Shown here: one piece after another, positions 1-64,000 of the stretch | Numbering within the stretch: position 1 is the stretch's first letter | Layout of the letters: each line of letters begins with the position of its first letter | Assembly: GCA_002269645.1 (NCBI GenBank) | Contig: NIVC01001754.1 | Coordinates: forward strand, 54,081-118,080 | Length of the DNA: 64,000 bases | Source of the DNA: Macrostomum lignano | Lineage: Eukaryota | Direction of reading: 5' to 3' | Notes under the pieces: model-generated | Database searches by the model: none | Told to the model about the DNA's origin: nothing | What the model saw: only the letters and a program-made list of their open reading frames with translations | Translations under genes and position numbers: made by a program

Positions 1-802
1 GGGGCTCCAGCTGGTCCAGCATCTGCTGGCGAAACTCGCTGCGTCTTTCCTTTACGCTGCTGTGGTTCGGCCTGCGGTCTCGGCCGCTCGGTCCGCCTAT
101 GCCAGTCGCCATTCCGGTGCTGCAGGCGCGCGGCCGACTATTCAAGCTGACTATTCCTGAGACAGCGGCGGATTCTCGACGACGCTGCTGCTGCTGCTTG
201 TCCGACTTGGGGCGCTGCTTGCTGATGCCGGGTTGCGCAGCGATGTCCACCGCAACCGTTTGTTCCGCTGTCTCCTGGACTTCAACAACGGGCTCGCAAC
301 TGGCTGTAGTCGCTGGCCCCTCTTCGTCCACTTGCCGAAGTCCTCCGCTGACCAGCTGAAACTCTTCGGCTCGTGGCGAGGCTGCCGAGAAACTGCCGCT
401 CCGCTGTTGGCCCGGATCTGCGGCGGCCCAGTGCACCGCGTTCAGCAGACAGTCGTCCTGCAGCTGCTGCTGCCGGGGACTCGAGGACTGAAGCTGCCGA
501 GGCGACGAGCTCAGGCCGGTCGGGCTGTTGGCTAGTCGGCAGAACAAGTCGAAATCGTCGTCAGCGCCTTCGCTATCGTCAATTGGGACGCCTTCGCCAC
601 TGCCGCCGCTGCCGCTGCGGCCTGCCCGACGGTGTCGCTCCCGGCTGGCGCTGGCTTGAAACGCTCGCCCGACGGTCAGCAGGTCGCGGTCGGCGTGAAC
701 TGTCGCTCGTCGAGTCTGTCGACCGTGCGGATCGGCTGGGAGCTGCTGCGGCGGCTGCTGCTGACGCTTGGTGGCCGGGGCTGGCAGCACGGTTGAAGCC
801 AT
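1..802 (-). CDS. Coding exon of an unidentified gene, low-complexity/disordered; runs off the left edge
   Basis: Hand translation from ATG at 802 gives 267 codons with no stop (MASTVLPAPATKRQQQPPQQ...EFRQQMLDQLEP). GC-rich, and preceded by a CTCAG acceptor-like site ending at 804. Absent from the ORF track because no stop lies inside the window. Confidence 0.7.
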   Translation of the reverse strand, partial: MASTVLPAPATKRQQQPPQQLPADPHGRQTRRATVHADRDLLTVGRAFQASASRERHRRAGRSGSGGSGEGVPIDDSEGADDDFDLFCRLANSPTGLSSSPRQLQSSSPRQQQLQDDCLLNAVHWAAADPGQQRSGSFSAASPRAEEFQLVSGGLRQVDEEGPATTASCEPVVEVQETAEQTVAVDIAAQPGISKQRPKSDKQQQQRRRESAAVSGIVSLNSRPRACSTGMATGIGGPSGRDRRPNHSSVKERRSEFRQQMLDQLEP

Positions 803-1424
803 TCTGAGCGGCAGATTTTGGGGTATAAATTTTTATAGCAACAACAGAAGCCGAGCAGAAGCTGCCCTCGAAACTGCACGGGGTTGGTCAGGGGGTTGCA
901 GGGCGGGGGCTGTGCCGGTCCGTTAGTTGCGAGCTTCTCTTTCTTTGCGCACAGACGCGGCTTGTGCCAAGCCCAGGCGTCAGTCACAGGGTGCAGGCGA
1001 TCCCACAGGGGGAGCAGGGGGGAGGTTGCGTGCGGCAGGGACCCCTCCACGCTAAGGCCGACACGGTATCGACCATTATTGAGAACAGGGCCAGTAGAGC
1101 CAGGCTTTGATCCCACTGGAAGCTTTATTTCTCTTCTCTCAATGGGAAACATTATCTAGCTCGTAGGGATCGTGGGGAATCGATCCCTCACAGGGGGTGG
1201 ACTGGGGTGAGGTTGGAGACTGCCGGTGCGAACCTCCGACACTTCTGAGCGCTTCATCATATTGACCTCAAGCTTTCTGCTGCTCTGCTAGGCTCCGGTA
1301 ATTTATGTTTGACACTGTTATTAGAGAATTTTGACCAGTACAGAGCAGCATTATTAGATTATCCTGTGTGTTTTCTAGGGCACTGTTTATGCGGCTTTTA
1401 TGACAAACTTCCTATAACAGAGGA

Positions 1425-1889
<465 letters not shown>

Positions 1890-2273
1890 TATTAGCAGCG
1901 TTACCTTTTTAAGAATTCCTGCAGCATAGCAAATATAAAGTGCAAGCTATGGTAGAAAATAATGGGTATAAGCCAGGTCCCAGGAGCAGGAGAGAGAAGG
2001 AGTTCTCAAATATGCCTGCCGTCGCCTCTCACCACCCCCGAGAGAGGTGAGAATCGATCCGCACTGAAGGGTTGGGCGGAGGGTGCGTGGGCGAGTCCTG
2101 ACGAAATCGCTGGCTTTAAGACACTTTTTTCGTCTGCTTGCTGCTCCCTGATCGGTGTTCTCCCCCCCTTCCCCTATCCCGTATGTTAACTTTTTTATTT
2201 TACCATCACTCGGATATTCTTTGCAATAGTTCATAGGTGCAGCCTCTGCATTTTGGTTACTCTATTCTACTGT

Positions 2274-2548
2274 CTGTCACTCTCATATTGTCACTAATCT
2301 CATATTGTCACTAATCTCATATTGTCACTAGTCTCATATTGTCACTAATCTCATATTGTCACTAGTCTCATATTGTCACTAATCTCATATTGTCACTAAT
2401 CTCATATTGTCACTTATCTCATATTGTCACTTATCTCATATTGTCACTAATCTCATATTGTCACTAATCTCATATTGTCACTAGTCTCATATTGTCACTA
2501 ATTTCATATTGTCACTAATCTCATATTGTCACTAATCTCATATTGTCA
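2274..2548. repeat. 17-bp minisatellite (TATTGTCACTAATCTCA)n
   Basis: About 16 tandem units read directly. Confidence 0.95.
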
Positions 2549-5500
2549 TGTAGTCATTTTCATACTCGTACTGTCCACAGACTACTTAAGTGTCGCTTAA
2601 GTAGTCCGCGGCATAGTCACTCTCGTATTTTCACTCTTGTGTAATTGTCACTCTCGTATTTTCACTCTTGTATAATTGTCACTCTCACGTTTTCACTGCT
2701 GCGATTGTCACTTCTATTACACCACTCTCATACGTACAGATCTCTCAATAAGTTTTGGTAATGTTTTTCTAACCTATTGTAATTTTTTACGATCTAATAT
2801 TTTAAGTTAACAAATCTTGTAGGTAATTATTTAAACAAATTAAGATTGTTTGTCGCGAAACTATTTTCATACAAATTTAATTGTAATTTGAGAAAACAAT
2901 GGTAAATTTTTGCAACCCGATCTCTAATTCACGTAAAATAAACGTATTGCACTACTGCCCAGAGGTGTAATAAGTACTAGTAGCAAGTAAGATTTCTAAT
3001 TTCGGCGGTTTTTAGCTACTAAGTCAAACAAAGCAAAAATAAGATTATTGACATTTCTCTGCGTCGATCAAACGTGTTTATGGCTTCATGGCTCAGTTGA
3101 GTCCATAGTTTCTGGATAGGCAGCTCTGAGCACACTGATATATTCACGTTACTAACCAGTATGAAGTAACATCATCTATCCAAAGCTGAGCTGATGCGAG
3201 TTATACACTGCATCTTTTTGATGGCATGCAGAAAAGTACAGTACTTTTCAGATGATGAATAGAAGTCTTTATTCTTATTCTGAATAATCGACTGAACGTC
3301 TGAACTAGCTCGTAACTCATCATATGCTTAAGTTGGGTAACCTGACTGTCAAGCAAAATGATTGTCATGCATCGATGGCGTGCAATATTCTGGTAATTTT
3401 AGAGCAGAGAACATATGCAGGTGGTGAGAGTAACATTAGTTAATAACAATTTAATTTCGTATACTTTTATATACGACTCGTAGAATTGATCTACTCGATT
3501 TTATATAAATATTACAGCTATAGAATTTAGTTACAGTAGTTTTCGTGTGTCCTTGATTAAAATAACTCCAGGGACAACTACTAAGACGACTGTGTTTTAT
3601 TTGTCCCTAAATAACTCTTTTTTTAAATAAAATACTCGTAGCCAAATAAAAGCTAAATTATCTTAAAGAAATGTAGTTGTTCATTTTAGATAATTTGTTA
3701 ATTTCATTGGTAGTATGAATGAAAAGACGCGGTTAATCAAATAATAAAAATAAACATAGTTATTTATTAAATTCCTATAGTGGAAATTAGAAGAAAATAC
3801 AAAATATTATATGAGAATACTTACGTAAATTATGTATGGGTAACAGCTGACTAAAACAAATACAAATTAAGGTAATATAAAATTACTTAGTTTTTTATCT
3901 ACCTAAAAATAGGTTTTTAGTCACCTCACCGCTAATTTTAAGCTAGATTCTGCGCAATTTTAATTTCACTAATTTGACTTTCGACATCGAGAGAAAGTCG
4001 AACTCTAGAATAATTAAAACAACTAAGATAAAAAATTATTAGAAAATTCTAAAAAAATCCATCCTTCAATTAGTGACAACTTTAAAAAAGAGGATAAATT
4101 TCTATTCCTGAAAAATTTTCTGCAGCAGCCCAAATTCGATGACTGAAGGATTCCTTGTTGAAGATTCTAGTTTGTTTTGGCACTCTGAGAAAAATAAGTG
4201 GGTGGAGCGAAACAGAAAAATGAAATTGTCTGCACACAAACGCAGCGGAGTTCAAGCAAACAGTCAAAGACAAAAATGCTTCATTCAGAAAGCAGTTTGC
4301 CCACTCGAATAGAAGCTAAAAATAGACAAAAAATGATGTTTTTCAAGACTTTGGCTAAAATCTCGAAAATACATGCTTTAGAGAATTCACATAGCGTCTG
4401 CAAAATCTCTTTTTTAATTCTTTCTATTCTTTTTATATTTTATTCTTTGTAATTCAGAATTTTCTAGTATTCTAGCTGGTTGTCTAATTTCTCGATTTCA
4501 AATTTCAGAATTTCTTTTTTCTAATTGCTGATTTAAGATTTCTTATTTTCTGATGTCATATCTGAGTTTCGATTTACGATATCTGATTTAACATTTCCGG
4601 TTAAGGATTTCCGATTAAAGATTTCCGACTAGTGATTTCCAATTTATGATTTCCGATTCCTGATTTCTAATTAGAAGTTAATTTTTTTAACTTTTTATTT
4701 TGCCGTTTGCGCGATTCGGTCTAAATTTATAAATTACTACTCACTTAGTCTCCCTTACTTTGCCAATGAACTCATCGCTCTCACTGGAGCAGTTTGAGAT
4801 GCAATATACCACCTGCCACTGAATATTGACGGACAAACACAAGCTAATGGGCTGCAAACAAGCTGCACAGGTGTTTGGCAATAAAACTCATACGAACTAA
4901 CCCATAGAAATGCGCCTGACTTCCTTCACTTTCTGTGGGATCTATAGTGGGAAGGGAGAAAAGAATTCTTTGACTGACAAACTGGGAGATTCGCAGGCAA
5001 TAGTAGCCCGGTAGGGTCAATATTTTCTATCAGACTTATCCCAAAGCCCCCATTGCGTCCCTTATCCCCGCGGCGGTTTCGGCAAACATGGGATTTCCGC
5101 TAAACCTGAAGCTGCGATGCGACCTCTCTTCCTCTCTCTCTCTCATATCGCCCCTGGATCCCTCTCCCATATGCCTGCATAAAAATAACCCCCATAAGTT
5201 CACGACCCCGCCCGTCAGGTCCAGCGCCTTCGCTAAGCAGTTACCTGAAACTATAAATAAAAATATTTCCATACCCCCACTAGCAGAAACATTATACTGT
5301 CACAAAATCTCCTTAGCTCGGATCCCAAGTATACTAAACTGACACTCCACTCCCGTTATTTTCTCCCCCCCCCTTGGCTAGAGAATGCACACTTCCCATA
5401 AAAAGAAGCCCAGGGTTCATTGTGCGTTACTTAACTGGGGTAAAAGGGAAACCCAGAAAGTCAAGCTCCATGCTTATCCATCAAAAGGTTCTGTCTCGCC

Positions 5501-5804
5501 CTTCCCCCCTCTCGCCCTTCCCCCCCTCTCTCTCTCTCTCTCTCTGGAGCCCTGATGTTTCTATTTGTGCTCTGCATCCAGATGCCCGCGTGGCTGCTAC
5601 TGGGTCTCGTTTGGTCACACTTCGATGACGACTTTTTTTATAAATAACTGATCAAGCTTGACTACTCCGCGAACTGCATGGCTGGCAGTTGTGTCTGATG
5701 GTTCACATCGAGACACGACTGCCACTCTTCTAAGCTACCGCTCCATCCTCTCCCTTCTCTGTCTTGTGTCCCTTCTCTTGAATCTCTTCCTTCAGAATTC
5801 TCAG

Positions 5805-6175
5805 GTCCCTGTCCCATCTCACCTCTATACAATATCACCTCACGGAGATACTCCAGAATTCTCAGGTCCCTATACAATATCACCTCACGTAGATACTCCA
5901 GAATTCTCAGGTCCCTATACAATATCACCTCACAGAGATACTCCAGTATTATCAGGTCCCTATACAATATCACCTCACAGAGATACTCCAGAATTCTCAG
6001 GTCCCTATACAATATCACCTCACGTAGATACTCCAGAATTCTCAGGTCCCTATACAATATCACCTCACAGAGATACTCCAGTATTATCAGGTCCCTATAC
6101 AATATCACCTCACAGAGATACTCCAGTATTATCAGGTCCTTATGCGATCTCATCTCACGGAGACACTCCAGAATT
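5805..6175. repeat. 45-bp minisatellite (GGTCCCTATACAATATCACCTCAC...)
   Basis: About 8 units; explains ORFs 5658-6224 and 5662-6216 (15-aa periodicity). Confidence 0.93.
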
Positions 6176-7309
6176 CTCCCATGTCGCTTCCTCAGTCTCA
6201 TACAACTCTCAGACAAGAACTTGATTCACTGCTCAACTAATATTTAAAGGCGATAAGAGAGCCCGAACTGCGAGAGCCCACTCCAGTTACATTTAGCTCT
6301 TAAGAGCTTAGTAAAGCAATTGAGCAATTTAAATTGCTGACCTCGTGTGACCCCAGTGTTACTCAAAAATAGCTATTTAGCTGGGCTTAGTGCGTTGGTT
6401 CTAATTCCCAGCTTGGAGGTAGATTGCAATCGTGTTTCTTCGAAGTTGTTTTTAGCGCGCTACGTTTTGAGCGAAAGAAAGTACATTAGAGTAGAAGCTA
6501 ACACTGTATATGCCTAGTCTTACTTGCAGTCACGACCAGCCTTCGTTAGCGAAGACAAAGTTAAGGAAGTTGATTTGGGTTGAAGAGCCTGCAGCCTCTG
6601 CTAAAGGGGGTCCTCGAAGTATGCACGCATCTCCTTTAGCTGGGATTTGAAGATCCTCTTGAAGCTTCATCCTCATCAGTTTGACCGATGAGGATGAAGG
6701 GAAAATTAAGGAAGCAAAGCTATCCAAAGGGAAGTCACCAAAGCAGGCCAGCAACCAGATCTTCACTTACCTTGTATCGAGCTGCAGTTAGTAGGTAGGG
6801 TTACTGACTTAGGAATTAGAATAAATTCGGTGTGTACGAAATGAGTTCTGAACTGCCCTGACATCGGCCTGGGTATTTATGCTCCAGTTATTCACTCTGT
6901 CACTGTACGCCTATTTTTATCTGGCCAATCCCGTTCGTGCAGAAATCCCACTGACTGAGTCATTTGTAGGATCGACCCAGTGCCAAAGCTCTCTTCCAGA
7001 CAACGGGAGTTGGGATATGAGCTGCCGGAGAGGGAGAATATTACATGTAGGATGCAGCAGCAAGTCTGGAGGGGATAAAAGGTATTAGGATAAGGGGGGA
7101 CGCTTTTAGCTAGCGTTCCCAACTCAGCTGAGTTGCCTTTGATGATCTTCAACAGTGCGCATGGACTGGATTAGCAGTTTTTTTTATTTGCTTCCCTGAA
7201 TTCCCGACAGCTGAGTTGACCTTTGCTGCCCTGATGCTTGCTGACAATGCCTGACGCGGAGTTAACTCTGTTGACAGGTGTCTGAGCTAATAAGCTCGGA
7301 AAAGTACTC

Positions 7310-10300
7310 AGTCTAGTCTCAGTGTCTGGTCTCAGTGTCTGGTCTCAGTGTCCAGTCTCAGTGTCTGGTCTCAGTGTCCAGTCTTAGTGTCTGGTCTCAG
7401 TGTCCAGTCTCAGTGTCTGGTCTCAGTGTCCAGTCTCAGTGTCTGATCTCAGTGTCTGGTCTCAGTGTCTGGTCTCAGTGTCCAGTCTCAGTGTCCAGTC
7501 TCAGTGTCTGGTCTCAGTGTCTGGTCTCAGTGTCTGGTCTCAGTGTCCAGTCTCAGTGTCCAGTCTCAGTGTCTGGTCTCAGTGTCTGGTCTCAGTGTCT
7601 GGTCTCAGTGTCTGGTCTCAGTGTCTGATCTCAGTGTCTGGTCTCAGTGTCTGATCTCAGTGTCTGATCTCAGTGTCTGATCTCAGTGTCTGGTCTCAGT
7701 GTCCAGTCTCAGTGTCCAGTCTCAGTGTCCAGTCTCAGTGTCTGGTCTCAGTGTCTGGTCTCAGTGTCTGGTCTCAGTGTCTGGTCTCAGTGTCTGGTCT
7801 CAGTGTCTGATCTCAGTGTCCAGTGTCTGGTCTCAGTGTCTGGTCTCAGTGTCTGGTCTCAGTATCTGGTCTCAGTGTCTGGTCTCAGTGTCTGATCTCA
7901 GTGTCCAGTGTCTGTGACTCAGTGTCTGGTCTCAGTGTCCAGTCTCAGTGTCTGGTCTCAGTGTCTGGTCTCAGTGTCTGGTCTCAGTGTCCAGTCTCAG
8001 TGTCTGGTCTCAGTGTCTGGTCTCAGTGTCTGGTCTCAGTGTCTGATCTCAGTGTCTGGTCTCAGTGTCTGATCTCAGTGTCTGGTCTCAGTGTCCAGTC
8101 TCAGTGTCCAGTCTCAGTGTCCAGTCTCAGTGTCCAGTCTCAGTGTCCAGTCTCAGTGTCTGTGTCTCAGTGTCTGGTCTCAGTGTCCAGTCTCAGTGTC
8201 CAGTCTCAGTGTCTGTGACTCAGTGTCTGGTCTCAGTGTCTGGTCTCAGTGTCTGGTCTCAGTGTCTGGTCTCAGTGTCCAGTCTCAGTGTCCAGTCTCA
8301 GTGTCTGGTCTCAGTGTCCAGTCTGAGTGTCCAGTCTCAGTGTCCAGTCTCAGTGTCCAGTCTCAGTGTCCAGTCTCAGTGTCTGATCTCAGTGTCTGGT
8401 CTCAGTGTCTGTGTCTCAGTGTCCAGTCTGAGTGTCCAGTCTCAGTGTCTAGTCTCAGTGTCCAGTCTCAGTGTCTGGTCTCAGTGTCTGGTCTCAGTGT
8501 CCAGTCTCAGTGTCTGGTCTCAGTGTCCAGTCTCAGTGTCCAGTCTCAGTGTCTGGTCTCAGTGTCTGGTCTCAGTGTCCAGTCTCAGTGTCTGGTCTCA
8601 GTGTCCAGTCTCAGTGTCCAGTCTCAGTGTCTGGTCTCAGTGTCCAGTCTCAGTATCTGGTCTCAGTGTCCAGTCTCAATGTCCAGTCTCAGTGTCCAGT
8701 CTCAGTGTCCAGTCTCAGTGTCCAGTCTCAGTGTCCAGTCTCAGTGTCCAGTCTCAGTGTCCAGTCTCAGTGTCCAGTCTCAGTGTCCAGTCTCAGTGTC
8801 CAGTCTCAGTGTCCAGTCTCAGTGTCCAGTCTCAGTGTCCAGTCTCAGTGTCTGGTCACAGTGTCCAGTCTCAGTGTCCAGTCTCAGTGTCCAGTCTCAG
8901 TGTCCAGTCTCAGTGTCCAGTCTCAGTGTCTGGTCTCAGTGTCCAGTCTCAGTGTCCAGTCTCAGTGTCCAGTCTCAGTGTCTGGTCTCAGTGTCTGTGA
9001 CTCAGTGTCTAGTCTCAGTATCTGTGACTCAGTGTCTAGTCTCAGTGTCCAGTCTCAGTGTCTGGTCTCAGTGTCTGGTCTCAGTGTCTGGTCTCAGTGT
9101 CTGGTCTTAGTGTCTGTGTCTCAGTGTCTGGTCTCAGTGTCCAGTCTCAATGTCCAGTCTCAGTGTCCAGTCTTAGTATCTGGTCTCAGTGTCTGGTCTC
9201 AGTGTCCAGTCTCAGTGTCTGTGACTCAGTGTCTAGTCTCAGTGTCTGTGACTCAGTGTCTAGTCTCAGTGTCCAGTCTCAGTGTCCAGTCTCAGTGTCT
9301 GGTCTCAGTGTCTGGTCTCAGTGTCTGGTCTTAGTGTCTGTGTCTCAGTGTCTGGTCTCAGTGTCCAGTCTCAGTGTCCAGTCTCAGTGTCCAGTCTCAG
9401 TGTCTGGTCTCAGTGTCTGGTCTCAGTGTCCAGTCTCAGTGTCTGGTCTCAGTGTCCAGTCTCAGTGTCTGTGTCTCAGTGTCTGGTCTCAGTGTCCAGT
9501 CTCAGTGTCCAGTCTCAGTGTCTGGTCTCAGTGTCCAGTCTCAGTGTCCAGTCTCAGTGTCCAGTCTCAGTGTCTGGTCTCAGTGTCCAGTCTCAGTGTC
9601 CAGTCTCAGTGTCCAGTCTCAGTGTCTGGTCTCAGTGTCCAGTCTTAGTGTCTGGTCTCAGTGTCCAGTCTCAGTGTCTGGTCTCAGTGTCCAGTCTCAG
9701 TGTCTGATCTCAGTGTCTGGTCTCAGTGTCTGGTCTCAGTGTCCAGTCTCAGTGTCCAGTCTCAGTGTCTGGTCTCAGTGTCTGGTCTCAGTGTCTGGTC
9801 TCAGTGTCCAGTCTCAGTGTCCAGTCTCAGTGTCTGGTCTCAGTGTCTGGTCTCAGTGTCTGGTCTCAGTGTCTGGTCTCAGTGTCTGATCTCAGTGTCT
9901 GGTCTCAGTGTCTGATCTCAGTGTCTGATCTCAGTGTCTGATCTCAGTGTCTGGTCTCAGTGTCCAGTCTCAGTGTCCAGTCTCAGTGTCCAGTCTCAGT
10001 GTCTGGTCTCAGTGTCTGGTCTCAGTGTCTGGTCTCAGTGTCTGGTCTCAGTGTCTGGTCTCAGTGTCTGATCTCAGTGTCCAGTGTCTGGTCTCAGTGT
10101 CTGGTCTCAGTGTCTGGTCTCAGTATCTGGTCTCAGTGTCTGGTCTCAGTGTCTGATCTCAGTGTCCAGTGTCTGTGACTCAGTGTCTGGTCTCAGTGTC
10201 CAGTCTCAGTGTCTGGTCTCAGTGTCTGGTCTCAGTGTCTGGTCTCAGTGTCCAGTCTCAGTGTCTGGTCTCAGTGTCTGGTCTCAGTGTTTGGTCTCAG

Positions 10301-13300
10301 TGTCTGATCTCAGTGTCTGGTCTCAGTGTCTGGTCTCAGTGTTTGGTCTCAGTGTCTGATCTCAGTGTCTGGTCTCAGTGTCTGATCTCAGTGTCTGGTC
10401 TCAGTGTCCAGTCTCAGTGTCCAGTCTCAGTGTCCAGTCTCAGTGTCCAGTCTCAGTGTCCAGTCTCAGTGTCTGTGTCTCAGTGTCTGGTCTCAGTGTC
10501 CAGTCTCAGTGTCCAGTCTCAGTGTCTGTGACTCAGTGTCTGGTCTCAGTGTCTGGTCTCAGTGTCTGGTCTCAGTGTCTGGTCTCAGTGTCCAGTCTCA
10601 GTGTCCAGTCTCAGTGTCTGGTCTCAGTGTCCAGTCTGAGTGTCCAGTCTCAGTGTCCAGTCTCAGTGTCCAGTCTCAGTGTCCAGTCTCAGTGTCCAGT
10701 CTCAGTGTCTGATCTCAGTGTCTGGTCTCAGTGTCTGTGTCTCAGTGTCCAGTCTGAGTGTCCAGTCTCAGTGTCTAGTCTCAGTGTCCAGTCTCAGTGT
10801 CTGGTCTCAGTGTCTGGTCTCAGTGTCCAGTCTCAGTGTCTGGTCTCAGTGTCCAGTCTCAGTGTCCAGTCTCAGTGTCTGGTCTCAGTGTCTGGTCTCA
10901 GTGTCCAGTCTCAGTGTCTGGTCTCAGTGTCCAGTCTCAGTGTCCAGTCTCAGTGTCTGGTCTCAGTGTCCAGTCTCAGTATCTGGTCTCAGTGTCCAGT
11001 CTCAATGTCCAGTCTCAGTGTCCAGTCTCAGTGTCCAGTCTCAGTGTCCAGTCTCAGTGTCCAGTCTCAGTGTCCAGTCTCAGTGTCCAGTCTCAGTGTC
11101 CAGTCTCAGTGTCCAGTCTCAGTGTCCAGTCTCAGTGTCCAGTCTCAGTGTCCAGTCTCAGTGTCCAGTCTCAGTGTCCAGTCTCAGTGTCCAGTCTCAG
11201 TGTCCAGTCTCAGTGTCCAGTCTCAGTGTCCAGTCTCAGTGTCTGGTCACAGTGTCCAGTCTCAGTGTCCAGTCTCAGTGTCCAGTCTCAGTGTCCAGTC
11301 TCAGTGTCCAGTCTCAGTGTCTGGTCTCAGTGTCCAGTCTCAGTGTCCAGTCTCAGTGTCCAGTCTCAGTGTCTGGTCTCAGTGTCTGTGACTCAGTGTC
11401 TAGTCTCAGTATCTGTGACTCAGTGTCTAGTCTCAGTGTCCAGTCTCAGTGTCTGGTCTCAGTGTCTGGTCTCAGTGTCTGGTCTCAGTGTCTGGTCTTA
11501 GTGTCTGTGTCTCAGTGTCTGGTCTCAGTGTCCAGTCTCAATGTCCAGTCTCAGTGTCCAGTCTTAGTATCTGGTCTCAGTGTCTGGTCTCAGTGTCCAG
11601 TCTCAGTGTCTGTGACTCAGTGTCTAGTCTCAGTGTCTGTGACTCAGTGTCTAGTCTCAGTGTCCAGTCTCAGTGTCCAGTCTCAGTGTCTGGTCTCAGT
11701 GTCTGGTCTCAGTGTCTGGTCTTAGTGTCTGTGTCTCAGTGTCTGGTCTCAGTGTCCAGTCTCAGTGTCCAGTCTCAGTGTCCAGTCTCAGTGTCTGGTC
11801 TCAGTGTCTGGTCTCAGTGTCCAGTCTCAGTGTCTGGTCTCAGTGTCCAGTCTCAGTGTCTGTGTCTCAGTGTCTGGTCTCAGTGTCCAGTCTCAGTGTC
11901 CAGTCTCAGTGTCTGGTCTCAGTGTCCAGTCTCAGTGTCCAGTCTCAGTGTCCAGTCTCAGTGTCTGGTCTCAGTGTCCAGTCTCAGTGTCTGGTCTCAG
12001 TGTCCAGTCTCAGTGTCCAGTCTCAGTGTCCAGTCTCAGTGTCTGGTCTCAGTGTCCAGTCTTAGTGTCTGGTCTCAGTGTCCAGTCTCAGTGTCTGGTC
12101 TCAGTGTCCAGTCTCAGTGTCTGATCTCAGTGTCTGGTCTCAGTGTCTGGTCTCAGTGTCCAGTCTCAGTGTCCAGTCTCAGTGTCTGGTCTCAGTGTCT
12201 GGTCTCAGTGTCTGGTCTCAGTGTCCAGTCTCAGTGTCCAGTCTCAGTGTCTGGTCTCAGTGTCTGGTCTCAGTGTCTGGTCTCAGTGTCTGGTCTCAGT
12301 GTCTGATCTCAGTGTCTGGTCTCAGTGTCTGATCTCAGTGTCTGATCTCAGTGTCTGATCTCAGTGTCTGGTCTCAGTGTCCAGTCTCAGTGTCCAGTCT
12401 CAGTGTCCAGTCTCAGTGTCTGGTCTCAGTGTCTGGTCTCAGTGTCTGGTCTCAGTGTCTGGTCTCAGTGTCTGGTCTCAGTGTCTGATCTCAGTGTCCA
12501 GTGTCTGGTCTCAGTGTCTGGTCTCAGTGTCTGGTCTCAGTATCTGGTCTCAGTGTCTGGTCTCAGTGTCTGATCTCAGTGTCCAGTGTCTGTGACTCAG
12601 TGTCTGGTCTCAGTGTCCAGTCTCAGTGTCTGGTCTCAGTGTCTGGTCTCAGTGTCTGGTCTCAGTGTCCAGTCTCAGTGTCTGGTCTCAGTGTCTGGTC
12701 TCAGTGTTTGGTCTCAGTGTCTGATCTCAGTGTCTGGTCTCAGTGTCTGGTCTCAGTGTTTGGTCTCAGTGTCTGATCTCAGTGTCTGGTCTCAGTGTCT
12801 GATCTCAGTGTCTGGTCTCAGTGTCCAGTCTCAGTGTCCAGTCTCAGTGTCCAGTCTCAGTGTCCAGTCTCAGTGTCCAGTCTCAGTGTCCAGTCTCAGT
12901 GTCTGTGTCTCAGTGTCTGGTCTCAGTGTCCAGTCTCAGTGTCCAGTCTCAGTGTCTGTGACTCAGTGTCTGGTCTCAGTGTCTGGTCTCAGTGTCTGGT
13001 CTCAGTGTCTGGTCTCAGTGTCCAGTCTCAGTGTCCAGTCTCAGTGTCTGGTCTCAGTGTCCAGTCTGAGTGTCCAGTCTCAGTGTCCAGTCTCAGTGTC
13101 CAGTCTCAGTGTCCAGTCTCAGTGTCTGATCTCAGTGTCTGGTCTCAGTGTCTGTGTCTCAGTGTCCAGTCTGAGTGTCCAGTCTCAGTGTCTAGTCTCA
13201 GTGTCCAGTCTCAGTGTCTGGTCTCAGTGTCTGGTCTCAGTGTCCAGTCTCAGTGTCTGGTCTCAGTGTCCAGTCTCAGTGTCCAGTCTCAGTGTCTGGT

Positions 13301-14745
13301 CTCAGTGTCTGGTCTCAGTGTCCAGTCTCAGTGTCTGGTCTCAGTGTCCAGTCTCAGTGTCCAGTCTCAGTGTCTGGTCTCAGTGTCCAGTCTCAGTATC
13401 TGGTCTCAGTGTCCAGTCTCAATGTCCAGTCTCAGTGTCCAGTCTCAGTGTCCAGTCTCAGTGTCCAGTCTCAGTGTCCAGTCTCAGTGTCCAGTCTCAG
13501 TGTCCAGTCTCAGTGTCCAGTCTCAGTGTCCAGTCTCAGTGTCCAGTCTCAGTGTCCAGTCTCAGTGTCCAGTCTCAGTGTCCAGTCTCAGTGTCCAGTC
13601 TCAGTGTCCAGTCTCAGTGTCCAGTCTCAGTGTCCAGTCTCAGTGTCTGGTCACAGTGTCCAGTCTCAGTGTCCAGTCTCAGTGTCCAGTCTCAGTGTCC
13701 AGTCTCAGTGTCCAGTCTCAGTGTCTGGTCTCAGTGTCCAGTCTCAGTGTCCAGTCTCAGTGTCCAGTCTCAGTGTCTGGTCTCAGTGTCTGTGACTCAG
13801 TGTCTAGTCTCAGTATCTGTGACTCAGTGTCTAGTCTCAGTGTCCAGTCTCAGTGTCTGGTCTCAGTGTCTGGTCTCAGTGTCTGGTCTCAGTGTCTGGT
13901 CTTAGTGTCTGTGTCTCAGTGTCTGGTCTCAGTGTCCAGTCTCAATGTCCAGTCTCAGTGTCCAGTCTTAGTATCTGGTCTCAGTGTCTGGTCTCAGTGT
14001 CCAGTCTCAGTGTCTGTGACTCAGTGTCTAGTCTCAGTGTCTGTGACTCAGTGTCTAGTCTCAGTGTCCAGTCTCAGTGTCCAGTCTCAGTGTCTGGTCT
14101 CAGTGTCTGGTCTCAGTGTCTGGTCTTAGTGTCTGTGTCTCAGTGTCTGGTCTCAGTGTCCAGTCTCAGTGTCCAGTCTCAGTGTCCAGTCTCAGTGTCT
14201 GGTCTCAGTGTCTGGTCTCAGTGTCCAGTCTCAGTGTCTGGTCTCAGTGTCCAGTCTCAGTGTCTGTGTCTCAGTGTCTGGTCTCAGTGTCCAGTCTCAG
14301 TGTCCAGTCTCAGTGTCTGGTCTCAGTGTCTGTGACTCAGTGTCTAGTCTCAGTATCTGTGACTCAGTGTCTAGTCTCAGTGTCCAGTCTCAGTGTCTGG
14401 TCTCAGTGTCTGGTCTCAGTGTCTGGTCTCAGTGTCTGGTCTCAGTGTCTGTGTCTCAGTGTCTGGTCTCAGTGTCCAGTCTCAATGTCCAGTCTCAGTG
14501 TCCAGTCTTAGTATCTGGTCTCAGTGTCTGGTCTCAGTGTCCAGTCTCAGTGTCTGTGACTCAGTGTCTAGTCTCAGTGTCTGTGACTCAGTGTCTAGTC
14601 TCAGTGTCCAGTCTCAGTGTCCAGTCTCAGTGTCTGGTCTCAGTGTCTGGTCTCAGTGTCTGGTCTTAGTGTCTGTGTCTCAGTGTCCAGTCTCAGTGTC
14701 CAGTCTCAGTGTCCAGTCTCAGTGTCTGGTCTCAGTGTCTAGTCT
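7310..14745. repeat. 13-bp satellite AGTGTC[CA/TG]GTCTC with a 2.3-2.4-kb higher-order repeat
   Basis: About 570 monomers; diagnostic variants recur at about 2.3-2.4-kb spacing. Confidence 0.98.
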
Positions 14746-15307
14746 TAGTATCGAATCTCAGATTCTAATCTCAGTGTTCAGTCTCAGTTCCAGAGCCAAA
14801 ATCAGGAGTTTACTCTGTAAGATGCAAGCTTCCCTATTTAGTTATCATAACTATCCATTTATAGAACTTTCGGCAGGATAATTTGCATTCGGCTCCTTTT
14901 GAAGCGGCCAGGCAGGAAAGGCGGGATGCAGTATTCAGTGCACCTTTTCTATTAGCCAGCGGCGGCAGCAAAACAGCCGGCTGGGCAACAAGACACGGCA
15001 TGAGTGCAGGAGATTTCTGTTAAAGACAACTTCGGCGCAGCTGCTGTTTTGGTCGTTTGAAAGCGGCTGAATTGGTTCCGCCTTCAGCCTTAACTGAAAA
15101 GCGAAAGCCTCTGTGAGCGAAGTTGACTGTCTTTGAAGATGGCTTTGCTAGAAATAGAATTATAAATATTAGGGACTTTTGCTGCTTTGAAATCCAAATT
15201 CTGGCGCGCTCGCAAACTGGGCTTGGGCGCTCCTGTCTGTGTGGTGGGCGCCCCTGTCTCTGAGGTGGACTCTCTTGTCTTAGTATGTAATGTTACTGTT
15301 TTGTAGC

Positions 15308-15935
15308 TGTGTCCAGTCTCAGTGTCTGGTCTCAATGTCTGGTCTCAGTGTCTGGTCTCAGTGTCCAGTCCCAGTGTCCAGTCTCAGTGTCTGGTCTCAG
15401 TGTCTGGTCTCAGTGTCCAGTCTCAGTGTCTGTGTCTCAGTGTCTGTGTCTCAGTGTCTGGTCTCAGTGTCTGGTCTCAGTGTCCAGTCTCAGTGTCTGG
15501 TCTCAGTGTCCAGTCTCAGTGTCTGGTCTCAGTGTCTGGTCTCAGTGTCCAGTCTCAGTGTCTGGTCTCAGTGTCTGGTCTCAGTGTCTGGTCTCAGTGT
15601 CCAGTCTCAGTGTCTGGTCTCAGTGTCTGGTCTCAGTGTCTGGTCTCAGTGTCCAGTCTCAGTGTCTGGTCTCAATGTCTGGTCTCAGTGTCTGGTCTCA
15701 GTGTCCAGTCTCAGTGTCTGGTCTCAGTGTCTGGTCTCAGTGTCTGGTCTCAGTGTCCAGTCTCAGTGTCTGGTCTCAGTGTCTGGTCTCAGTGTCTGGT
15801 CTCAGTGTCCAGTCTCAGTGTCTGGTCTCAGTGTCTGGTCTCAGTGTCTGGTCTCAGTGTCCAGTCTCAGTGTCCAGTCTCAGTGTCCAGTCTCAGTGTC
15901 CAGTCTCAGTGTCCAGTCTCAGTGTCCAGTCTCAC
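15308..15935. repeat. Second array of the 13-bp satellite
   Basis: Same monomer as 7310-14745. Confidence 0.97.
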
Positions 15936-16509
15936 TAAGCGAATCTCTAACTTTGATTTTAATGAGACTGCTCTAGCAAACTTCATTTTTTTTAAAATTC
16001 AGCAATATCCTTCCAGGTGGAAATAGAGAAGGAAATATCTTTGAGGCCTATTGTTGAATTGATTTCGGCGGGTCTGACCTGATCTGGATTTTGGATCAGG
16101 CCTGAATGCGCAGACCCTGGCAACAAGAACAATTTCCTTATTTAATTTTTTTTTTATTTTAGACGTCCGCATGGATTGGAAGAGCTTTTGTTGCAGGAGG
16201 TGTTCGAGGCGGAAGTCCTGCTTTACACTGCCTGGACCTGGACGCGCGTGTGTGGGTGCTTGCCTGAGCACAGTCTGGAATGTCCATACGAACTTTGCTA
16301 TAAGGACAAAAACACATACAAAACAGCTACGCTCAGAATCGACACAGCTGGTATCTTGTTTTGCCTGCTTTTGACAGTTATGGATTTCTTATCTCGCATT
16401 TGGTTTTCGGAATCTATTGAGCATTGATTATTACTCAAGAAACTGTATGGAATTTGCTAATCCGGGTTGCCTAGCATTTGAGCGGGTTGCTTTGTCTGAC
16501 CAAGTTAGA

Positions 16510-16960
16510 AACTCCTGGGGGAGAGGAGAGAGGGGAGAGGAGAGGAGAGAGGGGGAGAGGAGAGAAGTAGGGGAGAGAGGTAGGGGAGAGAGGTAGGGGA
16601 CAGGAGAGAGGGTTAGAGAAGACAGGGGAGAAGAGAGAGGGTGAGAGAATACAGGGGAGAAGAGAGAGGGTGAGAGGAGAGAGGGAGACGAGAGGAGAGA
16701 GGGAGGGGAGAGAGGGGGAGAGGAGAGAGCGAGAGAGGAGAGAGGAGGGAGGAGAGAGGAGAGAGGAGAGAGGGTGAGAGAAGAGAGGGAGAGAGGAGAG
16801 AGGAGGGAGGAGAGAGGAGAGAGGAGACAGGGGAGAGGAGACAGGGGAGAGGAGACAGGGGAGAGGAGACAGGGGAGAGGAGACAGGGGAGAGGAGACAG
16901 GGGAGAGGAGACAGGGGAGAGGAGACAGGGGAGAGGAGACAGGGGAGAGGAGACAGGGGA
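16510..16960. repeat. Polypurine GGAGA-type repeat, ending in a 14-bp GGAGACAGGGGAGA array
   Basis: Purine-only strand read directly. Confidence 0.92.
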
Positions 16961-17329
16961 TTTAAGATTTCTTTAAGCTCTATACAGATCGGGCACTGGT
17001 GAGAATGGCTGGGAAACGTAATAAACTTTATCCAGTTTTTACAATCTCATCGCCTAGCATTTTCTATACACCAGGGTCCAGGATCAGCTAAAATTGCATA
17101 AAAAGTGAAAAATCTTCAACAATGATTTAATCAGAGCACACTCGTTCGTCTACTCAGGGCTGTCAATTTTTTCAAATTTGTCTTGCCCGATTCCCGGGGG
17201 TATCCTGAGCCCACAATTAGCGGTTGAGGGCGGAAGTCTAAATGGAATAAATGAGCTGACAGGAATTTGCGTTGCTGTCTTGACTACCGAGTTGAAACAG
17301 CTGGCACCCTAGGAATCAAATGTTAGAGA

Positions 17330-18060
17330 TAAGATTGGTTAGCGATTAGATATGGGAGGGATTAGATTAAGAAGAAACTATATTGGGGAGAGATTAGAGG
17401 AGAGATTAGATAGGTTAGGGACTAGATAGGGAAGAGATTAGATTATGTAGAGATGAAATTAAGCAGAGATTAGATAGGGGCAAGATAAGATATGGCGGAG
17501 ATTTGAGTAGGGAGAGATTAGGTTGGTTAGAGATTAGATAGGAAGAGATTAGATATAGCAGAGATTAGATATGGTAGATATTAGATATGGGAGATATTAG
17601 ATAGGGGAAAGATTAGACTGGAGAAGAGATTAGATAGGGTAGGGATTAGATGGGGGAGAAATTAGATATGGGAGTGATTCGATAGGGGAGTGATTATTAG
17701 AGATGAATGAGATTAGATTGAGTAGAGAATCAGTTGAGGAGAGATTAAATAAGGAGAGATTAGATAGGGGAAGATTAGATTGAGGAGAGGTTGGATTAGA
17801 TAGAGGAGATATTAGATCAGAAGAAGATTAGATTGAGGAGAGGTTGGATTAGATAGAGGAGAGATTAGATAGGGGAAGATTAGATTGAGGAGAGGTTGGA
17901 TTAGATAGAGGAGAGATTAGATCAGAAAGAGATTAGATTGAGGAGAGGTTGGATTAGATAGAGGAGAGATTAGACATGGAAGAGATTAAGTATGGGAGAA
18001 ATAAGATAGGGGAGAGATTAGCTATGCGAGAGATTCTATAGTTGAGAGTTAAGCTAGGTG
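17330..18060. repeat. Degenerate GAGATTAGATAGG-type satellite
   Basis: Recurrent AGATTAGA motifs at irregular spacing. Confidence 0.8.
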
Positions 18061-18629
18061 AGATAGGAGACAGAAGAGAAATCGGATACCGAAGGGAGCT
18101 GAGCTGAGCGACATCAACAGACTGAAGCAGAGCTGGTGTATTAAAAATGAATGAGAGAGCGCGTGGGTCTAGCCGGAATCAGTCCCGAATAACACCGGGC
18201 CTCAAGCAGATAAACAAACCCACACAGTTATCAAACTTGCCACATTCATTGACATACAGCAACTGCGCTGTGAGAACACTTGAGAAAGGGAAGCCCTGCG
18301 CAGAGAAAAAACAGCTGTTTCTAAATTTAGAATTGGGTGCCGCTTCAAGCTGAGTGTAAATAGAGTTTGACAAGCTGGTAGTTGCCCCCCAAAAAAACAA
18401 ATCCACTCGAGGCTTAGCAATAGTATCGATCTGTTTCCTTCGTGGTAAAGCCGGTAAACTGCTCCGGGGGGGGGGGTAAGGGAATTAAACACTGTCCTAC
18501 TGGCACTGGCCTTCAATCCTTTCTGAACAGGTGTGAACTGCATATTTCAAGGTCATGTGGTTATTATCCTATGGTAGTGCTTTGCGTAAATTATTGAAAT
18601 TTACATAAACTTGGAGATCATAAGAAATT

Positions 18630-19093
18630 AAAATAGAGAAAGAAGAAAAGAAGGGGGTGAGTAAGAGAGAGAGGGGAGAGATGGAGGAGAGAGGGAGGGG
18701 AGAGAGGGAGGGGAGAGAGGGAGGGGAGAGAGATAGGGGAGAGAGGGAGGAGAGAGAAGGAGGGGAGAGAGGGAGGGGAGGGAGGTAGGGAGAGAGGGAG
18801 GGGAGAGAGGTAGGGGAGAGAGGGAGGAGAGAGAGGGAGGGGAGAGAGGGAGGGGAGGGAAGGAGAGGAGAGAAGGAGGGGAGAGAGGGAGAGGAGAGAG
18901 GGAGGGGAGAGAGGGAGGGGAGAGAGGGAGGGGAGAGAGGGAGGGGAGAGAGGGAGGGGAGAGAGGGAGGGGAGAGAGGGAGGGGAGAGAGGGAGAGGAG
19001 AGAAGGAGGGGAGAGAGGGAGAGGAGAGAGGGAGGGGAGAGAGGGAGGGGAGAGAGGGAGGGGAGAGAAGGAGAGGAGAGAAGGAGGGGAGAG
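18630..19093. repeat. Polypurine (GAGAGGGAGGG)-type repeat
   Basis: Almost purely G/A; source of the Pro/Leu/Ser ORFs. Confidence 0.93.
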
Positions 19094-19556
19094 CGGACAA
19101 AGAAAACCCCAAATATCAGGCTGCCATGCGAGTCTGCAAGGCCAAATTTTAGCCTCAAAGCAGTTTGTCAGCCTCTCATTCTCTGAAATTTGAGTACCTG
19201 CAGAACTTTCCCACCAGCGGAATTTCGAGCCATCTGTCTGGCTCTGACACTTCTACCCGAGAACGCAGTGCCTCTATCAGACAGTGCAACAATGGCAGTG
19301 CTGGTAACCACATACGGCCTAGCAGACACACTTTGGCTACTGGTGTTGCTTTCAGGCGGGAAAGTTGGAGGAAAAAATTTTTTTACGATTCTTTAGCCAG
19401 ACTGGAGAGCAAATATCCCCTCGGTTTCATCTCTGCATTTTTCAGCAGCAGGCAGCAGGTGAATTCGTAATTTAGCAAGCAATGAATATTTCTGTGTATT
19501 CAGCTCTTGGAAATAATTGTATAACGACCTACATTGTACTTTTTCACCCAAGGAAA

Positions 19557-20010
<454 letters not shown>

Positions 20011-20450
20011 AGACTAGACTACAATTCTCTTATTCAGTAAAACGCCAAAACCTAATTTCCTGGGTGAAGTAAATTCTCTTTTCCCAAGAATTCCCAGAGG
20101 GATCAGGCTGCCTGCGACAGACCAGCCCTGGATCTGGAATTGAGAAGCCCAAGCTCGCTTCTCGTGCTATTCTCAGGCCATACTGGGGACAACTTAAGCT
20201 CTGCCAGGATAAGCGTGCACCGCGAAATCCGACAGAGATTTTGACCAGTTTGGCTTCGGGACTAAAAGCTGACAAGAAAACAATATGCTCGTAAATATTA
20301 TGCGCACTTAATAATCGCGCTGGGTAAACAGAATTATCTGGGCTTAAATGTTACAGTGGGAGATTGCGTGTCTACTGGGCATGTTGCATGGCATTGTTTG
20401 ACCCCTGGAGCCTTGTTTCCCCGTTCACTTCCGCTGCTCTGCTGGAAGCT

Positions 20451-20857
<407 letters not shown>

Positions 20858-21256
20858 CTTTCCGCTCGTATTTTCCAGAGTGCATTGTTACCCGTCAGAT
20901 GTCTGTCAGAAGTGCGGACTCCATGGACTTCCATCAGTCAGGCACAAAAGGCTCGCATCAGTTGAACTCCCTATTCCCCTACAGTGGCAAGCATTCACTG
21001 CATAAGCTTGGCTCCATTCACTTTGCTCGTGCTCAACTAAGGCAATCATAAATCATTTTTGTCAGGCAGGAAAGGCGGAAACCCAAAAGCCCGAAGCGCC
21101 GCTTTGCCTGCTTGCGTGCGCGCCCGGAGTTTCAGAGTTCGAGGCTGCATGGGTTGGCGGCGGAGTTTTTGCTCACTTTTTATGCCCTCGCTGGTTGCGA
21201 ACTGAGCTAATTTATGAAATTATGGAATTTTTAAGACTGAACTGAAAAATCTATTT

Positions 21257-22206
21257 ATGACCCAATTACTCCAAGACCCAATTACTCCATGACCCAATGA
21301 CTCCATGACCCAATGACTCCATGACCCAATGACTCCATGGCACAATGACTCCATGACCCAATGACTCCATGACCCAACGAATCCATGACCCAATGACTCC
21401 ATGACCCAATGACTCCATGACCCAATGACTTCATGATCCAATGACTCCATGACCCAATGACTCCATGACCCAATGACTCCATGACCCAATCACTCCATGG
21501 CCCAATGACTTCATGATCCAATGACTCCATGACCCAATGACTCCCTGAGCCAATGACTCTATGACCCAATGACTCCATGACCCAATGACTCCATGACCCA
21601 ATGACTCCATGACCCAACGAATCCATAACCCAATGACTCCATGACCCAATGACTCCATGACCCAATGACTTCATGATCCAATGACTCCATGACCCAATGA
21701 ATCCATGACCCAATGACTCAATGACCCAACGAATCCATAACCCAATGAATCCATGACCCAATGACTCTATGACCCAATGACTTCATGACCCAATGACTCC
21801 ATGACCCAATCACTCCATGGCACAATGACTTCATGATCCAATGACTCCATGACCCAATCACTCCATGGCACAATGACTTCATGATCTAATGACTCCATGA
21901 CCCAATGACTCCATGACCCAATGACTTCATGATCCAATGACTCCATGACCCAATGACTCCATGACCAAATCACTCCATGAGCCAATGAATCCATGACCCA
22001 CAGAATCCATGACCCAATGACTCCATGACCCGATGACTCCATGACCCAATGACTCCATGACCCAATGACTCCAGGACTTAATGACTAAATGGCCCAATGA
22101 CTCCATGCAATCACTTCATGACCCAATGACTCCAGGACCCAATGACTCCATGACCCAATGACTCCATGACCCAATGACTCCATGACCCAATGACTCCATG
22201 ACCCAA
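21257..22206. repeat. 16-bp satellite (CCATGACCCAATGACT)n
   Basis: Tandem units; the same family recurs at 29.8, 44.4 and 51.0 kb. Confidence 0.97.
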
Positions 22207-24575
22207 TTCAACATTACGATTTAATTTCCCAATAACTCACTGACTTATCTGATTAATATATGCTTTCGTTGAGGTAATCTGAGGTACCTGTAAAGTCTGT
22301 GAAGAACAAATCAATTAAGTCCTGTTTACAGTGTGTTTATCAGTCTGTTTACAGATGTTTTCTGCTATGTGAGAATTGGGAATTTGCTAGGGGAAAAATC
22401 AATTTATTTAACTTATCCGAGCTCTAGATATATCCTGCAGCTAGCGCATTCCCATTGACCTGAATAATGGATACTTCCATAATAGAGATCTACCTACGTG
22501 ATTATAGATGTTCTACTGGGATAATGTGCGAGAACTGACTGGTTGTTTTCATGCCAGAATTGCTTTGGCTCACATTCGAGCGGAGCTACATGTAGAAGTT
22601 GTCAAGAATATTTACTGGATCTGTACTATATAAAAAACATCCTTACTGGTTTGCTAATTAGCATACAGTAAGAAATTAGTTTACAGCAGTATATTTGCAT
22701 AAGGCCTAAAAAATTTACACTCGATCACTCCGTAAAAACTCCAAAAAGCAACATTCCGTAATTGTGACCTTAATTATCATAAATAAAATAGTAAACTAGT
22801 ATAAAAATTCCTCTTTTGACAAATTACAAATGTACATCTATGATAAACACGATATTATATACGTTCGTAATTATGATTATTATAAGTTAATGCGCGCGCA
22901 GAATACATGCAAATCTGTACACGAGGGAAGTTCTCCTGTAGTTACTAACACAAAGATCGAGCCGTGCATATGTAGATGTGATACACATATGAATTATGAT
23001 TTACGATCTAAAATACTAAGTATACGCGAGGGGAGCGTTTACCATGTATTTGAAGTCCAGACTCTTGTATACGCTTTCGAAACGGAATTTATGAAAAGGC
23101 ATGATTTGAGTTTGCGCAACTTTGCTTTAAATACTGTGTTTTTCTGGCCACTTGCTTTCAAGTTTGGTAATTTACATGTACTTCACGACATCTAGCTATC
23201 TGGTCCGTTTATACAGTACTATACGTGTACATGCATGTAATCTTTGACCATTTTCGATTTTGCATATGGCCACGGCCCTCTTATTTTAACTACGAGTATT
23301 TAAAAAGTGCTCGGATCTGTATAGTGATATAGAAGGCATTTTCTTTGTTGAAATATTTCGAAACTTTTATTTGAAACTTTTTACCTTTTTCTTTTCTTCA
23401 AATTAGGCGATATCTGCCGCCTCACCACAATGCATTTGTGATGAACCATATATAATATCTTGTATGGGCCGGGTAAACACTACATATATATCGTATAAAA
23501 GTTCATTTTTTTTAACTCACTGGTAAAATATTACCCCCTAGAGCCCAACTATTCACAATTAAAACCTTTTGAATGCTATGCGCTTAAAGGCAATAATTAA
23601 GCCTGATTGCCTGTTGTAATAACGGATTTTGAGAAATCTTTATAATATATTTAGATAAAGTTTAAAAGTATTTCGAAAAGTATTGCTTTCTATTATGTTA
23701 AAAAGAAAATATAACCTTAAAAGTGCATGTAGTAACAATAATTGTATTTGTTATTTCGTTTGATACTATCCAAAGCAAAAATTTTAAAACGATAATTCTG
23801 CCTCTAATTACGAAGCATTTACCGACTTCAGTTCGCCTTTTCCTTGTCCAATGAAAACCCCAACCGTAACGTTTTTTTCAAACAGAAACGGTAATACGTT
23901 ATCTGAAAACATACTCGACTTTAATTGGAACTAATTTACACCTATTGTATTGAGACTTTCTTGTCTTCATTTATGAGAACTGAACACCTGTGAGCACCAG
24001 CGGAAAAATTGAAACAGTTTCTTGACTTGACTCGAATTCAAATGCTTCCTGAACAGTGTTGCCTGCGAATAAAAAATTAAAGCAGTTTTTCTATTCTTTG
24101 AGTCTATGCATCAATTTTTACCCCAGAGAGCCTGAATATACATGTGTCTATGTAGCTATATAAAATTTTACATATTTTAAGTTGATACTTTTGGTGATAT
24201 ACACAATTATATGTTGCTATGCCTATATATAGGTAAATATATTTGTCGATATACCAAGCATCAATATTTCCATTTTTTGTAGTGATAAAGTAATAATTTT
24301 CATTCTACATTAATTTATATACTATTTATATACTATAGGCCATAGCGAAAAGTTCAAAGATATCAAGTCAAGTGGAATATTTTAGCTTCTAAATAATTTT
24401 TTTCTTTTTCATTTTTATGTTTTTAAATTTGCAAGTTAAAAATTTCTTGCAGTCAGCTAGTTTAAAAATATGATTTTTGCAAATATCAATTTCTGACTAT
24501 CTTTTTTAGTACTTAAAACTACTAGTGAAGACTAAAAGCCTTAACCGTTAATCCCTTCAGCCAATAATTCAATCG

Positions 24576-24914
24576 ATGGCCTCGAACAAGCGCGCCCAGC
24601 ACGAGATGCAAGCGCACTCTTCTGGCGGGCCGCCACCGCCGCCGCAGTACCCCGACGCCGACGCCGGGGCCGACAATGAAGAGAAGCCGCCGCCGCCGCT
24701 TCGCAAGCCCAGCGATTCGAAATTTCATCAACAAAAGCTGCCGGCTTGGCAACCGTTGCTAACCGCTCGGTCGGTTTTTCCGCTCTTCTTTCTAGTCGGC
24801 GCGGCTTTCGTACCCATCGGGGCGGTGCTGTTCACAGCCTCGCAGTCGGTGAAGGAGGCCGAGTTCAATTATACCAACTGTCGGGACGCCAGCGGCATCT
24901 CCTGCTTGGAACAG
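24576..24914 (+). CDS. CDC50: CDC50/TMEM30 P4-ATPase flippase beta subunit, coding exon 1
   Basis: KPSDSKFHQQKLPAWQPLLTA followed by a TM helix and FNYTNC, typical of the CDC50 N-terminus. Ends CAG|GTAAAA, phase 0. Confidence 0.95.
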
Positions 24915-24944
24915 GTAAAATTGCAGAGGAAACCTGTTTTAAAA

Positions 24945-25478
24945 ATTGCTGAAATGAGTGTCAGATAGGTGCTGAAATGAGTGTCAGATAGGTGCTGAAA
25001 TGAGTGTCAGATAGGTGCTGAAATGAGTGTCAGATAGGTGCTGAAATAATGTCAGATAGGTGCTGAAATAATGTCAGATAGGTGCTGAAATAATGTCAGA
25101 TAGGTGCTGAAATGAGTGTCAGATAGGAGTTGAAATGAGTGTCAGATAGGTGCTGAAATGAGTGTCAGATAGGTGCTGAAATGAGTGTCAGATAGGTGCT
25201 GAAATGAGTGTCAGATAGGTGCTGAAATGAGTGTCAGATAGATGCTGAAATGAGTGTCAGATAGGTGCTGAAATAATGTCAGATAGGTGCTGAAATGAGT
25301 GTCAGATAGGTGCTGAAATAATGTCAGATAGGTGCTGAAATGAGTGTCAGATAGGTGCTGAAATAATGTCAGATAGGTGCTGAAATGAGTGTCAGATAGG
25401 TGCTGAAATGAGTGTCAGATAGATGCTGAAATGAGTGTCAGAGATGCTGAAATGAGTGTCAGATAGGTGCTGAAATAG
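24945..25478. repeat. 23-bp minisatellite in CDC50 intron 1 (GATAGGTGCTGAAATGAGTGTCA)
   Basis: About 23 tandem units. Confidence 0.95.
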
Positions 25479-25514
25479 GTAAAAACGCCCCAGTTTCTTA
25501 ACCCGTATTTTAAG

Positions 25515-26180
25515 GCCAACAAGCCCGACTACTACCGATGGCTGCGCCCGCCCTGCGTGTGCAACATGTCAATCCATCTGCCCGACAACCTCACGGGCCA
25601 GGTGTTCGCTTACTACGCCCTTACGAATTTCTATCAAAATCATCGACGCTACGTGAAGAGCCGCGACGACAGCCAGTTGCTGGGCTGGAAGCCCGGCAGC
25701 GAGGAGCCTCTGCAGGACTGCAGCCCGTACCGGCAGGACCCCGGCAGCGAGGAGCCTCTGCAGGACTGCAGCCCGTACCGGCAGGACCCCGGCTCCGGCA
25801 GCTGGATCCTGCCCTGCGGCGCCATCGCCAACAGCCTGTTCAACGACACCTTCCAGCTTTTCTACCATTCGCCAACCGCCGGGGCCGACTTGGCCGTGGA
25901 AGTTCCATGGACTAGCCGGGGAATTTCCTGGGCCAGCGATCGGGAAAGGAAATTTGGTCGGGTGAAGAATTTCACGGGTACGTCGAAGCCGCCAAATTGG
26001 AGACTGTCGCCGGAGCAGAGAAGTGCAGACAGCTTCCAAGGCGACGAGGAGCTGATCGTGTGGATGCGGACTGCCGCTCTGCCTTCGTTTCGCAAGCTGC
26101 ACAGAATTGTGCTACACAACGCCAGCAGCGCTGCAGACTGGTTCAAGGATGGCCTGCCGAGTGGGAACTACACTTTGCTG
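25515..26180 (+). CDS. CDC50: CDC50 exon 2
   Basis: Contains YYALTNFYQNHRRYVKSRDDSQL, PCGAIANSLFNDTF and LIVWMRTAALPSFRKL. Acceptor TTTTAAG|GCC, donor CTG|GTTGGT; 666 nt, phase 0/0. Confidence 0.93.
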
Positions 26181-26389
26181 GTTGGTTCCGCGGGGACTGC
26201 ATCGGGAGGGAACTTTAGAGAGTCTTAACGTATTGTGTCGAGGGCTGGTCTTGACGAGTTTTAAATAATTCTTGAGACACAAACAAGTCCTGAATGTAGT
26301 AAACAAGTCCAAAGGTGGAGAGTCTTGAGCCGTGAGCGAGTCTCAAGGAGGTGTTTTCAGTAAGCTTCAAGAAGTGTTTTGAGAGCCGG

Positions 26390-26745
26390 TCTCAGGGAGC
26401 AATGTGTGAGAGCAGGTCTCAGGCAACAGTGTGTGAGAGCAGGTTCTCAAGAAGCAGTGTATGAGAGCAGGTCTCAAAGGACAGTGTGTTTTGAGCAGGT
26501 CTCAAAGGACAGTGTGTTTAGAGCAGGTCTCAAAGGACAGTGTGTTTAGAGCAGGTCTCAAAGGACAGTGTGTTTAGAGCAGGTCTCAAAGGCCAGTGTG
26601 TTTAGAGCAGTTCTCAAAGGACAGTGCGTTTAGAGCAGGTCTCAATGGAAATTGTGTTGAGAGCAGGTCTCAAAGGACAGTGTGTTTAGAGCAGGTCTCA
26701 AAGGACAGTGTGTTTAGAGCAGGTCTCATGGAATTTGTGTTGAGA
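26390..26745. repeat. 28-bp minisatellite in CDC50 intron 2 (GAGCAGGTCTCAAAGGACAGTGTGTTTA)
   Basis: About 12 partly degenerate units. Confidence 0.88.
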
Positions 26746-26939
26746 GGTTAAAGGTCTCAAAAGAAGAGTTTTAAGTAGGTCTGAAGCAGGTTTTATAGAG
26801 TACTGTAAATAAATCAAGTCAGACAGGATACAAGCCTAATATTACGTCTCAATATTATGGATCTAGCTCAAATTGATTTGTTAAAAGAATTCAATTTTAA
26901 TTGACCTCAATAATCAAAAGCCACTTCAATCTGTCGCAG

Positions 26940-27115
26940 GTGAACTACGCCTATCCGGTGAACGCTTTTTCTGGCACGAAGTCGTTCGTACTGACAACCT
27001 CGAGCTGGTCTGGCGGTCGCAATCCGGCGCTTGGCATCATCTACATGGTTGTGGGCTGCCTGCACATCGTTCTCGGCGCTTTGTTTGTGGTTATTCACAT
27101 CCAAGCTAGCAAGAA
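26940..27115 (+). CDS. CDC50: CDC50 exon 3 (reads to TGA at 27119 if unspliced)
   Basis: VNYAYPVNAFSGTKSFVLTTSSWSGGRNPALGIIYMVVG plus second TM helix. Acceptor TCGCAG|GTG; AA|GTGAGT donor overlaps the stop codon. Confidence 0.93.
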
Positions 27116-27414
27116 GTGAGTTTATTGAGCATTGTAGAAGTTGCAATTAGCGCAATGCCCATTTCATTTTATCAAAACCTGAGGAAGCACACGGGTACTC
27201 ACTCACTCACTCACACAGTTTGTAACAGCGAGCATGACTTTCCAACTCGATGTTGCACGAAAAACTTCAGTTTAATCTGTCCGTACACGAATAGAAAGTT
27301 AATATAGAGTTAAAAATAATTGTAAAGCAGTGGTGTAATTTTGTACGTAGGAATTTTAATTAAAGGGGCTGCAACCCTAAGGGGCGCCATTATTTGCTGT
27401 CTTGTCTCGGCGGT

Positions 27415-29403
27415 CCTGTCTCTTGGTAGACTTCCTGTCTCTTGGTTAGACCCCCTGTCTCTTTGTTAGACCCCCTGTCTCTTTGTTAGACCCCCTGTCT
27501 CTTTGTTAGACCCCCTGTCTCTTTGTTAGACCCCCTGTCTCTTTGTTAGACCCCCTGTCTCTTGGTTAGACCCCCTGTCTCTTGGTTAGATCCCCTGTCT
27601 CTTTGTTAGACCCCCTGTCTCTTGGTTAGACCCCCTGTCTCTTGGTTAGACCCCCTGTCTCTTTGTTAGACCCCCTGTCTCTTTGTTAGACCCCCTGTCT
27701 CTTGGTTAGACCCCCTGTCTCTTGGTTAGACCCCCTGTCTCTTGGTTAGACCCCCTGTCTCTTTGTTAGACCCCCTGTCTCTTGGTTAGACCCCCTGTCT
27801 CTTTGTTAGACCCCCTGTCTCTTTGTTAGACCCCCTGTCTCTTGGTTAGATCCCCTGTCTCTTTGTTAGACCCCCTGTCTCTTGGTTAGACCCCCTGTCT
27901 CTTGGTTAGATCCCCTGTCTCTTTGTTAGACCCCCTGTCTCTTGGTTAGACCCCCTGTCTCTTGGTTAGACCCCCTGTCTCTTTGTTAGACCCCCTGTCT
28001 CTTTGTTAGACCCCCTGTCTCTTGGTTAGACCCCCTGTCTCTTGGTTAGACCCCCTGTCTCTTTGTTAGACCCCCTGTCTCTTGGTTAGCCCCCTGTCTC
28101 TTGGTTAGCCCCCCTGTCTCTTTGTTAGACCCCCTGTCTCTTTGTTAGACCCCCTGTCTCTTTGTTAGACCCCCTGTCTCTTTGTTAGACCCCCTGTCTC
28201 TTTGTTAGACCCCCTGTCTCTTGGTTAGCCCCCTGTCTCTTGGTTAGCCCCCCTGTCTCTTTGTTAGACCCCCTGTCTCTTGTTTAGCCCCCTGTCTCTT
28301 GGTTAGACGCCCCTGTCTCTTGGTTAGACGCCCTGTCTCTTGGTTGGATGCCCCTGTGTCTTGGTTAGCCCCCTGTCTCTTGGTTAGATGCCCCTGTGTC
28401 TTGATTGGCGCCCCTGTCTCTTGGTTAGATGCCCCTGTGTCTTGATTGGCGCCCCTGTCTCTTGGTTAGATGCCCCTGTGTCTTGATTGGCGCCCCTGTC
28501 TCTTGGTTAGATGCCCCTGTGTCTTGATTGGCGCCCCTGTCTCTTAGTAGACGTCCCTGTCTCTTTGTGAGCGCCCGTATGTCTTGGTGGGCGCCCCTGT
28601 CTCTTAGTAGACGTCCCTGTCTCTTTGTGAGCGCCCGTATGTCTTGGTGGGCGCCCCTGTCTCTTAGTAGACGTCCCTGTCTCTTTGTGAGCGCCCGTAT
28701 GTCTTGGTGGGCGCCCCTGTCTCTTAGTAGACGTCCCTGTCTCTTTGTGAGCGCCCGTATGTCTTGGTGGGCGCCCCTGTCTCTTAGTAGACGTCCCTGT
28801 CTCTTTGTGAGCGCCCGTATGTCTTGGTGGGCGCCCCTGTCTCTTAGTAGACGTCCCTGTCTCTTTGTGAGCGCCCGTATGTCTTGGTGGGCGCCCCTGT
28901 CTCTTGGTAGACTTCCCTGTCTCTTTGTGAGCGCCCGTATGTCTTGGTGGGTGCCCCTGTCTCTTAGTAGACGTCCCTGTCTCTTTGTGAGCGCCCGTAT
29001 GTCTTGGTGGGCGCCCCTGTCTCTTGGTAGACGTCCCTGTCTCTTTGTGAGCGCCCGTATGTCTTGGTGGGCGCCCCTGTCTCTTGGTAGACTTCCCTGT
29101 CTCTTTGTGAGCGCCCGTATGTCTTGGTGGGCGCCCCTGTCTCTTAGTAGACGTCCCTGTCTCTTTGTGAGCGCCCGTATGTCTTGGTGGGCGCCCCTGT
29201 CTCTTAGTAGACGTCCCTGTCTCTTTGTGAGCGCCCGTATGTCTTGGTGGGCGCCCCTGTCTCTTAGTAGACGTCCCTGTCTCTTTGTGAGCGCCCGTAT
29301 GTCTTGGTGGGCGCCCCTGTCTCTTGGTAGACTTCCCTGTCTCTTTGTGAGCGCCCGTATGTCTTGGTGGGCGCCCCTGTCTCTTAGTAGACGTCCCTGT
29401 CTC
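27415..29403. repeat. 20-bp satellite (CCCCCTGTCTCTTTGTTAGA) grading into 40-bp and then 60-bp higher-order units
   Basis: Monomer 27440-28330, dimer about 28340-28530, trimer 28530-29400; explains the ORFs at 28425 and 28528. Confidence 0.96.
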
Positions 29404-29769
29404 TTCGTAGGCGGAAGAGTATAGGGGCGGAGGGTATCAGGGGAGTTATATTCGTTTTCTGAATAGCAACGCACTAAACGCACTGTATTTTTTCAGTTTG
29501 AGGTCATCCAACAACGAAGATCAGCAGACAATACGACCCGTGTTTTTGTAGAAATCATAAGCGTTTAGCTTGATTGCAAATCAATGAAGATCTAACATTA
29601 GATTGATTATCTTTTGTAATCTACAAGTTATCGCATTGCTGAAATTGTTTAGCTAAAGAGCGATTGCGAAGTATTTTCGCAGCCTAACGTTAAATAAGAA
29701 TGTGAATAATTTGCAAATTTTTTTCATTGAAACTCATTATCACTTATTATGGTTCGTGATTACATAAGC

Positions 29770-30340
29770 AAATGACTCCATGACCCAATGAATCCATGAC
29801 CCGATGACTCCATGACCCAATGACTCCATGACCCAATGACTCCATGACCCAAAGACTCCATGAGCCAATGACTCCATGAGCCAATGACTCCATGAGCCAA
29901 TGACTCCATGAGCCAATGACTCCATGAGCCAATGACTCCATGAGCCAATGACTCCATGAGCCAATGACTCCATGAGCCAATGACTCCATGAGCCAATGAA
30001 TCCATGACCCAATGACTCCATGACCCAATGACTCCATGACCAATGACTCCATGATTCATTGACTCCATGAGCCAATGACTCCATGAGCCGATGACTCCAT
30101 GACCCAATGACTCAATGACTCCATGACCCAATGACTCCATGACCCAATGACTCCATGACCCAATGACTCAATGACCCAATGACCCAATGACTCCATGAGC
30201 CAATGACTCCATGAGCCAATGACTCCATAAGCCGATGACTCCCGTGACCCAATGACTCAATGACTTCATGACCCAATGACTCCATGAGCCAATGACTCCA
30301 TGAGCCAATGACTCCATGACCCAATGACTCTCTGACCCAA
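29770..30340. repeat. 16-bp CCATGACCCAATGACT satellite
   Basis: Tandem units with GAGCC variants. Confidence 0.95.
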
Positions 30341-30360
30341 TCAACTCCGCGATCCCGCAG

Positions 30361-30574
30361 CGACATCCTGGTTCTCAACCCCTCTGGTCAGCATCAGCGA
30401 GCCGTCTCCAATACCGTGCTGGTGGCGAATGATCAACTGGCCGCTCCGGCCGCTGTAGCCGGCGCCAGCGACGCGGATTCGATCCCAGGAGATTCAGCGA
30501 CCGCCAGGGACAATGCCGCGTTTGACGCCTCGTCTGCCGGACCGAAACTGGCCGGCGTGTTCGGCCGAACGTGA
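30361..30574 (+). CDS. CDC50: Probable CDC50 terminal exon 4
   Basis: GC-rich island after CCCGCAG|, open for 71 codons to TGA (DILVLNPSGQHQR...GVFGRT*). Its phase matches the phase-2 donor at 27115. Confidence 0.72.
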
Positions 30575-30664
30575 GCTGAAGCCTTTTTAGCTGACTTTGA
30601 TTGATAGCAATGAGTCCATAATGATCATAAATCTGTCATAAATGTCACAGTGTCACTGCTTGAC

Positions 30665-31400
30665 AACTGACTGTATGACCTCGTGACTGTATGACCTCGT
30701 GACTGTATGACCTCGTGACTGTATGACCTCGTGACTGTATGACCTCGTGACTGTATGACCTCGTGACTGTATGACCTCGTGACTGTATGACCTCGTGACT
30801 GTATGACCTCGTGACTGTATGACCTCGTGACTGTATGACCTCGTGACTGTATGACCTCGTGACTGTATGACCTCGTGACTGTATGACCTCGTGACTGTAT
30901 GACCTCGTGACTGAATGACCTCGTGACTGAATGACCTCGTGACTGTATGACCTCGTGACTGAATGACCTTGTGGCTGTATGACCTCTGGCTGTATGACCT
31001 CGTGGCTGCCTTGGCTCTATGACCTCGTGGCTGCATGACCTATTGGCTCCATGACCTCTTGGCTCCATGACCTCGTGGCTGCATGACCTCGTGGCTGCCT
31101 TGGCTCTATGACCTCGTGGCTGCATGACCTATTGGCTCCATGACCTCTTGGCTCCATGACCTCGTGGCTGCATGACCCCATAGCTGTATGATCTCGTGTG
31201 TGTATGAACTCGTTTGTGTATGAACTCTGGCTGTATGAACTCTGGCTGAATGACCTCGTGACTTTATGACTTCGTGGCTGTATGACCTCGTGTCTGTGTG
31301 ACCTCTTGGCTCCATGACCTCGTGGCTGAATGACCTCGTGTGTGTATGACCTCGTGTGTGTATGACCTCGCGGCTATATGACCTTGTGGCTGCATGACAT
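30665..31400. repeat. 16-bp satellite (TGTATGACCTCGTGAC)n, degenerate at its right end
   Basis: Tandem units read directly. Confidence 0.93.
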
Positions 31401-33130
31401 TGTAGCTGCATGACCTCGCGATTTTAGACCTCTCAACATTATGACCGATTGCCTGAAGTGCCTTACAAATCCATATGATTTCTGTGTAATTTTCTGCTTT
31501 AACTCTTGACTGTGAACATATAATACCCCTTGGCACCTTGAATTTATGGCTAGAATGATCCTTTTGACTCTGATTCCGTAATGACCGGGTGAATAACTTC
31601 CTCATTAACTGAGTGATTACTTGCACAATCATGCATGAGATCACATCTCCAGTGTTTTACTTGCATGGATAATTTGTCCCGTGTTGAATTTCACCTAAGC
31701 AAACTTATCGAACTGTTTAGTTAAAAATGGCGGTATGTAGCTAATGATGACTGTAGTGTTTCATTCCTGAGTAAATGTATTGTCTCAAATAGATTTTTAG
31801 ATGAGAAGAGTTCCACAGCTTCCTCAGTTAAAATCTCTCCCATTTCTATCAACATTTTCAGTCCTGCAACTGGCTACTGACGACAAGTAGTGCGGCCTGT
31901 GCAAGTTCGTTGAATAATATCAACGAGATGAAGCGCCTACATACGAGCTATGCTATGAATAATGTACGATCTTAACGTCAGAATACTAATACTTGTATTG
32001 TGTAGAAATTCTACTTGATTTAAATCTCGATGTGTCGTTAATGTGCTGGCGTGGGGTGTCGAGTGTTGCACAGAAGGGGGTGGGTGAGTGGCAATATTCT
32101 TATCAGTGCGTGCTGGCGTGAGGTGGCTGCTGGGCGGAGTGGGGTGGGTGAGAGGCGAGTTCTTATCAGTGCGTGCTGGGGTGAGGTGGGTGCTGTGAGA
32201 GGATTGAGTGGAAGCTCAAGTGCCTAACACTGGCTGTGTATCATAGCTTCTGTTTTTCTATTTTATTTTTATAGAGATTTAGAACTGGTAACATTTTCTA
32301 TGATATATAAATTATACCATGTTTAATCGATCACTGCCTCTGTTAGTCTCAGCTAATAATTTTAAATTAATAATGTGCAATCAGGTGGCAATAAGACACT
32401 TATTCCTGGCTTTTCTAGATTGTCTTTATTTGGTTCACAATTTTGTTAACTTGAGTTTTTCACAACATCAAAAGATATTTTTCAGCTGTTTTACTTTGAA
32501 GTAGTCAGACCCTAACTTTAATGCGGAAATGAATTTCACAACTTTAATTGAAAATTAAGCAGATCTTTTTAAAATTTCTGCTCTCTACTGTTGAGATGAG
32601 GACGCTTTTTGTTTATTTTAGCTTGCAAGTGTCTAGTCTTGACATTAAGCTGACTCTTGATTCACAGACTATATGTAAACTGATCTGTAACTGAAATAAA
32701 GATAAATACATTCACCTTTCTTTTTGCCTTTAAATTTTTACTTGCCTTTTGTCTTCAACTGTGTAAATTTTGGTTTCAGTAGTTTATTTTGAGTTGCCGT
32801 TCCTTTTACTCGAGTAGCACTGTTAAGAATTTACTTGTTCAGAAAAAGATAGATAATTGTCTTTTAGATCAACCGTTTCTAAGTTTTCAGAGAAATTACA
32901 GCAATTTAGAAGAAACCCTACTGATTTTGGTTGCAAAGTTTTAAGTCTATCAATAATTTTTTTTCTAGTGGAAAATGCAGTAAACGTCTGAGTTGTTTCT
33001 GAGGCAGGTTTCACGACTTTAAAATCTCTTGCAAGAGTAGTAGCCCCAGGGCCCAGTTTTGTGGTTTTGCAAATGATATCGCTATAAGTAGTTTATTTAG
33101 CCAGGAAAATAAATAGTAGTTGTGTTAGAC

Positions 33131-33471
33131 AAGGGGCCGTATGAAGAAAGCCTAGTCCAGACTAGCTAGTCCGGACTTGGGTAGTTCAGTCTATAGTCTA
33201 TGGTCTAGCTAGCCTAGTTCTGCTATAGTAGACTGGTCTAACTTTGTGTTTCTGCATACCAAATCCAAGTCTAGACTAGTTTTTCAAGACCGGACTACCC
33301 TAGACAGAACTCTGTCTAGTGACTAGCTCTGGGCCGTATGCAGAAAGCTCTGTCTAGCTCTGTCTAGAGTAGTCCGGTCTTGAAAAACTAGTCTAGACTT
33401 GGATTTGGTATGCAGAACTACCCAAGTCCGGACTAGCTAGTCTGGACTAGGCTTTCTGCATACGGCCCCTT
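33131..33471. mobile_element. Non-autonomous MITE/fold-back element with 57-bp terminal inverted repeats (PIF/Harbinger-like GGGGCC termini)
   Basis: 33131-33187 is the reverse complement of 33415-33471 (1 mismatch). No coding capacity. TSD not clean. Confidence 0.75.
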
Positions 33472-34258
33472 AAAGAAGTCTCAGACTTGTGTACAACTAA
33501 AAAGTAGTTTGCGTCAATGTCAAGAGTCGAGGTAAGGATGCAATCTATAAATGAGCGAGACTTGGTTCAGAAAGTTCTCTGAGAAACCCCAGAAACTAAA
33601 CTGGCAGCTTAGACCAGGAAGCAGCGACTGCACTTTAGTGGTTGTTTTACTAAACGAATTCTTCCACAACAATTGATCGATGGTGATCGATGTTTTTAGA
33701 TCAAACTAGCAATCAGCGCCCCCCCCGTAAGGGGTATCGCAACAAAGAATGGAATATTTTTTTGAATAAACTAAATGTACCTTCTGAAATCTGCCATGAT
33801 ATCTTAGCAGTCCCCCCCTCGGCCGTAAGCCTTGGCTTTCAAGAAATCCCCCCCCGGGTAAGCCTTGACGTCTCGGTAATTCTACCCAAGAGCCACAGCA
33901 CAGTTTCACGTGACGCTTCTTTTATGTCTGACATGACGCTTCTTTTATGTCTGACATGACGCTTCTTTTATGTCTGACATGATGCTTATTTTATTTTTAG
34001 ATTTTTAGATTTTATTAACAGGTTGAAATGAAATGCAATCAGGTTTGTGTGAGGTTGCAGTTCAATATATTCACCTTGGTCGAGAGTTAAAACTGATACA
34101 GACGAGTCACTTTTGATATGACTCTCGTAAACATCATTGAAACCTCATTCCCAGCTAGCTGGTCTTTTGTTAAATCGGTGCATACTGAGGTCAACTGAAG
34201 GACCTGAGAGGATCGTCAACTAGGAGCGTAGTCTTTTGAGTCAGCTGTTCATGGAAAC

Positions 34259-34683
34259 CTATAGAACCAGCATCTCGACATCCTTCAGCGAGTAATGAAA
34301 TCCATAGTTGAAACTCCAAATGACGCCAATGGCGAAGGGACCTCCGATGGCTTCCGAATAACTCTTGTATGGTCCATTCAGGTGCGATTTGAAGCAGCTC
34401 TTGTACCACCAGGCTCCGATATAAACTATAGCGCAGTTGCTCCCAGCTCTGGCATCGTGATCAGCGTCAAATGTGGTGAACTTTTGGTTGTTGCTGTAGA
34501 CCATGGAGTCGCCAACCCCGTCGCTGGCTGAGAAACCCGACACGGTCAGCCGGTAATTGTCGGACTCCGGACCTACGCTGAAGCTCGAGTACTCAGCCCA
34601 ACCTTCGTTGTCATTCCACAGCCTCATCAGAACCAGCAGCTTCCGTGAACCATTTTTGGTGAGCGCGTGTAGAGCATTCAGAC
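34259..34683 (-). CDS. PAN-like/fibrinogen-domain gene copy 1, exon 3 (FReD C-terminal part)
   Basis: GLNALHALT...EYSSFSVGPESDNYRLTVSGF...FTTFDADHD...NCA...GAWWYKSC...LNG. Acceptor CCCGCAG|GT, phase 1. Confidence 0.93.
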
Positions 34684-34799
34684 CTGCGGGTAGGGGGGGG
34701 GGCCACATACGATAACCCCAACCTGACTCTGACACAGAAATTTCCGAGCTAAAAACGTCATTAAATCGTCTAACACAAATTCAATTTACATGTAGCTCG

Positions 34800-35984
34800 T
34801 ATATAAAAACACCCCCTTGGGCTTCATGCCTGAGAAGACTCTCATCCCACATCTGGATTACATCCGTCGCGATCTTCAACACATCCTTGTGTAGGACTGG
34901 AAACCCCCACTCTCATTTTCAGGAAAGTCTTCAAATGTACCCTTCCGCCACGAGAGAGCCACCCACTGGACGTGGGCATCAACCGGAGAAGCCAGGGTAT
35001 TCACTGCTTCACTGGCGGATCCCTGTGTGACGGTCTCGCAGGCGCGGGCATTGCCATTTTCTACAAGCGCGAAGCGATCTTAGAAGAAGGTCTTCATCTT
35101 GGTGAGAATGTCTTGGTTTTTCAATCCCAAGTTGTAGCCATCAACCAGTGCGCCGAGTATTTTCACAGGGCTGGCATTAGCAGCTGTGACATAAACTTTT
35201 ACTCTGACAGCCAGGCCTTGTCTTCCATCAAGCTCTCAACCAAGTCAGTTTTAGACTGCTCCAAAAGCTTGCAGACCCTGGCGATTCTCAACAGGATCAA
35301 TGTTATCTGGACACCAGGTCATAGCAAAATCCTCGGCAACGAGCTGGTGGATCAACTCGCCAAGCGGGGTAGCATCCCGGGTGGAGCGCAAAGCTAAGTC
35401 AAGTTACCTTCTCCGAAGTCATCAGCCAACTTCAATTCAATTCAAGATTGGATGAACCGCCAGCACCAGGTTCACTGGAATAGCTGCTCCGAATAATGGC
35501 AAACACGAAAGGCTTTGCCTGCCATAAACCGGAAAGTATCCGAATATCTAATCTCCTTAAGGAAAACTGACCTCAGGGAGATGTGCATGGTCATCACAGG
35601 CCATGGGTTTTTCCAGAGACATATTTCACTGCAAAATGGTTGCTCCCCCATCTGCCCATTCTGTGATTTAAGGAGGAAACCTCGGCGCACCACGTCACCT
35701 TCTGCCCTCACTTCAACGACGCGCGGAGACGTCACCTCGGTCACCCGCTAAGGCTTGACGAGCTCACCACTCCGGACCGGATCCGTGACCTGCGCGCATT
35801 CGTTCAGGATTCTGGACGGATGAAGATCTCAAACGCCACTCTTGCGAGCTCTTCCGCTGCTGGCGAGGGTGGGCGCAGCCCCAAGGCAAAAGTTTTTAGC
35901 TTGGGGTTGCGATAGGGGCATCGCGGCCTAATCGCGGCATACTGCCCCCCTCAGTAGTAAGTAAGTACGAGCATACGAGTAAGT
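34800..35984 (+). mobile_element. 5'-truncated, decayed Loa/R1-like LINE (RNase H + CCHC + 3' tail) in intron 2 of copy 1
   Basis: RNase H remnant ([44 protein letters not shown]), then GHGFF...CPFC and an AGTAAGTAAGT tail. Contains stops and frameshifts; left boundary approximate. Confidence 0.85.
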
Positions 35985-36215
35985 ATGTTTAAACAAATTT
36001 CAAGCTCACTAAAGTTCCAACTTTTCAAGATGTTCAATTTTATAGTTTTCGACGATGTAATTGCATTTCAAGTTGCTTAAATAGCCCTTACGTCTTTTGA
36101 ATTTTACAAAGATTTGATTAACAGTAATAACGATTCATTGAGATGTTAATTCTAAACTATTTCGGCCACCATAGCCTGCAATATTAACGAATACAGCACA
36201 TTACAAGCCAATTAC

Positions 36216-36339
36216 CAATCCAGTAGTTGCCATCGGGTCCCTCGCCAAAGCCGGTTTGGTACTGCGACCAGTTGCGGTAGAAATCCACCGAATCCGACAC
36301 CCTGCGCTGAATCGTAGTCCAACAGTCAGTTTTGCTAGT
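36216..36339 (-). CDS. FReD gene copy 1, exon 2
   Basis: [42 protein letters not shown]; CGCAG| acceptor, G|GTAATT donor; 124 nt. Confidence 0.92.
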
Positions 36340-36774
36340 CTGCGTGACGTAGAGCAATCATCATAGATTAATTCTACCCTTTCGTGACTTGAATACGAGA
36401 GCTGCTTCTAACCCTGCTTTAACAGTAGCAAGACTACGTTATTTTTCCCCATGGGGAAAGACCACGGGGTGTACTACAAATACACACGACCCATTTCACG
36501 ATAGCTCGCAAACCGAATTACCGATTATCGTAAAATTCCACCATATGAATCAAAATTTTCCGCCCTTTCCGAAATTTTAGCCCGTGTTCTGCATTTTATT
36601 GGCTATTGCTTGAATATTTTGGCGATCCAGACAAAGAAAAATGTGAGCATTCGAAATGCACCCCCATGGTCTTTCTACTGTTAACTACTGAATGTTTCTA
36701 AGATTTAAAAACAAACAGGCGGACAGGCGGTCAAACAAAAAGGTAGGTACCAACCTAGACACCAACCCAGATAC

Positions 36775-37180
<406 letters not shown>

Positions 37181-37186
37181 GTATCT

Positions 37187-37199
37187 CTCACTCACCCAC
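37187..37199. repeat. Target-site duplication, left copy (CTCACTCACCCAC)
   Basis: Identical 13-mer at 42998-43010; present only once at the homologous site in gene copies 2 and 3. Confidence 0.92.
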
Positions 37200-37314
37200 T
37201 TGACTTACTTGACTTAGCTGCAGGGGGCGTCCGGCGGATGCAGCGAGGAGGCGGAGGAGACCGCCCATTCCGCTAGCCCCTGGCGACCAACGACTTCCGT
37301 TGAAGTGGTGTCGC

Positions 37315-40300
37315 TCAGGGGGACCCGTCGGTCTCGCCTGCAGCGCGGTCCTCCTCACCGACGGTGGGGAAGAAATCAGCTCGTCCGGTGTCCCTGAGGT
37401 ACCGGGCGAGCAGTGGGATGCTCTCGGGCCTGCAAACGTCGGAGAGAACCGGGTTTGGCCCGAGGTGAGTAAGCCTGGCCCTGGTGAAAACCGGGCAGTG
37501 GCAGATAAAATGCTCGGCGTTTTCACTGCCTGAGCGGCAGAAGGGGCACCGCTCCTCGGGTACTTGGCCCTGAAGGAAGCGGTGGCGAGAGAAGCAGCCA
37601 TGCCCGGAGAGGGCCATGCTAACTGCTCTGAGGTCTCTGCGGTTGAGCCTGAGCAGGGCTCTACGCAGGAGAGGAGAGGGACAGGGGACGGCAGCACGGG
37701 ATTGCCTACAATTCCGGGTGTCGTGCCACCTGCGGAGATGCTCGGAGTCAGCCCAGCGCTTAACGCGGGAATTGATCACCGAGGCGGGGATGGGGGCACC
37801 CGGGCCCGGCCCCAATAGCGCGCCGGCGGAGCCAGCCTTGGCCAGCAGGTCAGCGCGCTCGTTGCCGAGGAAGCCGGCGTGGCCCGGGATCCATCTGAGC
37901 TCCACCTGGTTGCCTAGCGCAAGCCCGTTGAGCTGGGTGTTGCAGTCCAGGACGGACCTGGAGCTGGCGGTGCTGCGGCAGAGGGCCCGAAGGGCTGCTT
38001 GGCTGTCAGAGTGAAAAATAAATTTCCGGCCGCTAAGCTGCCTTCGGCGCAGCTCTGCCGCGCAGGAGCTGATGGCAAGCACCTCGCTCTGAAAAACACT
38101 GGAGTTGAGCCCAGTGTGCTGGGAGTAGCTCCACACCACTTCTCCCTTGAAGAAGACGCAAGCTCCGAAGCCTGAAAGACCATGCCTCATAGAGCCGTCA
38201 GTGTAACAGTGGACTTCAGAGTCGCTCCAGCTGTCACTCGCCTCGTGTCGAGGCTGAATGGTGACCTTATACCTTTGGCTCAGGAGAAGGGTGGCTGGGA
38301 TCGAGTCCGTGAGGATGTTGAGCCCGCCACACTCCTCCAGAGCCTTGAGGCAGAGGTCAGAGTGCGGGATAAGCGACCGCTTCTTAAAGGCCCGCACTTT
38401 CTTGAAGGCCACCCCAGCATCCAGAAGACGCCGGGTGCTCTTCGCCGCCTCTCCTTTGATATAAATATCCAAAGGAGGGGCGCAGAGGAAGGCATTCATG
38501 CCTTCAAAAGGAGTAGAGGGTGGAGCGCCCATAGTCATGCGGCAGGCTCTGCCCTGGATTTTGTAGAGAGCGTCGAGGTTGCTCTTGACGCTCAGGCCGC
38601 TAGCCCACACGAGGCTGGCGTAACTGATCGAGGGGCGGATGATGGCAGTGTAAATCCACCACAGCTTCCTGGGGGTGAGCCCCCAGGTGGTGCCCACGGC
38701 GCGCCTGATCTGAGCCAGTACAGCCAGGGCTTTTTTGGCTTTAGTTTGAATGTGCGGAGTCCAGTTAAGCCTGTGGTCCAGAGTGAGGCCCAGGCAGCGG
38801 ACCTGCTTCTCCATGGAAATATTCTTTCCATAGAGGGTGAGGGGCTTAATGGTCCAGAGCAGTTTGTTGGTAAACATGACTGCTGTGGTTTTCGACTCTG
38901 AGAGTCTAAGGCCACATTGGTCTGCCCAACGCTCCGCTCGTCCCAGAAAGCCCTGCAGAAGGTCTCTGATGGTATCAACCGAGGGGCCCGCGCATATCGC
39001 GGTCACATCATCGGCATAGCCCACCTTGAGAATGGGGTCGTGGAGATCACTGCAAAGCAACTCATCCATGACCATGTTCCAGAGAACGGGGGTGAGAACG
39101 CCGCCCTGGGGGCCCCCTTTCAGGACAGGCACCGAAAGAGAGCTGCCGCTCAGGTGGGCCACAACAGTGCGGTTTCGGATCATGAACATGATCCACCGGA
39201 CAAGGTGAGGGTGCGTGGCCCTGGATTCCAGGGCTCTGCAAAAGGCCTCAAGATGACGTTGTCGAAGGCCCCCTCAATGTCCAGGAAAAGCGAGAGGGCA
39301 AAGCCGCTGCCAAGAACGGCCCTCTCCAGGAAGTCAACAATGACATGGAGAGCACTCTCGGTTGACCTGCCCGCGCGGAAGGCGTGCTGGTTCTGCGAGA
39401 GTGGGAAGCGCTTCAGCTCGACCGAAAGTAGGCGCCAAAGCACCAGTCTCTCGAGGAGCTTGAGGCAGAAAGAAGTGAGGCTGATAGGCCTGAAGGCCTT
39501 CACCGATTGGTAGTCGCTCTTTCCAGGCTTGGGATAAAGACCACCCGGGCCTCTCTCCATGCAACTGGTACATAGCCCAGCTCCATACAAGCTCGAAGGA
39601 GACGACAGAGCAGGTCCAGGAAGCGGTGGTTTTTCACCGCCTCGTGCAAGAACGCTGGGTAGATGCCGTCGGGCCCAGGCGCCTTGAACGGGTTAAAGGA
39701 CCTTGCCGCTCTAATAATGCGGTCTTTGGTGATCATAGACTTTGCTAGGCCTTGCCCTCCCACTGTGTGGTCGGGCGGGCCCTGCTGAGTCGGAGATTTA
39801 GGGAAAAAACTGTTGAGCATGAGCTCTAGAGTCTCTTCCGAACTCTCTGTGACCGAGCCGTCAGGTCTCTTCACAACAGAGAGTTTAGAAAAACGGTCAT
39901 TAGTGAGTGCCTTAACCACGCGGGCTACGGGGCGAGAGCCCTCAAGCCCTTCGCAATATTGGCGCCACTTGGCCGTCTTGGCCCTTCTGACTTGGCCCTT
40001 AAACTCGTGGATCGCACGGGTATAGGCCTCTCTGTCAGATGGGTCTTTGGTTTTGAGCGCTCGCCTTTGGAGGGTCCTGGCTCGGCGCCGAAGGGCCCCG
40101 AGCTCTGGGTTCCACCAGGGAGCAGATTTCTTGCCTTTATAGGCCGTTAGGGGGCAGGCTGCTTCAAAGGCAGTGGTGATCGCCCCGCCCAGGGAGGAGG
40201 CGAGATCGTCCACCACCTGGCAGTCAGAGAGGTCACTGGGGGGTCAAGATCCCGAAGGCCGCGGCTCAGCTTCGAGCCAAAGGCGGCCCAATCGGTGTTT

Positions 40301-41016
40301 CTGACGTTCCGACTCCAAGTGACCTTAGGCTTTTGCTTGGTCGGCCCAATGCAAAAGCGGATAAAGCGGTGGTCCGAGAGCGAGTCCTCGTCCCACACTC
40401 GCCAGCCCGTAACTGCGGAAAGCAGTCCGGGTGAGGCGATGGTGGTGTCGATGACTTCGGCCCACCGCCCATTATTGAACGTTGGTGCATTGCCCACGTT
40501 ACAGAAGTTGAGGTTAGTGCTGCTGACATAGGCCAGCAGCTCCTCGCCTCTGCTATTGATGTTCTTGCTGCCCCAATGCAGGTGGTGTGCGTTCACATCC
40601 CCTGCAATGAGCAGCTCGAACCGATGGGACGCAGCATAGTCAGTAAGGTTGACTAACGCGTCGCAGACAACTGGGGCATCGCCCGGGAAATAGGCAGAAG
40701 CTACCAGCACAGGTTTATTGGGAATGAGGTTATTGATTTGAACAACACAGATGTCCCCAGTCGAGAGATCAGGTCTCATCCATGCCTCAAAAGCTTTTGC
40801 AGCAAAGACCAGAGATCTTGGGCGAGGCTGAGAGCCCGCCATGCAAAAACAGTGGTAGCCAGATGGCACATTATTTGGCTTACCTTTAGTCATCCAGGGC
40901 TCCTGTACGAAGACCAGGCCCGGAAGCTGTTGCTCTGCCGTGCGCATCAGGTTGACCGACGCCGCCACGCAGTGCTGGGTGTTGATCTGCAGACACCAGG
41001 TAGTCGTTGGCATCAT
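37315..41016 (-). CDS. LINE ORF2 (APE endonuclease, reverse transcriptase, RNase H, zinc knuckle), split by three -1 frameshifts
   Basis: APE motifs LQINTQH, GDVNAHH, LSDH; RT motifs FRPISL, DIEGAFD, PQGG, YADD; RNase H motifs YTDGS, SDSQAA, WIPGH, GNERAD; CPFC...H...C. Confidence 0.93.
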
Positions 41017-42533
41017 TGCAGATCGGATGTTGCAGCCGCCAGGAGTTCCTCCTCCTCCTCGGCGCTCACCGGCTTCGGGTCGGGGTCGCCGGTGTCCATG
41101 GGCTCTTCTTCAGCAAAAGGCCCCCGATTGGCCGGAAGGCAGTAGGCAGCGTTCGCCGCCCTTTGCCCACCATCCATGGGGTCCTCCGCCTCAGATTGGC
41201 CCAATGCCCTGGAGCAGCCAGCCGCCTGGGCAGGCGGGTCCGTCTCCAGTCGGCCCTGCCCCGAGGGGTTGGGCCCAGCTGGGACGTCCCCACCCTCCCT
41301 GGACGAACTGGTGCGCCTAGGCGTCCCGGCGACCTCTCGCCTCAGCTGGGAGATTTTGGCGGTACGGACTGCCTCAGCTGCACGCTGGTACAGGCCGCGC
41401 CGCTTGGTGCTACGCGCCGGGCGTCGGTCGCCTCCGCCCTCAGCAGCGCGCTCAGCTTTGCCCGCGCGGCCGTGCTGCCGGGCAGAACGGTTTGCTTTGG
41501 CAGTCTGAGCAGAGGCTTGCGCCTCGGCCCCGGCCGCCTCCGCATCCCGCCCGCCCTGCTCACTGCCACGGGGAGGGTCGGCCTCGTAGGAGCGGATGCG
41601 CAGCTTCCAAAGGCCGACGTTGATGAAGCTGCCGTGTGGATAACGCCTCATCCAGGCGTCCGACAGCCCCAGGATGGCTGTGAAGCCAGTGCCGTCGGTG
41701 CGCTTAAGGGTGTCATGCACCACTAGGCCCGCGGCGGGAAGCTCCCGGTTGACTGCTAGCAGTCCTTTCCGGAGCTCGTCAGCAGAGGTAACAACGCTCC
41801 TGGCCGGGACCCAGATTCGATGCCTCTTGGTCCGGGGGCGCTCGTCCTCTCTGCAGAAGGCTAGGTTGAGGTCCCAGCTCTGCTCGGGCAGCAGCTCAAG
41901 GAGCCGCCGACCCGAGTCAGCATCACTGGGCCAAATGAGAAGGCACGAGTCCCTCGTCGCATTCGAATGAATGTTCAGAGGCGTGCCCTTCAGAGTTTGC
42001 TTCCACAGGAGGCCATCAACGGCACTTCTCACCTGCTTCAGCTGATCGGGAGACAGGCGCGCGTCCTTTCCCAGGATGACAACCGCCGGTTGCCTCTTTG
42101 CCGCATCAGCGTAGGAGGCCCGGGGGTCAGTGGAGCTTTCTTCAGGTGGGCTGTCCACCCTCCCGGCTGCATCGGCCTCCCTATCCTGGGCAGGGGCTTC
42201 CGTGGGCTCGAGGCCCTCTTCCGCCACCGCCCCAGACTGGGAAGCTTCCGCTGCCGCGGGCCGTTGGCCCCTGGCACCGGTTTGGCTTCCGCCCTCCTTG
42301 GCCCGCCTCGCCTTGTTAAGTCGACGGCGGGCAGCTCCAGAGGTGGTGCTGCGTTTCTTAGCAGCTGGAGTAGCAGGTGTCTTCTCGGAGGCACCGCTCA
42401 GAGTTGGCTCCACGGGTCTCGCCGAGGCGTCCCCGATGGTAGCAGGTGGTATGGCCGAGGAGTCCACGGCCCCAGCCGAGGCCGGAGGCACTGTGTCATC
42501 CACAGCCGGTTTGTTACTTCGGTTAGAAGCCAT
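41013..42533 (-). CDS. LINE ORF1 (gag-like, no CCHC; central domain reminiscent of Loa-clade ORF1/DUF4780)
   Basis: Uninterrupted ORF of 506 aa from ATG 42533 (568 aa from 42719); basic/disordered termini; stop overlaps the ORF2 start. Confidence 0.88.
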   Translation of the reverse strand: MASNRSNKPAVDDTVPPASAGAVDSSAIPPATIGDASARPVEPTLSGASEKTPATPAAKKRSTTSGAARRRLNKARRAKEGGSQTGARGQRPAAAEASQSGAVAEEGLEPTEAPAQDREADAAGRVDSPPEESSTDPRASYADAAKRQPAVVILGKDARLSPDQLKQVRSAVDGLLWKQTLKGTPLNIHSNATRDSCLLIWPSDADSGRRLLELLPEQSWDLNLAFCREDERPRTKRHRIWVPARSVVTSADELRKGLLAVNRELPAAGLVVHDTLKRTDGTGFTAILGLSDAWMRRYPHGSFINVGLWKLRIRSYEADPPRGSEQGGRDAEAAGAEAQASAQTAKANRSARQHGRAGKAERAAEGGGDRRPARSTKRRGLYQRAAEAVRTAKISQLRREVAGTPRRTSSSREGGDVPAGPNPSGQGRLETDPPAQAAGCSRALGQSEAEDPMDGGQRAANAAYCLPANRGPFAEEEPMDTGDPDPKPVSAEEEEELLAAATSDLQ

Positions 42534-42761
42534 TGGCTGGAAGTAAAAAGGTGGGACTTCCTGCAGAACACAGGCAAAGAGCCGCAAGGCCGCAACCCCA
42601 AACCAAGCGGCAGGCCCCCAAAAAGCAAAATACCACCACCCAAAAGCGCAAGGGGAACCGTTAGCGACCAGACTACTCCCTGGCCAAGCGTCCATCAGCA
42701 CGGAGTTACACTGGGACATTAGAGGGTGCGTTTATATGGTCACACCAGGACCCGGCGCCAA

Positions 42762-42897
42762 CGAATTAGCTCGGCAAGGCCCGAGAGCCTGCCTTAACAC
42801 CCACGGGACGAGTACCCTTCGAAGTGCGCCTTGCAAGGTGAAAATCAGGAGACAGAGTCTCTTGAGCTATCAGCCGCCAGGGGAGGCAGGTGTGAGC
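42762..42897 (-). ncRNA. Putative HDV-like self-cleaving ribozyme in the LINE 5' UTR
   Basis: Manual fold: P2 CGAA/UUCG, P3 GGG/CCC, L3 UACUCGU, P1' GUGGGU, P1.1 GU pairing with AC, P4 hairpin, J4/2 GCUAA. Confidence 0.7.
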
Positions 42898-42997
42898 ATC
42901 GCTGGCTGGGATAAAGGCCATACCAGTCTCATACTGCACAGATAGTTCACCACGCCATTACGTGCAGGACCCGGGGTCCTGGGGGCAACAGCCCCGG

Positions 42998-43010
42998 CTC
43001 ACTCACCCAC
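42998..43010. repeat. Target-site duplication, right copy; includes the native exon-1 donor
   Basis: Minus strand reads GTGG|GTGAGTGAG. Confidence 0.92.
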
Positions 43011-43330
43011 ACTCGCTGAGCTCCCTTGTCCGCATTGCGGCACTTCCTGCAGTGGCTCAGGCCCAGGCGGCACCGGAAGCGGGTGCACCAGCCGGAACTG
43101 ACGTTGAACGCCACCAGCTGCACAGCGGAGTCGCCGACCGCGGCAGCCAGGCAGTCAACCTCAGTCGCTGCTGGCTGCGAGCTCACAGCCTCATAGTCGG
43201 CGATGCTCTCACGGCTCGACCACCAGTTTCGCTCTGATGAAGCGGCTTCGCAGTGGAGATGCTGAGCTGCAGTCAGTAGCAGCAGCAGCATCAGCAGCTG
43301 TAGTTGATGCCAAGCAACTTTAGGCGTCAT
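43007..43330 (-). CDS. FReD gene copy 1, exon 1 (signal peptide + PAN/apple-like Cys domain)
   Basis: [29 protein letters not shown] (hydrophobic leader), then ATEVDCL...[10 protein letters not shown]; TGG|GTGAGT donor, 324 nt, phase 0. Confidence 0.88.
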
Positions 43331-44414
43331 TTCTTTCGGTTGTTTTATCACGGATTTTGTGCGTCTAATCGAGACTTGAAGCTTTCAGCAGACAGAATTG
43401 AAACTGGAGCCAGCAGCTTCAGAAACCTGCTCTCTCTTACAAGCCAAAAATGCGGTACCCAGAACTAATGGATGACAAGAGGCAGGGGCACAAACGAAGT
43501 TGAGGAAGGCTTGAGACACTCAAGTTGTAACTTGTTTGCAGCAGCAGAATGGTTGCTACATCTAACGCTTGGAATGGGAGAATGGGTAAGATGGGGAAAT
43601 CCTAATGAGCTGAAAAGAGATGCATTTAGAATAGAAAGAATTGGCAAACCTTGGCAAGAATGGTAATGCATTTTTCATACTAACAAGCTGCTGGAACCCA
43701 TTCTGGAGACAAGGTCGGCGGTTGCCTCTGGAAACTCAGGAATCCGCCACTAACCAAATGCGCTAGCCTGTAAAAAGTGCAAATGCAAAGACTTCCCAGT
43801 ACAGGCATATTATTGCAAAGGTAAGCAAAAGTAAAGCAATTCCTTGTTTCTTTCTCACGTTTTCCACTGCCTTATGCAGAGTTAAATTGACAGAAAATGC
43901 AGTAATTTGAAATGTGTTTTATCAAATTAGATTTTCAGATACTTGACTGAAAAATACGCTAATGAAACTTTTATTTCTACTTAGTGAGTAGACAATTAGA
44001 AATACTTGTTGAAAAAAATTAGCTAGTAGGTAAGGAAGGAGGGTAAGGAGGAGAGTAAGGGTGGAGGGTATGAGAAAGAGTACTATCTTTCGCGAAAAAA
44101 TGCATTTTTCGGACGTTTGAGCTCATTAAACAAAGGAGCTCAGCAGACAAAGCGACCAGTGTTTTTTTGAATTATCGGGAATAAATACGAATATGAATTC
44201 GATTACCAAGAATTAAAATCTGACATAAGTCTGATCATGCATTATTTGTAATTTGTAAGTTATCATATTGCGGACATTGCTAAATTAAAGAGCGATTCTA
44301 TGTCACTGCCCAATATTTCAGAAGATGAATAATAAAGCACAAAATATCTGCAATGTGCTTTGTTGAAGTCCCTGTCCCAATTATTCTGATTCGTGGCTCA
44401 ATGATCAATAACAC

Positions 44415-46970
44415 TATGACCCAATGACTCCATGACCAATGACTCCATGACCCAATGACTCCATGACCCAATGACTCCATGACTCAATGACTCCATGACC
44501 CAATGACTCCATGACCCAATGACTCTATGACTCAATGACTCCATGACCCAATGACTCCATGACCCAATGACTCTATGACCCAATGACTCCATGACCCAAT
44601 GACTCCATGACCAATGACTGCATGACAAAATGACTCCATGACCCAATGACTGAATGACCCAATGACTCCATGACCCAATGACTCCATGACTCAATGACTC
44701 CATGACCCAATGACTCCATGACCCAATGACTCTATGACTCAATGACTCCATGACCCAATGACTCCATGACCCAATGACTCTATGACCCAATGACTCCATG
44801 ACCCAATGACTCCATGACCAATGACTGCATGACAAAATGACTCCATGACCCAATGACTGAATGACCCAATGACTCCATGACTTAATGACTCCAGGACTTA
44901 ATGACTAAATGGCCCAATGACTCTATGACCCAATGACTCTATGACCCAATGACTGCATGACCCAATGACTCCATGACACAATGACTCCATGACTCAATGA
45001 CTGCATGACTCAATGACTCCATGACCCAATGACTGCATGACTCAATGTCTCCATGACCCAATGACTCCATGACCCAATGACTCCATGACCCAATGACTCC
45101 ATGACCCAATGACTCCATGACCCAATGACTCCATGACCCAATGACTCCATGAGCCAATGACTCCATGAGCCAATGACTCTATGAGCCAATGACTCCATGA
45201 CCCAATGACTCCATGAACCAATGACTCCATGACCCAATGACTCTATGAGCCAATGACTCCATGAGCCAATGACTCCATGAGCCAATGACTCTATGAGCCA
45301 ATGACTCCATGACCCAATGACTGAATGACTGAATGACTCTATGACCCAATGACTCCATGACCCAATGACTCCATGACCCAATGACTCCATGACCCAATGA
45401 CTCCATGACCCAATGACTCCATGACCCAATGACTGAATGACCCAATGACTCCATGACCCAATGACTCCATGACCCAATGACTCCATGACCCAATGACTCC
45501 ATGACCCAATGACTCCATGACCCAATGACTCCATGACCCAATGACTCCATGACCCAATGACTCCATGACCCAATGACTCCATGACCCAATGACTCCATGA
45601 CCCAATGACTGAATGACCCTATGACTCCATGACCCAATGACTCCATGACCCAATGACTCCATGACCCAATGACTCCATGACCCAATGACTCCATGACCCA
45701 ATGACTCCATGACCCAATGACTCCATGACCCAATGACTCCATGACCCAATGACTCCATGACCCAATGACTCCATGACCCAATGACTCCATGACCCAATGA
45801 CTCCATGACCCAATGACTCCATGACCCAATGACTCCATGACCCAATGACTCCATGACCCAATGACTGAATGAGCAAATGACTCCATGACCCAATGACTCC
45901 ATGACCCAATGACTCCATGACCCAATGACTCCATGACCCAATGACTCCATGACCCAATGACTCCATGACCCAATGACTCCATGACCCAATGACTCCATGA
46001 CCCAATGACTCCATGACCCAATGACTCCATGACCCAATGACTCCATGACCCAATGACTCCATGACCCAATGACTCCATGACCCAATGACTCCATGACCCA
46101 ATGACTCCATGACCCAATGACTCCATGACCCAATGACTCCATGACCCAATGACTGAATGAGCAATGACTCCATGACCCAATGACTCCATGACCCAATGAC
46201 TCCATGACCCAATGACTCCATGACCCAATGACTCCATGACCCAATGACTCCATGACCCAATGACTCCATGACCCAATGACTGAATGACCCAATGACTCCA
46301 TGACCCAATGACTCCATGACCCAATGACTCCATGACCCAATGACTCCATGACCCAATGACTCCATGACCCAATGACTCCATGACCCAATGACTCCATGAC
46401 CCAATGACTCCATGACCAATGACTCCATGACCCAATGACTCCATGACCCAATGACTCCATGACCCAATGACTCCATGACCCAATGACTCCATGACCCAAT
46501 GACTCCATGACCCAATGACTCCATGACCCAATGACTCCATGACCCAATGACTCCATGACCCAATGACTCCATGACCCAATGACTCCATGACCCAATGACT
46601 CCATGACCCAATGACTCCATGACCCAATGACTCCATGACCCAATGACTCCATGACCCAATGACTCCATGACCCAATGACTCCATGACCCAATGACTCCAT
46701 GACCCAATGACTCCATGACCCAATGACTCCATGACCTAATGACTCCATGACCCAATGACTCCATGACCCAATGACTCCATGACCCAATGACTCCATGACC
46801 CAATGACTCCATGACCCAATGACTCCATGACCCAATGACTCCATGACTCAATGACTCCATGACCCAATGACTCCATGACCCAATGACTCCATGAGCCAAC
46901 GACTCCATGAGCTAATGACTCCATGAGCCAATGACTCCATGACCCAATAACTCCATGAATGACCCCATGA
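44415..46970. repeat. 16-bp CCATGACCCAATGACT satellite (2.5 kb)
   Basis: About 160 units, between FReD copies 1 and 2. Confidence 0.98.
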
Positions 46971-47529
46971 CCCAATTGTGGTGTCTCGTATAGACTAACA
47001 CCGAAAAGCCGCGAGTAATCAGGCCCCGTAAAAATTCGTTCAAAAGTACGCTCCACTTAGGAGGTCGACCCGCGCTTATATTTCGCATCCAAGCAAGAAC
47101 TATTGGATTAAGCCAGGAAAATAGTAGTAGTTGGATTATATTGTAATAAGAGTGAAAATATTTGGATGCAAACTGAAAAAGGACAATTTAAAGGGGCAAA
47201 GTAGGGATAAGCTCGCATTATAGTGAGCACAGAAAGCCGAGTACTAATAGGATGCACTTATAAATATTTAAGGTATGTTTTAAATACGAAAGCTAATATA
47301 TATGTCTGACACTTCCACTGAATTAGGGTAAATAAAAATGTATGGTATAATCACGTATTCATATATTAATTGAAGTTTATTATTGTTCAAGAAAAAATTC
47401 GTCTTGAATCTTGACAAGCTAGGATTAAACACGGACATTGTATTCTCGGTGTTCACGGTCGCCTGATTGATCACTCTGTGCCAAGTGGCACCACTGTGAA
47501 TGTTGACTGTTATGAAATATTCATTCAAT

Positions 47530-48400
47530 TGAAGGATCTGAGAGGGAAGTCAACTGAAGGATCTGAGAGGGGGTCAACTGAAGGATCTGAGAGGGGGTCA
47601 ACTGAAGGATCTGAGAGGGGGTCAACTGAAGGATGTGAGAGGGGGTCAACTGAAGGATGTGATAGGGGGTCAACTAAAGGATGTGAGAGGGGGTCAGCTG
47701 AAGGATGTGAGAGGGGGTCAACTGAAGGATCTGAGAAGGGGTCAACTAAAGGATCTGAGAGGGGGTCAACTGAAGGACCTGAGAGGGGGTCAACTAAAGG
47801 ATCTGAGAGGGGGTCAACTGAAGGACCTGAGAGGGGGTCAACGGAAGGATCTGAGAGGGGGTCAACTGAAAATGATCTGAGAGGGGGTCAACTGAAAATG
47901 ATCTGAGAGGGGGTCAACTGAGGGATCTGAGGGGGAGTCAACTGAGGGATCTGAGAGGAGTCAACTGAGGGATCTGAGGGGGAGTCAACCGAGGGATTTG
48001 AGGGGGAGTCAACTGAGGGATCTGAGTGGGAGTCAACTGAGGGATCTGAGGGGAGTCAAGTGAGGGATCTGAGGGGGAGTCAAGTGAGGGATCTGAGGGG
48101 GAGTCAACTAAGGGATCTGAGGAGAAGTCAACTGAGGGATCTGAGGGGGAGTCAACTGAGGAATCTGAGGGGGAGTCAACTGAGGGATCTGAGGGGGAGT
48201 CAACTAAGGGATCTGAGGAGGAGTCAACTGAGGGATCTGAGGGGGAGTCAACTGAGGGATCTGAGGGGGAGTCAACTGAGGGATCTGAGGGGGAGTCAAC
48301 TGAGGGATCTGAGGGGGAGTCAACTGAGGGATCTGAGGGGGAGTCAACTGAGGGATCTGAGGGGAGTCAACTGAGGGATCTGAGGGGGAGTCAACTGATC
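47530..48400. repeat. 24-bp minisatellite (GGATCTGAGAGGGGGTCAACTGAA grading to GGGATCTGAGGGGGAGTCAACTGA)
   Basis: About 36 units directly 3' of the copy 2 stop codon. Confidence 0.96.
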
Positions 48401-48427
48401 TAGAGTCAACTGCTATTCGATATAAAT

Positions 48428-48855
48428 CTACAGAACCAGCATCTCAACCTCCTTCAGCGAGTAATGAAATCCATAGTTGTATCTCCAGATGATGCCAATG
48501 GCAAAGGGACCTCCGATGGCTTCCGAGTAATTTTTGTACGGTCCATTCAGGTGCGATTCAAAGCAGCTTTTGTACCACCAGGCTCCGATAAATCTTTTAG
48601 CGCAGTTGCTTCCAGCTCTCGCATCGTGATCAGCGTCGAATGTCGTGAACTGTTGGTTGTTGCTGTAGCCATCCAGGGAGTCGCCAATCCCGTCGCTGGC
48701 TGAGAAACCCGACACAGTCAGCCGGTAATTGTCGGACTCCGAACCGACGCTGAAGCTCGAGTACTCAGCCCAATCTTGGCTGTCATCCCACTGCCTCATC
48801 AGAATCAGCAGCTTCCGTGAGCGGCTTTGAGTGAGCGCGTGAAGAGTATTCAGAC
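48428..48855 (-). CDS. FReD gene copy 2, exon 3
   Basis: FReD motifs as in copy 1; CCCGTAG|GT acceptor; 428 nt. Confidence 0.94.
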
Positions 48856-49049
48856 CTACGGGCAGAGAGGCAATGTTCAGTGTCATAATTTTCGACGATG
48901 TAACAAAATTTCGAGTTTCTAAAATGAACTTTGGAATTTTATGAAGCTTTAATCAACAGATCATAAATATTCATAAGATCTTAATCCTTTCTATGTCGGC
49001 CAAAATATCTTTGAATATTCACGAATGCATCAATTTACAAGCTAATTAC

Positions 49050-49173
49050 CAATCCAGTAGTTGCCATCCGGTCCATCGCCAAAGCCGGTCTGGTATTGCG
49101 ACCAGTTGCGATAGAAGTCCACCGAATCCGACACTCTGCGCTGCACTGTGGTCCAGCATTTCGTGCTGGTTGT
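49050..49173 (-). CDS. FReD gene copy 2, exon 2
   Basis: [42 protein letters not shown]; TTTTCAG| acceptor, G|GTAATT donor. Confidence 0.93.
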
Positions 49174-49291
49174 CTGAAAAACCACAATCGCTGCTTTAAT
49201 TGTACATTAATTCTAACCTTATTCTTGAATAATAACAACCCCGCTGTGACTCTTCCGAAAGTTTTTAAAAGTTTAAAGCCGACAGAAGGAC

Positions 49292-49326
<35 letters not shown>

Positions 49327-49329
49327 CTA

Positions 49330-49402
<73 letters not shown>

Positions 49403-49406
49403 CTAT

Positions 49407-49500
<94 letters not shown>

Positions 49501-49503
49501 AAG

Positions 49504-49558
<55 letters not shown>

Positions 49559-49578
49559 AAGAGACGGACAGACAGACA
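49292..49578. repeat. (GACA)n in intron 1 of copy 2
   Basis: Read directly. Confidence 0.95.
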
Positions 49579-49593
49579 GTATCTCTCACTCAC

Positions 49594-49917
49594 CCAAACT
49601 CGCTGAGCTCCCTTATCCGCATTGCGGCACTTCCTGCAGTGGCTCAGGCCCAGGCGGCACCGGAAGCGGGTGCACCAGCCGGAACTGGCGTTGAACGCCA
49701 CCAGCTGCACAGCGGAGTCGCCGACCGCGGCAGCCAGGCAGTCAACCTCAGTCGCTGCTGGCTGCGAGCTCACAGCCTCATAGTCGGCGATGCTCTCACG
49801 GCTCGACCACCAGTTTCGCTCTGATGAAGCAGCTTCGCAGTGGAGATGCTCAGCTGCAGTCGGTAGCAGCAGCAGCATCAGCAGCTGTAGTTGATGCCAA
49901 GCAACTTTAGGCGTCAT
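49594..49917 (-). CDS. FReD gene copy 2, exon 1; spliced product is 291 aa
   Basis: 324+124+428 nt = 292 codons in one frame. Confidence 0.9.
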
Positions 49918-51002
49918 TGTTTCGGTTGTTTTATCACGGATTTTTTGTCGAGACTTTAAGCTGTTTGCAGACAGAATTGAAACTGGAGCCAGCAGCTTCA
50001 GAAACCTGCTCTCTCTTACAAGCCAAAAATGCGGTACCCAGAACTAACGGATGACAAGAGGCAGGGGCACAAACGAAGTTGGGGACGCAAATTGGAAGGC
50101 TTGAGACACTCAAGCTGTAACTTGTTTGCAGCAACAGAATGGTTGCTACAGCCAACCGATTGGAATAGGAGAATGGGTGAGATGGGGAAATCCTAATGAG
50201 CTGAAAGGAGATGCATTTAGAATAGAAAGAATTGGCAAATCTTGGCAAGAATGGTAATGCATTTTTCATAGCCACTAACAAGCTGCTGGAACCCATTCTG
50301 GAGACACAGTTGGCGCGGTTGCCTCTGTAAACTCAGGAATCCGCCACTACCAAATGCGCCAGCCTGTAAAAAGTGCAAATGCAAAGACTTCCCAGTACAG
50401 GCATATTGCAAAGGTAAGCAAAAGTAAAGCAATTCCTTGTTCCTTTCTCACGTCTTCCACTGCCTTATGCAGAGTTAAATTGACAGAAAATGCAGTAATT
50501 TGAAATGTGTTTTATCAAATAAGATTTTCAGATAGTTGACTGAAAAATACGCTAATGAAACTTTTATTTCTACTTAGTGAGTAGACAATTAGAAATACTT
50601 GTTGCAAAATTTAGCTAGTAGGTAAGGAAGGAGGGTGAAGGAGGAGAGTAAGGGTGGAGGGTATGAGAAAGAGTACTATCTTTCGCGAAAAAATGCATTT
50701 TTCGGACGTTTGAGCTCATTAAACAAAGGAGCTCAGCAGACAAAGCGACCAGTGTTTTTTTTGAATTATCGGGAATAAATACGAATATGAATTCGATTAC
50801 CAAGGATTAAAATCTGACATAAGTCTGATCATTATTTGTAATTTGTAAGTTATCATATTGCGGACATTGCTAAATTAAAGAGCGATTCTATGTCACTGCC
50901 CAATATTTCAGAAGATGAATAATAAAGCACAAATTATCTGCAATGTCCTTTGTTGAAGCCCCTGTCCCAATTATTCTGATTCGTGGCTCAATGATCAATA
51001 AC

Positions 51003-51780
51003 ACCATGACCCAATGACTCCATGACCCAATGACTCCATGACTCAATGACTCCATGACCCAATGACTCCATGACCCAATGACTCCATGACTCAATGACTC
51101 CATGACCCAATGACTCCATGACCCAATGACTCCATGACCCAATGACTCCATGACTCAATGACTCCATGACCCAATGAATCCATGACCCAATGACTCCATG
51201 ACTCAATGACTCCATGACCCAATGACTCCATGACTCAATGACTCCATGACCCAATGACTCCATGAATGACTCCATGACCCAATGACTCCATGACCCAATG
51301 ACTCCATGACCAAATCACTCCATGACCCAATGACTGCATGACTCAATGACTCCATGACCCAATGACTCCAGGACCCAATAACTCCATGACCCAATGACTC
51401 CATGACCCAATGACTCCATGACCCAATGAATCCATGACCCAATGACTCCATGACCCAATGACTCCATGACCCAATGACTCCATGACCCAATGACTCCATG
51501 ACCCAATGACTCCATGACTCAATGACTGCTTGACTCAATGACTCCATGACCCAATGACTCAATGACCCAATGACTCCATGACCCAATGACTCCATGACTC
51601 AATGACTCCATGACCCAATGACTCCATGACCCAATGACTCCATGACTCAATGACTCCATGACCCAATGACTCCATGACTCAATGACTCCATGACCCAATG
51701 ACTCCATGAATGACTCCATGACCCAATGACTCCATGAATGACTCCATGACCCAATGACTCCATGAATGACTCCATGACCA
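51003..51780. repeat. 16-bp CCATGACCCAATGACT satellite
   Basis: Between copies 2 and 3. Confidence 0.96.
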
Positions 51781-52334
51781 AATCGTGGTGTCTCGTATAG
51801 ACTAACACTGAAAAGCCGCGAGTAATCAGGCCCCGTAAAAATTCGTTCAAAAGTACGCTCCACTTAGGAGGTCGACCCGCGCTTATATTTCGCATCCAAG
51901 CAAGAACTATTGGATTTAGCCAGGAAAACAGTAGTAGTTGGATTATATTGTAATAAGAGTGAAAATATTTGGATGCAAACTGAAAAAGGACAATTTAAAG
52001 GAGCAAAGTAGGGATATGCTCGTATAATAGTGAGTACAGAAAGCAGAGTACTAATAGGATGCACTTATAAATATTTAAGGTATGCTTTAAATACGAAAGC
52101 TAATATATATGTCTGACACTTCCACTGAATTAGGGTAAATAAAAATGTATGGTATAATCACGTATTCATATATTAATTGAAGTTTATTATTGTTCAAGAA
52201 AAAATTCGTCTTGAATCTTGACAAGCTAGGATTAAACACGGACATTGTATTCTCGGTGTTCACGGTCGCCTGATTGATCACTCTGTGCCAAGTGGCACCA
52301 CTGTGAATGTTGACTGTTATGAAATATTCATTCA

Positions 52335-53195
52335 ATTGAAGGATCTGAGAGGGAAGTCAACTGAAGGATCTGAGAGGGGGTCAACTGAAGGATCTGAGAG
52401 GGGGTCAACTGAAGGATCTGAGAGGGGGGTCAACTGAAGGATGTGAGAGGGGGTCAACTGAAGGATGTGATAGGGGGTCAACTAAAGGATGTGAGAGGGG
52501 TCAGCTGAAGGATGTGAGAGGGGGTCAACTGAAGGATCTGAGAAGGGGTCAACTAAAGGATCTGAGAGGGGGTCAACTGAAGGACCTGAGAGGGGGTCAA
52601 CTAAAGGATCTGAGAGGGGGTCAACTGAAGGACCTGAGAGGGGGTCAACGGAAGGATCTGAGAGGGGGTCAACTGAAAATGATCTGAGAGGGGGTCAACT
52701 GAAAATGATCTGAGAGGGGGTCAACTGAGGGATCTGAGGGGGAGTCAACTGAGGGATCTGAGAGGAGTCAACTGAGGGATCTGAGGGGGAGTCAACCGAG
52801 GGATTTGAGGGGGAGTCAACTGAGGGATCTGAGTGGGAGTCAACTGAGGGATCTGAGGGGGAGTCAAGTGAGGGATCTGAGGGGGAGTCAAGTGAGGGAT
52901 CTGAGGGGGAGTCAACTAAGGGATCTGAGGAGAAGTCAACTGAGGGATCTGAGGGGGAGTCAACTGAGGAATCTGAGGGGGAGTCAACTGAGGGATCTGA
53001 GGGGGAGTCAACTGAGGGATCTGAGGGGGAGTCAACTGAGGGATCTGAGGGGGAGTCAACTGAGGGATCTGAGGGGGAGTCAACTGAGGGATCTGAGGGG
53101 GAGTCAACTGAGGGATCTGAGGGGGAGTCAACTGAGGGATCTGAGGGGGAGTCAACTGAGGGATCTGAGGGGGAGTCAACTGAGGGATCTGAGGG
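52335..53195. repeat. 24-bp minisatellite, duplicate of 47530-48400
   Basis: Same succession of variant units. Confidence 0.96.
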
Positions 53196-53224
53196 ATCTG
53201 AGTCAGCTAGCTGCTCATATAAAT

Positions 53225-53652
53225 CTACAGAACCAGCATCTCAACCTCCTTCAGCGAGTAATGAAATCCATAGTTGTATCTCCAGATGATGCCAATGGCA
53301 AAGGGACCTCCGATGGCTTCCGAGTAATTTTTGTACGGTCCATTCAGGTGCGATTCAAAGCAGCTTTTGTACCACCAGGCTCCGATAAATCTTTTAGCGC
53401 AGTTGCTTCCAGCTCTCGCATCGTGATCAGCGTCGAATGTCGTGAACTGTTGGTTGTTGCTGTAGCCATCCAGGGAGTCGCCAATCCCGTCGCTGGCTGA
53501 GAAACCCGACACAGTCAGCCGGTAATTGTCGGACTCCGAACCGACGCTGAAGCTCGAGTACTCAGCCCAATCTTGGCTGTCATCCCACTGCCTCATCAGA
53601 ATCAGCAGCTTCCGTGAGCGGCTTTGAGTGAGCGCGTGAAGAGTATTCAGAC
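53225..53652 (-). CDS. FReD gene copy 3, exon 3
   Basis: Protein identical to copy 2 exon 3. Confidence 0.94.
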
Positions 53653-53846
53653 CTACGGGCAGAGAGGCAATGTTCAGTGTCATAATTTTCGACGATGTAA
53701 CAAAATTTCGAGTTTCTAAAATGAACTTTGGAATTTTATGAAGCTTTAATCAACAGATCATAAATATTCATAAGATCTTAATCCTTTCTATGTCGGCCAA
53801 AATATCTTTGAATATTCACGAATGCATCAATTTACAAGCTAATTAC

Positions 53847-53970
53847 CAATCCAGTAGTTGCCATCGGGTCCATCGCCAAAGCCGGTCTGGTATTGCGACC
53901 AGTTGCGATAGAAGTCCACCGAATCCGACACTCTGCGCTGCACTGTGGTCCAGCATTGTGTGTTGCTTGT
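53847..53970 (-). CDS. FReD gene copy 3, exon 2
   Basis: [20 protein letters not shown]...YWIG; AACGCAG| acceptor; 124 nt. Confidence 0.9.
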
Positions 53971-54087
53971 CTGCGTTGTGGGGCAGCAGCACACGTAGCT
54001 TTGATTCTAGGTTAATTAAGCTTGAATTAAATCGCGACTTATATATTAACAAGCCCGCTTTTTACTGCTAATACTTTCAATAGTTAA

Positions 54088-54417
<330 letters not shown>

Positions 54418-54431
54418 TATCTCTCACTCAC

Positions 54432-54755
54432 CCAAACTCGCTGAGCTCCCTTATCCGCATTGCGGCACTTCCTGCAGTGGCTCAGGCCCAGGCGGCACCG
54501 GAAGCGGGTGCACCAGCCGGAACTGACGTTGAACGCCACCAGCTGCACAGCGGAGTCGCCGACCGCGGCAGCCAGGCAGTCAACCTCAGTCGCTGCTGGC
54601 TGCGAGCTCACAGCCTCATAGTCGGCGATGCTCTCACGGCTCGACCACCAGTTTCGCTCTGATGAAGCGGCTTCGCAGTGGAGATGCTGAGCTGCAGTCA
54701 GTAGCAGCAGCAGCATCAGCAGCTGTAGTTGATGCCAAGCAACTTGACTCGTCAT
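54432..54755 (-). CDS. FReD gene copy 3, exon 1
   Basis: [13 protein letters not shown]...AQRVW|GTGAGT; 324 nt. Confidence 0.9.
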
Positions 54756-55761
54756 TTCTTTCGGTTATTTTATCACGGATTTTGTGCGTCTAATCGAGAC
54801 TTGAAGCTTTCAGCAGACAGAATTGAAACTGGAGCCAGCAGCTTCAGAAACCTGCTCTCTCTTACAAGCCAAAAATGCGGTACCCAGAACTAACGGATGA
54901 CAAGAGCCAGGGGCACAAACGAAGTTGAGGATGCAAATTGGAAGGCTTGAGACACTCAAGCTGTAACTTGTTTGCAGCAACAGAATGGTTAAATGCTTAA
55001 ATCAGTCCATTCTCGCTTGGAATGGGAGAATGGGTAAGATGGGGAAATTTTAATTTAAGAGAAGGAGGAGTTGACAAACCTTGGCTATACTGGCATTAAC
55101 CTTTCATAGCCACTAACAAGCTGCAGGAAGACATTCTGGAGATACGGTTGGCGGTTGCCTCTGTAAACTCAGGAATCCGGCACTAACCAATGCGCTGGCC
55201 TGTAAAAAGTACAAATGCAAAGACTTCCCAGTACAGGAATATTGCAAAGGTAAGCAAAGGTAAAGCAATTTCTTGTTCTTTTTTCACGTCTTCCACTGCC
55301 TTATGCAGAGTTAAATTGACATCTTTTTTATCTCATTATATTTTCAGATAGTTGAATGAAAAATACGCAAACGAAACATTTATTTCTACTTAGGGAGTAG
55401 ACAAATCGAAATAGTTGTTCCATAATTTTCAACACCTTTCAAGTCAATTGTGGTAAATGGGTTTTTGGAAATGCCCCGTACCCCACACCGCCCCACATAT
55501 TTGGTGTACATTCAATGCTTCTATTTTAAGCTAAGCTTTTTAGCCAAGGAATTTTCTAGAAACTTCCATAGCTTGGTCATATGAATTAAATCGTGTGTGA
55601 CAGCCCATGGAAATACAGTTCACAGAGTGTAAATGACGCTATTTGTCAGTAATGCCTTAAAATAGAATAAAAAGTGTTGGATGCTGAGTAATGTATGTAC
55701 TTTTACAGAAAACAGAAGGTTAAAATTATCAGAAAAACATCTCAATAAAAAGAGGAATGCT

Positions 55762-56086
55762 TTAACAAACGTAAGCTCTGATGGAGGCCAAAATAGTCTC
55801 ATTGCACCCTGGGCAGCGGCTGTGGTTTCGGCAGCATCCTTCGCACAGCAGAAAGTGAGCACAGGGCAGGGTTACCCTGTCCCTGATCCGGCTTCTGCAC
55901 TGCAAGCACCGGTCATCGGGCACGTCTCGGCTGTCTTGCTGCTGCAGTTGTTGTTGCTGCTGTTGCTGCTGCTGCTGCTGCGGTTCCATTGATGCTGCTG
56001 TTGTCGTCGGAGCGAACGATGGTGGATTGCTGGCCGGTCCAGCAGTTCTCGACTCTTCCCTATTAAGAGATAATTGCAGCAATTCT
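55762..56086 (-). CDS. IAP-like protein, exon 3 (polyQ linker + C-terminal RING)
   Basis: CLQC...PCAHFLLCEGC...RCPGC...IRAYVC*, an IAP-type terminal C3HC4 RING; CTTCAG| acceptor, phase 2. Confidence 0.9.
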
Positions 56087-56421
56087 CTGAAGAAGTCAAT
56101 TAGGGAGTGACATAAAAATAGTTAGTTTTTAGAGTCTCCTACACTGCAAGCGATGAATACGCATTCGCCGAGGAGAGTTGCTAGCACCCTGACGCAACGC
56201 CTTCAACGATACTGTTACGTAGCAAGCACACAATCATACACATGCTCACACGGGGTGTACAGCGGCCCTGACTTTCTAATCGTGTCAGGCATCGCCCCTG
56301 ACTAAGCCATTTAACCCTGATGCTCTTTTCAAAAAAGATTTCATGACAGATGGAAATAACAAGTCGAAATATCCCGAGCTTTTGTGAAGACAAAAGACAT
56401 ATTATATGTAAGACGTCTTAC

Positions 56422-56953
56422 CTGACGTTAACTTGCTCCATCAAGGTGGCCGAGTCCTCAAACTCTTCCTCGCCGCTGTGCACCAGCTGAATGGCATCGC
56501 CAGGCCTGTTCACCGCCGCGCCCTGGTGCCGCATAAAGTATCGCGCGGCGCAGAAGTCCAACTTTTGCTGCTGGATGCCGAAGCTGGCGGCCCGAGACAG
56601 CACGGGACTGTCCAGCACCTGGCCGAGTCGGGTCAGAGATCGCTGCAGTTTGGACAGCTCGCCAGCATCCAGCGCGCTGCGGCGTGTCTGCGGCGTCAGA
56701 ACGAGTCTGTGAGCCAGTCGCTGCAGGTAGCAACCCGGACTGGCCTGTCGGTGTCGCGACCAGCTATCAGCCTCAGCCAAACTGCTACTGCCAGGACATG
56801 CGGCACCGCAGTGAAAACAGACGATCTTTCCACTCCCCGAGACCTCAGCAACCATCCAGTCGGGTGTTCCACTCGGCAGACGCTGGTTTTGGCGAGCAGT
56901 GGTACTGGTGAAGCTGGGTTTCACCGAAGAGGTCAGAATGAGAATGGCGCCGG
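56422..56953 (-). CDS. IAP-like protein, exon 2 (divergent BIR + UBA-like segment)
   Basis: KIVCFHCG-x-WSRHRQASPGC, then LDSPVLSRAASFGI resembling the IAP UBA; TTATAG| acceptor, AG|GTAAGA donor. Confidence 0.85.
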
Positions 56954-57409
56954 CTATAAGAAATTAAGACATATTTTGCATTAGTTTTGGTAAACAAAAT
57001 TTAAATGTAGCTGAAAGAAAGAGAAGAACTTTTAATTCCTTAGAAGGTCATCACACAGTTTTAACAAACTTATGAGTACATTTCACTGACTTGGATTTCG
57101 CACTGACCAGACAATTTCAGAATAGATTCAGAATCTTACTTTAACTATAAAATTCAAAGTGTTTTACACTCTAACTTGATTTATGAACTTTTGATTTTAT
57201 AGAAACATGATTTTTATGTTTCAATCTTTCACAGGTGCGTACGTCGAACACTATTCAGTATAGGTGAGCAATGCCAGGCAAATCAATCCTCAGACCATGG
57301 GCTCGGAACCTTGCAAGGGGTAAAAATTCAAAAGGGATCTTAAACATTGAGAGTGTCGAGTTTTTCTGGTTAAGCTGTTAAAAGCCTCATCGTAATCCAG
57401 TGGTGTAAC

Positions 57410-58225
57410 AGCACAGTGACACAACTGACTAGAAGTGACACAGTCTAACAGCGCACAGTGACACAACTGACTAGAAGTGACACAGTCTAACAGTACACAG
57501 TGACACAACTGACTAGAAGTGACACAGTCTAACAGCGCACAGTGACACAACTGACTAGAAGTGACACAGTCTAACAGCACACAGTGACACAACTGACTAG
57601 AAGTGACACAGTCTAACAGTACACAATGACACAACTGACTAGAAGTGACACAGTCTAACAGTACACAATGACACAACTGACTAGAAGTGACACAGTCTAA
57701 CAGCGCACAGTGACACAACTGACTAGAAGTGACACAGTCTAACAGTACACAATGACACAACTGACTAGAACTGACCCAGTCTAACAGCGCACAGTGACAC
57801 AACTGATTAGAAGTGACAGTCTAACAGCGCACAGTGACACAACTGACTAGAAGTGACCCAGTCTAACAGCGCACAGTGACACAACTGACTAGAAGTGACA
57901 CAGTCTAACAGTACACAGTGACACAACTGACTAGAAGTGACACAGTCTAACAGTACACAGTGACACAACTGACTAGAAGTGACACAGTCTAACAGCGCAC
58001 AGTGACACAACTGATTAGAAGTGACACAGTCTAACAGTACACAGTGACACAACTGATTAGAAGTGACCCAGTCTAACAGCGCACAGTGACACAACTGATT
58101 AGAAGTGACCCAGTCTAACAGCGCACAGTGACACAACTGATTAGAAGTGACCCAGTCTAACAGCGCACAGTGACACAACTGATTAGAAGTGACCCAGTCT
58201 AACAGCGCACAGTGACACAACTGAC
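57410..58225. repeat. 42-bp minisatellite in IAP intron 1
   Basis: About 19 units (GTGACACAACTGACTAGAAGTGACACAGTCTAACAGCGCACA); explains the CHCALLD ORFs. Confidence 0.96.
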
Positions 58226-58289
58226 TAGAACTGACGCATGCAGTGCCATTTATACAATTAGCTACATGTACGTTATATAATTGACTCAC

Positions 58290-58422
58290 CTCCAACGAAC
58301 AGGGACTCGCTGGCGTCATCAGCCAGCAGTGCTTCAGCCGCCTTATCCGCAATTTGTCGCGGTAAAAAGCTGGCCAAAATCCCAACCAGTCGGCTTTGTA
58401 AGTTTTGTTGCTGCCGTTGCAT
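58290..58422 (-). CDS. IAP-like protein, probable coding exon 1
   Basis: MQRQQQNLQSRLVGILASF...SLFVG, G|GTGAGT donor in phase 1. It joins exon 2 in frame (133+532+325 nt = 329 aa); the alternative frame hits a stop. Confidence 0.7.
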
Positions 58423-61400
58423 TCTTGCTGAAATGCCATGTGACTGTGTTGTCAGGGATTTTAGAGGCGCTTTGGCGTGTTCAACTTTGGTTTGCAAATT
58501 GCAATAAACAACTTGAGGGGGTTCCAGCTCCAGGTTTGGAGTATTTTTATATTTTCTTCTAGCTATGTAAAAGCCCGTCATTTTGCTAAAAATAGCTCGT
58601 ACGCTCGTACTTGGCAATAGAATGACAAAGTTTCTATTTTTAGAAATAATCCACTCTGTGCTTTCTATAGAGCCAATTTTAAATGAAGGAGAATCCTGCA
58701 CTTGCAGGTTTTACTGCGCGTCTCACGTTACTATGCAATTGTTATACCTTTCATCGACTCGTTTTTCTGGCCTTTTAACACTAAAAACAAGCGAGTTATT
58801 ACGTATACTCGTATAGGCAAAGTTAATTTGTATGACTGTTTTGCCTTGGTTGCATTTGAGCGATTTCGGGAGGTGTTGGAGTCAACCGCCTCACTCGTCT
58901 CGCGAAGTTTGATCTGTAATGAGACAGGGGGCTCGCTGCTGTTTTTGTATTAGCTGCCGCACTTTAAGGCTTTTTTAGTTCATTGCCTCAGCCACTTTTC
59001 TTGTGTCTTTGTATTTGCCTCGCCTAAGTCATGCTTTCGAATGGCCCTCTCTACTGCCGAGTTTCCCCACCTATAATACTGTCATGGTTTGCAGCGGTTG
59101 GGGGTATTTAATTCATTGACTCCTGCAAGCTGTCCAAATTTATTGTGCAACAAAGTGAATGTGAAATTACCTTGGAGCTGAGTTGGACTGTTCCGATCAA
59201 AGGTTTTAGAAGGCCGAACTATCAGTAGATTGTCTAGTGTGCATATCTTAAGTTATAAACAATGGCAGAAAAGCATACTAAACGAGTGCATTGCATTTGT
59301 ACCAGCATATATATCATTATTCCATAAATTGTGGCATCATTTGACACTTTCACGTCAATGCAATTGCGGAGGGATATGGATTGGTACATCACATGTAAAA
59401 GTGGCAAATCAGTCACATGATGAAGTGCGTACATGGATGGATAACCTTTTTGTTTAAGTCCTTTCCCTCTTCTTAGGAGCTTTCTGTATGAGCTTCTATT
59501 AATGTAGGTGTAGCGATGATTGCAAACTGCGGCTTTCAATTCTATACTAGAATTTCAACGGTCTCAAGCGAGTCTGAGCCGCTTTCGATAGTCAAGCCAA
59601 ATCAACGACTTAACAAACGGAATATATTTTTATTTATTATATTTATTTTATTTATTTTATTTATTTATTTTTATTTAAATATTTTCAACGGAGTCTTCAC
59701 GGAGCTCCATAGCAAAACTTAACTAAACTAAACTAAACTTAAAGAGCAGATTTCTTTTATTATTACCCCTTCTCAACAGTACGTATTTGGTATGCTCTGA
59801 GTGTTCTGCCTTAGAAAGTCCTGCCAAAAGCTCAAGTTTTGAAACTTAGAAGCTAACTATGGCTCTTAGTGGGAATTTAACGTAGTGGGCATACGTTTCT
59901 CTTCATTCCTTAACCTCTATTCCTAATCGTATTTTCATTCTCTTCCGATTTATGGGTGTACATGTAGCTCGGGCCTTCCACATCTCCGTCAAAGCTGTCC
60001 CACCGCTCCGGATTCAGCCGTCCATTGCACTATTGTCTCTTCTCTTCGCTTCTTCGAGCGGATATGTTTTCCTTAAGTTGATCTTAACCTCTTTAAATTG
60101 CTTTTAGCTACTCGCAGATTTCTAAATCCTATGGGTAAATGTACATTCATTGGGTAAATATATACATTGTAGAAAGCAACAGCGTACTAATATGATTTCC
60201 GTTATTGTGTCTGGGTGAAAGTATGTATATTTTACAATGCTATCTGTTCTGATTAAATCACAAATACGATTTCCTGAGTTAAATAATTCCCGAAATACGA
60301 ATGCGAAAATTAATAGAAAACAAATCATACAATAATTTAAACGTTTCAACAGTGACAGTGACAGTATTAAGTTACAGCATATATAGTTCTATAAGCACTA
60401 TAGTTTAACTTTTTAGGAAAAACTACTCATATATTAAGAAGGACAGAAACTTTCAAAACAGGCATTGCATTTCGAAGAAAACAATAACCAGGCGTCATGT
60501 GCAGAGGAACCATAGGAAACAATGACCGTAGACAGTGCTTAGTGCTTATTGCGGAGCAAAATTAACTTATAATTTCCAAGTTAATTTCACCAGAGTTCAT
60601 CCGGCATGCATAAAATCCAATGCCACCACAAGGACAACTAAAGCAACGTATATTCAGGACGCGACACTCGAAATCTATGGGAAATGTTTTGAGGGCCACT
60701 TTTCGCCGAAAAATACACTACGGAGATAGGAAATTTTCAGCACAAAACTGTTATTGTTTTCGATAGGAGGTAGCTAACCGGTGTTCATCTTTTGATATAC
60801 TGTGCCTTTCTGATTCGTTCAGAAAATAAGGATTCTATATGTGAATTTCTTATTCTATGTACAATTACACATGTCCTGTGCCAAAAAATCATTGAAATGG
60901 CACGACTCAGCTCATTGGTTTTATAAATCTATTTTTGTCATTCTTAGCAGACTGTGAACAATATGTATGACAGAGATGATACAATAGATTCATAAAACCA
61001 AAGCTTCGAACTTTGCCATGCATTTTTATAACTTTTTAGGTACAGGAAGTGTACGTAGAATTATAAATTAACATAAATCCTAATTTTCTGAACAAAAAAC
61101 TTAAAAAATATCAATAGAGCTATAAAAAAGGAACAACATATTAAAAGATAAACACTGGGTCCGCCTCCTATCAAAAATATTTTTGTGCTATAAAAATGAA
61201 AACTTCGAATCTCCGTAGTGTATTTTTCAGCGAAAAGTGGCCTTCAAAACATTTTCCATAGATTTCGAGTGTCGCGTCGTTCTACGAGTACTTTAGTAGT
61301 TCTTTTGCCGATAATTAAATCAGAGATGCAATGGTGATGGATGGCTGGAGTAGCAGCTGCTCCGCCCGTGGAGACCCTGGCAACTCCTCCTGCGGTGGCC

Positions 61401-62139
61401 ACGCAGGCGACCCAGACGGTGTTGCAGCCCAGACACGGACAGCACAGCAGTGGTGGCAAAGCTGGTTGCTGAATTAGCAGAGCCAATGGTTATTGTTATC
61501 GCAATCGACAGGGAGTTAATGTTTGTACTTCATCCTGTATTTTTACTCACCCATAGTGTATGAATTAAGCAATTCTGATGGGAGTTGGAGCTAAAATTGG
61601 CTTGGAAATTTAGAGAAGGCTTTGGCGTGTGGGAAGAGTAGAAAAGAGAGACGCATATTTTATAGTACTGCTGCAGACCTCTGTACCAGCTTCTAGCTTT
61701 TAAATGTATAGAAAGTTTTTTACCTACTACCGCCAACCACTGTGAGCTTTGGCTTAAGACGCACTGCATAGAATTGTATTATGTACCGTTATCTGAAAAA
61801 AACAAAGTGTCCAAGACTCTGATTTCTTTAAAAATAGCCAAATTGAAAACCGAAAATGAAAACGAAGAACCTAAAATCGTAAACGAAGAACGAAAACGAA
61901 AACTTCAAACAGGGATGACCCGGTACCGTGTACCTGATTGTGAGTTTAATAGCAGTTTTTTTAAGAGAAACTTTGGTTTATAGTCCCACCGGTAGCTTTT
62001 CCTATCCGTACGCGTACTTCGCACTCAGCAACTGATAAACCGCCACTTTAGTCTAAAGCACTGTTTTCTGTTTCTGAAAGTTTTTTTTTGTTACCTAAAC
62101 CCAAACAAGATCTACAACCGCTTAAACAGAATAGCGAAG

Positions 62140-63020
62140 CGTTTGATCCAGCACACGGAGCAGCCAGCTGTTCCTGTGCCATTTGACGAGGCCTCGCAGC
62201 GGATCTGCATCGTTGACGCATCGAATGAGCTGCTGCGCTACACGTACCCGGCCCTACCGGCATCCTTTTGGGTGGCGCCGAAAGTTGGCATGGATAACCT
62301 GTCGCAGGCCACTGCTCATGTAGCCTGTTTCATCCACGACCTCATCGTCACCGGTAGAATTGCGAGAACTGCCTGTGCTTACTGGAACTGGTTCTTACAG
62401 CGCCTGAAACAGAGCGGCCTGAAGTGTGCGGGCGGAACAAGCGCAGCTTTATGCAGGAGAGCGTGAGCTGCCTGGAACACTGCATTGATGCTGCTGGCCT
62501 GCGAGCCATTGTGGACGCGCTCGCCCCCGGAGAATAATGCTGCATGAGTCGAAGCCAATTCCTGTCATGACTACCAGAAGAATCTAGCAGTGGCACTGAT
62601 TCTGGCCGGATTAGTTGGACAAAGTGCCGTGACTGCTAGGCATATCCGGGCTTGGTCGAGGACGGGATCCTTGCCGTCCAATGTCCTGTGTTTTCTGAGT
62701 CTGGTCAGTGGCAGGCGAGACCGCCACCAAATCTGCAGCCGTACAGGTTACGCACGCAACAGCTGAGAGCGGAAGACGCCGGGGCTGTTTCTTCTGGTAG
62801 CCCGGACTGGATGCAGAAATTAAGCAGCTCCTCATCGTTTGCCCCGACTGCCAGGAGCTGCAGAAGTCGCCAGCACCCTTGGCTAGGCCAGACAAGACCA
62901 TGGTCCCGCCTTCACATCGACTTGTCGATGCTGTGAAAGGGAAGATGCGACTAGTCATTGTGGATGAGCGCTCAAAGTGGATGGATGTCCACGCGATAAC
63001 TACGGCATAACTACCGCAGC
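62140..63020 (+). mobile_element. Highly decayed Ty3/Gypsy pol fragment (RNase H-integrase region)
   Basis: HPWLGQTRPWSRLHIDL, then frameshifted KGKMRLVIVDERSKWMDVH, match the Gypsy integrase core start. VEDGIL resembles the linker. Many stops and frameshifts. Confidence 0.65.
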
Positions 63021-64000
63021 CGGTGGTGTAGTACGCAAGCCGATTAGGTACGCAAGCCGGCGGTGCCAGAGAGGCTGCTCTACAAGTGACTGGTTTGACA
63101 ATGTTCTATTGACAATTAGAATGATCTTTCCGTGGTCGTGACCTTAGTTGAAGGGATATATATGATTGTGTACAGTAAGAATTGCCTTGTGTAAGTGAGG
63201 CTGGGAGGAGTTCGGGACAATTTTGGTAGGTTTTTCATGATGCGTCATCTCGTTCATTCTCTCCTTTCAGTTTCTTTTCTCCCTGCTCGTACAGGAGGAC
63301 GTCTCAGTCACCATTTGGTAGCTGGCTTTTTGGAGACACTTTCTATGATTGGGAGCATCTTTTCATCTTATGAGCAGCAGTCAGTGTCTATGGCCCTAAC
63401 CCTGGGTTTCGGGGCTTCAAAGACGGCCGCTGAATGCACTAGCGAATGCTGGACCACAGATACTACGATTAAATACCCTAGATTATTCATTTAACTTATG
63501 TTTAACAAAACTACTCTCTGTTCAGTAGTATGAGTGTAAAAAAGCATCATTAACTTGGCCAAGCTTGGCCATAGATAAAATAATTAAAAGCGGCAAATTT
63601 GCTCGCGTTGACCAAAGCAGCTAGCCATCATTTGACAAGAATTAAGCAATATACGTTTATGCTACTGGACACAGAGTAGCAAGTCAATTGACACATACAA
63701 AATAGGGTTGAGTGAACCATATTGAGTGTTCAGAATCTGTAGCTCGTATTTAGGTCTTGAAACCAAAAACAAATTAGACCAAAGTGGATTGTCCCTAATT
63801 AATCTGAGATATCTTGACCGAATAAATTTACTCAACCGAAATTTACGGAAATATATTTTTTGAAAAAGATGAAAATGGCATATACTACTACAAGCATTAC
63901 AACAAGTATGCAGAGCAATAAAAAATCTTTAAAATATCCCGTTGCATTATTATTGGGCAAAATAAGAGAAAAACTAGGGATTGTCTTTTCAATTTGCAAA

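What the first reader, a model, noticed from the sequence alone, without database searches (positions are those of the whole stretch)
42762..42897. HDV-like ribozyme in the LINE 5' UTR with a covarying A-U pair in P1.1
On the minus strand the elements occur in the correct order: P2 CGAA (42821-18), P3 GGG (42817-15), L3 UACUCGU (42814-08), P3' CCC, P1' GUGGGU (42804-799), GU (42798-97), then UAA-GGCAGGC-loop-GCCUUGCC-GA as P4, J4/2 GCUAA with the putative catalytic C at 42769, and P2' UUCG (42765-62). L3 has AC where HDV has CC, and the partner is GU instead of GG, so P1.1 is preserved by covariation. There are two candidate P1 5' strands. GCUCAC (42897-92) pairs 6/6 with a G-U at the cleavage site and a J1/2 of about 70 nt. 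GCGCAC (42829-24) is compact but has one G-G mismatch. HDV-like ribozymes are established in R2, RTE, R1/SART and LOA (Baggins) elements; this instance appears unannotated.
Basis: partly seen in the sequence, partly recalled or inferred. Interest (0 to 1): 0.85.

Follow-up and report, generated by a model that had tools for sequence, protein, structure and literature searches.

The report
HDV-like ribozyme core in flatworm LINE
The 5' untranslated leader of a flatworm (Macrostomum lignano) LINE retrotransposon carries an RNA fold with the catalytic-core hallmarks of hepatitis-delta-like self-cleaving ribozymes; a distant relative keeps it through compensatory base changes, but its cleavage site cannot be fixed from sequence, so it is a probable new example of a known kind.

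Summary
It lies in the 464-nt 5' UTR of a LINE (APE, RT and RNase H domains) bounded by target-site duplications, in Macrostomum lignano.

On its own the pattern is at chance level:
- A loose HDV-type descriptor hits shuffled windows 0.68 times on average.
- Possible P1 partners occur at random frequency.
- The folding z-score is -0.47.
- Rfam finds nothing.

The support comes from comparison. A second element, whose ORF1 is 42% identical, keeps the core almost unchanged: P3, L3, P1', the P1.1 G, and a C followed by N-R-A. Its P2 and P4 keep pairing through seven double substitutions.

- The compact P1 (GCGCAC) is really the outer part of a long P2.
- The "covarying" A-U pair in P1.1 is a U/U opposition in the relative.
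- The cleavage site is unresolved, and this copy carries 100 nt upstream of the best P1 candidates. A ribozyme there would not have set this copy's 5' end.

Verdict: probable HDV-like ribozyme (about 0.55), a new member of a known kind, of moderate interest. The main rival is a non-cleaving structured leader.

The parts
37200..42997 (-). LINE element, about 5.8 kb. It comprises a 5' UTR, ORF1, and an ORF2 with APE, RT and RNase H domains that is split over at least 3 reading-frame segments. The 3' end is two tandem UAAGUCAAG units with no poly(A).
   Evidence: ORFs; Pfam Exo_endo_phos_2, RVT_1 and RNase_H; boundaries from the filled and empty sites.
37187..37199 (.). Target-site duplication, 3'-side copy: CTCACTCACCCA(C).
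   Evidence: The same 12-mer occurs once at each of the empty sites, 49585 and 54423.
42998..43010 (.). Target-site duplication, 5'-side copy. It fixes the 5' end of this copy at 42997.
42534..42997 (-). 5' UTR, 464 nt. The true ORF1 start is the ATG at 42533-42531. The longer ORF from 42719 reads through the leader.
   Evidence: ORF1 alignment with P0002 and P0003; P0001 comparison; sequence.
42892..42897 (-). P1 5'-strand candidate A, GCUCAC. It pairs 6/6 with GUGGGU, with G-U at the would-be cleavage site 5' of G42897. Duplex energy is -5.8 kcal/mol and J1/2 would be 61 nt.
   Evidence: This candidate is not distinguishable from chance.
42886..42891 (-). P1 5'-strand candidate B, ACCUGC. 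It pairs 6/6 with A-U at the cleavage site, at -5.2 kcal/mol. L002 has ACCCGG (5/6, mismatch at the top of the stem) at a similar distance from P2.
   Evidence: This candidate is not distinguishable from chance.
42818..42830 (-). P2 5' strand: outer GGCGC (42830-26), bulged A42825, C42824, a UU internal loop, and inner CGAA (42821-18).
   Evidence: MFE folds; pair counts (4 pairs changed on both sides).
42805..42817 (-). P3 (GGG 42817-15 with CCC 42807-05) and L3 (UACUCGU 42814-08). Only two L3 positions differ in L002 (UUCCCGU).
42797..42804 (-). P1' GUGGGU (42804-799) followed by the P1.1 3' strand GU (42798-97). C42812 pairs with G42798 in both elements. A42813-U42797 pairs in this copy only.
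   Evidence: The 17-mer CGUCCCGUGGGUGUUAA is identical in L002.
42770..42796 (-). P4 domain: closing pair U42796-G42770 (U-A in L002), a 2x2 internal loop, a 7-bp stem (42793-87 with 42780-73, U42777 bulged) and a 6-nt loop.
   Evidence: 3 pairs changed on both sides, 1 changed on one side.
42766..42769 (-). J4/2 CUAA, with the putative catalytic C at 42769 (CUGA in L002).
42754..42765 (-). P2 3' strand: UUCG (42765-62), UU, G42759 and GCGCC (42758-54).

Best explanation
The leader of this Macrostomum LINE encodes an HDV-like (delta-type) ribozyme core. Its parts are:
- a long P2 that stacks on an invariant 3-bp P3 with a 7-nt L3;
- an invariant G/U-only P1' strand;
- a one- or two-pair P1.1;
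- a P4 hairpin;
- a cytosine directly after P4, followed by N-R-A.

Inferred mechanism. An upstream purine-pyrimidine hexamer pairs with GUGGGU to form P1. C42769 and a bound metal ion then cut the RNA 5' of the first P1 nucleotide. The best guesses for that nucleotide are G42897 or A42891. This leaves a 5'-OH RNA that begins with the folded ribozyme.

By analogy with other LINE ribozymes, cleavage would free the element RNA from longer co-transcripts, or shape the leader for ORF1 expression.

Shown: the anatomy, its conservation and its covariation.
Inferred: catalysis, the identity of P1 and the biological role.

This particular copy is dead, because ORF2 is frame-shifted. Its P2 also carries a UU/UU internal loop that is paired in the relative, so it may cleave poorly even if the family's ribozyme is active.
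For: - Correct order and spacing of all elements.
- The relative L002 has only 42% ORF1 identity. It keeps GGG-U.C.CGU-CCC-GUGGGUGUUAA, and both elements have a C-N-R-A motif directly before P2'.
- In the two-sequence comparison, 25 pairs are 92% paired and 7 pairs changed on both sides. Registers slid by 1-3 columns give 0-1 such pairs.
- The positions described as rigidly conserved in R2 and HDV-like ribozymes are all present: the catalytic C, a constrained A in J4/2, the L3 C and G, and the P1.1 G (PMC3774820, PMC4870747).
- A descriptor hit falling by chance inside a 464-nt leader is expected about 0.0025 times (0.68 per 128 kb).
- Long J1/2 linkers are documented in active ribozymes, with P1 and P1' 23 to more than 700 nt apart (PMC3774820, PMC4908430).
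- An HDV-like ribozyme is already known in an APE/RT/RNase H LINE, L1Tc (PMC3185411, PMC4035085).
Against: - No Rfam HDV-family model matches the window or L002, even at E<=10.
- P1 cannot be identified. Partners occur at chance rate, there is no perfect one in L002 nt 1-80, and the two leaders do not align reliably upstream of P2 (p about 0.05).
- The copy, bounded by target-site duplications, carries 100 nt (42997-42898) 5' of the best P1 candidates. Its template RNA was therefore not cut there.
- The folding energy of the window core is unremarkable (z = -0.47).
- An alternative nested pairing of P1' with J4/2 exists: 5+2 bp in the L002 MFE and 3 bp in the window MFE.
- There are only two sequences, so the covariation statistics are thin.
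- A closer ORF1 relative, L001 (58% identity), has an unrelated leader with no such motif.
Confidence: 0.55

Rival explanations
1. The site is a conserved but non-cleaving structured leader element. It would be a three-way junction made of the P2 stem, a short hairpin and a long hairpin. It might serve as a protein-binding or packaging site, or as a translation or IRES-like module. In this reading the G/U-rich strand pairs with J4/2 or with downstream sequence rather than forming P1.
For: - In the MFE folds, GGUGU pairs with GCACU and GU with AU in L002, and GGU with GCU in the window. This buries the would-be catalytic C.
- The rest of the leader is also conserved and structured, with two further hairpins and 2 compensatory pairs.
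- No P1 can be pinned down.
- The fold sits 100-180 nt inside the element rather than at its 5' end.
- Rfam finds nothing.
Against: - A free-standing, invariant 3-bp hairpin with a 7-nt loop stacked directly on P2 is hard to explain without the P1.1 and L3 tertiary core.
- This reading needs coincidence to explain the simultaneous presence and conservation of the L3 U/C/G, the G after P1' and C-N-R-A before P2'.
- The alternative pairing is weak in the window copy (3 bp, two of them wobbles).
Confidence: 0.27
2. The ribozyme is real, but P1 is supplied from elsewhere. It could come from further up in the leader (AUCUGU at 42943) or from the host flank, in the style of R2 elements (ACCCGC at 43084, GCUCGC at 43182). 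Cleavage would then remove co-transcribed upstream sequence and would not cut inside the element.
For: - ACCCGC in the flank is the most stable partner (-8.1 kcal/mol, extendable to 8 bp).
- R2 ribozymes often cut in upstream target sequence, with P1 and P1' hundreds of nucleotides apart (PMC3774820).
- This would reconcile a ribozyme with a copy that keeps its first 100 nt.
- An invariant P1' is what R2 lineages show when the partner is constrained (PMC3774820).
Against: - There is no sign of site specificity. Two neighbouring units of the same 4.8-kb host repeat are empty.
- A flank-derived P1 would differ at each insertion.
- These candidates also occur at chance frequency.
- L002 shows no similarity to the window's flank.
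Confidence: 0.1
3. The match is a chance resemblance in GC-rich repeat DNA, with no RNA-level function.
For: Shuffled windows match the loose descriptor as often as the real one. Decoy motifs also hit. The z-score is -0.47.
Against: The 17-nt exact conservation, and 7 double compensatory changes between elements whose ORF1 proteins are only 42% identical, cannot be explained by chance.
Confidence: 0.03

Closest known systems
R2 (and R4/Dong) retrotransposon HDV-like ribozymes (Eickbush & Eickbush; PMC3774820)
   Same: - A delta-type core in the 5' leader of a non-LTR element.
- About 15 nt of P3, L3 and P1.1 highly conserved, while P2 and P4 vary.
- P1 of 6-7 bp that tolerates mismatches at the top of the stem.
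- J1/2 that may be very long.
- P2 of at least 5 bp, often with mismatches.
   Different: - R2 has a single ORF with a restriction-like endonuclease and is specific for the 28S gene. This element has ORF1 plus an APE/RT/RNase H ORF2 and sits in a macrosatellite with empty sister sites.
- R2 cleavage is at or upstream of the 5' junction. Here the best P1 candidates lie 100 nt inside the element.
L1Tc / ingi-clade Pr77 ribozyme of trypanosomatids (PMC3185411, PMC4035085)
   Same: An HDV-like ribozyme in the leader of an APE/RT/RNase H LINE, followed by further structured leader sequence.
   Different: L1TcRz occupies the first 77 nt and cuts at +1, so the promoter and ribozyme are retained in every copy. 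Here the core starts about 170 nt from the 5' end. I found no sequence similarity and did not test for it.
Large drz-Agam-2-type ribozymes with a structured J1/2 (P1.2) domain (PMC4908430)
   Same: A long insertion between P1 and P2, and an association with non-LTR elements.
   Different: In Agam-2 a P1.2 helix pinches P1 and P2 together. Here the 55-61-nt linker folds into small hairpins that L002 does not conserve.
Mammalian CPEB3 intronic ribozyme
   Same: From memory, not tested here: a 7-nt L3 beginning with U, with C at position 3 and G at position 6; a P1.1 made of one C-G pair plus a U/U opposition, with 3' strand GU; P4 directly following P1.1. The L002 version has the same P1.1 arrangement.
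   Different: CPEB3 is a compact, single-copy intronic ribozyme with a short J1/2. The Rfam CPEB3 model does not match this site.
Twister-variant ribozymes at the 5' end of Perere-3 LINEs in Schistosoma mansoni (PMC8501958)
   Same: A flatworm LINE with a self-cleaving ribozyme in its 5' region. The proposed role is release from co-transcripts and enabling translation.
   Different: It has a different ribozyme fold (twister). Its cleavage site abuts the target-site duplication, which contributes to its P1.

Membership tests
HDV-like (delta) self-cleaving ribozymes | Strand order P1-P2-P3-L3-P3'-P1'-P1.1-P4-J4/2-P2', with P2, P3 and P4 forming. | tested here: met
   for the order. Searches recover P2, P3 and P4 in the MFE of both elements. 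One search shows 92% of cells paired.
HDV-like (delta) self-cleaving ribozymes | A catalytic cytosine at the start of J4/2, followed by a conserved A (C-N-R-A). | tested here: met
   C42769-UAA in the window and C-UGA in L002. The C directly follows the closing pair of P4 (U-G in the window, U-A in L002)..
HDV-like (delta) self-cleaving ribozymes | A 3-bp P3 with an L3 of about 7 nt carrying the conserved C and G (and 5' U). | tested here: met
   GGG/CCC with UACUCGU in the window and UUCCCGU in L002. Conserved positions as given in PMC3774820.
HDV-like (delta) self-cleaving ribozymes | A P1.1 pseudoknot between L3 and the nucleotides just 3' of P1'. | tested here: met
   C42812-G42798 is present in both elements. 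The second pair is A-U in the window and unpaired (U/U) in L002. At least one pair is conserved.
HDV-like (delta) self-cleaving ribozymes | A P1 of 6-7 bp whose first nucleotide marks the cleavage site (usually a G-U pair). | tested here: inconclusive
   There are five perfect partners within 370 nt upstream, against about 5.8 expected. There is no perfect partner in L002 nt 1-80, only 5/6 matches. The upstream regions do not align reliably.
HDV-like (delta) self-cleaving ribozymes | Recognition by curated covariance models of the family (Rfam HDV, CPEB3, drz-Agam and similar). | tested here: not met
   No match at gathering score or at E<=10 for the window leader or for L002. These models are narrow and cannot represent the pseudoknot or a 60-nt J1/2, so this is weak negative evidence.
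HDV-like (delta) self-cleaving ribozymes | Mg2+-dependent site-specific self-scission that is abolished by mutating the catalytic C to U. | not testable with these tools
   This needs an in vitro transcription and cleavage assay.
LINE 5'-processing ribozymes (R2, L1Tc and Perere-3 type) | Cleavage at, or upstream of, the element's 5' terminus, so that the ribozyme defines the 5' end of new copies. | tested here: not met
   The target-site duplications place this copy's 5' end at 42997. That is 100-106 nt upstream of P1 candidates A and B and 180 nt upstream of P3. The feature could be met only if P1 lies in the flank, which is untestable here.

The most novel reading that the evidence does not exclude
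The ribozyme is active but deliberately internal. Its invariant P1' strand contains only G and U, so it can wobble-pair with about 1 in 64 hexamers. It would cut within the leader, or at variable upstream sites. This would split transcripts into two pools: uncut full-length RNA that serves as the retrotransposition template, and 5'-OH, ribozyme-headed RNA. That pool, or RNA spliced at the conserved acceptor just before the ORF1 AUG, would serve for protein expression. The ribozyme would then act as a switch between template and messenger rather than as a 5'-end trimmer.
Probability: 0.1. Interest if true: 0.6.

Novelty: new member of a known kind. Interest (0 to 1): 0.4.

Why it matters
HDV-like ribozymes are a recurrent tool of non-LTR retrotransposons, but their range across LINE clades and animal phyla is only partly mapped. 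The one flatworm LINE ribozyme with a shown role in retrotransposition that I found in the searchable literature is a twister variant (PMC8501958).

A delta-type ribozyme in a Macrostomum APE/RT/RNase H LINE would extend that map to a new host group and element type. It would also give a compact, testable RNA in a genetically tractable flatworm. Its internal position could show whether such ribozymes do more than trim 5' ends.

If it does not cleave, it is still a well-defined conserved leader structure. It would also be a warning that descriptor matches alone are at chance level in GC-rich repeats.

Tried and rejected
- **Rfam.** I scanned the whole window at gathering thresholds, the leader in two overlapping pieces at E<=10, and L001 and L002 at E<=10. 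There was no ribozyme hit of any class. This also removed my passing idea that the second conserved block (CUGAUG..., GGGAG) might be a hammerhead or a twister.
- **More relatives through ORF1.** Three protein searches gave only P0001-P0003, and the search with the conserved core returned nothing. Exact look-ups of three versions of the window ORF1 and of P0001 found nothing on record.
- **Scans with conserved leader words.** A 17-mer in metagenomes gave 13 hits. A 21-mer pattern in prokaryote genomes gave 5 hits. In both cases this is roughly the number I estimated for chance exact matches, and none has the motif context. A 22-mer from the second block found nothing in genomes or viral contigs, and the core pattern found nothing in viral contigs.
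- **The compact P1, GCGCAC.** Rejected in favour of the covarying outer P2 helix. A second compact option, CUUGC in the window and CUCGC in L002 just 5' of P2, gives only 5 bp, mostly wobbles, with a pyrimidine opposite U at the cleavage position. I judged it unlikely.
- **Positional homology of P1 candidates.** I tried to settle this by aligning the leaders upstream of P2. Different gap penalties gave incompatible alignments, and the best local alignment is only marginal (23/500 and 29/500 shuffles).
- **Site-specific, R2-like insertion.** The host is a 4.8-kb macrosatellite with two empty units in the window, so there is no evidence of specificity.
- **Thermodynamic support.** Not significant for the window copy.

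Full report
**Context.** The window comes from the flatworm Macrostomum lignano. A UniRef protein of that species (P0001) matches ORF1 at 506 of 507 residues.

On the minus strand lies a LINE of about 5.8 kb, from 42997 down to 37200. Two other units of the same roughly 4.8-kb host macrosatellite are uninterrupted at exactly this point (54423 and 49585). The insertion is flanked by a 12-13-bp duplication, CTCACTCACCCA(C).

The element has these parts:
- An intact ORF1.
- An ORF2 whose pieces carry APE endonuclease, reverse transcriptase and RNase H domains. It is split over reading-frame segments that start at 41016, 40216 and 39189, so this copy is dead.
- An ORF1 start at the ATG at 42533. 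This is where the two related ORF1 proteins begin, and it is the point where the UniRef model joins foreign exons. The leader is therefore 464 nt long (42997-42534).

**The observation.** As a bare pattern it is not special:
- My loose descriptor requires a 4-bp P2, a 3-bp P3, an L3 of the form U.C..G, a G after P1', a P4 of at least 4 bp, and C-N-R-A before P2'. It does not require P1. It finds this one site in the window.
- The same descriptor finds 0.68 sites per dinucleotide-shuffled window, and half of the shuffles have at least one.
- Decoys with A, G or U in place of the catalytic C hit 2, 1 and 1 times. I borrowed this control from PMC10879173.
- The MFE of the 77-nt core has z = -0.47.
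- Rfam reports nothing, at gathering scores or at E<=10.

**Comparative evidence.** ORF1 searches gave two relatives on short Logan contigs.

L001 has 58% ORF1 identity. Its leader is unrelated, is built from a tandem duplication, and has no motif hit.

L002 has 42% ORF1 identity. Its leader is homologous to the window's from the motif down to the start codon. In L002:
- The core reads CCUCAGA-GGG-UUCCCGU-CCC-GUGGGU-GU-UAA-UGCAGCU...AGCUGCA-GCA-C-UGA-UCUGAGG.
- The 17-mer CGUCCCGUGGGUGUUAA is identical to the window's.
- Both elements keep a C followed by N-R-A directly before P2'.
- P2 and P4 have different sequences but still pair.

I removed the unalignable L4 loops and the bulged U, then counted 25 pairs:
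- 92% of cells are paired.
- 7 pairs changed on both sides: 4 in P2 and 3 in P4.
- Registers slid by 1-3 columns give 0-1 such pairs and 35-52% pairing.

With two sequences the statistics are thin. Even so, the pattern is the one described for R2 ribozyme lineages: an almost invariant catalytic core flanked by covarying peripheral helices (PMC3774820).

1. GGCGC (42830-26) pairs with GCGCC (42758-54), and C42824 pairs with G42759, with A42825 bulged. L002 has GUCG, a bulged A and C at the same place, paired with CGGC and G. The "compact P1" GCGCAC is therefore the outer part of a long P2.
2. U42796 can pair with G42770 (U-A in L002). This closes the P4 domain and puts C42769 as the first nucleotide of J4/2, as in canonical members.
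3. The second P1.1 pair, A42813-U42797, is U opposite U in L002. Only the C-G pair is conserved.

**P1 and the cleavage site remain open.** P1' contains only G and U, so any R-Y-Y-Y-R-Y hexamer pairs with it.
- There are five perfect partners in the 370 nt upstream, against about 5.8 expected.
- L002 has only 80 nt upstream of P2 and no perfect partner in them. It has several 5/6 matches whose mismatch is at the top of the stem, which R2 ribozymes tolerate (PMC3774820). One is ACCCGG, 51 nt from P2. The window's ACCUGC lies 55 nt from P2.
- The two leaders cannot be aligned reliably upstream of P2, so positional homology cannot decide between the candidates.
- Long J1/2 regions are well documented (PMC3774820, PMC4908430). 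Distance is therefore not an objection.

**An awkward fact.** The target-site duplication fixes this copy's 5' end at 42997. That is 100-106 nt 5' of the two nearest P1 candidates. The RNA that made this copy was therefore not cut there.

Several explanations are possible:
- Cleavage is partial.
- Cleavage serves expression rather than trimming of the template.
- P1 lies in co-transcribed flank, in the style of R2.
- The fold does not cleave at all.

A nested alternative pairing of P1' with J4/2 appears in the MFE folds. It is strong in L002 and weak in the window. This is the concrete form of the non-catalytic rival.

**Weighing.** The following features favour a genuine delta-type ribozyme:
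- a 3-bp P3 with a 7-nt L3 stacked directly on P2;
- the conserved L3 U, C and G;
- the G that pairs with the L3 C;
- the cytosine after P4, with N-R-A following;
- their joint conservation in a distant relative;
- the location in a LINE leader, where a chance descriptor hit is expected only about 0.0025 times.

The precedent is ample: R2, R4 and Dong elements, other non-LTR elements, and L1Tc, which is also an APE/RT/RNase H element (PMC3774820, PMC4908430, PMC3185411, PMC4035085).

I put the probability at about 0.55 that the family's element self-cleaves. The probabilities for the rivals are:
- about 0.27 that it is a non-cleaving structured module;
- about 0.1 that it cleaves using a P1 elsewhere;
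- about 0.03 that it is chance.

I found no report of ribozymes in Macrostomum in the searchable literature. The flatworm LINE ribozyme with a demonstrated role is a twister variant (PMC8501958). The finding is a new member of a known kind, of moderate interest.

Noticed in passing
window 42537-42551 (minus strand); L002 about 424-437: A polypyrimidine tract plus CAG (CCUUUUUACUUCCAG in the window, CUCUCUCAUUGCAG in L002) lies three nucleotides before the ORF1 AUG in both elements. It looks like a 3' splice acceptor or a spliced-leader trans-splice acceptor. The UniRef gene model P0001 joins 319 unrelated N-terminal residues to ORF1 at exactly this point.
   Followed up: partly
window 42655-42727 (minus strand); L002 about 240-315: This is a second conserved block of the leader: CCCUCUAAUG, then two hairpins. 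The first hairpin has 2 compensatory pairs. The second, GGCCAGG-GAGUAG-UCUGGUC, is invariant. It has no Rfam match and its function is unknown.
   Followed up: partly
window 42534-42719 (minus strand): The mechanical 568-aa ORF1 starting at 42719 is an over-extension through the leader. Relatives and the UniRef model show the start at 42533 (506 aa).
   Followed up: yes
window 41013-41016 and 40930-41075 (minus strand); L002 2049-2130: The ORF1 stop and the ORF2 start overlap (AUGA) and sit inside a hairpin (z = -2.2). L002 has a very stable GC-rich hairpin at the same junction (-67.8 kcal/mol, z = -4.1), which Rfam weakly mistakes for miRNA precursors. This may be a signal for termination-reinitiation coupling.
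   Followed up: partly
window 42998-49584, 49585-54422, 54423 onward; also 34190-37198: The LINE sits in a tandem macrosatellite of about 4.8 kb. The macrosatellite is itself built of minisatellites: a 16-nt period around 44400-46976, a 24-nt period around 47525-48398, and (GACA)n at 49281-49579, 54086-54417 and 36777-37181. One of three units in the window is occupied.
   Followed up: partly
window 34909-35882 (plus strand): This is a fragment of a different LINE, covering the RNase H and C-terminal region. It is about 35% identical to the ORF2 C-terminus of the main element and is inserted in the same host repeat unit.
   Followed up: no
L001 1-334: The closer ORF1 relative (58% identity) has an unrelated leader made of two tandem copies of a unit of about 104 nt, with no HDV-like motif. 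The leader module has been exchanged within this LINE group.
   Followed up: partly
window 43004-43010 and 42798-42804 (minus strand): The upstream copy of the target-site duplication reads GUGGGUG on the element's sense strand. This is identical, not complementary, to P1' plus the first P1.1 nucleotide. It is probably coincidence and I did not pursue it.
   Followed up: no
window 37199-37217 (minus strand): The element ends in two tandem UAAGUCAAG units, with no poly(A) tail.
   Followed up: no
window 42898-42997 (minus strand): The first 100 nt of the element fold into consecutive hairpins, including GGGGC-UGUU-GCCCC and CAGGACC-CCG-GGUCCUG. GGGUCCUG recurs at 42752-42745, just 3' of P2. A long-range helix closing the whole ribozyme-like domain is therefore possible.
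   Followed up: no
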